The notes under the pieces: generated by a model
What the model saw: the letters and a program-made list of their open reading frames with translations, nothing else
Database searches by the model: none
Told to the model about the DNA's origin: nothing
Part shown: positions 1 to 64,000 of the stretch, in pieces
Numbering within the stretch: position 1 is the first letter of the stretch
Layout: every line of letters begins with the position of its first letter
Source of the DNA: Lytechinus pictus
Lineage: Eukaryota
NCBI RefSeq assembly: GCF_037042905.1
Contig: NC_087245.1
Coordinates: forward strand, 31,622,001-31,686,000
Reading direction: 5' to 3'
Length of the DNA stretch: 64,000 nucleotides
Translations under genes and position numbers: made by a program

Positions 1-80
1 AGATTTTTAGTGGTTTCCAGTGTATTTTTACTGGACCAGTTGATTTTTAACTGGACCAGTAAAAATCAACTGGAGACCAG

Positions 81-249
81 GGGGCCGTTTCATAAAGCTG
101 TTCGTAAGATAAGAGCGACTTTAAGAACGACTGGTGATCCTTTATTTTGGTAAATGGTATATTCATTGGCGATGGTCTAGAGCGTAAGAAAGGATCACCA
201 GTCGTTCTTAAAGTCGCTCTTAACTTACGAACAGCTTTATGAAACACCC
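81..249. mobile_element. Hairpin MITE (Harbinger-like)
   Basis: About 60-bp near-perfect inverted repeats at 81-143 and 189-249 (GTTTCATAAAGCTGTTCGTAAG...CTTACGAACAGCTTTATGAAAC). Confidence 0.8.
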
Positions 250-401
250 ACCCGTTCAAACAATTGCATTACAGTTGAAGCAAAGTAATACCAGTTAAAT
301 TGTTTTTCATCAAACTGGTGTTACTGGTCCAATAAATAATGACTTTATTTCAAGTCAGATCATTTGATGAATTATGGAAAATGAATCTTGCATTTCAGAG
401 A

Positions 402-572
402 AAGTTATTATCGTTATCATTGTTATCATAATTCTTCTTATTATTATCATAATTATTATTATTATGATTATTATGATCATTGTTGTTATCATTCTTATTA
501 CTGTTATCATTGTTATTGATATTGTAATTATTGATATTATCATAATTATCAATTATCAACATTATCATTAAA
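402..572. repeat. Degenerate (ATT/ATC)n microsatellite
   Basis: Visible trinucleotide run; gives the poly-Ile ORFs. Confidence 0.9.
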
Positions 573-1581
573 ATAATTATTTTCTTATGATTAACACAAA
601 AGCAAGATATACTCCTCTGATATAGTCAACTGGTCTAAAGTAATTCATTGTTTGAAATTGAACTGGTCAAGACCAGTAATACCAGTAATTCTGATGATGC
701 TGATCACGTGGTTTACCTCATTTGCATATTTCCTATTTTAAAAAGAAAAATCAGGATTTAGAAAGGAATATCCTTGCAATGGCACTCATTGTTGTTTAAA
801 AACTTTCCAAATAATTGTGTGAACTAATTCACAATGAAAATGTGTAATTTCATATATCACATTTAAAATAACAGCAGAAAGATTAATTTACTAACCATCT
901 TTTCCATCACATTTCACTGACCATGGTATATAACAAACCAAATGCATGTAATAAACTGATCCAGTAAGACCAGTAAGAGGACCAGTTCGAGGACCAGTCA
1001 GACCAGTTGAAAATACCAGTAAAGACCAGCTTGAATTGGATACCAGTATGAAGACCAGTGAGACCACTAACGACCACCAGAAACAAGACCAGTATAAAAT
1101 TCCAGTATTCAAGACCACTTTAATTTTTAACTGGACCAGTAAAATTTTAACTGGACCAGTATGACCAGTTAGACCAGTAAACCGATGTTCCAATTTCCAG
1201 AGTTACCAGTTCAAATTCTACTGGTCTAACTGGTCCAGTGGAACTGGTTTTTCCTTCTGGGAAAGCCGTTTCAACACTTATGAAAAATATCAAAAATTCA
1301 AGTGATACTCTTCATCATGCTAGTATAAAACGGTGCAAAATGGATTTTATACCAATGGAATATAGATATATCCCTATCTTAATGATCAAGAATAATTCAA
1401 TTATTGTCTTCTAATTTTGCTATCACTTTAAACATAAATCTAATAGATTTGAATTTAAATCTTTTTAGATTTAAAAGTTAATCTTATATTTAAAATAAAT
1501 TAAAAATTCGGCTTGTCACTATTCACAGCTGATCTGGATTTATTTTAAATCCTTGGAATTTAGAGTGTAGTATATATGTCA

Positions 1582-2383
1582 ATAATAATAAAAATAGGCA
1601 TTTATATAGCGCCATCTATCTAGAATTATCACCCGTATCAGACATCTGAGCTGGTCATTTACAAAACCGTATTTTTCTGTATTTTATTATTATCAGGAAG
1701 CTTAAGGGATAGGTATATTGTTTGTATTTTCCTCGGTCTCAATGCGCGTATTGACTTTGCATGCAGAGACGACGCAAAATATACCTTTGTATTTTCCCTG
1801 GTCTCACATCCGGGCCTATGAGGATGCGAATGAAGTGATGCGCTTCATAATGTTCCGCGCACCAACGATCTACGTCATAATAAAGACAACGCTGGATCTG
1901 GGCGCTTGCAAGTACGTCATAATGGTAAAGTGCAGAGCCTAGACACTGATTATTCTTAAAAGATATCACTGTTATCATGATTTTTGCTCTAGATATCTGA
2001 TTTGGATGATAATAAAAATATTGACTGCCCTTCTTTCGGGGAACATCAAATATATTGCCCTTAAAAGACCCATATTGCCCTCGTTTAAAGACTCGGGCCA
2101 ATATGATTCTTTTGCTGGCAATATATTTGATGTTCCCCTCAAGACCAGTCAATATTATTTAAATATTCTATTCCGAGGCGCGTTGTTATTATTACCCCGG
2201 CTTTAGCTCGAGCTGCCTTTCAGCGCTCATGCATTCAAGGAATTAATCCTGCCCATTTACCTCACCTGGGTTGAGTGCAGCACAATGTGAATAAATTTCT
2301 TGCTGAAGGAAATTACGCCATGGCTTGGATTCGAACCCCACGACCCTCTGTTTCAAAGTCGATCCACTGGGCCCCAACGCTCC
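1582..2383 (-). mobile_element. tRNA-derived SINE, interrupted by an insertion at about 1624-2160
   Basis: B-box GGTTCGAATCC on the minus strand at about 2327-2337. Body and (TAT)n tail match the + strand copy at 56450-56697. Confidence 0.8.
1624..2160. mobile_element. Non-autonomous element with asymmetric inverted repeat and terminal hairpin (Crypton- or Helentron-like)
   Basis: 1624-1660 is inverted at about 1977-2014, followed by a long hairpin at 2018-2155. It splits a SINE. Confidence 0.55.
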
Positions 2384-5300
2384 ACAAAAAGGCGTATAGA
2401 TATGCAATGACATTGCATTTCATGTACTTTGTTTTAATCTCTCTTTTTATATTTCGATTCATTTCTCTCTTTCTTTATTTTACACATTTGCTGTTTTGTA
2501 TATTGATATAATGTATGAAACTTTCTAACGTTAACAAAAATAATAAAATAAATATTTATGATGTGATAGCCTTTTAAAATTATTTTTCCCAATGGGTATT
2601 ACTATTCATTCATCACTAGAGAGTATTGTTATACTGTTGTATTTATCATAGATGTTGAAATATAGAAATAATGGTAGGGGTTATTGCCTTATTAGTTATT
2701 GCCTTATCATGACAATAATTGTGAACTGAGTTTAGTAAGGTTTGGTAACCTTTTCCTCTTTTTTTTGTTCATCAGTCAACACTACGAAAGAGAGAGAAAA
2801 AAACTTTCCACAGAACAGAGAACCATCTTCTAATATGGATGTATTGGTTGGTAATTACTTGATCTATTGATTTATAACTGTTTGCTTCTATAACCTATTG
2901 ATTGGGAAAAGAAATTGATTGACCTAGTGGTTCGGGAGGAAGGATTATTCAAAGAGGGGGGGGGGGGGGGGCACATTTTCCCGAGGAAAATTTGACTTGA
3001 CAATCAAAACGAAAAAAAGAAAAGTCCTCACTTGTGTACGAATGTCATATTCGCATTAAAAATATATGCTGTGACTTTCAAGGGGGCAAACTTGTGTAAA
3101 GAATGGCATATTTAAATTGAAAATTTTGATTATGGCTCTCAAAGGGGGTGGGGGCACGGGCCGGTCGCCCCGCCCCCTGGATTTTCCACTGGGTTGATAA
3201 TTGATAAATGTGAATGCTTTTGATTATTTGATTGATTGATTGATCAAGTGACTGATGATTATATTTTGCTTGCTTGATTGATTGATTATTTCATTGCTAA
3301 TTGTTGTTTGATTATTGGATGATTACTCGATTGCTAACTATTGTTTACTAAAGTATATAAAGCTATTTTTAACTACCACATAATGGAAATCCAACTGGAA
3401 TGGCCATAATTCTGAAAGAACATAAACGCTAATATCATTTCAAACGGACTGTTTCTATGATTTTTTGTTGTTTATACATTATGTTTATTGATCACTGTAT
3501 GAATGAAAAATCAATTTGACCAACGTTAGTGAATGTCAAATCAAAAGAATTGATAATCTCATGTAATTGAGTTTAACTACTCAATTTGACTCAATTTAAA
3601 AAAAAGGGAAGATTCCAGGGCAGAACATGTTGTACATGGCAACATTTCTAAAAAGTTGTCAATCGGCGAAGCGAGCCTGTGTAGAAGCGGCAATTTCTTT
3701 CAAAGAAAATTTTATCTTATATTGAGTTTGCCGTAATATCCAAAAAATTATAATATTTATCCCTTTCCTTTCCTTCTCTTTTATTGATATCTTTTTTTTT
3801 TAAATCATGATTGTCGATCTTTTTTTTCTTTTTTTTAAGGGGACTGCCTTAAGCCCCCATCAGGCGGATCCAGGGGGGGGGGGGCAAAGCTGGCCCGTGC
3901 CCCCCTTTTGAAAAGCACAATTAAAATTTGTAATGTAAAAGTGTCGTAAAAAATACAAGTGTCCTCCCCCCCTTTTGAAAGTGAAGACCTTCTTTTTTTG
4001 CTTATCAAACTTTTTCGTGGATGAAATGTCCTTGATTTTTGGCAAACAATTTTTTTTCTAAAAAATGTGAGATTGGGGAGATGTGAGTGTAGCTGCGACC
4101 AAGCAAGAAAAGATGTTGCGTTCTCTCTGAAATTACATTTAACCGCCGCACAATAAGGTATTATTTAATGATCATCATTATTTCGTGTCAAAGTATCTAG
4201 TACTGTTTGTGAAGTACATATGCATTTTAAAGAGTAATACTCATTAGTCTCATTTCTACTGTACTGTAGTCCGATCAAACACAGCTGGCTGTATGTTTTC
4301 CATGGGGCAATTCCATGAAATATGTACGTCCGATAGTCCGACCCCATGTTATATGTTGATAAATTGATAAAAAATGAAAAATAGTAATTAAAAAAAAAAG
4401 GTCTGTGGATATTGGACACGAGACAGGCATCGTCTTCTGAGGAGATTCTCATGATCAAAGTTTCGTCCAATCAGAACACTCCTGTCCATTACGTCATTGC
4501 AATTGTCATAAGGGGCTTTCCCGTATCGATACCAATGGACCTTTGTCCACTCATTCACATTTTGTGCGATCTACTTCCTCAAACTTTTGAAGTTCCGTTC
4601 TTCGCGCTGCAGTGGAATGGCAGTGGTAGTTGTAATAGCGACATGGTCATGGAAGTGGGCAGACTACAGAAAAAAACTTAAGTTGTTTCGACCACTAATA
4701 TGCCTGGATATATATTTCAAACCAGGAAACTGTTCGTGAGGCACTTTCAAAGCAGTTCTCATGTATAAGAATGACCATATTCGACTGAAACCTAATTGAG
4801 GAGTAAGCGAGAAGTTCTCCGATTCTTCGGGAGACGGACGGCATGGCGGGAGCTTGGCTGCGGGGCCTAGCCCCTGCACCAACCGGAGGACAAAGCTCGG
4901 AAGTGTGCAAAGCTAGGTGTACTATTAAGTGCAATGCCGATTCTACAACTCAAACTCAGGATTCGCATTTAAGGACACAAAACCACGGCGTTTATTATAG
5001 TTGTTTAGCCAGGCGAGTAAATACAATTTCAAAGCTCCAACACATGTACATATGCCTATGGATAGGTATTTTCATTCTCCTTTGCTGTGTTGAATTGGTG
5101 AGTAGAATATTCACATTCCCACTATCTTTTAAATGCAAATTTGTATTTGTCATTACAATGTTTGTCAAGACCATATGGGGGGCCACCGAACCGTGTATAT
5201 TGTCGTGTACAGAAAGATAAATAATAAAAATTACCACTAGCATCTGCTTGTGAATTTTTGCATGATCAGCCCCAGTTGCCTGGAAACGATTTTTGAAGAG

Positions 5301-7270
5301 GGGATGCTGGTTTGCAGGGGCCGTGGAAACCGTGTACAAAACGAAAGAATTACCACATAATTTTGATTTTTTGCATGGTCAGCCCCCCCCCCCCCCACTC
5401 TGAAAACCGTTCCGCGGCCCCTGGGTTGGAAATGAATTTTACAAGGTGCTTGTCCGACTTGGAGGCGATTTCGGTCAGAAAAATTTGACAAGCAAAAAAT
5501 AAAAATGAAGGTGATTTTGGCAAAATACCAACCTGACTTCCAGGGGGCACTGCCTATTGTGTATAACTCATGCAGCACCCCATGAAAAATATTTCCTTAA
5601 AAAATTGGGGGGGGGTGCTTTGGCACCCCCACTTCCCAGGGCCATTTGTCAGCCCCCCTCCCCATTCAAAACTGTTCTAAAAACCCCATATATATGATAG
5701 GCCCAAAATACTTGGGTATATACATAAAATAACCTGCTTGTCATTTTGGGGCTATTTTGGCCCTTCTATTTTCTGCAGGCCTCATGAAAGTTTCATGACA
5801 TAGGGCCTTCAGCAAAAATGACCCTCCCTTTTTCATAACAGACCTACGGAAACATTCATTGAAACAGTGTTGAGCAAAAATAAATTGGTAATAGTGTTCT
5901 TGCACTCAATGACTTCATCTTCTGCGAGGAAAGCATGCATGAGCATGCACCAAAGGCTTTCAGGTGGGGGGGGGGGGCTGGGGAGGGGGCAAGATTTGTA
6001 ATATTCAGCTCATGCTGCGAATCGATTTAGAAATGAAATACTATTACTATTACATGGTGTTATATCATAAATATTGATCATGAGAACAATGTAATGTACA
6101 TCACACAAAATATTTTAAAAGATTTGCAATGGAGCCTGTAAAGATGTATTTTTGACAATAACTCGAACAACATTTAAATTTATTTATTTTTAATGGTAAA
6201 AATAGGACATTAATTGGTTAGGTGATGACTTTTCTTTTTTTTTCTTCATTATTTTGCTTCTCTATGAGTCTATATGGATCCTCATCAATTCAGTATATAG
6301 CTACAACCATACTTCTCGATCATTTTGTTGAACGTCCAATTGAATTATTTAGAAAGTTCGGATATCAATCATTTTTTTGTTACCAGTTGATGCAAGCGAT
6401 AGCAATATGAAGAAATGAATGAGTTCGCAGATCCAAATTCGGAACAACAGGGTATTTTAGTATTTGCTATTGCTACCACACGTGTTCTCAATTTTGGCGA
6501 ACATGAAGAGTAGATTTCTATTATTTTGAAAGGTTTATAAACGGTAAATTTCTTTCATTATTGACGATGGTAAAAAGAAAAAGCGGGATGATTAAAATAA
6601 AATAAATCAATAGGCTAAACAATAAAAATCATCAAATCAAACAGCAAAGAGTGTCCGATCTCGTGACTATAAATAATAGCAAAAGAAATTACTTGCTTGA
6701 AGGGGGCCATTGTATCTCGCGACAAATTCAATGCAATTGAATTGTGATATTATATATTGTCCAGTATCGGAAAAATATGTTAATAGCATTTCTAATAATG
6801 TATAAATCACCATCTTCAATACACGTTTTTTCTTTTACGTCGTTACGAACAAGATGGCCCTTATTGAATTATTTTAAGAGTTTGAGGTATAGCCAGGAAA
6901 AAAATAACAGAAATTGGATTACAGACATGATGAAGAAACTTGAACTCAAGTATATAATATTTTCTTTTAGTGTGAAAAGAGACTTTAATACATGACTTAG
7001 AAAAATGACAGCTCTTCTGCATGTCGAGAATAATTGCTCGTTCGAACTGGACGCATAAATATAGTATAGAAGATAGAGTGATAATCGTTGCTGAATAAAC
7101 CGTTAGTTTCACTTTTAGATTTATTCTGGACTTTGGTCCCCTGCATTTCTTTTTCCTTTATTTTATTGTAGCTGACCTCTTGGCATTATCGCCCCCTTTT
7201 CAAGAATTGTAAAGGGCCTGTCAAGTTTTATGTGAAAGTATATAGCGCTGGAAATCTTCAGCGTGATTAA

Positions 7271-7872
7271 AGGGATGGTCCAGGCTGGAAATATTCATAT
7301 CTCAATAAAAAGAGTAAAATTCACAGAGCAAAATGCTGAAAATTTGATAAAAATTGGATAACAAATAACAGAGTTATTGAATTTTTAAGATTTGAATTAT
7401 TCCGGTGACACCGTTCTAGGCATGTCTTTATGAATATTCAATAGGTGGGCTGATGATGTCATATCCCCACTTGTTTTTTTGTATTGTATTATATGAAATT
7501 AGGTTTATTAAAAAAATTTCTACCAAGAACTAAAACAATGGGATTGACAACTGATTAAGTGCATAAGTTATTTATTGCCGCAACTTATTTCATTATGAAG
7601 ACACATCATTTACACATGTATGAAAAAATGAAACATTTATGATTTCATGTAGTAACATAAGAAGAAAAAAAAGTGGAGATGTGACATCATCAGCCCACGT
7701 AATGAATATTCATGATTATGTGCATATAACTGTTCTCACAAAATATTGATAAACTTTACAATTCAATAACTTTGTTATTTGTTATCCGATTTTGATGAAA
7801 TTTTCAGCATTTTGCTCTGTGAATTTTACTTTATTTATTTAGATACAAATATTTTCAGTCCGGACCAACCCT
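7271..7872. mobile_element. Palindromic MITE with TTAA TSD (Kolobok-type)
   Basis: TTAA|AGGGATGGTCC...GGACCAACCCT|TTAA with long imperfect inverted arms. Second copy at 62340-62900. Confidence 0.85.
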
Positions 7873-7984
7873 TTAAAGTTTGATTTAAACCGTATAATCG
7901 AAAGTGGGAACGTGTATAAGTAGAAGAGAAAGAAGATAGATAGGTATTTTGATTAGAATGGAATGAGGAGGTGATCAATAAATT

Positions 7985-8275
7985 TAAATGAATGAATGAT
8001 TGATAGAATGAATGAATGACTGACTGACTGACCTACCAATTGAATGAATTAATAATTAGATAAAATTCTGAATGAATGAATGAATACATAAATGTCTGAA
8101 TGAATGAATGTCTGAATTAATGAATAATTACACACATGTCTGAATAAATGAATGAATGAATACATAAATGTCTGAATGAATGAATGTCTGAATAAATGAA
8201 TAAATACATTAATGTTTGAATGAATGAATGATTGAGTGAGTGAGTGGGTGAATGGATGGATGGATGGATGATGCA
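7985..8275. repeat. (GAAT)n-type microsatellite
   Basis: Visible tetranucleotide runs. Confidence 0.9.
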
Positions 8276-8345
8276 TTGAAATCATCAAAACCCATACATA
8301 CATAAGGGAATATCGAGAACTAGAAAGCATACCACACACCACATT

Positions 8346-8385
8346 CTCCTGAACACGACAAGAACACACCTGTCGAAACGTCGAG
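8346..8385 (+). ncRNA. Degenerate minimal hammerhead-ribozyme-like motif (Penelope-type)
   Basis: CTC-CTGAACA-C-GACA..TGTC-GAAAC-GTC-GAG: stem I CTC/GAG, stem II GACA/TGTC, palindromic ACGT stem III. Core G8 is replaced by C. Confidence 0.4.
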
Positions 8386-9784
8386 TTTGGGTGGTACTTT
8401 GCCGGCCCAGCATTAGCCCAAGAAAGATACATGGTGTACCGTCAACTTGCACAATTGATTTGATTTGATTTGATTTATTTTTTCTTCTATATTTGGGGAA
8501 TGAATGACCTTAGCCTTAGGTGTCTTAAAAAGCAACGCTTTTGAAGATGGCCCTACACACAAGGTACCAATAGTTTTGGATTTGGTGCCCCGATGGCCAA
8601 AATAAATTTGACGACGGACAAAGAAGACTTTTTATAACAAATGCAAAGTTTCTATAACAGTTTTACTATCAGCCAATCAGATCAAAGAATTTCAGTAGCT
8701 TTTAACTGTTATTGCAAATTTTGTTATTATAACAAGTTTTATTAAGGGCCCCCTGCCTATCACTGAGACCGCCAACAGCACACCGAGATGTCACACAAAA
8801 TTGGTATGAAAGGAGAATTGATCCTCCCAACAAAAATAATAAACATTAAACAAATGGATAAATAAATGAATGAATGAATGACGAATGAATGAATGAATAT
8901 ATAACCAACAAGAAACGAAATATAGTAGAATGAATTATTAATCAATCAAAAGGTAGATAAATAATAAATGAAAGAATCAAAGAAATATAATAAAATTATG
9001 ATAATGATAATGAAAAAAAAAAAAAATTCTGTGTGCGTGTCCAACTTATGCAGCCATCAGAGTGAAATACTGCACAATGGTTTTAGGTGCTTCGGGAAAT
9101 CCTGTACTGGGTTTTCTAAAGGAAATAGGTATCGAAACTATTGGTGCTCTTAACTGTATAGGCCTCTGTCATGTTGTTCTAAGTCTAGATAGGAAATACA
9201 CTTATGGATGTGGAAAGTGTTGGGAAAACATTATGAGGAAGTCCATACAGTTTGAATAAGTGAGAAAAATTGAGAGAAAATCAGCAAAACTGGGAACAAG
9301 CAAATCATACAATAATCCAATTCGCAGTTTGTGAATGATCAACTTTTTTCCGAATGACCTTTCCCATTGTTTCATAAGGATGAGCATTAACACTTTGAAA
9401 TGGAGATAATGCATAATTATGCTTTCCTGACATAGCATCCTGTTGTATTCAAATTCTAAGAAAGAAAAAAACATGGCATAGACCATGTGATTAGAATAGT
9501 GCGTCATTGATTAAATTTGGAAATCGCATTTTTGTATTGTCCACTTTTGGCACATTTACTATTATTTGAGCTAATCTGTCAAATACCGATGATGATAATG
9601 ATTTGTTGTTACTCTCATTGGTTGTGATCAAAGAGAAGGGGAACGTGTGAACATCATCAAATCACAAATGTTGAGGTCAGTGAATTTGAGAACCATCTGA
9701 TGGTTTATCTCGAATGACATTTATACTGATCATAAACAGAATGCAATTGCGAACTGGTCTATTGAAAAAAAAAAAAGCAGCAAA

Positions 9785-10020
<236 letters not shown>

Positions 10021-10769
10021 AGAGATTTCGTGGAGATATAGAGGGGGGGTGATGAAGGAGGGGGTGTAAGAGAAATGTTGCAAAGAACGATCGAAACGGC
10101 TTGAAAGAGAGGGGATAGCAGAGAGATAGATATAGAAAGAGGGGTGAAAAGAAGGGGCAAAATGAGATTGATATGGTAATTATGATGTTAAACACTGGTG
10201 TACATATGGGGGTAAAGTTTCAAGAAAAAAAGAAGAGGAACAGAAAGGGAAAGAGAGAGAGAAAGAGAAAAGTATATTGACAAAATCTATCCAAAATGAG
10301 ATTTTTTAAATAAAAAAAGGTCAATTTTTACTCGCTCACTCCGCTAGCTCGTATCTCTTTAGATATATCTGACCCCCTTAAAAAGAATTGGCTCATTAGG
10401 CAACTGATGTCCAAATTATTGTATTTATCTGTTCTTTTGTATATATAAAGCATAATATTCACATAAAATTTTATGTAAATTTGAGCCGTTACAAACTTTC
10501 ATCCAAAATCCCCGGCCAAATTATAGAGGCAGTAAGAAATAATGTGACGTATTAGACCACAATTATGACGCATGTAATTTGCGGCCATTGTGTTTCCTAT
10601 AAATTTGACTTCGGTAATTGGGATGAAAATTTCTGGCTTCTCAAAAAAAAAAAACAGAAATAGTGATAAATTTCCTTTTGGAATAACATTATATAAGCAA
10701 TACCGAGTAGGCCTATATTCGATTAAAAAGGAGCATATTATGTTTCATGATGAACTTGAATACATGGAA

Positions 10770-11275
10770 AGACATACTCGAACTTTTCGCATTTACTACG
10801 GGGAAACTCCACAACGCAACACCTCTCTTGAAAATGCAAGTCAAATCACAATGCAAATCACAATCACATAATTAGAAAAAAACAAAGAAAGAAGGAGAGG
10901 AACGATTTTAAAGGACACGTCGAAGAAAAGAAAGAAAATGATAGTTGGGCCTAATAACGAGCTGGCCGTAATAGTCAAATATGACTGGTCGCCATTAATT
11001 TCCAACAAACAACAACAACAACAACAACAATGCAGAGCGGAGAGGCTTTTGTTGAAAGTTGGTGGACCGGAACAGCATCGGAATCTCTTGACTCTGGACA
11101 ACGACATATTTGCGATTGTTCGTCCGGTGCAAATTTTCGGATGAACTGCTGTCCCAGTCCACCAACTTTCGACAAAAGCCTCTCAGCTTTCCATTGTGAT
11201 TCTAATTGCATTTTCAAATGAATCGATGCGTTGTAGAGAGTTTCCCCGTAGTAAAATGCGAAAATTACGTATTGT
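10770..11275. mobile_element. Palindromic MITE with an insertion in the left arm
   Basis: TTTTCGCATTTACTACGGGGAAACTC pairs with GAGTTTCCCCGTAGTAAAATGCGAAAA. Inner stem 11040-11077 pairs with 11147-11184. Related copy at about 51050-51480. Confidence 0.7.
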
Positions 11276-11649
11276 CCGTGAAAGAGAGACAGAAAACCAA
11301 TACAAGTCAATTAAATGGGTTAAGGGTTTTTTGATACAATGATGACTAATATTTCAAAGACGGACCTTAACCCCTTCGTACTGGAAACGCACCGGATAGG
11401 ACAGACTGTGAATTTCCGGATTATGGTTAAAAATCATGCAAGAAATCCTTTTTTTTTTTTACATTTCAAAATCAATTTCCCTTAATATGGGAGTAGATGT
11501 GTATTTCTCAATTCTTAGTGTTTTTTTTTTGTAAATTGATGTTTTCTTCCCAAATTTAGTCATCAATTGAGTAATAATTTGTATTCTTCAAAATAAATCT
11601 GACATTGGTTAATGATATTGTTTATAAAGGAATCTCAAAATCTGAAATT

Positions 11650-11800
11650 CTGGAGAGCGTGTCATAAAAGGACTTGTTGGATGTTTTACCAGTTACCATA
11701 GTAACAGTCGGTCACTTGTGCCTCGCAGCCAATCATAACCAAAGAAAGTTGTCAGATCTGACAACTTTCTTGTCGAATGAGAAAAGTTAATGAAATGCTC
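11650..11800. mobile_element. Short Harbinger-like MITE carrying an RFX X-box, CCAAT and a 30-bp palindrome
   Basis: GTTACCATAGTAAC at 11692-11705, CCAAT at 11729 and a perfect palindrome at 11742-11771. Homologous copy at 51151-51291. Confidence 0.65.
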
Positions 11801-11940
11801 AACATTGTGTCGCGAGAATTTCAAGCTTTGTTTCATATTATAGATGAGAGTGCGTAGCTTGCCTTGTGTGGTAATCATACTTTAAATTCATTTCCTCTTA
11901 ACCTCAAAAAAATATTGTTGTATATTTGGTGTATTTGCAG

Positions 11941-11978
11941 TGAAAGCAAATATATATTTACATTACCGATTGTTGAAG
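11941..11978 (+). other. Candidate upstream (possibly 5' UTR) exon
   Basis: TTTGCAG immediately before and AAG|GTGAGT after. No transcript support. Confidence 0.25.
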
Positions 11979-14349
11979 GTGAGTAATCTGATATTCAGTC
12001 TGTTTCCATTTTGTTTCAGGGTTTGTCTCTTTAAAGATATTTTATGATGATGACATTGCTTGGTAAAATCACTGATCTGAATATTTTTTAATATTCAGAT
12101 CGATGGGTAAAATAGTCTCAAATTTGCCATTAACTTATCCATTCATGTCTAATTGCTTGATCCGCAGCACTGGTATTTTAGTAGAAAAGCAGTTGAGGTT
12201 TAATCTCTTATGTGGAATTTCAAAGAGAAAGGAAATTCCCTTGTGATTTAATATTTTTTTTACACATGATTACGTGACAAATGGAATGCCCGCAAAAATG
12301 GATCCAAAGTTCCCGTACCAGATGGCCTTCTGGAATAGTTAGGAAATATTGTTGAATATCCCGAGAACAATGTAGTTTCCTAACAATATCATTGTTTAAA
12401 ACCTAGGATCACAAGTTTGTGCCGCGATGTAAACCAAGTCAATTACATGTATTTTCCCTTATAAGTTATATGCATGCTTGAAGGGATTCATTCTTTTTAT
12501 AACATAATATGACACGATACATGAATATTTAAAAAAACATTATTCGAGCAGAACATAAAGAATATTTGTGATTTCATTTATTTCGTGCAATGAAATACAT
12601 CAGAGAATGTGAGCTCTTGCCGACTACCTTTATACAGGCACGACATTAAAAGGAAAACCTCCAAATTGGCGAACGTATTCTCTCACATCAGATTTTGACG
12701 AAAATTCAAGCGACCACTTTCTCGTTATGTATATACTTCTGTTCGGGGTGATGGTAACTTGTACAAGATTGAATGAATTAAATGACATATCTTATTGATA
12801 TTAATTAACTTTTATTAATAACTATTAATATGCAACGTAACCAATAAAACAATTTAAGCACTATTAATCTAATTGATATTAAACTAATTATAGTTTTCAT
12901 TAATAACCTAATATTTAACGTAACCAATTTAAGGAAATATAGTACTTGTTCCCGACCGGTCATCTGTTATCTATGAGAACTGATGAGTGGGACAATCTAG
13001 TCGTACCAAAATTTTATAAAGGTTTAAAAACACTCAATATACCATAAATCTCTCTTCTTCTCTTAATTCATTTTTGAAAGCATTTTATAATATATAACCA
13101 GGAAAATGAACTGTATAAAGAAGTACACTTTTGTTTCTTAATTAGTTGATGAGTGTTGAATTTTTTTTTGTAATTGAATAAATTATGTACACTTATTTTA
13201 CATGAGGATGAATTATATGTGGCCTTACAGTGGTTTAGAAAGGGTCATCAGTGTACACTCATCGGTATTTTTGTTCATGTGCATGATTGCCTATTGAAAC
13301 TTTGACCACGTGGAAAGTATTATAAATTAGACTCAATTATCCACCTCAATTCGGCATCTCTTGTCTCTTCCAGTCTCTGTTCCCACGAACATTTAGCATT
13401 TTCCCATTCTTTCTTTCTCGTCCACTCTCTCCGTCTCTATCTTCTCTCTCTCTACATTAAAACCTTAAAATCACGTGGGTATCTCTCTCCTTCACTCATC
13501 GCTCTCCTGTAACTCTCTCTCACTGGCGTACATTATTGGGGGGCATGGACCCCCCAAAAATGTTCACTACCAAGAAAAAAATAGAGTAAAGAAAAAAAAA
13601 GGAAAAAAGAGAGAGAAGGGTGAAATTATGATTATATTCTCTTAATATTATGTCAAATCTATCACAAAATTGGATTTTTGTACAAAAAAAAAGATTTTTT
13701 TAAAAAAAAACTTTTGCCCGATACGCCATATCTGGCCTCCTCAAATTGTTTGGCTCATTACGCCTCACTTCTCTCACTCTTGTTCTTCCTCTCTCCCCTT
13801 CTCTGCCCCTCCCCCCAATATCGCTTTAAACGATTTTTTTTTTAATCTGTTATTAATCGTTAATGATGGTGGTTTCATCTCTATTTTTCGTTTACCAAAC
13901 GCCCCCATTTTTTTTATGTGGTTTCCGAAAAACGCCCATTCCATTAACGTCAAGGCATTTTAGTTCTCATATTGTCATTGAGCATGATATTACAATGTTC
14001 CACGGTTTATACCACAAATCAATTAAATAAAACAACTTTATATTCAAACATTCTGAAAGGTATAGACTTTGGTCTAATTACTTCTCATGGCGATGTTTGT
14101 TGAATTAGTTTAACCAGTCACATGTCATGTACGAAATATTTGATAGCTATCTTTAAATTTTTACTTATATATACATATTGTATGGAGTTATATTTTATCC
14201 TTCCATCATATTCATTTAATAAGAAAAGGTAAATAAAAGGAAATTACGAGTCTCAAGAGAATGTTAATTTGCCAAAGCGTAAACAATTTCTTCTGATTCA
14301 TACATGAATACATATGTTTGTTTGTTTGCTTTCTTGAAAAAAGGGAATT

Positions 14350-14898
14350 TTCTCAAATAGGCGCCACTTTATTGACGTCGGCGGCGGCGTCGTCGTCGTC
14401 AACATTGAGATCTTAACCTGAGGTTAAGTTTTTGAAATGTTATAGATCTAGTTCATGAAACTCAGACGTAAGAATAATCAAGTATCACTTATTTCTGGTC
14501 GCATGACTAAGGTCGAAGGTCATTAAAGGGTCAATGAACTTCGATTATGTTAGGGGAATCAAATGAAATCTTAAACAAGGTTAAGTTTTTGAAATATGAT
14601 AACTTTAAAAGGATAGCGATCTAGTTCATGAAACTTGGACACAAGAGTAATCTAGTATCAGTAAAGATCCTGCGTGAGTTTTAGGTCACATGACCAAGGT
14701 CATCTAAGGTCAATGAACTTTTGCCATGTTGGGGTATTTGTTGAACTGCCATCATATCATTTAACGTTCATGGATCTAGTTCATGAAATGTGGACATAAG
14801 GGTAATCATATGATCAAGGTCATAATGTAAGTTATGGTCACTGCTGCTATATTGAATCGCGTAATGCAGGCAAGACTGCCAAAGGCGTTCCACTTGTT
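14350..14898. mobile_element. Interspersed element with about three ~160-bp internal tandem units (HINE/Helentron-like)
   Basis: Starts near a GGCGGCGGCGTCGTC microsatellite. GATCTAGTTCATGAAA recurs at about 14445, 14618 and 14772. Ends ...CCACTTGT. Confidence 0.55.
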
Positions 14899-16231
14899 CT
14901 TGGATAAAACGCTTTCCATTTTCTAGCAAGGTATATGGTCACTATAAACATGAATAAATTATTGTACAAAGTATAAATAAAGTTATTGCTTTCCAAAGAT
15001 ATTTGTTAAAACTGCCCTCTTTTTTATTAATGTTACCAGATTATTATTACTTTTAATACGGGACAATTTTGCTTCACAGTTATACCAAATGTTGGCCGGA
15101 CAAACATTCGGAAATATGCAGTAGATTGGCTCCCCCTTTTTTACTTTTTTCTTTATATATTATGTACCCTAATACCTCCTCCCCCAATGAATTACAGTGT
15201 AATGTAATTTTTATTTATGTATGATTCAATATTTTTCTAATTTACTGTTTATTATATAGAATTTATTTTGAATTTTAAGGCGCCTTGAGCATTCCTTGGG
15301 ATATTATGTGCGCATTAGAAATATGTTTTTTATTATTATTATCATTATTATTTATACATTTCTCTACAATATTCAATCTCAAATAGCTATCACGTCATCA
15401 TGTGGATTCCCGAGATTATAGGATGATTTTTTTTGTGAAGATGTATAAAGACGAATGATTTTTTAATGTAATTACGTGTACGTGCCCCAAACGTTGTTTG
15501 TCGAGAATTATTGTTTATCTGATAGTTTCATTTTTTAATTCATTTTCCCTCATTTTTCTTTTTGCTACTGATGTGTCTGAAACAAGATTCAAGATATACT
15601 AGTATAAGATGATGTATTTATTTGTTTACCTTATGAATTAATAATATTGTATTATTATTTTGACACAAGTGCAATTCACACTGTGAGCCCTTAAGATTTT
15701 GTTGAAGTTAATGTCTGCTCTTTGTATAGGCATATATATTCTATTTTGTCCATAAACCAATGGTGTATAGCCTGCTACTAAGTGTAAAATATAATTGAAA
15801 AAAAAGCAAGGACTCAAATTTTTCGTAGTTTCAAAACATTTTACTTCTCAGCACATTTTTATTTCCTGATAAAGTACAATGCACACGCATGATAGCATGA
15901 CCTCCGAAGAAAATTAAGGTTATAGAACAAATCTATAATATTTACCATTATAGCTACCATGGTAACGCCCCAAAACTAGAACCCAGACTCAGTTTTATGG
16001 CACTCGTCCATTCAAATGGTTTTTTTTTTCTGAGGTTTTGAACAAATAGAATAATATTGTTAAGCAAGCTTTAAATCTTGGAATGCCAAGGTCACCAACT
16101 ATATTGAATCTACATCGTGCACATAAATGCTGCAGAGCTACAAAATTTCTTGCATGTGAAGAGTTAAGGCACTTATGAAGACAATTATTCTTGTAAAAGA
16201 AATAATCTTGAATATAATTGATTAATAATAA

Positions 16232-16414
16232 GGACATTTAAAAACTGAACAAGAAATCTCATCTTTTCCAAATATAAGTAATCATCATTACTATGTTATT
16301 TAATCTCCACTCGGATGATTATATATTATAATCATCAAGTAGAGAATTAATAACAAAGAAATGATAACTTATATTTGGAAAAGAGGCGTTTCTTTGTTCG
16401 GTTTTGAAATGTTC
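16232..16414. repeat. Imperfect inverted repeat (hairpin MITE remnant)
   Basis: AAACTGAACAAGAAA..CTTTTCCAAATATAAGT pairs with ACTTATATTTGGAAAAG..TTTCTTTGTTCGGTTTT. Confidence 0.65.
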
Positions 16415-16977
16415 ATTCTGTTATCTCTTTCGTTAAAAGCGCACACATAATTTCACGTTTTGATTTGATAGGCGAACCATTGGTGTATAGCCTATACCGT
16501 TTCACATTCGTTGCCATGTTTCCAGAGGACTGTTTTCTTTCTCCAATGTTTGAGAAAAAAAAACACTTTCAAATTACCAGATCTAAATTTCAGTTCCATT
16601 CTGTTTATATAGATTGGTGTGATCCCATAACGGTATCCTCCATCCGTGGGTGATCATGATAACGAATTTGAAATTGAATGTATTCATGGATCATTATAAA
16701 TGAACTTGTTATTTAGAACGGCAAGGTCATTGTAAATACCAGGGCTATATCCTGTTCATGAACAATTATAACCAAATAAAAACCAAATCGAGGTCTGACT
16801 TTTTAAACAATTTTTTATTCATCTTTTTAAACAATAGATCATTAGAGGATGGGGTTTAACAAGGGAGGTTTTTGTGTAGGCCTGTTTATAGTCTACAAAC
16901 AGACTCAAATTTGACACTTGAATACATAAAACCATGTCTAGGATGGAGACTAGACTCCAAACCCTCTCAAGAATAGC

Positions 16978-19454
16978 CATGGGCGGAAATCCCAGGGGGG
17001 ACAGGGGGGACGTGTCCCCCCTACTCAAAATAGTAGGGGGGACACAATATCAAATGTCCCCCCTACTATTTTTTGTCGTTTATGATGGTAAGAAATACAT
17101 CATTCTAAATCGAAATAAAACATGTATTTTGGGACGAGTTGGGACGAGATGACCGTACTTTTGGGATGATAACCTTTGTTTTGCTTGTCAAATGTTCCCG
17201 CCCCTTGTCCCCATAGGCGGATCCAGGGGGGCCGAGCCCCCCCCCCCCCCCCCTTATTGGCGGAGCAAAAAAAGAAAAAAGGGAAAGAAAGAAGGAAAAA
17301 GGAAAAAAGGAGGGAAAAGAGAGGAGAAAAAGAAGAGAAGGACGACGAGTGCATAAAATAAGATGAGGGGAAGACTTGGAAAATAAAAATAATCTTTCGT
17401 GCCACTATATAAAATTTTCGCTCGCGCTTCGCGCTCGCATTGCCTGTTAGGTGATTTACATATTTTGTTCAATATGGAGCTCAAATATCAAGTTTGGAAG
17501 TCAATGTACAAAACATATTTCAACTCGGAAATCGAACTTTCATTATTTTGTGTGATTTACAAATTGATTTTTAAAAGTGCTCTGTAAAAATATCAGTTTT
17601 ATGGTCTGAATAATTTTATCAACATTTGCTGCTTGCGCTGCGTGCTCGCAAATTTTGATTTATCAGGTACCTATTATTTTCGTGTATTCCATAAAGTTTT
17701 TAAAATGTCCCTTTTCAGGTCTTATTTTCAAGAGGTATCAGCTAGCGCTGCGCGCTGGCATTTTGATTGGCGAGTTATGTATGTTTCAATATTGATTATA
17801 CAACAAACTACTTAAAATCCCATTTCCATGACAGTTTATCAAAAATTTTAGCTCGCGATTTGCGCTCGCGGCATTAATGGTAAAAAATATATTAACTGAT
17901 GCATCCTATTCATAATTACAAAAGTGAAATGTCCAGTTTTTATGCCATAATATCATCAGATTTCGCGCCCTCATTAGGCATTAATAAATATGATATTAAT
18001 TTAATAATAAATTGTCCCTTTTGTTTCATCTCGCGCTTAGCAAGAGGAATAGGAAGATATTCATCATTTTCATGTCATGTCGTAAGGATGTCCCGGTCCT
18101 ATGTCAAAACTCAAAGTAATAATAATGAAAATTTTAGCTCTTTTTTTTAATTGCGATCCATATCCATCTTGCAATTTTCCTACAAAGTGCTTGAAATATA
18201 AAGCTGTAATAGACTCTTTTTTCAGATCGGAATATGAACGTTTCATGATTTTCATGATTAAAGATGTATTTAGAATGCCTAGATTCTTTAGGTTTATATA
18301 ACATGGTCTAAATATGAAACGCGCGCGCGCATGTTTATTCAAATACTTAACTTGTTCTCTATTTAAATCATTCTCCAGTTTCAGATCACAATATCAAAAT
18401 TTTTCTGCTCGCGCTTTGTGCTCGCATTATTAATGTAGGAAGACCCCCTATTACTCATCCTTTTCATGATTTACAAAACATTGATTTTGATTGATTTATT
18501 TTATCTAAACACGGTAAAAAGCCCTCGATCAGCCTATGGCTGTTTACAAAACATGAACAGAGTGGCCCATTTTTAGGTCTAAATCTCGATTTTTTTGATG
18601 AATTGATGAATTATATAGCTATCCTGTTCACGATTACAAAAATTGATTAAAATTTTCCATTCTTTCTTTAGAAATTTTCACAAATTTTCAGCTCGCGCTT
18701 CACGGTCGCATTTTTTAATTGTTGAAATATGTAACGCCTTCATGGCTAAGTGCACGCAGTCCTTAACAGCTACCTTTTCAACAAGTACCAGTTCAAAACG
18801 TATATCAAAAATTTCTGCTCGCGCTTTGCGCTCGCATTTTTAATACTCATCCTTTTCATGATTTACAAACATGAATAGAGTGTCTCGTTCAGTAAATATT
18901 ATGGGACTAAATCTCGAAATTTTCCGCTCGCATCAATTGTCTACTTATATACCTATTCTGCTTGAGTTACAAAAAGTGCTTAGAATTTCCATTCTTTAGG
19001 TGAAAATGTCAAAAAAAAAATCAGCTCACGCTTCGCGCTCGCATTATTTGATTGTTAAATGCTAACTGCACGCAGTCTTTAACAGGTATCTTTTCCATCA
19101 GTTCATTTCTGCTCGCGCTTTGCGTTCGTAATAATTATTAAGTTGCATACACATTTTTTTTCAGGATAACAAACATTGCCCAGAATGTTCAAATTTTAGG
19201 AAAAAATACATAAAATTTCGCTTCGCGCTCGCATCATATAAATAATGATTATGATATTATATATCAATTTATAAGAATAAAGCTAAGAAGTGACTAATGA
19301 GGACTACCCCTTCAAAGAAACAAACAAAAATCATCTTCGAGCTGCCGATCGGGGAAAATATGGCTGAAACAAATTTCCGCCCCCCCCCCCTATTGGCGAA
19401 GGCTGGATCCGCCCCTGTGTCCCCCCTACCTTTTGGGAGAGATTTCCGCCCCTG
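16978..19454. mobile_element. hAT-type MITE with 8-bp TSD, hosting a nested element
   Basis: TIR CATGGGCGGAAATC / GATTTCCGCCCCTG. TSD AGAATAGC at 16970-16977 and 19455-19462. Confidence 0.85.
17212..19417. mobile_element. Nested ~2.2 kb hAT-like non-autonomous element with degenerate internal repeats
   Basis: TIR CATAGGCGGATCCAG / CTGGATCCGCCCCTG, flanked by TGTCCC(C) on both sides. Many CTCGCGCTTCGCGCTCGCATT motifs inside. Confidence 0.75.
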
Positions 19455-20191
19455 AGAATAGCCACAGTACACGAGTGAAACTAGTCTCACTACTTCAGAC
19501 TCTGCACTATGCATTTTGCACGTTCCGATGTTTATGCATACTGTAGCCTATATACAACATTGTTAGACATATGTCACTGTGCGTGAGTGCATACCGCAGT
19601 TTCATATTCCCCCTTCATCATATTTATGCTAGGTAAACAATGTTGACTCAATTCACCGAAGCGATAAAAAGGAATATTTCAATGACAGTCCGAAGTCTAC
19701 TATATTTTTGCAGTTCTGTTGATGTAATTTTTGCGGTCTACCTACTATTATATATTTGGAAATTTCACAAATAACTAAAGAGGAACTAGAGTAGCAATAA
19801 ACCAGTTTATCTCACTGATGGTGGTGATGGCTTGTTTATTTGTTTTATTTGTATTCTATATTCGAAATAAAATAAAAAAAGGTTTAATATATAACATAAC
19901 AAAAGCAGGCTACACATTTGTTTCGACTGAAGATAAATTACAAAGCATTTATTTTTAGTATACAACCAAACAGTAACTTCAACATACAATAGATGGATTC
20001 TATTTCGTCCAACGAATCTACTAAAGAACTTCTGTCGTTATGCTCGACATGCAGTCCAGAACAAAACACATGGGAATAACGAAGTGTGTTACTTAAGCAG
20101 AAAGTCGTCATTACAAATTAATAATGAAAGTAGATAATTCATTAAGATGCCGACGGTGTTGATGATAGTGGTGATGATGGGGATGATAGTT

Positions 20192-20430
20192 CACTGTAAA
20201 AACTGCGGTGTTAAAACTGACACCAGTTGGTGTTAATAGAGGACCACACCCCGAGGTGTTAAAATTACACCCTAGAGATTAAAAATAACACCAACGCGTG
20301 TAAATGTAACAACCAAAGGTGTTGTAATGACACCTATAGGTGTAAAACTAGCACCACCAATTCAACACCGGTGTAAAATAACTGGTGTGGTCCTCTATGT
20401 ACATCGGTTAACACCACAGTTTTTGCTGTG
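20192..20430. mobile_element. CACTA/EnSpm-like MITE
   Basis: CACTGTAAAAACTG...CAGTTTTTGCTGTG termini with 2-bp TT TSD. Related fragments at about 20574-20632, 27185-27345 and 38180-38338. Confidence 0.7.
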
Positions 20431-22899
20431 TTGGTGTTGGTGGTGGTTGTGGTGGTGGTGGTGATGGGGAAGGTGGTGGTGATGATGGCTGTGATGGGGA
20501 TGGTAGTGGTGTGGTGGTGGTGGTGATGATAATGATAATGATAATGGCGGTAATGGTTGGGTTGGTAATCGTGCACTGCAAAAACTCTGGTGTTGATTGA
20601 ACACCAGCCCGGAATCTATGTATGTCCACACCTTTAATGCCGCATGGGCCGCGGAAACGGGGTGGGGGGGGGGGGGCTTGGTGAGCTTCAGTTTCCAAAA
20701 CCGTGTACAAAAACATATAAATGACCATCTGATTGTGATTTTTTTTTGCTTGGCCAGCCCCGCCAATTATGGCTCTGCCTCCTCCCCACTTCAAAACCGT
20801 TCCTTGGCCCGTGTACCCTTTCAAATGATATAGCAATGCGATATGATTATGACCAAACATTCTCACATTCGGTTTAAACTTGATAATGCATTCTCTTCTA
20901 CTGGTGAATGCGTACGGAAATTATACGACCGTCGCACGCCACCCTGATGAGATCGCACGATAACATATGATTATAATGTTTACCCTATGGAATACGAATA
21001 CGATCGCCCTGCGATCACCCTACGATTATCGTAGACCAAATGTAAAAAAAAGATAAAAACAAAGGAAAAAAGAGGGTTATAACCCCATTATAACTAGGGA
21101 ATTATTATTTTCATTGTTCATTCTTCAGAATAAAGAGCATACATGCCTATACATGTAGTGTAAGTGTAGAGTACTTTTTAAAGAAGAGAGGACCAGCATA
21201 TTATTTTTTGGGGATAAAATTTTTGAATATCCTTACGTGGGCATCAAAGGGGAAGAATGCTTTTCCCTTTTACTTTATTTTGCTAAGAGTCAGAGGATGC
21301 AACATGTTCCAATAACCTGCCAAAATAAATAAAGGAAAGCCAAGAAAAATAGACAATGTATCGTCTTGGGTTGGCATGCATTGCGTTGTTGGGAAACCCC
21401 GCTCAAAGTTTGCTGATCGCATGGAACTTAAAGGGGGGGGGGGGCGAAGCGATCTGACCAACTTTTGGCCGTTCTCAAGAAAATTACGACTCGGTCATGC
21501 ACCTTTCGATCCACTCCCTCACACCATTATGAAAGTGAATACAAACGACCCCAAAAATGCACTCTGCGTCCATTTTCAGTGACCATTGACTCCCAGGTCC
21601 GAATATAAATCCAGATTTCAAAAGATATTGTTACAGATGTTAAAGTTGGTTAAAATTCTTATCAAAGTTTTTATATTATTAAAGCCGAAACAACATGATA
21701 CTTGTGCGTTGTAATGGTTATCCGAAGACACCACAGATATCGTACGATGTTCCTGTGCTGATCGTAGGGTATCCGTTATGCCATTTCGCATGTAATCGTT
21801 TGATGTCCGTATATTGTACGATGTACTTGCTCTGATCGTGCGACGCCTCTACGATGTATTTAAGGGCTACGATCCTACGATAAAAAAAAATCAATTTTTA
21901 AATTAACTTCACAAGATGAGATATGTGATTTTCATGCCTTGTGTGACCCTTGGAACTGTCAATATTCTGTTATTACAAATATTCAAAGACTATTGTTTAT
22001 TTATGTGTAGGAAAAAACTCTCTTGGTAAAAAATTTCTGCGTTTAGAATTCGTTTGTAAATGAGAGAACTTTGGAATCTTCATGAGCAGTATTTGTTTAA
22101 AAGGGTTGAGTTGGGAACTGAAAGGGAATTACCCATGCAGTCTTTTGCAAATATTGCGTTTAATTCACAAATTATTGAAAATAAATCCCCACTGCTGCAG
22201 AATAACCAGCATGAGATCAATAAAGATGAAATTGATAGAAAATTTTGTATTATGAAACAAACCTGTCTCAACAATTGTGAAATGTCAGTTTTATATGTTA
22301 TGCCGTGCACGGTTATATTTTTCAGTGTATATAATTCACCACATTATATTCCCGCCAAATCAAGGTGGAAGGGGTGTAGGAATAAAAATCAGGTGGAAGA
22401 GCGGTTTGTTGAAAATCTTGTGGATCGAAAGGGTTTGTCAATCTCTCAGCCGCTCCAAAGCAGAAAATATGTACTTGTCATCTTATCAAAATATTTTTTC
22501 TTGATCATATATAGTAATGTTCTTTGACATCAGCCTTGCATTTAGACAAATATATTTACGTTAGGTCATATAATACCCCTCTTAAATTTCATAATTTGTT
22601 TGTAATTAGTGGCCCGATCCACTTTGGGGCACATCCTGCCCGTATACCCTCCCCCCTCCCCTCCTCTGAGAGCCAGACAAATATTTGTTAGGGGAATATG
22701 TCGTGTATACGCTAGCGAGGACCCTTTTTTTTGCTTGTCAAATTTTTCCTATTATAAATCACCATTAATTGGGAGTGAAAATATCTTTTTCTTTTTTTTT
22801 CTTTCTATACAAAATGCTCCTTTTTGGGGAAAATGCTGGATCCGCCCCAAATTGTAATTCTACTTTTCTTCAAAATGAAAAAAAAAATATATAATTCCG

Positions 22900-23220
22900 A
22901 TGTTACTACTGCTATTACTGCTTCTACTGCTGTTGTTGCTACTATACTACTACTAGTAGTAGTAGTAGTAGTAGCAGCACTACTAATACTACTATTACTT
23001 CTACTTCTACGACTACTTTTGCTACTACTACTACTACTGCTACTATACTACTACTACTACTATTGCTACTACTACTACTGCTGCTGCTGCGGCTACTACA
23101 ACTACTACTACTACTACTTCTACCACTGCTGCTACCACTACTACTACTACTAAACAATATAATAATATTAATAATATAATGATAATAATTATCATAATAA
23201 TAATAATAACAATAACAATA
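22900..23220. repeat. (CTA)n/(ATA)n microsatellite
   Basis: Visible trinucleotide runs. Confidence 0.95.
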
Positions 23221-23224
23221 GGGA

Positions 23225-23382
23225 TTTGTATATATCTATATAGAAATAATTATTCTGGGGCGCACTATTATTATTACCCCGGCTTAAGCCAGAGCTGCCT
23301 TCCATGCAGCGCTCAGTGCATTCAAGGAATTTATGCTACCCGGGTACACATTCACCCCACCTTGGTAGAGTGCAGCACAAAT
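23225..23382 (-). mobile_element. 3' fragment of the same SINE family as 56450-56697
   Basis: TTATTACCCCGGCTTAAGCCAGAGCTGCC...CATTCAAGGAATT...GAGTGCAGCACAA matches 2185-2290. Confidence 0.75.
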
Positions 23383-25111
23383 TTTGTTAAAATAAACTTA
23401 ATAAAGAAATCATTTTCATCAGATGCCATAGCGTAACGGTAAAGTGTATTTACCAAAGCAGTGAATCCGACCTCGAGCTTCTTGAACATTCAAATGGTGG
23501 GTAATCACGTGTATTGTATATAGACTGAGACACCGATTTGAGGAAAACAATTTCAATATTCTATTTATAAAGTGAAAACGAGAGTATGGAAATATACCAA
23601 CTTACACAAATTCAAAGGTTGTTTACAGTGCAGCATGTTGACAGGAATCGATTTCCAGCTGACTTATATTGGCTTTTTAATTATGAAATATGGGCCCCTT
23701 TGTATAAACAGAATAGGGTTTGAGTGAGTGATTAATTAATGTGAAACGCGTCTGATTGGTTAATTTTTTATTTATTGTTTCTGCAACCTTTCATAATTAT
23801 ACAAAGTAGCAAAGAAAATACATAACACATAACAAAATATTTAACAAGAATAAAAATGTGAACAAGGTCATATTTTCTATAACAAAGATTCTAAAAGTTT
23901 GCAGGGGTTGCCACTATAAGCTTAGCTTGACTTTGTGGCAACCCCGGAAAAAATTACAAATCATATTTGACAATATCATCTAAATAAGAATGTGCAGAGT
24001 GGAAGGGGGAGGGGGCTGAGTAGGGAAAGAAACGCATGATCCTTACAATGTATTTTCATATTTTATATCGTGTTTTTTAATGATTAGCGTTAGGAAACAA
24101 AAGTGCAATGATCTTTATTTTGGCTATCGCAATTTTCGGGGCCCTGGATTGGTCAATTTTCACTTTCTGTCTGTGATCAACTTTCTGTGAAATATCAACC
24201 TTTCTAAACTCTCATTGTATTGTTGCTATCATAGTTTGACGAAAGAATTATTAAGCGACATATTATATCTTCACCACAAAATAATGCAATGAAGTGTTTG
24301 ATTCTAAGAGAATATGCCTTAATTACACACAATGGCCATGTCAGATAAAAAAAAATAACTCCATTGACTATCTGTCTTGAAAGGGATTTCCTTGTTAAGT
24401 TTCACATTAAGTGTCCATTTTGTATGCTATCAAAATATTGTATTAAAACATGATGAAATTAAACTGTATTAAAATTCCTGTACTTTAAGTAATTAAGTAT
24501 CTCCAGGGATAATGTATATCGTGCATTGAAATTTAATGACGTGTTGTTGGATAGACCATAACAGGAATAAATATATAATACCTTTCATTCTGGTTTTAAG
24601 AGTAAAAGTCTTTAAGCATTATGAAAACATTGACACCAGAAATGAATAAAAATTTGTCCGTAAAACATTGTAAAGCATAATTCCTTTACATTAATTAAAA
24701 CATTTTTACTGTTATTCACAATAAAACAACCTTCTTTTGTTTTCTCATTGTCCCTTTCTCTTTCTATTAATATTGATATTATTATTGCTGTTGTTATTAT
24801 TAATGTTATCATGATTGTTGTTTTTGTTGAATGTAGTTGTATATAATAGGAGGAGGAGAAGCTGTACGTAGTAGTTGTGGCTGTAGTAGTTGTGGTAGTA
24901 GTAGTGGTAATATGATAATAAACACAGCATTTATTATGCGCCCATCTATCTAGTAAACTATTTCGAGGCGCAGAGGGATGGAGGGATTACAGAAAGAAAT
25001 GTTTGCTTGTGTGGGTGTATGGTCAGATCAAATTACATTAACATATTTAACAAAAGTAAGAAGAAAACAGAAAGGATTTTAAATACTTTTTAAACGCTTC
25101 AAGTGATTCAA

Positions 25112-25148
25112 TAGTTGTAGTAGTAGTAGTAGTAGTAGTAGTATAGAA

Positions 25149-25185
<37 letters not shown>

Positions 25186-25399
25186 AAGAAGAAGAAGAAG
25201 AAAAAGTGTTAGTAGTAGTAGTAGAAGAAGAAAAAGTATTAGTAGTATGGTAGAAGCAGTAGTAGTAGAAGAAAAAGTATTAGTAGTATTTATTAGAAGC
25301 AGTAGTAGTAGTAGCAGCAGCAGCAGTGGTAATATTGGTGGTGGTGGTAGTTGTAGTAGTAGTAGTAGCAGTAGTAGTAATACGTAGTAGTAGTAGTAA

Positions 25400-25446
<47 letters not shown>

Positions 25447-25492
25447 TAGTAGTAGTAGTAGTAGTATAGTAGTAGTATAGTAGTAGTAGTAA

Positions 25493-25537
<45 letters not shown>

Positions 25538-25640
25538 AAACAGCAGCAGCAGCAGCAGCAGCAGTAGTACTAGTAGTAGTAGTAGTAGTTGTAGTAGTAG
25601 TAGAAGTAGTAGTGGTAGTTGTTGTATCAGTGGTAGTAAT
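25112..25640. repeat. (TAG)n compound microsatellite
   Basis: Visible TAG/AAG/CAG runs. Confidence 0.97.
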
Positions 25641-26116
25641 TTAGGATAAGGGTTTAATAATCAATTACATATTCTACAGCTCTTATTCAAATTCAAGCTC
25701 ATAACATTTATTCAAGCAAGCAAATATGATATGGAACAAGTGACAGTGTACTCTTTTTGTTATGATTCGACACAATTGAGCGATGTTGAATAACTTGGTA
25801 TCAACTTTATCTATTCATTCTCTTTAACATTGATATATTCAACGCTTGACTAAATGCCTTTTGCTCATACACAAGTATGGCAAATAACACTGCTGGATCT
25901 TTTAACATGCAGTTTCTTTCGAAAGTCAACTTCCGTGTTCTTTCAGGCATGGAATACAGCCACGAATGACCCATATATAATATTTTTAAATGGAATTAGC
26001 CCCATAAAATGAACTGTGGTTGATTATGCTTACTAATCGACTACAGAACATATACAAGGGACAAGGTGCACCCTGTATTGAAAAGGGGAAAAAACAGAGT
26101 CAAATGTTTATGAGAT

Positions 26117-26268
26117 CTGGATTCTGTTTCATAAAGACTTAAAAACAAATTTGCAATAACAGTTAAAAGCTACTGGAATCCTTCAATCTGATTGGCTGAT
26201 AGTAAATTTGTTATAAAATTGTGCATTTGTTATTTTAAGATTAAGAGTCTTTATGAAATGAGACCCAG
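26117..26268. mobile_element. Short Harbinger-like MITE
   Basis: CTGG..GTTTCATAAAGACTT pairs with GAGTCTTTATGAAATG..CCAG. Internal CTGATTGGCTG; related inverted copy at about 8630-8755. Confidence 0.6.
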
Positions 26269-27421
26269 GTCCCCATCCTACAAAGAGCTGTGTTTGATCT
26301 AATCATCTTGAACCTCATCAATATGGAAATCCCATCTTTGTCATCATTTTTCCTCCCTGAAATTTGGGAAATGTTAAATTCCTTGAAAATGGAAGCGCAC
26401 CAAATTGTCAAGTCAACGATGAAGCGATGAACGTATGAGTATACACCATGTCTAGAAAACATTTAGAACAAAAATGCATTTTAGATGTTCGCGTTGCTGG
26501 CTTTCATACTTGTGGTTATAAATCGCAACGATTTGTAAGACGGGCCCTGTGCTCCATACCATAGGATTGGTCTGGGAGCTGATAGTCCGATTGACCATAC
26601 ACAATGATTATGCAATCATTGAATCCAGGACCAATAAGTGCTAAATTTTATGTCACGGGACACTTGGAGAGAAAAAAAAGACTCCAAAGAAGTTGGGCAT
26701 GGGCGATGACTCGAAAAGCCGGTCACACCAATAACATCAAAAGAATGAGTTGAGATAGACCTGCGTAGTTCAGTGGATTCTGACTCCGATTATTCTCATT
26801 TAAAGTGTATAACTAAGAAATGACGTGGAAGCTTTAAAGTGCCATTCTGCCAGACGAGATGGTGAGATAGTTTATCTTGTCAAGTTATACCTTACCTGGC
26901 AAAATATCTTGCAAAGGCCATTATGAGAAATGGCGACTGAAAGATATCTTGCCAAGTTGTCACGGCAACCTGTATCTTTCAAAGACTTGACTTGGTAATA
27001 TAACTTATGTGACGTTCTCGACAAACAAAGTGAATAATTTGCTACGAGTATATGAAACCGTGTAGGTCAAAGTTGGACGGTGGAAAACAACTGCTCGGTG
27101 TCATATTCTTACTGTTCTTATAGACATACCGTCCTCATTTTGAAAGGTTTTTTGTGGTGTTTAGCGGCCTTGTACATAGAGTTGACTCTGGTGCTAATTT
27201 ATTGATTTGGTTCAACACCCAAACAGTCTGTGGAGTTGTGTTTGATTTCTAGGGTGTATGTTAAAACATGAGCTGAGGGTCTGGTCCTGGATCTAGGGAC
27301 AACACTGGTGTCTGTTTTAATATTTTGGGGTGTTTTTTTACCGCACAATCAACATTGCTTCTTAGGTCTTCTTGTAGACACTATTTTTTCCTGAATATTT
27401 CTTCATTTTTTTTCTATCCAG

Positions 27422-27694
27422 GGTGCGGCCCAGAATGACACAAACATGACAACAACAGAACTTACCACCACCGTCGTGACGACTGAATTGCCTGAAGTCA
27501 CAACCGACCTAATAACCACACTGACTACAGAGGAGAGTAAAGATAATGGTCTCGACAAATGGATCTATGGTGTAATAGCAGCTGGTATAGTGCTCCTAAT
27601 AGCAATCATAATTATCATAATATGCATCAGGAAGAACTGTAGCAGCAGAGAGAAATGTTGTTGCTGCTGCAGAGCGTCCCAACCATCGCCAGTC
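27422..27694 (+). CDS. Transmembrane adaptor-like protein, coding exon A (Thr-rich ectodomain, TM helix, Cys cluster)
   Basis: Polypyrimidine tract and CAG acceptor ending 27421. Reads GAAQNDTNMTTTELTTT...KWIYGVIAAGIVLLIAIIIIIICIRKNCSSREKCCCCCRASQPSPV. Donor GTAAGT at 27695. 273 nt, phase 0/0. ATG at 27446 in AAACATG context; an upstream signal-peptide exon is possible but was not found. Confidence 0.85.
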
Positions 27695-28411
27695 GTAAGT
27701 TCTCGAATCAAATGTGATTTTGATATGCTCAGAAATTCATGTTGTAAGGTCAAAGGTCATATGAGGTCAACATTAAATTTGACCTGCAATACGCTGACCA
27801 TACATCACAGGGTACATTGTGCTGCGGTCACAGCCAAACTTGAATAATGGATGTACTTTGGACAGATTTTTGTTATGGTGCCTTTAGTTAAGAGGTCACA
27901 TGTTCAGGCCTTAGGCCATCAAAGCCAAAGTTCATTTCAGGTCAAATGTTTGACAAAGTGTATTTGATTGCAAGTCTCTTTTATAAAAGATATTTTGCTA
28001 AGAAAAACAAAATCAAACTCTTGATCCATATCCTGCACTGATGGGATTACATTTGTGTTAGAGTGCCATTAGAGGTCACATGGTGAGGTCAAAGGTCATC
28101 TTAAGGTCATATGATCTCTGACCCAGTAACCCTGCTGAAAGCAAACTTGAATGTAGCTGACTAAAAAAAGGTCTCTTGGTTTCTATTTTCGCAGTTGCTT
28201 GGCCAAGAAATAGCTATAACGCCTTTCTAGAATAGATGATGTAATTATCCTCGCACAACTCATTTTATTGGACATGTATATCTTAATGTTTAAAGTGTCA
28301 ATAATGATATATATCCACAAATCTACCAAAAGGCAGGGAAATAATATCTACTTGCATCTTATCAAAAGAAACATTTCCATTTTATTTTCTCTCTTCATTT
28401 GTGATTTACAG

Positions 28412-28438
28412 GATAAGGATTTCACCCAACCAGATAAT
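28412..28438 (+). CDS. Same gene, 27-nt microexon B (DKDFTQPDN)
   Basis: Pyrimidine tract, TTTACAG acceptor and GTGAGT donor at 28439. Phase 0/0, open in frame. Confidence 0.7.
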
Positions 28439-28962
28439 GTGAGTTAAATCTTCACTCTTTAATTTTTGTATATATCAACACACTGTTTGACGATTCAGAA
28501 ATTTTTAACTAAGATTCAGTTTCGTAAAAAACATACAACATATACATGTAATAGCCATGCATAATTACTAAATGGCTGCCTTGATGAATGAAGGAATGAA
28601 TAAATAAACGAATAAATTGATATGATGAATATGTTTAAACGTAATGGTAAAAAAAAGGAGAAAAATAGAGTGATTTTCTTTAAAATGATGTAGACTACAA
28701 ACTCCATAATGTGAAACAGAGTTCAATCAAATCAGAGTTATTCTATTTTACAATCAAGATAGGGAGGCCTAATGTGCTTTAACTGGCAGTTTGTAAATGC
28801 TTATTATTTTGTAAACAGAATATTGTCTCTCTGCCTCCCCCCTCTCTGTATATATATTACATATATATTTCTCTATATATATATCCTCCCTATTCCTATA
28901 TGCCTTGCTTTTACTCCCTCTTTTCCAATCATTTTTCATGAATATTTCTTTCTATCTTATAG

Positions 28963-29016
28963 TCTAGTCACGGTGTGAATACAAGATTTAATGGAGGAAA
29001 CCCCAATAATTTTCAG
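28963..29016 (+). CDS. Same gene, 54-nt exon C (SSHGVNTRFNGGNPNNFQ)
   Basis: Long pyrimidine tract, TATAG acceptor and CAG|GTGAGG donor. Phase 0/0, open in frame. Confidence 0.7.
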
Positions 29017-29392
29017 GTGAGGTATCATAACTGTATATCATTGATGATCCCCACTTTGCTGTCAGAATCTGTGTTAGTATCACTTAGACACTAACACAAA
29101 CTTGAGTACGAAACTTGTAGCATGGTGTGCAACCTGTGAGAGAACAAGCAAAAAGTGCAGGTCATAAATTGATGATTTCTATAAAAATTATTGATTTTGT
29201 GATAGATTTGGCATGTAAATCTTAAGTCAGCATGCTGCCAATGAAGACCTGAAAATTGTATAGAATCCATGAAATACCATTTTTGTAAAAATTGTTGGTG
29301 CACCTCTGCACCAACCTCCAAAACACCCACCGGTAAGCCAGTCCTTTCAAGTTTACACATCTTACGCTTCTTTTTTCCTTCTCTTATGACAG

Positions 29393-29774
29393 GGTGACAC
29401 GCAAATTGAAATGGATCCTCGACAAACTGGCATAGATGACCCTATATATGTAAACACCCCAATCCCAGCATTCGAGGCCCAAGGGAATCCTGGTTACTCC
29501 CACTCGCCACCGGAGTCACCCCTGGATGATGAGATGCCCAATCTTCCTCCGCCGTCTCCCCCTCGAGGAGCAGCTAGCTTCCCCATGGACACCCATCACC
29601 CAACCGGAGGCATCCCATCTCCTTTCATAGCCTTGCCAACCTCCCCTCTAGATGAATTCCCTGATAGATCTCCTCCAGCAATACCTCACCAAGGATCAAC
29701 GGACATCAAGGCAGAACTTAATAATAAACCGAAAAAGAAGGATAAGAGGAAGAAGAGCAAGCCCAAAGCACCAG
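29393..29774 (+). CDS. Same gene, exon D (YVNT motif, Pro-rich, basic stretch)
   Basis: Pyrimidine tract and GACAG acceptor; in frame with ORF 29411-29782. Ends at CAG|GCAAGT (GC donor, phase 1), which matches the phase-1 acceptor at 36903. Confidence 0.8.
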
Positions 29775-29984
29775 GCAAGTAGCCATTTTTTTAAAACCAG
29801 TTTAATACTGTAATTCCCTTAAACTTTGTACAGGTACCACCTGATTCTAGATGGCAGCGGGTTAAGATGTTACATTTCAATTCTCAGATATCTGGACATC
29901 ACAATTTCATTTATTCATTATTTGATTTTTTTAATTGTTTTAATGATATCTATCTTTAGTTCTCACATACTAACAATGTTTTAT

Positions 29985-31553
29985 CTAGTGATAAAACTCC
30001 TCTACAAATGGCAAATGATTTGAACTCCTTCTTCGCTAGTATTTGCACCCAATTACCCCCATTGGACTTGTCAAAATTACCTGCATATCTTCCCGCGATG
30101 TTCCCCCCACCTTTGATAAAGGTGCATGAAGTTTATGCTCGTCTCAAACGCCTCAATGCTTCAAAGGCAACGCAACCTAATGACATCCCTATTAGACTGA
30201 TTAAGGAATTTGCATTGGAACTTTCTTCACCCCTCACTAAAATCTACAACGATTGTCTACGTTCTGGTTATTTTCCCTTGATTTGGAAGAATGCTTCAGT
30301 TTGTCCCGTCCCGAAAGTTCCCAATGTGAGTGATTTCTCTCAACTAAGACCGATCTCAGTAACGCCAGCTTTCGCAAGGATCTTTGAAAGTTTCCTAGCT
30401 GAATGGCTTACTTCAGACCTTGGACATCGCATGGATTGTTCACAGTTTGGCAACTTGAAAGGTAGTTCCATCAATCATTACCTTGTGAGCTTGTTAGATG
30501 TCCTCCAGCGCAATCTTGATAAGCAAGGGCACTATGCAAATCTATGTGCTGTTGATTTTATGAAGGCCTTCGATCTCATAAATCACACATTAGCTATCCA
30601 GAAGCTGATTGGTTCTGATGTGGATACCTCTATTCTTCCAACGGTCTGCAGCTTCCTGACTCATCGCTCTCAAGCAGTGCATTATCAAGGAAAGACTTCA
30701 AGTGCTCTGGACCTCACTTGCGGAGTCCCCCAAGGGACAAAGTTGGGTCCTGTCAATTTTCTTGCCATGATCAACGATGCCGCTTTGACCACTAATAATC
30801 GTTGAAAATACGTGGATGACCCGAGTCTTCTTGAAGTTGTTCGGAAGAACCAAATTGGTGCCATGCAGAGCCATATTGATGCCCAGAGCGATTGGTGTGT
30901 TGAAAACGATGAAATTGAAACCTGAGAAATGTAAGGCTATGCAGTTCAGCTTCATGAAATCTCCCCCTCCTAAAGAGCCTCTTCATATCAATGATTGCCG
31001 TCTGGAATGGGTGGAATCCTTGGTGTTACTTGGAATCACAATCCAGTCGAATCTTAAGTTTGATCGTCAGGTTGAGCTCATGATCTCTCGTACAGCGCGG
31101 CGTTTTTATATTCTTAATGTTCTTAAGAAGCATGGTGCAAGTGTAGATGATTTGGTGACCATCTTCAAAGTCTACATTCGCCCACTTTTAGAATTTGGAT
31201 CACCAGTTTGGAGTTCGAGTCTTACTGCGTTCCAGGTGGAAGAACTAGAACGTGTTCAAAAGCGAGCTCTACGCTGCATTGCATTCCCGAATGTTCTACC
31301 TTATTTCGATCAGCTTACGTTGTACGGACTAAAAACTCTCAAAGAACGTAGAGATGACCTCCTGCTTCGTTTTGGACTTGGGTTACTAAAATCTGAGCGT
31401 CATCGAGATATGCTCCCCCCTACCAGAAGATCTCAGTCCCGCTCGAATGTCCAGCTCCGGAACTCTGAATGCTTGGACATACCATTTGGCAGAACTTGAA
31501 GATACAAGCAATCCGCGATACCACTTATTGTATCTATATTGAATTCACAATGA
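29985..31553 (+). pseudogene. 5'-truncated non-LTR retrotransposon (CR1/L2 group) reverse transcriptase, inactivated
   Basis: RT motifs QFG, DFMKAFDLINH, GVPQGTKLGP and R*KYVDD (stop at 30803-30805). Frameshift near 30908. C-terminal GRT*RYKQSAIP, then final stop at 31551-31553. Confidence 0.92.
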
Positions 31554-32464
31554 TTGTATTGATTTTGTTGTATTTTTTATATTATCACAAACCTTGCTCA
31601 ATTCCTTTATTTTTACTTTCCTTTTTTTTCCCTTTTCTGATCTTTCTTTTCCACTTTTTTTATCCTTTCTTACCCCCTTCTTTCTTCACTTTCCTCTTTT
31701 ACTTTACCTCAAGCGTGTAAATGAGCTTACTGTGATTTTGATTTTGTGCAATATTGAAAGCTTGTTACTGCCATATTTTACCTTGTTAATATTTGAAATT
31801 GTAATGTTTTCTGAACCGGTTTTTATTCCCCGGCAATCCGGTGATTTGCACAATTTTTATTTTTTGGATCAAATGAATGTAACAGTTAACTCTAATGTAT
31901 GTATATACTCAATTTTAATTCGTGCCAAGGCCCATCTTTCTTGCCTTTATCTCATCGACCACACATTTCACCTTTTTTTTCTCTTCATTGACGTATTCTT
32001 GGCATTTTTTTAAATCACTTACTGCTATATTTTTACAAGGTTTTAACCAGCTTTGCGTCCATATTTTCTTACTATTTTTACCCCTTCTGTTGGTCTTCTT
32101 TTCCATATCTTGCCTTCATCTGCCCCTCCTTTACCTTTCCTTTCTGTTTCTTTCCTCCCACTCTTTTCCCTTATCACTCTTTTTTCATCATTCATCCTAT
32201 CCCATCCTCTCTTTTTTTTTTCTTTCTCTTCCTTTTCTCATTTGCTTTTATATTTATGATTCCCATAACATTGGTTTCCTCTCCCTTTCTCTGTTTCCCC
32301 TTTATTTTTGTCCCCGTACTACTTGGTTATACTGTACATGTAATATAGCATTTAATGCCCTAGTTGCGCTCTGTTCGAATTACACTTTCACACTTCTTGA
32401 CGTTTGTACATGCTTCTTTGATCAATATGTTTCTTTTTAAAGTTTCTTTTTTTTCTTTTGGTAT

Positions 32465-35400
32465 TAGTATCCCTAAATTAGACCACAAAAGAGCCAATCT
32501 GGAATAAAATTATTGGAAATGGTTTTTTGACTGATTTGAGTAGGTATGGGTGTCAACATTTACCAAAAAAAAGTTAGGAGGAATACGGGTTGGGGAAAGT
32601 GCTTTTTTCAAGGTCAAAGGTCAATTACCTTTTTGTATATACTGTATAATGGTATCTCTGAGATGGAAAGGCACAGGTTGGTGATAATGGTGTCAAAATG
32701 CACAAATTCTTACCAGAATATCAAATAGAATAAAATTAATTACCTAGAATGCACATTTACCTATAAAATTCAAGGTCAAAGCCTTTCAAAAGGTCAATTA
32801 CCTTTTTACATTATATATCATACCGTATAATGGTATCTCTGAGATGATAAGGTACGTGATGGTGATCATGGTGTCAAAATGTACAGATTCTTACAAGAAG
32901 ATCAAATAAAATAAACTTAAGTACCTAGAATGCACATTCACCAATAAAATTCAAGGTCAAAGCTTTTCAAAGGTCAATGATCTATTTACATTATATACCA
33001 TACTGTATAATGGTATCTCTGAGCTGAAAAAGCACAGGTTGGTGATCATGGTGTCAAAATGCACAGATTCTTACTAGAAGATCAAATATAATAAAATTAA
33101 GTACCTAGAATTCACATTCATGCGTAAAATCTAAGGCCAAAAGTCAATGACCTTTTACACTACATGTATATATACCACATTATATAATTGTATCTCTAAG
33201 ATAAAACGGCGCAGGTTGGTGTTCTTGGTGTCAAAACACACATATTCTTACAGGAAGATAAAATAAAATTAAGCATCGAGAATGCACATTCACCCATAAA
33301 ATTCAAGGACAAAGGTCAATGTCCTTTTTAACATTAGATAATAATAATGGTATCTCTGAGATAAAACACCGCAGGTTGGTGATCTTGGTGCCAAAATGCA
33401 AAGACTTGTACAAGACAATTAAACAACACTAAAATAAGTATAAAGAATAAACTTTCACCCTTGAAATCCTACATCAGAGGAAATATATAATCTATATCAC
33501 ATAAAAATAACCCCAAAAAAATGTTTGTGTTCATATTTTATTTCTGAATAACGTAAATAACCATGGCTAATTTGTAATGAAAACATGGAGGTTTCATAAT
33601 TTCGGTCTGAAATAATGAAGGCCATGGAGAATGTATTTAGGGGTCAGATGTCAATGAGCCCTTTCCAAAATATCAGTGGAAATTTAAAAAATGTTGATAA
33701 CCAAATAACACTTTTTCATATACTGCGATGCATTGCCAAAAGCACTGAAAAAATAAATAAAATCAAGTATATAATTTGAAATGATTTTTATTTTAAGTAG
33801 CAGCATTTAATGCATCATTATATCTAAATCAAGGTTGTCATGTCTTTTCTCTCCAGCGATAGGCCACTCACCTCAATTCTATAATAAATACTATAAACTA
33901 TTAGCTTAATCTTTTGAAAATGGATAGGATAGGTCTAACTCTCATGTCACAGCTAGCATCATCTGAGAGCATTTCCAAACAGCAGAGGGATGATGATGAT
34001 GATGAAATGAAGGCCATCATTAGAGCTGCAGCTTCTGCCATACATGTAGTAAATTACATATATATCAACTTCAACAAAGGTGAATTCCCGTATTATTATT
34101 CATTACCTTTCATCAGTTCATTGCGAACTGCCAGAATCTCTTGTGATGCTAATGTTGCAGGAGAAAACTTCATATCTGCTCTCTCCCGTACGTCACCCAT
34201 GATGCTATTTCTACTAGATATTAGTATGTACAAGGATCATGTTTTTGGTCCAGAACAACTGATTGCTATCATGCACAAATTAGGCATATAACAATGAAAT
34301 TCAAAAGGAGATAATAGCTTACAAGTACACATCCATCGACCTAACAAAAGTCCTACAGCACCACTTCCAGTTCTTGAGAATCAAGCTGTGCAACATATCA
34401 GTCATAATATAGATCCTGGTCTGATATCCCTTGACAGAACGTAAGGCTTTCATTGAATGGGCCAGATAAAAGTCTTGAAAATGTCAGAAGGTTTTCAAGA
34501 GTTCAATTACTCTTTGCTGAAGTTGAGACACTTAACTTCATCTATGACAAATTAGCTGCAGCTCTAATGATTGCCTTATTTTAATTCTTCGTCATTGTCC
34601 CTGGCTATATGAAAATGTTATCGGATGATGCTTGCCCTAAGAGTTAGGCCTATCCTTTCCATTTACAGATTAAGTTATAGTATATATATATATATATATA
34701 GTATTGATTGTAGCATTTGAGGTTAGTGACCTATTGCTACAGAGAAATTAGTACCTTGATTTAGATTTATAAAATGCATATCTAAATGCTACTACTTTAG
34801 GTAACTTCACCATTGTCACCATTTCAAATTATATCACACATGATTTTTTTACACTTTTGTCAATCCATTACAGTATATTATAAGAAAAAGTGCTATTTGA
34901 TCCAATTTTACCTCGGACTTGTATTTTGACATCATAATTGGTCAAGGATTCAACTATTAAATTTGTGTTCTTTTTCCATGCGGGTCAGTCTTTTTTCCAT
35001 CAGAATCACTATACCTACAATACATGCCACAATCACGTTATATCGACCTATTTACTTAAATTCCCTGACGTTATTGACATAGTTGATTGACCTTTAACTC
35101 CTAAATATATTTTCCATGGCCATTTTTTATCCTTATTTCAGAATGAAATTATTTAATAGACTTCCAATGTTTTCATTACAAATAGTTATCTTTCTTTCTA
35201 TTATTTACAAATAAAATGTGAATATAATGGATTAATTTCTTTTTTGGGGGGAATCATGCATGGATATATAAATATCTATCAACTTTTGACCTTTGACTTT
35301 GGATATTGGATTATTCTGTATGATTACTTTGAGTCTTTTTTATCTTCTTGCAAAAATTGCTTTTTGCCATCAAAATCACCAACATGCAGCGTTTTATCTC

Positions 35401-36306
35401 AGAGATACCTTTATATGATATATAGCCTATGTAAAAAGGTTATTGACCTTTGACCTTGAACTTTATGGATTAATATGCATTCTAGGTGATTAACTTTATC
35501 TTATGTGACCTTCCTGTAAGAATCTGGGCATTTTGATACAACGATCACCAACCTGTGCCGTTTCATCTCAGAGATACTATTATACAGTACGATACATAAT
35601 GTTAAAAAAGGTCATTGACCTTTGAAAGGCTTTGACCTTGAATTTTATTGTTTAATGTGCATTCTGGGTACTTAATTCTATTTAATTTGATCTTCCTGTA
35701 AGAACCTCTGCATTTTGACACCAAGATCACCAACCTGCACCTTTTCATCTCAGAGATACCATTATACCGTATATGGTATACAATGTAAAAAAAAAGGTAA
35801 TTGAGCTTTGAAAGGCTTTGACCTTGAATTTCATTGGTGAATGAGCATTGTAGGTACTTGATTTGATTATATTTGATATTTCTGTAAGAACCTCTGCATT
35901 TTGAGACCAAGATCACCAACCTGCACCTTTTCATCTCAGAGATACCATTATACCGTATATGGTATATAATGTAAAAAAGGTCATTGAACTTTGAAAGGCT
36001 TTGACCTTGAATTTCATGGGTGAATGAGCATTGTAGGTACTTGATTTTATTTTATTTGATCTTCTTGTAAGAATCTGTGCATTTTGACACAATGATCACC
36101 AACCTGTAATATTTTATCTGGGAGATACCATGATACAGTATATTTAAAAAGGTCATTGACCTTTGACCTTGAAAAAAAGCACTTTCCCCAACCCGTATTC
36201 CTCCTAACTTTTTTTTGGTAAATGTTGACACCCATACCTACTCAAATCAGTCAAAAAACCATTTCCAATAATTTTATTCCAGTTGGTTACTAATTACGGG
36301 ATACTA
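32465..36306. mobile_element. Non-autonomous Academ-type DNA transposon with about 1.5 kb inverted arms
   Basis: Termini TAGTATCCC...GGGATACTA with 3-bp TSD TAT (32462-32464, 36307-36309). Arms about 32465-33942 and 34640-36306, each containing ~180-bp tandem units. Transposase-like remnant in the centre. Confidence 0.8.
33990..34462 (+). pseudogene. Degenerate Academ-like transposase fragments
   Basis: HVFGPEQLIAIMHKLG and VQHISHNIDPGLISLDRT*GFH*MG resemble the HxFGSxxLIxxLHxLG and QxxxDNxDxxxxTLDGxxTFHGMG motifs I recall for Academ transposases. Contains stops and frame changes. Confidence 0.6.
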
Positions 36307-36903
36307 TATATCTTTTATGATTGTGTAATATGATTATCGGTTGGTTGTAATTTTTTGCTTTTATTTCATCTTTATAATATTGTAATTTGCCTTTGTTTAT
36401 ACTGTGCACTGGATTTTTCAGTCTTTGGACTGTTTTGCCAGTTTTCTTATTGAATAAATACCATACTACTACTACTACTACTTTCTATGAGTTTGTGAAA
36501 TATGAATCGCGTGATAAATTGAAGAATTTTTCCAGCAAGACAATCACAATGGGTATATTGGTGTTTTGCTGACCTTGCTGAAGTTAGCAGCTCTGAACTA
36601 CAGTCTCAACTAACCATCTTTGGGGTGGGGATGGGTTCTTGCAATGCAAAATTATGCCAGGGAATATTAAAAATGTGCAAACCAGACAAACGTGATGCAA
36701 TTCAAGTTTAGTCTGTCTTCTTGTGTAAAATTTAGCAATTTGGATAAATGCCTTAAGAAACTGATTATTTTCATTAATATATCAAGGATCCTTCAGAAGT
36801 GTGTAGTAAATTTTTCATACAATTATCAATCCCTATATGATCTTTAGTCAGTTTTGATATCTTAGTATTTCAAATGTATCATCTCCTTTGTTAATCTTTG
36901 CAG

Positions 36904-38036
36904 AGCGTGTCATCGATCCAAACGAACAGATAAGGGAGGATGTTCCTCGAGGACCCACTAGTCCACCTAAATTTGATTTCAATCCACATCTTCCAGGGCA
37001 GAAAAATGAGGGTGATTTTGGAGAGAATTATGAAGAGATGTCGCCCATACCCAGTAGCCCTGTCAGAGGAATGTCCCCCAGGCAGCCAAGAGATGTGGAG
37101 TTTGGTGAAGACTACGAAGCTGTTGGTGATGAAGGTGATGACTTTGATGGTGAATATGAAGTAATGGATCCAAATGCACTCCCTCAAAAGCACAATATTC
37201 ATACGCCTTCTCATTTTACGGGAAAACGCAATCAGCCTCCAATAATTTCACCCCCTGTGCCATCAGAAGATTATGGTGGTGATTATGAAGAAATGTCCCC
37301 CAGCGAAAGACCAAGGCATCCAAAACCAGGTGGAGATATCGAACATCGTCCACAGATACCAATCCCTTCTCACAAGGGGGATGATGATTTTGGTGGGGAT
37401 TATGAGGATGTCGACAAGCCCTTCATCTTGCCGAAGAAGAAACCTCCAAAGGCCAAACCTAAAACTCAAAAGAAACCTATGAAGGTTCCAGTGGTAGAGG
37501 ATTTTGGACAGAACTACAGTAACACAGGCCCCGGTGCCATCTCTTCTAATACCGCAATGGAACGACGCCCACCATCTCTCCCCTCTTCAAATTTCCCCAA
37601 AAGTCCCATAGCGTTACCAAAAGAAGAGCTGCCACCTCCCCCTCCTGAACTTGATCCGCAGCCCTCTTCACCATCACACCAATTTGATTATGGGGGACAG
37701 TATGACGATGGTGAATTGAAACCAACTAAGAAAAAGCCGCCAGTGTTAAAACCCAAAGTAGCCATCAAACCCAGTATTGGCAGTGCGACACTTCCGGTTA
37801 ATCCCAAGCAGCTGAGATCACCGATGGAAGCACGGTCATCTGCCACTCTTCCTCCTATATCTGGGAGCAGTGAACCGGGAGAAGAGGCAGAAGAAGATGC
37901 AGTTTACATGAATTACTCACCAGACCAAAAGCAGAGACCCACAAAAGATTACTACAACCTTCCTGTTCCAGCAAAGAAACCCAAGGAGATTATCAGTAGC
38001 AGTGGGTATTCATACTTCAGTGAACTTCCAAAGTGA
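36904..38036 (+). CDS. Same gene, terminal coding exon E (acidic Tyr-motif repeats, Pro-rich)
   Basis: TTTGCAG acceptor ending 36903 at the start of the 382-aa ORF. Repeated (D/E)FG(E/G)(D/N)YE(E/A/D)(M/V) motifs, YMNY, YYNL and PxxP clusters. Stop TGA at 38034-38036. Confidence 0.9.
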
Positions 38037-40599
38037 TGTAGCAGTTGGTGTGAGCATTGATCAGGGAAACCCAAGCAGATCATTGGAGTTTGCTGTACCT
38101 TGGTAAACTCCCAGAATGATTGCTCTGTAATTACTTGGGTGTTGATTCCGACTGCAGCTGATGTTCCCAGAGGACTAGACCCTATGGTGTTAAAATTACA
38201 CACATTAGAGTTTGAATAGCAAAGGTGCCGTATAACACCCATTCAGTTGTGTTGAACTAACACCAAACTTAAAGATTGGAGTAAAATGACTGGTGTGGTC
38301 ATCTATGTGCACTGCTGAACACCACAGTTTTTGTTGCGTTGAATTGAACTTCAATCATGGCTGCTATTCATAAAGTCAAGAATTCCATCATGTAAACGTG
38401 TTTAAAAGTTAAGTTGTTCTAATACTTTCCCAGAAGCCACTTGTTTTGATAACAATTGTTTTTTTAGCTTACATGGGTGCTTCTCAAACCTGTTTACATG
38501 AATTGTTTATAGGTTTATGACTAAAAAAGGATGTCCTGCATTTTGAACCAATTGGACTTCACACCACCTGTTATATTTTTCACCTAATATTTTTCTGGTA
38601 GTTATTTTTCAAGACTTTAATCTGAGTAATATGTCAACACCTATGACCACACTTGTCTGCAATCAGACATCTGCCTGACATAGCAACGTCAGGTTCTTGC
38701 TCTATGATTATACAGATGAAAGATGGAGCGATAAGAACCAAACATGATTAAAGAGGTGGGGCGGGAATATATCTGGTGCTGCAGGGGCTTGGGAAAGACT
38801 TGATGATTTCTTCTTGTATATATTATTCAGTACTATTCATTTTGGTTCCTACAAATGGAGTATTAAGTACTGAGAACTCATTTATGTAGTTTATTATTAA
38901 TTGAAATTGATGATGATGATGTTGACGATGTTGATGGTGATGATGATGCTGCTGCTGATGATGATGATGGTGGTGATGGTGATGATGATGATGGTGGCGG
39001 TTGTGGTAGGTAATGATGATAATACCCAAAATGTTATGGTGCCATATGTATCTATTTAAAACACCTAAATTCAAAGACTCCTCCAATGCTGGCCTGTTGG
39101 CGCTTATATACAACTGTTCCCCATTTGATAGGACTTGCTATGTAGGCAAATTTCCTCTCCTAAATGTCATTGTTATTACAAGTTATTAGACGTGAAAGAG
39201 TATCAAAGTCTGGTAGATAGCACAGTTACCACAAATAATAATGCTTTTGAATGAGGTTTCTTCAATTCATTCAATCAGCAAGCTCGAGTCAGGCACTTTT
39301 ACTGTAATCAGTGTGACCATGAGCGTGTCTGGGGTCGATGGAAACCTTAGAGGCAGATGGACTTCCAAAGGCCATTAATACCTTTTGTCAGACAACCTGC
39401 TACTGTCGATCCTCCTTTAAGTATGTTATTTAACATGTTGGTTGTCTTTTACTGATAGAGTAATGCATTTTAATTGATCATGGAAGATCAAAGGTTATTT
39501 ATACAGATTGTGGAATGTTTGAACAAAGGTTTCTTTCTAAACGATAGCATGTAATATGAGCCTAGGTGAATATCGGTATTAAAGATATTTGAATGACACA
39601 GAGACATTATGTTTGTAGCCTGAAATACAATGATTTCATCTCAATGCACCCATCAGCAAAACCGAGAGCGCAATATCATTTGGATTTATCAATGTGATCA
39701 AACTAATATCATGAACATTGAGCAAGTTTGGACCCTTCATATTATGTCAAAATGGAATTTGTATTCCCCTATTAAAAAAGATCCACTTCTATTCTTTCTT
39801 TTTAAATTGGATTAAGCTAGAAAAGCCCCTGTACTCAGTGGATGTCACCCGGAGTCATTGAAATCAAAAGTATTGTTTACATTTGATAGCTCAACTATGG
39901 CGGGCTAAATTTGACACAAGTTGTATGGAAAAAAAAAAAAAAAATTTAACTGTGATTATGAGGCAAGGGGTCCATTTCACAAAGCTGTTTGTAGGTTTAC
40001 ACATGACATTGCAACAGTCTCTCAGTCATCACAATATTCAAAGTAACGTAAGTTCACAGTTAAGTCGCAGGGTTAGTTTTGTGTATTTTAAATGACTGAA
40101 CTGCAAGGATATATATTTATTTATTTTACAGAGAAATAATTCATACCCTCCGTTTCATCACTACTCATTTATTCTCCAAGACGATGAAATTGAAATATCG
40201 TGTTGAGAAGGAAGTTTCGAGATAGTGTACAGCTTGAACATATAATTTTTTCATTGACCTGATCTATCATTTAAACTTTTTAAATGCTGCAAACTCAAGT
40301 AGTTGGATATCGTAAAAAAGTTTGTAGATCTTAGGATTATTTTATATTGAGTTTGCCATTGATATGATTCCTTGAGTTAGCATTTAGAAGGAAACAAAAT
40401 CTCAACATTGTGTTGTCCAAGCTTCTTCTTAGATTTATGCTCGTAAATTTATGAATGCATATTTTATGAGAAATCGAATATTGGGGAGAAAGTAGTTCAA
40501 CAAGGATCTTGGCTCATGGTGGTTGTACCCAGACCTATGCATCAATTTTTTGCTTTTGATATATATTTTGTTGTCATGTGCTTCATTTATCATAGCCAT

Positions 40600-40810
40600 T
40601 TAAATGGTCCTGTTGGCAGTTATGCACCCTGCCTACTGGTAAAGCATGAATTCTTGTAGGTAAGCAACAGCTTAATGTCCTATCCGAGGGACTTGATAAT
40701 GAGGATTGTCCTTTACCCCTGGGTATTGTCCTATATACCCCTGCACCAACTTAGTCTCGAACCTAGGTCATCAGAGCCCGAGAGAAATGCTCTTTCAATT
40801 AGACTCCTTC
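40600..40810 (-). mobile_element. Degenerate SINE, homologous to 57070-57200
   Basis: AAAGCATGAA..CTTGTAGGTAAGCAAC..GAGGGACTTGATAATGAGGATT is the reverse complement of the body at 57090-57175. Confidence 0.55.
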
Positions 40811-43059
40811 TCGTACAATATATTCATATTAAAGATTTTTTTTACCTCAATCTGTATTTGTAGGCCCACATGTATATTTCTAATTGTATTGCATATTGCT
40901 GAACCTTTTTATTTCTGAATACAAGGAATTTTTTTTTATTTGAAACCATTAACACTGAATGATTCCTTTGGATTTTTCTAAATACCATAGTTTCCTTATA
41001 TAGCCCTCCATCTAGAAAATTCCATCTTGTATATCCAAAACATAATCAAATCTGATCAGATATACATGTTTTCTTTAAAACAAATCTTTGGTGCATGTAT
41101 CATGCTAACATGCTATTTTACTAAAGGGACATGTAAGAAAAATGACATTAGATACTTTATAATGTGCCATAAATATAACTTGGCACAGGTATGAGGAAAC
41201 AATGTCTTTATTAAAAAACAAACTGAAGAGGTCGAGTTCATTATGCATGATCTATTCATACTCTAGTGATGTGATAATTCATATTCTGTCACGACATACA
41301 GTTTTAATGGTCACAAAGTTATTTTAGGCTGGACTTCCTCAGTACTGAACTGTTCTTTTATTTTATGTTCATGTTGCAGACTAAATCATAGTCTGTTGAA
41401 TATATTCCTATATCAACAGACATATATATACACCAAAGTCTGGAAGTTAAACAGGAATTTGGTAATGAAAAGCAGGGTAATTTATAATCATTTTGTGTGA
41501 CTATGTGTACTTCCTGTAAACCAAAAATATATATTTATTGTTTTATGATACATAGTGTAGGTATACATTGTAACATATTAAGCAACATGTATTAATTTCC
41601 CACCTCTTAAAACATTACCTGATCAATTTGTATATTAATCTGGTTCTATAAACGTTTTTACCATTTATAGTAGACGTAGTAGCAGGAGCAGCAGCGGTAG
41701 TATTGGAGTAGTATAAGTATAGTAATATGTCTAGCAGTATTTGCCTAAGCTACTACTAAGCCTGTTACTATAGAAGTATATGTAAAACGGGTAGTATATT
41801 ACCAGTTGTCTAGGTGGGATGGTTAAGAAGCCAGTAACAAAAACTTGTGCAAAAAAAGATCAGTGCGATCAAACACTACGTACACGAAATTAGATTGTCC
41901 TAATAGCAGAGAGCATTTTGACTTCAATGCTATAGATACATTGACTTTAACATGCATACCCCAGCACTTTTCTGCAATGATTAAGTACTATCTTTCAAAG
42001 TAAGATAGGACCATATATATATTATTGTTGAATTTAATTACAAAAAGTAGTGAGTATGTCCAAAACAGTTCTGAGATTTTTTTTCTTTGATAAAAATTAA
42101 AGACGAAGATATTTTCAGACGTCATTAACACACATGTTTTCTTTTATGCAATAATATTTAGTGAAAATGATTTTTGAACTATTCCTGTATTACTTGTATT
42201 ACTGTGGGACATGTTTCCATAGCAGTTGCATTTTTGTTGGGCAATATTCTTAGCTGTGTCTATTGCTACAAAGATGCATATTGCACATGTACTTATTGTC
42301 AGTACTTCAATGGGATTTTCAACTGTATTTTATATCACTACTTTGTACTTTTTACACAAATATTATCAAATTATATATTCAAAAGAAGAATCTGTACTCA
42401 TATTATTCCTATACATCATATTATATGTACCCAAGGTACCCAAGAATATGCGTACAAACTTTTGGAGAGTTATACATTTTAATCAGTATGAAATGTAAAC
42501 TTTATATTTGTATATCGGAATAGGCATATGGATGTTACAGTTTTCTAGTAAAATTTGTTTTTGATGGTCAAAAGCAGTTTATTTTTATGTAGATGAAATA
42601 TACTTTAGCTATGAACTGAGTGTTTTAATGAAATAAATTTGATCACATTTGTAAAAAAAAAAAAAAGGTTATGTGAATACATATTTTATTTTGTGTGGAT
42701 TTACCATGACGATATTTTATCACGCAGACAGTTTTTAGCAACTGATAAGATGGTTCAAATACTGTTGGTTAAAACAAACTGCATGCAAAATGAATTGAGA
42801 TTTTCTTCACCAACAGTTGGTTAGTTCATAATTTAACATGTACAAACACACTGGCCCGAATTCTGAAGTCAGGTGTAACTTAGACCATGGTCTAACTCTG
42901 TGCTAAAACTATGGGAAGCCAAAAAACGTAAAAAAATCAGCTCACATTGTATATTTCTTATATGTACTATTTTGTTTCCCTTTGATTTCATAATGAAGAA
43001 AATATTTAAGTTATCATTTTGAGACAGTTATAAATGATTTGAGTGTCATAAGAGTTTCC

Positions 43060-46000
43060 ACACACAATTGCTCATGTGCACACCTTCCCACACTTAATCA
43101 GCTCCTGTGTATACCCTCCCAAACCCAGTCAGCTCTTGTACACAACCTCCCTCAATCAACTCATGTGCGCACCCTCCCACACTCAATCAGCTCATGTACA
43201 CACCCTCCCACACTCAATCAGCTCCTGTGTATACCCTCCCACACTCAATCAGCTTATCTACACACCCTCCCACACTCAATCAGCTCCTGTGCACACCCTC
43301 CCACACTCAATCAGCATATCTACACACCCTCCCACACTCAATCAACTCATGTGCACATCCTCCCACACTCAATCAGCTCTTGTACACAACCTCCCTCAAT
43401 CAACTCATGTGCGCACCCTCCCACACTCAATCAACTCATGTGCACATCCTCCCACACTCAATCAGCTCCTGTGCACACCCTCCCACACTCAATCAGCATA
43501 TCTACACACCCTCCCACACTCAATCAACTCATGTGCACATCCTCCCACACTCGATCAGCTCCTGTACACACCCTCCCACACTCAATCAGCTCCTGTGCAC
43601 ACCCTCCCACACTCAATCAGCTCCTGTGCATACCCTCCCACACTCAATCAGCTCCTGTGCATACCCTCCCACACTCAATCAGCTCCTGTGCATACACTCC
43701 CACACTCAATCAGCTTATCTACACACCCTCCCACACTCAATCAACTCATGTGCACATCCTCCCACACTCAATCAGCTCCTGTACACACCCTCCACACTCA
43801 ATCAGCTCCTGTGCATACACTCCCACACTCAATCAGCTTATCTACACACCCTCCCACACTCAATCAACTCATGTGCACATCCTCCCACACTCAATCAGCT
43901 CCTGTACACACCCTCCACACTCAATCAGCTCCTGTGCACACCCTCCAACACTCAATCAGCTCCTGTGCACACCCACACTCAATCAGCTCCTGTGCACACC
44001 CACACTCAATCAGCTCCTGTGCACACCCTCCCACACTCAATCAGCTCCTGTGCATACCCTCCCACACTCAATCAGCTCATCTAAACACCCTCCCACACTC
44101 AATCAACTCCTGTGTATACCCTCCTACACTCAATCAACTCATGTGCACATCCTCCCACACTCAATCAGCTCCTGTACACACCCTCCACACTCAATCAGCT
44201 CCTGTACACACCCTCCACACTCAATCAGCTCCTGTACACACCCTCCCACACTCAATCAGCTCCTGTACACACCCTCCCACACTCAATCAGCTCCTGTGCA
44301 TACACTCCCACACTCAATCAGCTTATCTACACACCCTCCCACACTCAATCAACTCATGTGCACATCCTCCCACACTCAATCAGCTCCTGTACACACCCTC
44401 CACACTCAATCAGCTCCTGTGCATACACTCCCACACTCAATCAGCTTATCTACACACCCTCCCACACTCAATCAACTCATGTGCACATCCTCCCACACTC
44501 AATCAGCTCCTGTACACACCCTCCACACTCAATCAGCTCCTGTGCACACCCTCCAACACTCAATCAGCTCCTGTGCACACCCACACTCAATCAGCTCCTG
44601 TGCACACCCACACTCAATCAGCTCCTGTGCACACCCTCCCACACTCAATCAGCTCCTGTGCATACCCTCCCACACTCAATCAGCTCATCTAAACACCCTC
44701 CCACACTCAATCAACTCCTGTGTATACCCTCCTACACTCAATCAACTCATGTGCACATCCTCCCACACTCAATCAGCTCCTGTACACACCCTCCACACTC
44801 AATCAGCTCCTGTACACACCCTCCACACTCAATCAGCTCCTGTACACACCCTCCCACACTCAATCAGCTCCTGTGCACACCCTCCCACACTCAATCAGCT
44901 CCTGTGCATCCCCTCCCACACTCAATCAGCTCCTGTGCATACCCTCCCATACTCAATCAGCTCCTGTGCATACACTCCCATACTCAATCACCTCATGTGC
45001 ACACCCTCCCACACTCAATCAGCTCCTGTACACACCCTCCACACACTCAATCACCTCATGTGCACACCCTCCCACACTCAATCAGCTCCTGTGCACACCC
45101 TCCACACACTCAATCAGCTCCTGTGCGCACCCTCCCACACTTATCAGCTCTTGTACACACCCTCACACCCAATCAGCTCCTGTGCACACCCTCCCACACT
45201 CATCAGCTCCTGTTCACACCCTCCCACACTCAATCAGCTCCTGTACACACCCTCCACACTCAATCAGCTCCTGTACATACACTCCCACACTCAATCAGCT
45301 TATCTACACACCCTCCCACACTCAATCAACTCATGTGCACATCCTCCCACACTCAATCAGCTCCTGTACACACCCTCCACACTCAATCAGCTCCTGTGCA
45401 CACCCTCCAACACTCAATCAGCTCCTGTGCACACCCACACTCAATCAGCTCCTGTGCACACCCACACTCAATCAGCTCCTGTGCACACCCTCCCACACTC
45501 AATCAGCTCCTGTGCATACCCTCCCACACTCAATCAGCTCATCTAAACACCCTCCCACACTCAATCAGCTCCTGTGCATACACTCCCACACTCAATCAGC
45601 TTATCTACACACCCTCCCACACTCAATCAACTCATGTGCACATCCTCCCACACTCAATCAGCTCCTGTACACACCCTCCACACTCAATCAGCTCCTGTAC
45701 ACACCCTCCACACTCAATCAGCTCCTGTACACACCCTCCCACACTCAATCAGCTCCTGTACACACCCTCCCACACTCAATCAGCTCCTGTGCATACACTC
45801 CCACACTCAATCAGCTTATCTACACACCCTCCCACACTCAATCAACTCATGTGCACATCCTCCCACACTCAATCAGCTCCTGTACACACCCTCCACACTC
45901 AATCAGCTCCTGTGCATACACTCCCACACTCAATCAGCTTATCTACACACCCTCCCACACTCAATCAACTCATGTGCACATCCTCCCACACTCAATCAGC

Positions 46001-46762
46001 TCCTGTACACACCCTCCACACTCAATCAGCTCCTGTGCACACCCTCCAACACTCAATCAGCTCCTGTGCACACCCACACTCAATCAGCTCCTGTGCACAC
46101 CCACACTCAATCAGCTCCTGTGCACACCCTCCCACACTCAATCAGCTCCTGTGCATACCCTCCCACACTCAATCAGCTCATCTAAACACCCTCCCACACT
46201 CAATCAACTCCTGTGTATACCTTCCTACACTCAATCAACTCATGTGCACATCCTCCCACACTCAATCAGCTCCTGTACACACCCTCCACACTCAATCAGC
46301 TCCTGTACACACCCTCCACACTCAATCAGCTCCTGTACACACCCTCCCACACTCAATCAGCTCCTGTGCACACCCTCCCACACTCAATCAGCTCCTGTGC
46401 ATCCCCTCCCACACTCAATCAGCTCCTGTGCATACCCTCCCATACTCAATCAGCTCCTGTGCATACACTCCCATACTCAATCACCTCATGTGCACACCCT
46501 CCCACACTCAATCAGCTCCTGTGCACACCCTCCATACACTCAATCACCTCATGTGCACACCCTCCCACACTCAATCAGCTCCTGTGCACACCCTCCACAC
46601 ACTCAATCAGCTCCTGTGCGCACCCTCCCACACTTATCAGCTCTTGTACACACCCTCACACCCAATCAGCTCCTGTGCACACCCTCCCACACTCATCAGC
46701 TCCTGTTCACACCCTCCCACACTCATCAGCTCATGTGGATACCCTCCTACACTCAATCAACC
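43060..46762. repeat. Minisatellite with ~28-32 bp unit CACACTCAATCAGCTCCTGTGCACACCCTCC and higher-order repeats
   Basis: Over 100 tandem units. Diagnostic variants recur at 608-bp (44112, 44720) and 1493-bp (44720, 46213) spacing. Confidence 0.97.
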
Positions 46763-47129
46763 CGTGAAGCTGAAAACTTTTGATATCTAAACCTGAGTAG
46801 AGACAATCTAAGGATTGTTTGTAGGAATTAATTAAGAACATGCATATTTCACTAACCAATATTGATGCGAGCGCGAAGCGCAAGCTGAATTTTTTTTCTG
46901 TTCAGACCTGATTAAAGAGGGGCAATCTAAGGATTGTTTGTAGGATTTCTCTGATGACCACCAAATGATACGAGCGCGAAGCTCGTATGATATTCGACCA
47001 GAAAAGGGGGACATTTTAAGGACTGTTTTTAGGAATTCATGAAGATCGAGCATATATCTCATCAATCGACTTTTAATGCGAACGTGAAGCTCGGAGTGAA
47101 TATGTTTTTTTTTTGTAATCAGACCTTAA

Positions 47130-47825
47130 CTCTCAATAGACTGGGCTATTTCGATGCTTAAGAAGACTGGGGGCTGATTCAGCCCCCCCCCCCCCTCATG
47201 ATCTCGGCCGCCGATCGCGCGATCGTGACGAAAATTGGCACGCACGTTACCCATGGCGTAATCTACAAAACTATGATATCAAATTTTGCGAAAATTCTAA
47301 TTGCTAATTAATTATGCTCAATTATGCGTAAAATCGAAATTTTGCTGTAATTAAATACATAATGCCCCTAAAATGCTAATTTTTGGTTCTCAAACTCTGA
47401 TCAAATGTATCATTAAATATTTATGTATTTTATTGCTTATGTATTTCTATGTTTTTCGACTTTCTGTATTTTATTGTTTTTTCTATGGAATTGTCGGGGA
47501 GTTTATTTGAGCATGAACAAGATAAAATTAATTGATTTTAATCTGTAAAAGGAAAAAATAATGATATGCAGATATGAATTTTGGCTAAAAACACTATTTG
47601 CATTGGATTTGTACACGTTTTTGAGCAATTTTGGGTTTGCATGCGCTTGCAAAATGTTGCGTAATTTCGGAACCGCGTACCAAGGGGTTGCAATTTTGGT
47701 CTCAAAAGTTGCACGAGACTTGAAAGTAATATTTCAGCGAGCGACGCAGTCAAATAAATTTGAGCGGTGGATTTGTTGTGAAAAATGTCGAGGGGGCTGA
47801 ATCGGCCCCCCCAGTCTTATTAGGG
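47130..47825. mobile_element. piggyBac-like MITE with TTAA TSD
   Basis: TTAA|CTCTCAATAGACTGGG ... CCCAGTCTTATTAGGG|TTAA. Subterminal GGGGGCTGA(A/T)TC(A/G)GCCCCC palindromes at both ends. Confidence 0.75.
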
Positions 47826-47870
47826 TTAATATGTAGCATGAAAAAGAACCGTGTGTCACTAGGTGAAATA

Positions 47871-48021
47871 ATAAAAGCTCGAAGTGCGAAGAACAATATT
47901 TGGTGTATATAGACTTCTCTTGAATGGGATTAGTTTTCTATTATGTTTAATGAGATTAATAATCCCATTCAAGAGAAGTCTATATACACCAAATGTTGTT
48001 CTTCGCACTTCGAGCTTTTAT
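47871..48021. repeat. 62-bp near-perfect inverted repeat with 27-nt loop
   Basis: 47871-47932 pairs with 47960-48021 with a single T.G mismatch. Confidence 0.92.
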
Positions 48022-49821
48022 CATTACACCGGGCCGGCAGTGGCGTAACAGGCGGGGGGGGGGGGGTAGGGGGGCAAGCTACCCCCCCCCCCCCTGGCGG
48101 AGCTCACCGGGAAAAAAAAACGGGAAAAAAAAGGGGGGGGGGAAGAAAGGGAAAGGAAAGAAAAAAGGGGAAAAGGAAAGGAAAAGGGAAAAGAAAACTA
48201 AGAAAAAACATAAAAAAGGGAAAACGGAAAGATAACGGGAAAAGGAAGGAAAAAAGAACAAGTGAGAAAAAACAATTCGCCCCGATATAAAAATACATTA
48301 GCATGATTTGTAAGACAGGGAAATAAATTAAAGATGACAAAAAGACAAACAAAAGCGGGAAATAAAGGCAGAATGGAATTAGCCAAAATCTAAATTGGAA
48401 AATAAAGAATAGGGACAAGATAACGTACACTACCGGGCTGCCGAGGATTGAGATAACGAGCGGGAAGAAAAATGGATGGTATATATAGCATAATGTCGTA
48501 TGAAAGTCTATCATAAACTTGCTAAATCTCCAAAGGCTCTGTCCAAGAGTCAAGACCCCGTACAGTGGGGGCTCTGTAACGGGCCCCTATATAGACCCTT
48601 CCTGCATTAAGCTTTACGTTGAAGTAGTGGCGTACCGGGGGGGGGGGGGGTGGTTCCACAGCCAAGGGGAAATAAAAGAAAATAGAGGAGGCAGCGAAAT
48701 GAGATGAATGAAAAAAAATATATGACATGACATTTGCTATCATGATGTAAAAATCTGTCACATCATTAGAATTTCATTTTAACAGACCTTATTTTTTCTG
48801 GCTCGCATAGCTCGCTGGCGACTTTTTACAAATTTTCCCACATTTGCTATGGTGTGCCCCTCACAATATTTGAATGATTACGATACACAACTGCATTGAA
48901 TTTATGTGTTGAGTTAAAGCTATATAAAAATACACGCAATTTGATTAAAATAAGTGGCCATCTGTAAGGTTTAAAATGGCTTTGATATCAAGAAGTTCCA
49001 GGGCTCTGCCCTGGACCCCACCAATAAAGCACTGTTATATGGATGAGTTTGGACCACGGCCCCCAAATGTTCTACAACCAAACAAAAAAATGAGGAAAGA
49101 AAGGAAAGTGTATTATATTTTTCTGAATATCACGTTAAAATCTATCTTCATGTTAGATTCTCATGAAAAGGTGTTTTTTTTTATCTCGCTCGCTCGGGAC
49201 CTATATATTAAGCTACTTCTTGCCAGAAGCGCCATACTCGGCCCCCTCGAACATACAGAGCTTCGCCCTGATGCTCACAATCATAACAAAAATCCTGTTC
49301 ACCATGGCGTACAAAAAAAGAGAGAAAGAAGGAAAGAGAGGAGGGTGAATATGATTTCATCCTTTTAACATTATGTCAAAATCTATCACAAAATTGGATT
49401 TTTGCAATAAAATTTTTGCTCGCTCGCTTATGTATATCTATTTGCCCGATACGCCATATCGCCCCCACAAAATTTTTGCCCTATGACGCCATTGTCTGCA
49501 TGGGCGCCGGGTGCATGGGCTAGCGCAGATTCGATGGTCGGACAGCGCTCTGCGGCCGCTTTTCACCAAAACTGCGGCTCATTATAGCAGATCAATACGG
49601 CCGGAACGGCGTAACGGAAAATATGCGAAACTTTGAACCGGATTTCTTTCTTCTTTTTTTCTCGATAAGAAGAAAATGCTATGCTTTGGAGCGGCTTTCT
49701 TTGTTCTTTTTCTCAATAAGACAAAAATGCTATGCCTTGGAACGGAACTTTGAGTGTAAAAATGGGGGTCCCCTCCGCGGCACATACTATGCATTATATA
49801 CTGAGTGCCCCCCCCCCGGGC

Positions 49822-50803
49822 AATAGATCGGGCAATCTTGTTCGTTGTGTCATCGTGTTGCTTCGTTACGGGTTCTTTCGAGATCGGTCCACTATGGCAA
49901 AAGCGCGAAGAGGGACTATGCGCGACAAAAACACACGAACGATAAATGAACGATTACCTTCTTCTTCTTCTTCTGTGTTGAATTCCTCCGTTCACCGGAG
50001 AACTGCAAGATCACCACAGACTAATAACAGAGATCTGTTATTTAGTCTGTGGTAAATTTTGAACATGTTTAAAATTTCCCGACGAATTGAAAAATCGTTG
50101 GTCATCTGTTTGAATTCGCATCTATTAGGTGTGAGGGGGCCTTAACCGAATTGCCTGAAATATGCCTTGCGATGGCTGGCGAAAGGCATGTTTTACAAAA
50201 TCGTTTTTAATGGTAACTGATGGTAAATCATATTTACCCTTTGTGCTTGGGTTCGTACATCTTCTGAACTAACAGCTGCGATTATTCAAATTCGCGAGGA
50301 AATTTTGAATATGTTTAAAATTTCCCGACGAATCGAAAAATCGTTGGTCATCTGTTTGAATTCGCATGTATTATTTAGTCTGCGGTAATCGTTCGTGTGT
50401 TTTTGTCGCGCATAGTCCCTAGCCCTCTTCGCGCTTTTGCCAAAGTGGACCGATCTAGAAAGAACCCGTAACGAAGCAATACGATGACACAACGAACAAG
50501 ATTGCCTGATCTATTCCCTCGTCTTCGTTTCTAATCGCACGTCATATCAAACCATTGGTCACTGTTCCATATCAACCCTTCGCTCGCCTTCGGCAGCAAT
50601 TTTCTCAAAGAGGTGAACCAAAAAATCGATATCCTTTGAATTTCATATTTGACCGTTCGTTGATAAAATTTGACAATAGTTGCGGATCGCATGATCTGAC
50701 GGAAATTTTATTTGGATTTCGTTGAATTCGCGTGCATTTCATTCATTTTCCCATTCGTCACCCTTCGTCCGCCTACATTCGGTCAGGTGTGAGGGGGCTT
50801 TTA
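49822..50803. mobile_element. Rearranged Harbinger-like element (internal inversion and duplication)
   Basis: 49822-49945 is inverted at 50385-50515. 50054-50122 is directly repeated at about 50300-50368. Two co-oriented ends GGTGTGAGGGGGC at about 50128 and 50786. Confidence 0.6.
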
Positions 50804-51150
50804 AACAATATTATGTTTAAAGTTTTAAGCATCGTTTTACAGCTCTCTCATATTGATAATAAGACATGCTGCAGAGAACTGTTTTAATGAAATAATGCAT
50901 AACGTTAAAATATCATTACTTATTCTAGCTATCTGGCAAGAAAAATGTATTCCACACTAAAATGCAAGGGTACATGATGAAACTCATAAAAAAAATATAT
51001 GGATCGGTAAATAAGCCTCAAGTAAGAGGGCATTTTTGCAATCACTGCGCGGACGCATTCTACAACGCACGGAATCTTTTGTCAAAAGCCCTATTTCAAT
51101 GACAAAACAGTTTTTGTCGAAATTCGGTGAATCAAAAGAGCAGTTTCGTC

Positions 51151-51291
51151 CTGGGGAGCATTTCATGAAAGGATTTGTCAGACGTTTTATCCGATAGTTA
51201 CCATAGTAACAGTACTTCTCATCCAATCAAAATCCAGAAAAGTTGTCAGATCTGACAACTTGTCGGACAAGAATGTTAATGAAACACCCCC
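51151..51291. mobile_element. Second copy of the RFX/CCAAT-bearing MITE, inserted in a palindromic element
   Basis: GTTACCATAGTAAC at 51197-51210, CCAAT and the AAGTTGTCAGATCTGACAACTT palindrome. Ends GGGGAGCATTTCAT / ATGAAACACCCC. Confidence 0.7.
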
Positions 51292-51459
51292 TTGGACTCT
51301 GCACAAACCACATATTTGCAATAATTATTGTTCGTGCAGTCCGAATCTTGGGACGATCTGTTGTCCCGGTCCACCAATTTTCGATAAAAGCCTCTAATTA
51401 GCTATCCATTGTGATTTGCGGCTTGCATTTTCACAGGAATTGGTGCACTGTGTGTTTGC

Positions 51460-53395
51460 GTAGTGATTGCGAAAATATTAGTAATAATATTCTTCTTTAA
51501 AAAATAAAAGTTAAGCTCTTGCCCCCCCTTTCTATTTCTTCTCCTCCTCCTCCTCCTTTAAGTCCTGTTCTTCTTTTTCTCCTTCCTCTTCTCTTTCTTC
51601 TTCTTCTCCTTATCCTGTTCCTTCTTCTTCTAATTCTTCTTCTTCTCCTCATTCTCCCCTCCCTCTCCGTCTTTCTCCTCCGCCTCCTTCTTTTCTTCTT
51701 CTCATCCTGCCCTCCTCCTTCTTCTACCTTCTTTTTCTTACTTTTATTCTTCTTCTTCTCCTCCTTTTTCTTCTTCTCCTCCTCCTCCCGTTTTTACTTC
51801 TTTTTCTTCTTCTCCCCCTCCTTCTTACTTCTTCTTCTACACTTCTTCTTTTTCTTCTCCTCATCCTCCTCCTTCTTCTTCTACTATATACTTCTTCTTC
51901 CTTTTCTTCTTTTATTCCTCCTTCTCCTTTACTTCTTCTTCTTCTGCTGATCTTCTCCTCCTCCTCTTTAATACAGACCGTCTCTTTCATTATTTTGTCT
52001 TCTCTCTGTTTAGCTGTATCATTCTTGTCCACATTGTATAAAAGACTCCCTCATCATGGACCTATGGTCTCATCACCTCTCTGATGTTACCGTCATCGTT
52101 ATCCCTCATATCTTCCTCCATGCAGGCTCTCAATGGCACAACTCAATCTTTTACAAAGAGCGCCATCAAATTGTACCGGTACAATAACAGCGGAGAGCAG
52201 TAGTGATTGCGAAAATACTAGTAATATTCTTCTTAAAAAAAAATCAAAGTTAAGCTCTTGCTCCCCCTTTCCATTTCCCCTCCTCCTCCTTAAAGTCCTT
52301 TTCTTCTTCTTCTTCTTCTTCTTCTTCTTCTTCTTCCTCTTCTCTTTCTTCTTCTTCTCCTTCTTCTTATTTGGCCTGTTCCTTCTTCTTTTCTTCTTCT
52401 AATTCTTCTTCTCCTCCTCATTCTCCCCTCCTCCTCCTCCTTCTTTTCTTCTTCTCATCCTGCCCTCCTTCTTCTACCTTCTTTTTCTTACTTTTCTTCT
52501 TCTTCTCCTCCTCCTTTTTACTTCTTTTTCTTCTTCTCCCCTCCTTCTTACTTCTTCTTCTACTACTTCTTCTTTTTCTTCTCCTCATCCTCCTCCTTCT
52601 TACTTCTTCTTCTACTACTTCTTCTTCCTTTTCTTCTTTTCTTCCTCCTCCTCCTTCTTCTAATTCTTCTTCTTCCGCGTGCTTCTTACTTTTCCTTTTC
52701 TTAATCTTCTTCTTCTGCTGATCGTCTCCTCCTCCTCCTACAGACCGTCTCTTTCATTATTTTGTCTTCTCTCTGTTTAGCTGTATCATTCTTGTCCACA
52801 TTGTATAAAAGACTCCCTCATCATGGACCTATGGTCTCATCACCTCTCTGATGTTACCGTCATCGTTATCCCTCATATCTTCCTCCATGCAGGCTCTCAA
52901 TGGCACAACTCAATCTTTTACAAAGAGCGCCATCAAATTGTACCGGTACAATAACAGCGGAGAGCAGTAGTAATTGCGAAAATACTAGTAATATTCTTCT
53001 TAAAAAAATCAAAGTTAAGCTCTTGCTCCCCCTTTCCATTCCCCCCCCCCTCCTCCTCCTTAAAGTCCTTTTCTTCTTCTTCTTCTTCCTCTTCTCTTTC
53101 TTCTTCTTCCCCTTCTTCTTATTTGGCCTGTTCCTTCTTCTTCTAATTCTTCTTCTCCTCCTCATTCTCCCCTCCTCCTCCTCCTTCTTTTCTTCTTCTC
53201 ATCCTGCCCTCCTTCTTCTACCTTCTTTTTCTTACTTTTCTTCTTCTTCTCCTCCTCCTTTTTATGGACCTATGGTCTCATCACCTCTCTGATGTTACCG
53301 TCATCGTTATCCCTCATATCTTCCTCCATGCAGGCTCTCAATGGCACAACTCAATCTTTTACAAAGAGCGCCATCAAATTAACACCGGAGAGCAG
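51460..53395. repeat. Tandem triplication, 767-bp period (CTT/CCT polypyrimidine tract plus a non-repetitive block)
   Basis: The identical block ATGGACCTATGG...GCGCCATCAAATT occurs at about 52056, 52823 and 53264. The third unit is internally deleted. Confidence 0.9.
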
Positions 53396-53399
53396 AAAA

Positions 53400-53591
53400 A
53401 ACTTCTGTGGGTGCTCTCGATCTTTGCTGCATGCATGCCTGCCGCACGAAGATAAGGACCTCCCTGCCTGCCGCCGCCCGCCCGACCCGATCGGACGACA
53501 ATATTGACTTGCCGAAAGGACTTTGTCACTTCGAGACTGTTTGGCTGAGACAGGTGGACAAACTTTTCGTGGAATTCCATAGTTAGACCAG
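53400..53591 (+). other. Probable first (non-coding) exon of a downstream gene
   Basis: Locally GC/CpG-rich segment ending in a consensus CAG|GTAAGT donor (GT at 53592). No downstream coding exon identified in the window. Confidence 0.45.
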
Positions 53592-53765
53592 GTAAGTATT
53601 TTTTGTAGATCTACTAATGGGCATGATGCACGAACCTTAATACAATATTATACGTGAGTAATTTTTATTTCTTGGTGTCATTAATTTATCTATTTTTGGC
53701 CTCTTACCACGCACCCACACAGGATTAGAAGGTATCGTCACTGCCGGCTGGTAGCGCAGTGGTAG

Positions 53766-55207
53766 TGGTAGGATGGGGGATCGGGTGTCCGGACACTTAA
53801 TATTTTTGAAGCCTTCTTTTTTGTCTTAAGATTACACTAAAAATATGAATTCAATAGTTGTAATCATCTTATATTTTGTTCTCTATAATATTTCCTTACA
53901 TTTTGTACTAAAAATTGATGACACTTCGCTTGTAATTTTTTCCAAATGACTTTCTAAAATTGATCGTCCGGACACACAACAACTGGGTATACTACTGGCA
54001 GCCGTTACCACTGCACTACCGCCTGGTAGCTGGTACAGTCCTCGTGAGGGTGTCGCTTAGCTCCGACTCCGAGCTACACCTCCGGCGCGGCGGCTGAGCT
54101 CAATGACATGACATGGATAGGGAAGAAAATAATTAAGAAGACAAGAGTTTGAAAAATATAGAATGAGAAAAACAAACAAAAGCACCCTCTCACAATAGAC
54201 AGCTGGCATAGTGGCAGCCGTCTGTTTTGAGGATTTTTTAAATATTTTACATTAAAAAGAATTTCTCCTCGTACACAGACAGCTCGCTATCGTGCAGCCA
54301 CCATTAGGGGGTAAACAATGCAAAATCCTCCCGACGGGGCTAGCCTGGCGGCTTCTGGGGAGTAAAAGTCATCTACTATACGTAGGCTTACTCCCGCATG
54401 AAGCCTGGGCCTGGGGATCATTCCTCTCTGTAGAGGCTAGGATTTGCCACGGTTACAGTAGATCTAAATCACAGATTGTATAAATCGTTTTGAGCCCAAA
54501 CTAACGTAAATGGGCCAAAACAATATTTCCCCCCGAATTTGATATTTTTGATTAATTTTTTTCTCAATAAATAGTATGAAATTTAAAGAAATTAAAGAGC
54601 ACTAGAGTTCACTTACCCAGTCTGTTAATGTTATGGTCGCCATCTTGAAGTCTTTGTTATCGATACCTAGATACCACACGCGTGTATAGCCGCCAACTTA
54701 GATTTAAAAAATACTTGCATTGGCCGAAAATATTATAAATCGTCAAATACTTGCATCGGTCGATAAATATCAAAAACCAATGTTTATGATATTTATCGAC
54801 CGTGGGAAATCCTAGCCTCTACAGAGAGGAATGATCCCCAGGCCCAGGCTTTATGCGGGAGTAAGCCTACGTATAGTAGATGACTTTTACTCCCCAGAAG
54901 CCTCCAGGCTAGACGGGGCTCAACGATCTTTGTCTTTATTTCATAAAAATATATAAAAAGAACTGTATACCCAGTTGTTGTGTGTCCGGACAGGTTGTGT
55001 GTCCGGACGATCAATTTTAGAAAGTCATTTGGAAAAAATTACAAGCGAAGTTTCATCAATTTTTAGTACAAAGTGTTAGGAAATATTATAAAGAACAAAA
55101 CAGAAGATGATTACAACTATTGAATTCATATTTTTAGTGTAATCCAAAGACAAAAAAAAGGCTTCAAAAAGATAAACTGTCCGGACACCCGACCCCCCAT
55201 TCTACCA
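53766..55207. mobile_element. Element with ~230-bp inverted arms
   Basis: 53766-53992 is the reverse complement of about 54966-55207 (TGGTAGGATGGGGG...CCCCCCATTCTACCA). No TSD seen. Confidence 0.7.
54341..54911. mobile_element. Young MITE with TAG...CTA termini, ~113-bp TIRs and 8-bp TSD (hAT- or AcademH-like)
   Basis: TAGCCTGG...CCAGGCTA. TSD GACGGGGC at 54333-54340 and 54912-54919. Confidence 0.85.
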
Positions 55208-55699
55208 AAATAAAATATTCCGTTTTGGCCTGAAATGCACCAAAACAGGGAAAAATAAACTTAAAAGGGGAAAAAACAGTGACTTACTTCGGCTGTCACT
55301 TAACTTCACTTCCCTGTTTTATCCAAACTTAATACATAAACATATGGCCATTGAGTCCCCTGTACAGATCGAGCTAGAACTTCGGTCTCTGTATTTTGGT
55401 GAGTGGAGCCAACGGAGTTCAGCAGAACAACCAACATAACAGAGACCGAAGCTTTTGGTCTACCTCTCACATTGATTCTTCAATCAAGTATTTGGAATCC
55501 AAATTCTTTTGTATTGAAGTAAAGAACTTGATCGGGAAATTGAAATGGAGATGAAAATTATTGTTGATGTTCTGTCAGAGAGCAGCAAGACAAAATACTT
55601 TTCAGTTGTAACATGTTTGAAAAAGCCAGGATTCCCCACCTCACGTCATATTACGAACAATAACGAAGACGGGGAAGCTTTCCTAAGTGCAGAAACATG

Positions 55700-56123
55700 A
55701 CGAGAATTCACAATTGTCTTGTCTTCCCGTTAATGCCCACAATCATTATATTGATTATTATGGCATATGAACATCATTCAAGATTGACTTGACATGAATT
55801 ATACCGGGACTTGCATGTGCAATACACTGGGTGAACACCCTACTCTTTGACGAATAGTGTATTGGTTTTAACATGCATAGGTTGTGAGTTGTGACTCTCC
55901 TGTACACGGGACCAACATTTGCGTCCTTTCTGATGGACGGAGCATTTTCCAACTGCATTCACACCTGCACTGAATACAGTGGTGAGACACGCTAACACAC
56001 AACGCTATATAGCATCAGATTTTTTGTTAGATGCGTTTCGGCATGAGCGGGACTCGAACCCCTCACGTTGAGATCTACAATCTTATCCGAAACATGCGCT
56101 CTAACCGACTGAGCTACGCTGCC
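55700..56123 (-). mobile_element. tRNA-derived SINE with Deu-domain-like core (DeuSINE)
   Basis: Minus strand: A box TAGCTCAGTCGGTTAGAGC and B box GGTTCGAGTCC. Core ...CACTATTCGTCAAAGAGTAGGGTGTTCACCCAGTGT resembles the AmnSINE1/DeuSINE domain as recalled. 3' boundary approximate. Confidence 0.7.
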
Positions 56124-56449
56124 TCTCCTAAATTTGTGATGGTCTTATGATTTTAAATTGTAAAAAATTAAAACAAGCCATGAATTTCTAAAAAATCAAC
56201 ATCCCTCCTTGCAAGCTGCACAACACAAACCATACGGGCGAGTTCATAGAAATTTGACCATCAATCAACTTGTAAGATTTTTTTCTGAAATAAGTATAAT
56301 TGATGCAAAAATACATACATATTCATATTATTATTCATCCCTGTTCTCGGTCAAGTTATTAAAAGAAAAATAAGCATAGATGTCCTCCAGTAATTGGTTA
56401 CTGTGAATGTGTGTTGACTCATAAAATTACGGGTTGACGGTACCATGTC

Positions 56450-56697
56450 GTTGTGCGAACTGCGAATCCCAGCCATGGCGTAATTTCCTTCAGCAAGAAA
56501 TTTATCCACATTGTGCTGCACTCAACCCAGGTGAGGTGAATGGGTACCCGGTAGGATTAATTCCTTGAATGCATGAGCGCTGAAAGGCAGCTCGAGCTAA
56601 AGCCGGGGTAATAATAATGATAACATCGCGCCTCGGAATAGAATATTTCTAGATACATGTAGATGGCGCTATATAAATGCCTATTATTATTATTATT
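56450..56697 (+). mobile_element. 5'-damaged tRNA-derived SINE with (TAT)n tail
   Basis: High similarity to the minus-strand copy at 1582-2383. Ends GCGCTATATAAATGCCTATTATTATT. Confidence 0.8.
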
Positions 56698-57069
56698 GAT
56701 CAGATCATGGACCGACAACAAATTATGTCCATGCTCAAACCACTATATATAGGCCTACTGGTGAAATGTGTTTGGCAATGTTTGGACGATTGTTTATATT
56801 CCCTTGATCTAGTGGATAAGTGCTTGATTATTGTGCAGTCGGTTCCTCCTACACTATATTGTTAATTGCATAACTTGGTCGCAGGCTAAATTCATTTCCC
56901 TCAAGTGTGAAGGAGCCACATATCTGCAGACCTAAAAAATAAACTTTATTAAGCATTTAAAACATGAGTTTCAGTTGATGATGTTCATTATGACATACTT
57001 CAAATAAAAAGGGGGAAAAAGTGATCACTTGGTCTACATGTACAAGCTAGTATGTTATTTACTTGGTTC

Positions 57070-57200
57070 GCTAGTACCCTTTGGTAAGGCATTAATCCTC
57101 ATTACCAGGTCCCTTGGAAAGGACCTTAAGACGTCGGTCCTCTGGTTGCTTGCTTACAAGCATTCATGCTTTCTTAGCAATCGGGTAAAAAAAAATCATC
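57070..57200 (+). mobile_element. SINE body fragment
   Basis: Homologous to 40600-40810; A-rich end. Confidence 0.5.
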
Positions 57201-57886
57201 ACCATTATATTTGCCCTCCACCTGAACCATAGTACAAAGTTTGCATGAGTTTCAATAACTATGGAACTTTCACAAAGTGTTTTATGCTTGGATGGTTCAC
57301 CCTTTGAGACACAATACACAATACAAGTTGAAAGTTAAGAAAACAACTTTTAAAATAGGTTGTTTCTCATTCTCTATTCATGGAGAACTTCTGTAGAATA
57401 AGTACCAGTGTGTATATATGCACAATGCACTGTTTATGTGCATGGTAGGAAAAGGTGGTCATCTGCAGGCAGAGTTTAGCGTTTGTATTCATCATCATCA
57501 TCCGTTTAAGTACAGTCCACCAGGTTGGTGTATTCTTACCAGTGCCCACCAGAAATTTTTCAACAAAGGCTGATTTTACTGATGATCATGAAAAGATATT
57601 TATAGAAATTCAGTGTCATCAAAGACTTTGGAAATCAACTACCAGAATTTTTAAGTAAGAACTAAACTTTCAAATATTTCATTATCTAACCTTTGGTCAA
57701 CCATATGAGACCATACATGTATGAATAAGATTAGATATACAGAGCAGGATTTCTCAATTTTTTTATTTTTTATTTGTTGGCATGTAACGTCAGCTTTGAT
57801 TAAATTGTCCAGTATGAAGGTAGGGGAAAATTGTGTCTATGTGACCAACAGACACATATCAATTACCTTGTACATACTGCAAATAA

Positions 57887-58665
57887 GGCTGCGTTTATGC
57901 GACCTCAAAACACAAACATGAATCACAATATCACAGAATCAGCGTTTAGACGACCTTCATTCCAATGCTGTTTCTCCTCAGATTCGGGCCAATCCAGTGC
58001 GCATCACTAGTGCGCAGTTTGACAGAGGAAGTTTTTCGCATGTGTTTCGGCTCTCGAAAAATCTTTGCTTCCAGAATTCAGTCTATACCTCATTTTGTTT
58101 ACTTCTATCATATAGGGTCCATATGCTTCTATTCATCTTGTTAATTTATCCAAAATGGTGTTCGGAAGTGAATTTCAGCGTAGATCCAATTAATATTGAT
58201 AATGTATACTCAACAACAACTGAGATCATTGTCTGTCCAGTTAATTTATTTACTAGAACTTGAAGTTGAAGACATGACCAAAAAATGAAAAGTAGTGGAC
58301 GATGCGATGACCAACACAGAACTTGAACATGACAAGAAATGCATGCGTAGTACATAATCATGTATAATACAATGAGCATATAGAGCGCCTTGAGCTTGGC
58401 AAGAGTCAAACCGAAAGTAGCCCGACACAACAGTGAGGTCATAGAATCATGATTGTAATCACGATATTGTTTATTCAAACATTTTCGTACGTGATTCTGC
58501 AGAAACGTCTTTCCAAACACCCCTTTTTTCGTGTTTCATGTTTGTGATTCTAATCATGATTATATTCAATTTCGACTAAACGCAATCGTGATTCTGCAGA
58601 ATCATGATTTGAATCATGATTCAGATCATGATTCTAGGGTAAGAAAGTGGCGGATAAACGCACCC
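57887..58665. mobile_element. PIF/Harbinger-type MITE with TAA TSD
   Basis: TAA|GGCTGCGTTTATGCG ... CGGATAAACGCACCC|TAA. Subterminal AATCATGATT repeats. Confidence 0.8.
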
Positions 58666-61089
58666 TAAGACAGGTCAGTTTTGAACAAGAATTGGTTGTT
58701 TATCTTGGATCTTGAAGCACCAATACAGTATACACTATTAAAGTCTGCTGGTACCCTTACAAAATATACATTCTTGGCTTTCAGCTCCTTTATTTGGTTT
58801 TCGGCTTTTCAAGATTGCTCATGCATAATCATCCTGATTTACGGAGATTTGGGTCTGAACTTCCATTGTTTGCATTTGTGAAATCTGTGATTATATCTTG
58901 GAACAAATCCTATAAGAGTTAAATCACAAAAATGTGTGTGAGGGCATGTGTGCTTGTGCATGTGTGCATATCTGGAGAACAAAAATGTAATTTCTTTGTA
59001 TTTTGTATTTCTCTGAGGAGCGATATTCACGATTGTTCCTGTTGCTTTGCCATTTTTATTTATAGCCCAACTAAAGAATGAAGGAGGAGAAAGGGGGAGG
59101 CTTCTTTTACCTTTCATGTGATCTAAACTACATACAGTGAAAAAAATACACGGGGGTGGCGGGCAAATTTGCCCCGGTAATGCCTAAAGTCGCCCTCGAA
59201 ATCACCCAAAATCATGCTTTTGGGGGCGACATAAAATCTGAATGTCGCCCCCGAAATTATTGCCGAGTGATAACAACTCAACGACCCACTAGCACCATAT
59301 GCCCGAGCTCCGCTTGCCATTTAAAAATCATCAAAAATCCACACTCAAAATCATGAATAAGCCTTGAAAATAGCGAGGAACGCAGTTTCAAATTCTGAAG
59401 TTGCGTCTTTTTTTCTGTACCACGTATTGCCACACACATGGTACCAGGTATGGAAAAAAAAAATCAAAGCGACGGTCGGGAAACAGTCGCATGTATAGGG
59501 GTATGACTACCACCATGTGCAATTTGTAATGCACATGTTTCCAGTACAGATATCACAATTCTGTGATAAAATAATTCGAATTACACAGGAAATAAATCCC
59601 AGAGTCTAGTAACCTAACATTGGTGAGTTGTCATTCGGCTTTGCTTTTCAAAACGGCCTATTAACATCCAAAATAACTTACCTTATTTATTAATTATAAC
59701 TTAAAAATCATTTGTTTTATTTTTCTCGGGGATGTGGTACATGTAAATATCAGGCAATAAATCATCAAACAAAGCTCCATCTATTTTACAAGGCCGGCGC
59801 CAGGCCGGCGCACACATTGGCGGTTGTATTAGCTAGCCAGTCTGAGCTCTGTCTCTCTGCCAGAGCTCTGGGGGACAATTCACTCAGTAAAGGCCTCAAT
59901 GATGGTGATTTTCTGTTTCAGACAGAGTTTACATTTCAGGTATATTATTCAAAACTGCCAATAAAGTTTGATGATTTCTTCATTGTCATGTATATTTAAG
60001 TTCTTAATGAATACATTCTCACCAAATTTAGACTCCCTCATAGAGAAATGCAATTTTCATGGAGATCTGCATTTTCAAAGAACTTCACGAAAAGTTAGGG
60101 TATGTGGGCCTTTATTACATGCACATGGCCGAGTACAGGGTATTGTACTGGAATAGACAGAGTAGAAATTAGATATTGAATTCATTTATATCCCAGTCCA
60201 ACTCACAGTCACACCCACACACACACACCCAAGATTCTAAGCATGAAAAACATAACTTAAAAAATCTTACAATATTAAACAAAAAGTAATAATTCATTAA
60301 TAAGTGAACAGGTATTCCTCAAAATACAAAAAAGTAGCATTCAAAATGAGCCCCCGAAATGCAAAAAGTAGCTCCCAAAAGATAGAAATGGAGCCCCCGA
60401 AATTTGACAAAAAATTTAAAATGGAGCCCCCGAAATTAATTTTTTTTTTTTTTCCCTGACTACATATATACTTCATCCTTTTGGCAAAAATACCCCTTAC
60501 TGGTTGTTTTATAGTGCTGTCCAATACCTAATATTTCATGTATTATAATTTATATTGGCGTAGCACAGTGATTCCAAGATGCTGTGTAATTTACATTGTA
60601 GGACTAGATTTGGTTCGAAAAGGAAGGGCCGATAATTCGCGCAGTTGTGACCCTGTTATGTCAAATTCTCATTAAGTTGTAAAAAAAAAATCTTTTTTGG
60701 ATTAAAACCTCCTAAACTGAAAAGTTATTGCTTGGACTTCAGAATGAAAATATCAGTTTATATGAATTTGGCCCAGCATTTATTAAAAAGGATGAAGTTG
60801 GTTGGTCACATTAACTTCAGTCCATTACCTAATGGAATGTCAGCCTACATGTACATGTAGTAGTTTGCCTATATTTGCAATACCTGTGTCCCATCATATA
60901 GGCCTATTTATTTAGCCAAGAGAAAGTACTGTACATTCAGACCGCAGGTCCCTATGCTAATGAGCAAAAAGGCCAGATTCATCCAAATCATCTCGTGGCT
61001 GAATCCTCCTCCTTGCAAATTCTCGTGATTCGTGAGATTTTCTTTCTCTAAGAATTTACCTGTTTTAACCTCAAGTTAAATGAAATATT

Positions 61090-61870
61090 ATTGCACCATC
61101 AGATAGAGTAAAGGTTACACTTGGATATTGGTCATTTCTTTTGTATACAATATTTTGTTAAATAAGTAAATTTCTGGCCTGAAAATGCCTCAAAACTGAA
61201 TTTTCTTCCTCTGTTTTCTTTTGCAAATTGTGCAAAACTTTTTATTTTGAGCCTCAATGATATATATATCAACATAAAGCTGAACTTCTGTACTTTCTCA
61301 CAATGCCACTCTTGATATGCGGCACCTTTTAATCGGGTCAAGATCACACTTTTCCCACCAAGGTACAAGACGAGATTTCTGAAATTTTGTACCTGCATGA
61401 AATCCAGAGTTCTGATTGGCTGGATAAGGGTCACAGAACAACAGGCGCGGGGTATTTGAGGAGATTACCACATGGGAAGTGTGACCTTCCCATGAGCCCA
61501 GGCTCTAGAACCGTTGGAATTTGACAGTGTGTGGTCTGTTTGACCAATCAGAGTGCAGTATTCTTGTTTTCAAGCTGCTTTATGTACTTGGCAAATGAAA
61601 AGTGTGATCTTGACCCGATTAAACCAATTCTTATTTTGAAACCTATATCATTTTAAAGCATACATATTCAGCTTTATCATGATCTAAAAATCATTTGGGC
61701 TCAAACAAAAATAAAGTGTGAAAATAGCAGCTTTTGTCAGGTGAAAATAATTATTTTGTAGCATATTTTAGATCAAAATTTTAACCTATATTACAAAATC
61801 TTTGAACAAATCTAAACACATGAGCTGAAAGAATGATTCTTCCTCTTTACAATGATACCAAATTTATGAA
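61090..61870. mobile_element. Old palindromic non-autonomous element
   Basis: AATCGGGTCAAGATCACACTTTT (61331-61353) is perfectly inverted at 61598-61620, with further degenerate pairing outward. Boundaries approximate. Confidence 0.55.
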
Positions 61871-62339
61871 ATTCGATGCACAATTAGAGCAGCAATGACC
61901 GAATGAAAAGAGGTGTTTTGGTCCGCATCAAGCTCATTAAATATGCAAAACTTCTCAAGTCATGAATATCACTTGGATGAAAGAAGCCACTTTCTTGGGA
62001 CCTGCCGTCTGACTGTGTAATGTGTACTTGTTATGACTCTGTGTCCATAGACGCAATGATTAATGGTGGTGTTTGGTGCAGAGAGTTGTTAGTGTCTGGT
62101 TTTGTTTATGCCCAGAATAGACAGGATGTGATATGAACATCAAAGCTGAATATAACTCCCTGGTTTGTGCATGCATTTTCAGTGTATGCTATAAAATGGA
62201 AACCACTTTGGGTTGGAACTGGAAGTGTACAATCTAGTGCAGTCGGAAGGAGAGGAAGCAGGGTGGCATGATCAATACAATGTTATAGTCCTGAAAATTT
62301 GCAGCTCTGATTTTTAATAGATTTTCTATTCTGTTCAAA

Positions 62340-62900
62340 TCCAGGCTGAAGATGTATTTATGTCTCAATAAATAGAGTAAAATTCACAAAGCAAAATGCT
62401 GAAAATTTATTTGGTCAGAATCAGAATTTTAAAGAATTGCAGTATTCCGGTGAAACAGTCTTCGTGAATATTCATTAGGTGGGCTGATGATGTCATATCC
62501 CCACTTATTCTTTTGTATTTTATTAAAAATATGAAATTAGGTTTATTCAAAATTTGTCTACCAAGAACTATTAGATTGACAACTGATTTGATTGCATTAA
62601 TTAGTTAATTATTGCTGCAACTTATTTCATCATAAATTTACACATTTATGAGAAATTGAAACAATCATGATTTCATAATAATATAAGAAAGAGGAAAATG
62701 GGGATGTGGAATCATCAGCCCACCTAATGAATATTCATGGAGACATGCCTAGAACTTTTTCACCGGAATAATGCATATCTTTAAATTCACTATTTACTTT
62801 GTTATTTGTTATCCGATTTTGATCAAGTTATCAGCGGTTTGCTTTGTGAATTATACTCTATTTATTTTAGATAAAAGCACCTTCAGCCCGGAGTATCCCT
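62340..62900. mobile_element. Second, more degenerate copy of the Kolobok-type MITE
   Basis: Collinear with 7280-7872 (AATAGAGTAAAATTCAC..GGTGGGCTGATGATGTCATATCCCCACTT..). Right end TCCCT|TAA. Confidence 0.8.
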
Positions 62901-64000
62901 TAAAATCCTGCTTCTGATTTATACTAGTGAAAAATTTACATTTTAACAACACTTGCAGGAGAAGACAGAAAGAAAATATGGATTTGAATATATCATGGAC
63001 GTACAACTCTGACAGTAGGTTCATGAATATATTCAATTGGTTGTTTGACACAGGATAGAAGATGAGCTGGTTGATGTAAAATCCTCCTCCATCAGTCTCT
63101 CTGATGAAATTTCACAGAAAACACATTTTTCTCAATAAAAAACACTGGAATTTATAGAAATATTGCAAAAATTTTGAAGATCAATCAAAGCAAAATCTAA
63201 TCAAATGAAAGTACAATGACATGTATGCATAGTGAAAAGTCTGCCTACATGTATTAAATGTGTTTGTTTAGCTTAATCTGCATGGAAACTAATACATATT
63301 TGAAAGAGAAAAACCCGTAAGATTCTCACTTTCTACAATTGAACTATCTTTATATTCTTGACTTCGTAGGCCTACAGTACATATCACCGAAGAATAAGGT
63401 GTGTGGTATTTAGAACACAGAAGAACATTACATGGCTTTGGCATTTTAGGAAACAGAAAAACTGAGGTCTCTACATTTGACATTTATTGAATGATTGAAA
63501 TTTTTAAAAATGTTTTCATATATATTCTATTGTAGGCAGTTTCCTTGAGGAGATAAAACTTTTTTTTTCGAACATGGAAAGCCGTGTTCATGCTGACACT
63601 TGTGTACAGACCTATTTCATGTTTTTTTTTTACTTCTTGTCTAAATGAGGGATTTTGCAATCACATTCAGCTCAATTTTGCATTCACAATACATGCAATA
63701 TTTCATCTGGTAATCCGTTATCTGGTATCTTCATTTCTTTGTAATTATGCTATTTTATATTTCTCTCCCAAAAAGGTATCTCAATTTCATGATATGCAGA
63801 TAAATTGGTAAAATACAGATTACAAATGAAGATAAGAATTGGCATGATGTTGTGCCATGAGAAGTCGATAGATGCCTTTGGCTGTAACTACTAACTATGG
63901 CATGCTGATAACACAAAATTTTAGAGAAGATATATTAAAAAGGAGGCAACTTGTCAAGAGTCTGTGCCTCTTATAAATAGCAGGAATCCTGCTATTACTG

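Follow-up and report, generated by a model that had tools for sequence, protein, structure and literature searches.

What kind of protein is encoded by the tyrosine-rich exons at positions 27422 to 38036 of the window, the 64,000-nucleotide stretch of Lytechinus pictus DNA analysed here? An initial annotation had read them as a raft-anchored transmembrane adaptor of the LAT/PAG type with a phosphotyrosine signalling tail.

The gene for this tyrosine-motif membrane protein is real and expressed: spliced contigs from two studies (runs X1 and X15) hold all four proposed junctions. Three of the four are also found in raw stranded reads (3, 3 and 4 reads in X19; 1, 1 and 0 in X20), in a search that covered 4 of the 21 listed runs and about 6% of the X19 and X20 reads, with a compared stretch without exon 1. 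The GC-AG junction, corresponding to intron 29775-36903, has 0 raw reads at a depth of 2-4 and is present in the spliced contigs. The spliced transcript lies on the + strand. The five exons (27422-27694, 28412-28438, 28963-29016, 29393-29774 and 36904-38036) form one open frame of 622 codons plus stop, giving 614 aa when counted from the first Met within exon 27422, and this product is identical to RefSeq XP_063956503.1 ("cell surface glycoprotein 1-like", Lytechinus pictus), a model that likewise starts too late and misses the coding stretch of exon 1. The five in-frame spliced exons and the 614 aa originally proposed are therefore confirmed, as are the junctions that were to be sought in RNA-seq; position 27422, however, is a splice acceptor and not the start, and the whole coding gene has six exons when the 5' coding exon is counted. 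The expectation that annotation would miss the gene needs correcting: the gene is publicly annotated, under automatic, meaningless names. The features are:

4843..5097, + strand, first coding exon, with ATG 4843 or ATG 5044 as start and donor GTGAGT at 5098; about 22 kb upstream of 27422
27422..27559, + strand, first part of exon 2: predicted cleavage site followed by the 43-aa Thr-rich stalk, which lacks Cys and carries two N-glycosylation sequons
27560..27625, + strand, single strong transmembrane helix (Kyte-Doolittle 19-mer 3.6)
27623..27670, + strand, juxtamembrane basic, Cys-rich segment with 7 Cys, candidate palmitoylation sites
28412..28438, + strand, exon 3, a 27-nt micro-exon, phase 0-0, supported by junction reads and contigs
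28963..29016, + strand, exon 4, 54 nt, phase 0-0, supported by frame and junction evidence
29393..29774, + strand, exon 5: first YxN motif (YVNT, 29447-29458), Pro-rich region and Lys-rich patch; GC donor at 29775
36904..38036, + strand, last coding exon: bulk of the predicted disordered tail; stop codon at 38034-38036
37014..37412, + strand, five related acidic Tyr repeats, consensus D/E-F/Y-G-x-x-Y-E-[EDAV]-[MV]
37515..37526, + strand, second YxN motif, YSNT, retained as YGNT and YTNT
37629..37646, + strand, Leu followed by five Pro, retained in S. purpuratus and not found at this position in Diadema
37905..37961, + strand, C-terminal YxN pair, YMNY and YYNL, retained as YENL/YQNL and YMNL/YRNL

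At the 5' side, the loose end of both spliced contigs corresponds to window positions 5067-5096, joined to 27422. The exon found there encodes, in this order, a 67-codon basic, Cys-containing stretch from ATG 4843, the in-frame ATG 5044 and a hydrophobic segment, adding 18 or 85 codons to the frame (640 aa from ATG 5044, 707 aa from ATG 4843). By tblastn it is 87% identical to residues 1-85 of the L. variegatus protein and 45% identical to residues 29-64 of the S. purpuratus one. The possibility first raised, that upstream exons would add a large folded ectodomain and turn the protein into an ordinary receptor, is ruled out: no coding exon other than 4843-5097 lies upstream, and the contigs extend past the junction on its 5' side by about 445 nt. 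The exon encodes a signal-peptide-like segment, with cleavage predicted in exon 2, presumably after Gly-Ala-Ala following the small-residue (-3,-1) rule; in the precursor, 64-131 residues precede the helix. The protein is probably a type I membrane protein with a 43-aa glycosylated stalk, and not leaderless like LAT, PAG or LIME.

An alternative topology, in which translation starts at ATG 4843, the first segment stays uncleaved and both ends are cytosolic around a glycosylated loop of about 45 aa, would be compatible with a scaffold function. The context of ATG 4843 is strong and that of ATG 5044 weak, every full-length model has an in-frame extension of 50-99 aa ahead of the first hydrophobic segment, and AlphaFold2 places a 32-residue helix at 59-90. 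Nevertheless, this segment is marginal as a membrane helix (Kyte-Doolittle 19-mer 2.15, 1.94 and, in Diadema, <1.5, against 3.1-3.7 for the true helix), and the small residues that come after it in all three genera suit cleavage by a peptidase; we regard the two-pass form as unlikely.

The predicted mature stalk is 41-48 aa long in the three genera, each time with two sequons and a Ser/Thr content of 33-41%. Next to it, the one transmembrane helix and the seven juxtamembrane Cys of the initial annotation are both present, and the L. variegatus AlphaFold2 model shows the helix at 129-163 with a core pLDDT of 75-83. Both Lytechinus species carry 7 Cys, S. purpuratus 3 and Diadema P0023 4; among the sequences compared, the seven-Cys cluster is thus Lytechinus-specific, with three to four juxtamembrane Cys elsewhere. 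The spacing is C-x4-C in L. pictus and C-x4-C-x-C in S. purpuratus, and no CxxC starts within 4 residues after the helix in either species; CxxC is seen in Diadema P0023 only.

The tail of about 550 aa is disordered according to structure prediction. In the L. variegatus AlphaFold2 model (8-row alignment), pLDDT is below 50 at 613 of 720 residues and helices are limited to 59-90, 110-120 and 129-163, while FoldIndex is positive in 29 of 494 windows. The tail carries several Tyr motifs and no detected catalytic or folded domain. All four YxN and three YxxM motifs claimed are there; the figure of about ten Tyr holds for those in motif context, the tail total being 17. In 2000 tail shuffles, 0.80 YxN and 0.34 YxxM would be expected against 4 and 3 observed, and the YxN excess is found in all four proteins tested (4-5 vs 0.7-0.9). 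The shuffle p-values overstate the acidic repeats, however, because these arose by internal duplication. Four of the repeats are retained in all three lineages, with position +3 varying among M, V and I. PxxP is not significantly enriched in L. pictus (21 vs 16.8, p=0.13). We take the Leu-plus-five-Pro run to be an Ena/VASP EVH1-type ligand by consensus; the Glu-Leu-Pro run first described is present, with five Pro and not six. ITAM and ITIM consensus patterns were included in the motif test: ITAM was found in none of the four proteins, and ITIM in one (S. purpuratus, at chance level) and not in L. pictus. Tyr-motif tails are not rare as such, and an unrelated Ig receptor of the same genome (L030) bears one.

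Conservation singles out the tyrosines. In a three-way comparison of L. pictus, S. purpuratus and Diadema, 9 of 17 Tyr are conserved against 89 of 535 other residues (p=0.0009). Tyr is a generally conserved residue; against F/L/I/M/V and Phe, the corresponding figures are 6 of 93 and 1 of 19. Asn at Tyr+2 is conserved in 4/4 cases vs 3/22 for other Asn (p=0.002), and all four YxN motifs survive, whereas the p85-type Met at +3 is fixed across the three lineages at only one of the three L. pictus YxxM sites. These counts vary with the alignment program, and the motifs being counted also serve as its anchors; tail-only alignments keep 6-8 of 17 Tyr vs Diadema (p=0.06-0.26 vs all residues). The orthologues do retain the Tyr motifs, as the initial annotation had proposed to verify. 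The conservation of Tyr docking sites across sea urchins suggests that the protein probably gathers signalling proteins at the membrane.

Orthologous models XP_041468647.1, XP_011670295 and XP_071480345.1 share 78%, 44% and about 29% local identity. Exon 3 is missing in one S. purpuratus model (P0013 and P0014 compared) and in one Diadema model (P0018 and P0023 compared). The gene is flanked by an ARHGAP18/28/40-like RhoGAP gene downstream and an ACE-like gene upstream, and the RhoGAP neighbourhood supports orthology. The RhoGAP fusion of the old S. purpuratus model P0016 is a merged model: in L. pictus the RhoGAP exons sit 117-150 kb downstream of the stop codon, and in both contigs that codon is followed by a 3' UTR reaching beyond 38800, which argues against fusion. 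No orthologues were found outside sea urchins. A profile search against 1.84 billion representative sequences yielded 7 matches, none named as a vertebrate adaptor; P0019 and P0022, which align with stalk and helix alone, were set aside as probably due to chance. P0020 and P0021, apparently fragments of a single exon each, enter none of the conservation counts. A word-index search with a Diadema-led alignment returned 1 sequence from a capped list of 8000 scored candidates, which is weak evidence, and a PDB sequence search gave no match below E 0.65. The L. pictus genome holds no paralogues, L005 and L028-L031 being stalk/helix look-alikes in unrelated proteins. No description of the gene turned up in the literature searched, in which six of the identifiers are uncited; sea urchin proteomic and single-cell supplementary tables with older identifiers may bear on its expression.

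With respect to vertebrate adaptors, two sources describe raft-type TRAPs as having one helix, juxtamembrane Cys and a long multi-Tyr tail without a catalytic domain (PMC4861716, PMC2194115). The urchin protein resembles LAT, NTAL, PAG and LIME in its juxtamembrane Cys and its long multi-Tyr tail without catalytic or folded domain, and also in its single helix if the first hydrophobic segment is cleaved. However, these adaptors are leaderless type III proteins, whereas the urchin gene has a spliced signal-like exon with predicted cleavage, and the TRAP screen counts signal-peptide proteins as false positives (PMC2194115). The 41-48 aa stalk lies within the 5-50 aa window of that screen and far from the "few amino acids" mentioned in PMC4861716. 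The CxxC found 0-4 residues after the helix in raft TRAPs is absent from the urchin protein outside Diadema P0023, and LIME is a 295-aa whole protein while the urchin tail alone has about 550 aa. In ten proteins scanned, Pfam LAT, LAT2, PAG, LIME1, LAX, GAPT and SCIMP gave no match at E<=10; Pfam SIT matched one, a Diadema model, over the helix and the residues right after it (E 0.044, 14.7 bits vs a cut-off of 27.6). TMEM154 (PF15102) reached at best 21.1 bits (E 3.1e-4), below its cut-off of 30.3, over stalk and helix only. LAT and PAG families had no matches in the L. pictus genome, in a search whose controls were unable to detect these families. No homology to vertebrate adaptors was found, and the resemblance is most likely due to convergence. 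Taken together, the phosphotyrosine hub originally proposed passes the tests set for it, but membership in the LAT/PAG type of raft adaptor is not supported, given the leader exon, the stalk with its two sequons, the non-conserved Cys run and the lack of detected homology.

Other known systems come close in part. The non-raft TRAP SIT1 is reported to have a leader peptide and a short glycosylated ectodomain; the L. pictus protein differs from it in having neither an ITIM nor ectodomain Cys for a disulphide dimer, in addition to the sub-threshold Pfam match. Vaccinia A36, EPEC Tir and nephrin have, like the urchin protein, unstructured tails that mix Grb2 sites with acidic pY-D/E-x-V sites. They are not homologous, however, and most urchin repeats, as putative Nck sites, have Glu at +1 and Met/Val/Ile at +3; the Nck sites of Tir and A36 are pY-DEV and pY-DSV (PMC9333988). 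Among the Atlas feature neighbours of the Diadema orthologue are A36R (0.82), a LIME1/PAG cluster (0.79) and SCIMP (0.78), all below 0.9 and leads only. EVI2B (CD361), TMEM119 and opalin combine a glycosylated Ser/Thr stalk, one helix and a disordered tail; as Atlas neighbours they score 0.76-0.80, within the shuffled-protein range, and their clusters are much shorter (141-282 aa).

Other readings of the same features have to be weighed. The protein could be a receptor or co-receptor of the mucin-like surface type, its stalk or helix binding a ligand or a partner chain, as in EVI2B, CD43 or the snail PTC proteins, with the same tail signalling; its part would then be more than that of a passive adaptor. 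The signal-peptide-like exon and the Ser/Thr-rich, sequon-bearing stalk of three genera are in line with this notion, as are the EVI2B and TMEM119 neighbours (<0.9) and the similar TMEM154/SIT labels of single-pass genes in a snail resistance region, as reported in PMC10875847. Moreover, a pair of Diadema models shares 506 of 512 tail positions but is mismatched at 36 of the 87 positions in stalk plus helix, which is expected if the outside diversifies. The two L. pictus models, however, are identical at 81 of 83 positions in the stalk exon, a second stalk exon was looked for in L. pictus and none was found, and the stalk has no Cys and a predicted fold limited to a low-confidence helix; on balance, a receptor seems unlikely.

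The tyrosines might instead act mainly as YxxΦ sorting signals for AP adaptors, or the tail as a set of Ser/Thr-regulated linear motifs, in a trafficking or structural protein with little SH2 signalling. By our reading of the consensus, YEEM, YEVM, YEDV and YYNL also match YxxΦ, and Yxx[ILMV] occurs 6 times against 2.25 in shuffles. Yet one or two motifs suffice for sorting, against the nine conserved here, and the YxxΦ rule leaves unexplained the 4/4 retention of Asn at +2, even with Thr at +3, which makes this explanation very doubtful. As for a highly diverged true orthologue of LAT, NTAL, PAG, LIME, SIT or LAX, vertebrate transmembrane adaptors evolve fast, the motif grammar is similar and the sub-threshold SIT match in one Diadema model points the same way; the profile reaches the Diadema orthologue only at E 3.9e-23, so that deeper kin could be invisible. 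But the seven profile matches include no named adaptor, no TRAP Pfam family appears at E<=10 in any Lytechinus or S. purpuratus protein scanned, and the topology is unlike the leaderless type; such an origin is highly improbable.

From these sequence features, we favour, with moderate confidence, a sea-urchin type I membrane glycoprotein that serves as multivalent phosphotyrosine scaffold, on which SH2 proteins of the Grb2 type and others would assemble. In such a scaffold, the first hydrophobic segment would be a cleaved signal peptide, the N- and O-glycosylated stalk would serve as a spacer or sorting element and not as a ligand-binding fold, and the juxtamembrane Cys may be palmitoylated. 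Phosphorylation of the acidic-context tyrosines would fall to a kinase of the Src, Syk or Abl type, switched on by a separate receptor. Grb2-family SH2 domains could then dock on the four pYxN sites, with Ras/SOS or GADS/SLP-76-type output. The SH2 domains of p85, of Src-family kinases or of Nck-type proteins could bind the pYE[ED][MVI] repeats, and SH3 and EVH1 domains the Pro-rich stretches. Signalling and actin regulators would thereby be clustered at the membrane, in a working mode akin to LAT/NTAL, the nephrin tail or vaccinia A36.

A hypothetical role in immune cells or eggs may be considered. In an amphioxus SLP-76 complex study, no LAT-like molecule was found and a membrane recruiter was postulated (PMC5431462). 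Eggs of sea urchins and starfish depend on Src-family kinases to release calcium, and in Xenopus the upstream role is filled by a single-pass raft protein (PMC4307238). It is quite unlikely that the family is the sea urchin stand-in for LAT, recruiting Grb2/GADS, SLP-76 and PLC-gamma in coelomocytes or docking Src-family kinases and PLC-gamma at the egg cortex at fertilisation; if it were, an invertebrate deuterostome would have evolved a transmembrane adaptor of its own, independently, and the divergent Diadema stalk exon would wire one tail to different partners. Domain-based annotation leaves such scaffolds with meaningless names and a truncated N-terminus, and this gene, present in a single copy and with defined tyrosines for mutation, is a concrete candidate in an animal that is tractable as a model. 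The genome of L. pictus contains at least 50 SH2-domain matches.

The gene proposed in the initial annotation comprises five exons.

27422-27694, plus strand, first exon of the proposal
28412-28438, plus strand, second exon
28963-29016, plus strand, third exon
29393-29774, plus strand, fourth exon
36904-38036, plus strand, last coding exon, with acidic Tyr repeats at 37014-37412

Our results bear this proposal out: sequence inspection shows all the exons, each acceptor being canonical and the donors GT in three cases and GC in one, and the frame is open through 622 codons. Counted from the first Met in exon 27422, the 614-aa product matches the Lytechinus pictus RefSeq protein XP_063956503.1 at every residue. 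Spliced transcripts joining these exons exist among 4 of the 21 listed runs, placed on 27000-38800. Particularly, two contigs (3264 and 3238 nt, each from a different study) cross every one of the four junctions. A third study supplies raw reads, stranded and oriented as expected for a plus-strand transcript; 1-4 of them support each of three junctions, at a depth of only 2-4 in the portion sampled (6% of each run). Position 36947 in the last exon shows an in-frame indel polymorphism, the L. pictus protein model P0003 having 11 extra residues and 2 reads of the stranded run X20 carrying inserted letters at the same place.

The placement of the gene start at 27422 has to be revised. A polypyrimidine tract and CAG precede this position, and both contigs extend 5' of it, the extension letters matching 5067-5096, one place in the window. 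The missed exon ends 22 kb upstream at a GTGAGT donor (5098), shares 87% identity with the L. variegatus model over residues 1-85 of the latter, and codes a moderately hydrophobic segment running into the Gly-Ala-Ala-Gln that opens the next exon; S. purpuratus has the same upstream arrangement and Diadema a comparable one. By common hydrophobicity scales, this first segment is much weaker than the protein's true helix, and is therefore read as a predicted signal peptide. In-frame starts may lie at ATG 4843 (strong context, 707 aa) or ATG 5044 (weak context, 640 aa). In this regard, the hydrophobic segment is preceded by 50-99 additional aa in all full-length models, so a long-leader or two-pass form would be a possible alternative. 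The contigs extend into the 5' leader (4653-4842), where upstream ATGs at 4700, 4761 and 4771 open short frames of 22, 12 and 5 codons ahead of the main ATG and could possibly exert translational control.

In all three genera the predicted mature stalk is a Cys-free stretch of 41-48 aa with two N-glycosylation sequons, Ser and Thr making up 33-41% of it. After one strong helix comes a juxtamembrane segment that is basic and contains Cys, and then a tail of ~550 aa (18% Pro), for which a Pfam scan gave no domain above cut-off and a PDB search no relative. The predicted model, from a shallow alignment, offers no confident tail structure, 613 of its 720 residues falling below pLDDT 50, and the Diadema protein is modelled in the Atlas with a pLDDT of 0.41. 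Motif scans found no ITAM in the tail and no ITIM in that of L. pictus.

The protein had been proposed as a raft-anchored adaptor of the LAT/PAG type. In PMC4861716, a transmembrane adaptor has a few-residue ectodomain, one helix and a Tyr-motif tail; PMC2194115 takes a juxtamembrane CxxC as the defining mark of the raft type, describes LIME as a leaderless type III protein and regards proteins with a signal peptide as false positives in its screen. The sea urchin protein shares the helix and tail with transmembrane adaptors, but differs from the raft type in its predicted leader, in the CxxC and in homology. The seven-Cys cluster is real but restricted to Lytechinus, S. purpuratus having 3 juxtamembrane Cys and Diadema model P0023 having 4, and in the ELPPPPP motif the Leu is followed by five prolines, a motif that Diadema lacks at the same place. 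Among the Atlas neighbours are A36R, a LIME1/PAG cluster, SCIMP and EVI2B; they score <0.9 throughout and are therefore leads only; the accessible part of PMC3492796 has nothing on invertebrate PAG-like scaffolds. The protein may nevertheless work like LAT, though not classed as a member.

Conservation of the Tyr motifs across echinoids, a further expectation, is found in the three-way alignment A4. L. pictus, S. purpuratus and Diadema agree at nine of the 17 Tyr in the tail, compared with 89/535 other residues, 6/93 F/L/I/M/V and 1/19 Phe, counts in which aligners anchor on the very motifs counted. Both Tyr and Asn are kept in 4/4 YxN motifs (other Asn, 3/22), as are 4/5 acidic repeats, which are not independent of one another and whose +3 residue shifts among Met, Val and Ile. 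Tail-only alignment keeps 13/17 Tyr against S. purpuratus (p=0.02 against all residues) and, more weakly, 6-8/17 against Diadema (p=0.06-0.26). As a counterpoint, an unrelated Ig receptor in the same genome also has a Tyr-motif tail. Evolutionary support for a phosphotyrosine-scaffold function in the echinoid family is good. The Ig-like receptor (L030, G000:C5:17303015-17306224) has a 669-codon open frame and is apparently intronless.

Read most economically, the protein would be a multivalent phosphotyrosine scaffold. Some other receptor would switch on a cytoplasmic tyrosine kinase, which would phosphorylate the acidic-context tyrosines; YxN sites could then draw in SH2 domains of the Grb2 family, the repeats could do the same for those of p85, Src-family or Nck-type proteins, and contacts with SH3 and EVH1 domains could come from Pro-rich stretches. 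Binding preferences assigned to these motifs are general background, except that the Nck sites in Tir and A36 are taken from PMC9333988. At least 50 SH2 matches occur in the L. pictus genome.

The gene is single-copy in the L. pictus genome, with orthologues in L. variegatus (78%), S. purpuratus (44%) and Diadema antillarum (29%, best local stretch), and a further orthologue in the tail fragment P0002, close to that of S. purpuratus. A profile run against 1.84 billion representatives gave 7 hits, the named ones (2/7) all sea urchin. Literature searches, with most subscription journals and all supplements outside their scope, gave no paper on this gene under six identifiers and none with the terms for an invertebrate transmembrane adaptor. 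The outcome is a real, unstudied echinoid family with a corrected N-terminus. PMC5431462 reports that no LAT-like molecule was found in amphioxus and proposes an unknown recruiter, a gap that supplies a question for the sea urchin finding to serve. The single-pass Tyr-tail design is probably recurrent, since PMC10875847 describes snail genomes with clusters of single-pass genes bearing similar weak labels.

Two Diadema antillarum models, P0018 and P0023, are identical at 51/87 residues of stalk and helix and at 506/512 of the tail, a pattern pointing to duplication or alternative use of the stalk exon, to strongly diverged alleles, or to tail gene conversion. L. variegatus models P0010 and P0012, from contigs of equal size, differ by one acidic Tyr repeat unit; repeat number therefore varies.

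Downstream by 117-150 kb, the gene's strand carries an ARHGAP40-like RhoGAP, in agreement with an old S. purpuratus model merging both genes. Upstream neighbours are an ACE-like peptidase M2 exon (L022:1980-2381) and a possible thioredoxin-domain first exon (L021:2830-3246), without Pfam match. The GC-AG intron (29775-36903) contains a broken LINE-type reverse transcriptase remnant on the gene's strand (29960-31499; RVT_1, E 6.4e-12) and a multi-copy tandem array of ~180-bp units with an inverted copy (32480-33420 and 35400-36280), flanking a 2-kb core; the layout resembles that of a non-autonomous transposon bounded by long terminal inverted repeats. In each run, about 500 stranded reads, loose at either end, pile up on 39 intronic nt (28071-28109), read as a short repeat common to abundant RNA from elsewhere. 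Finally, a strand-skewed minisatellite at 42997-46790, in which frames without a stop reach 901 codons, is probably non-coding.
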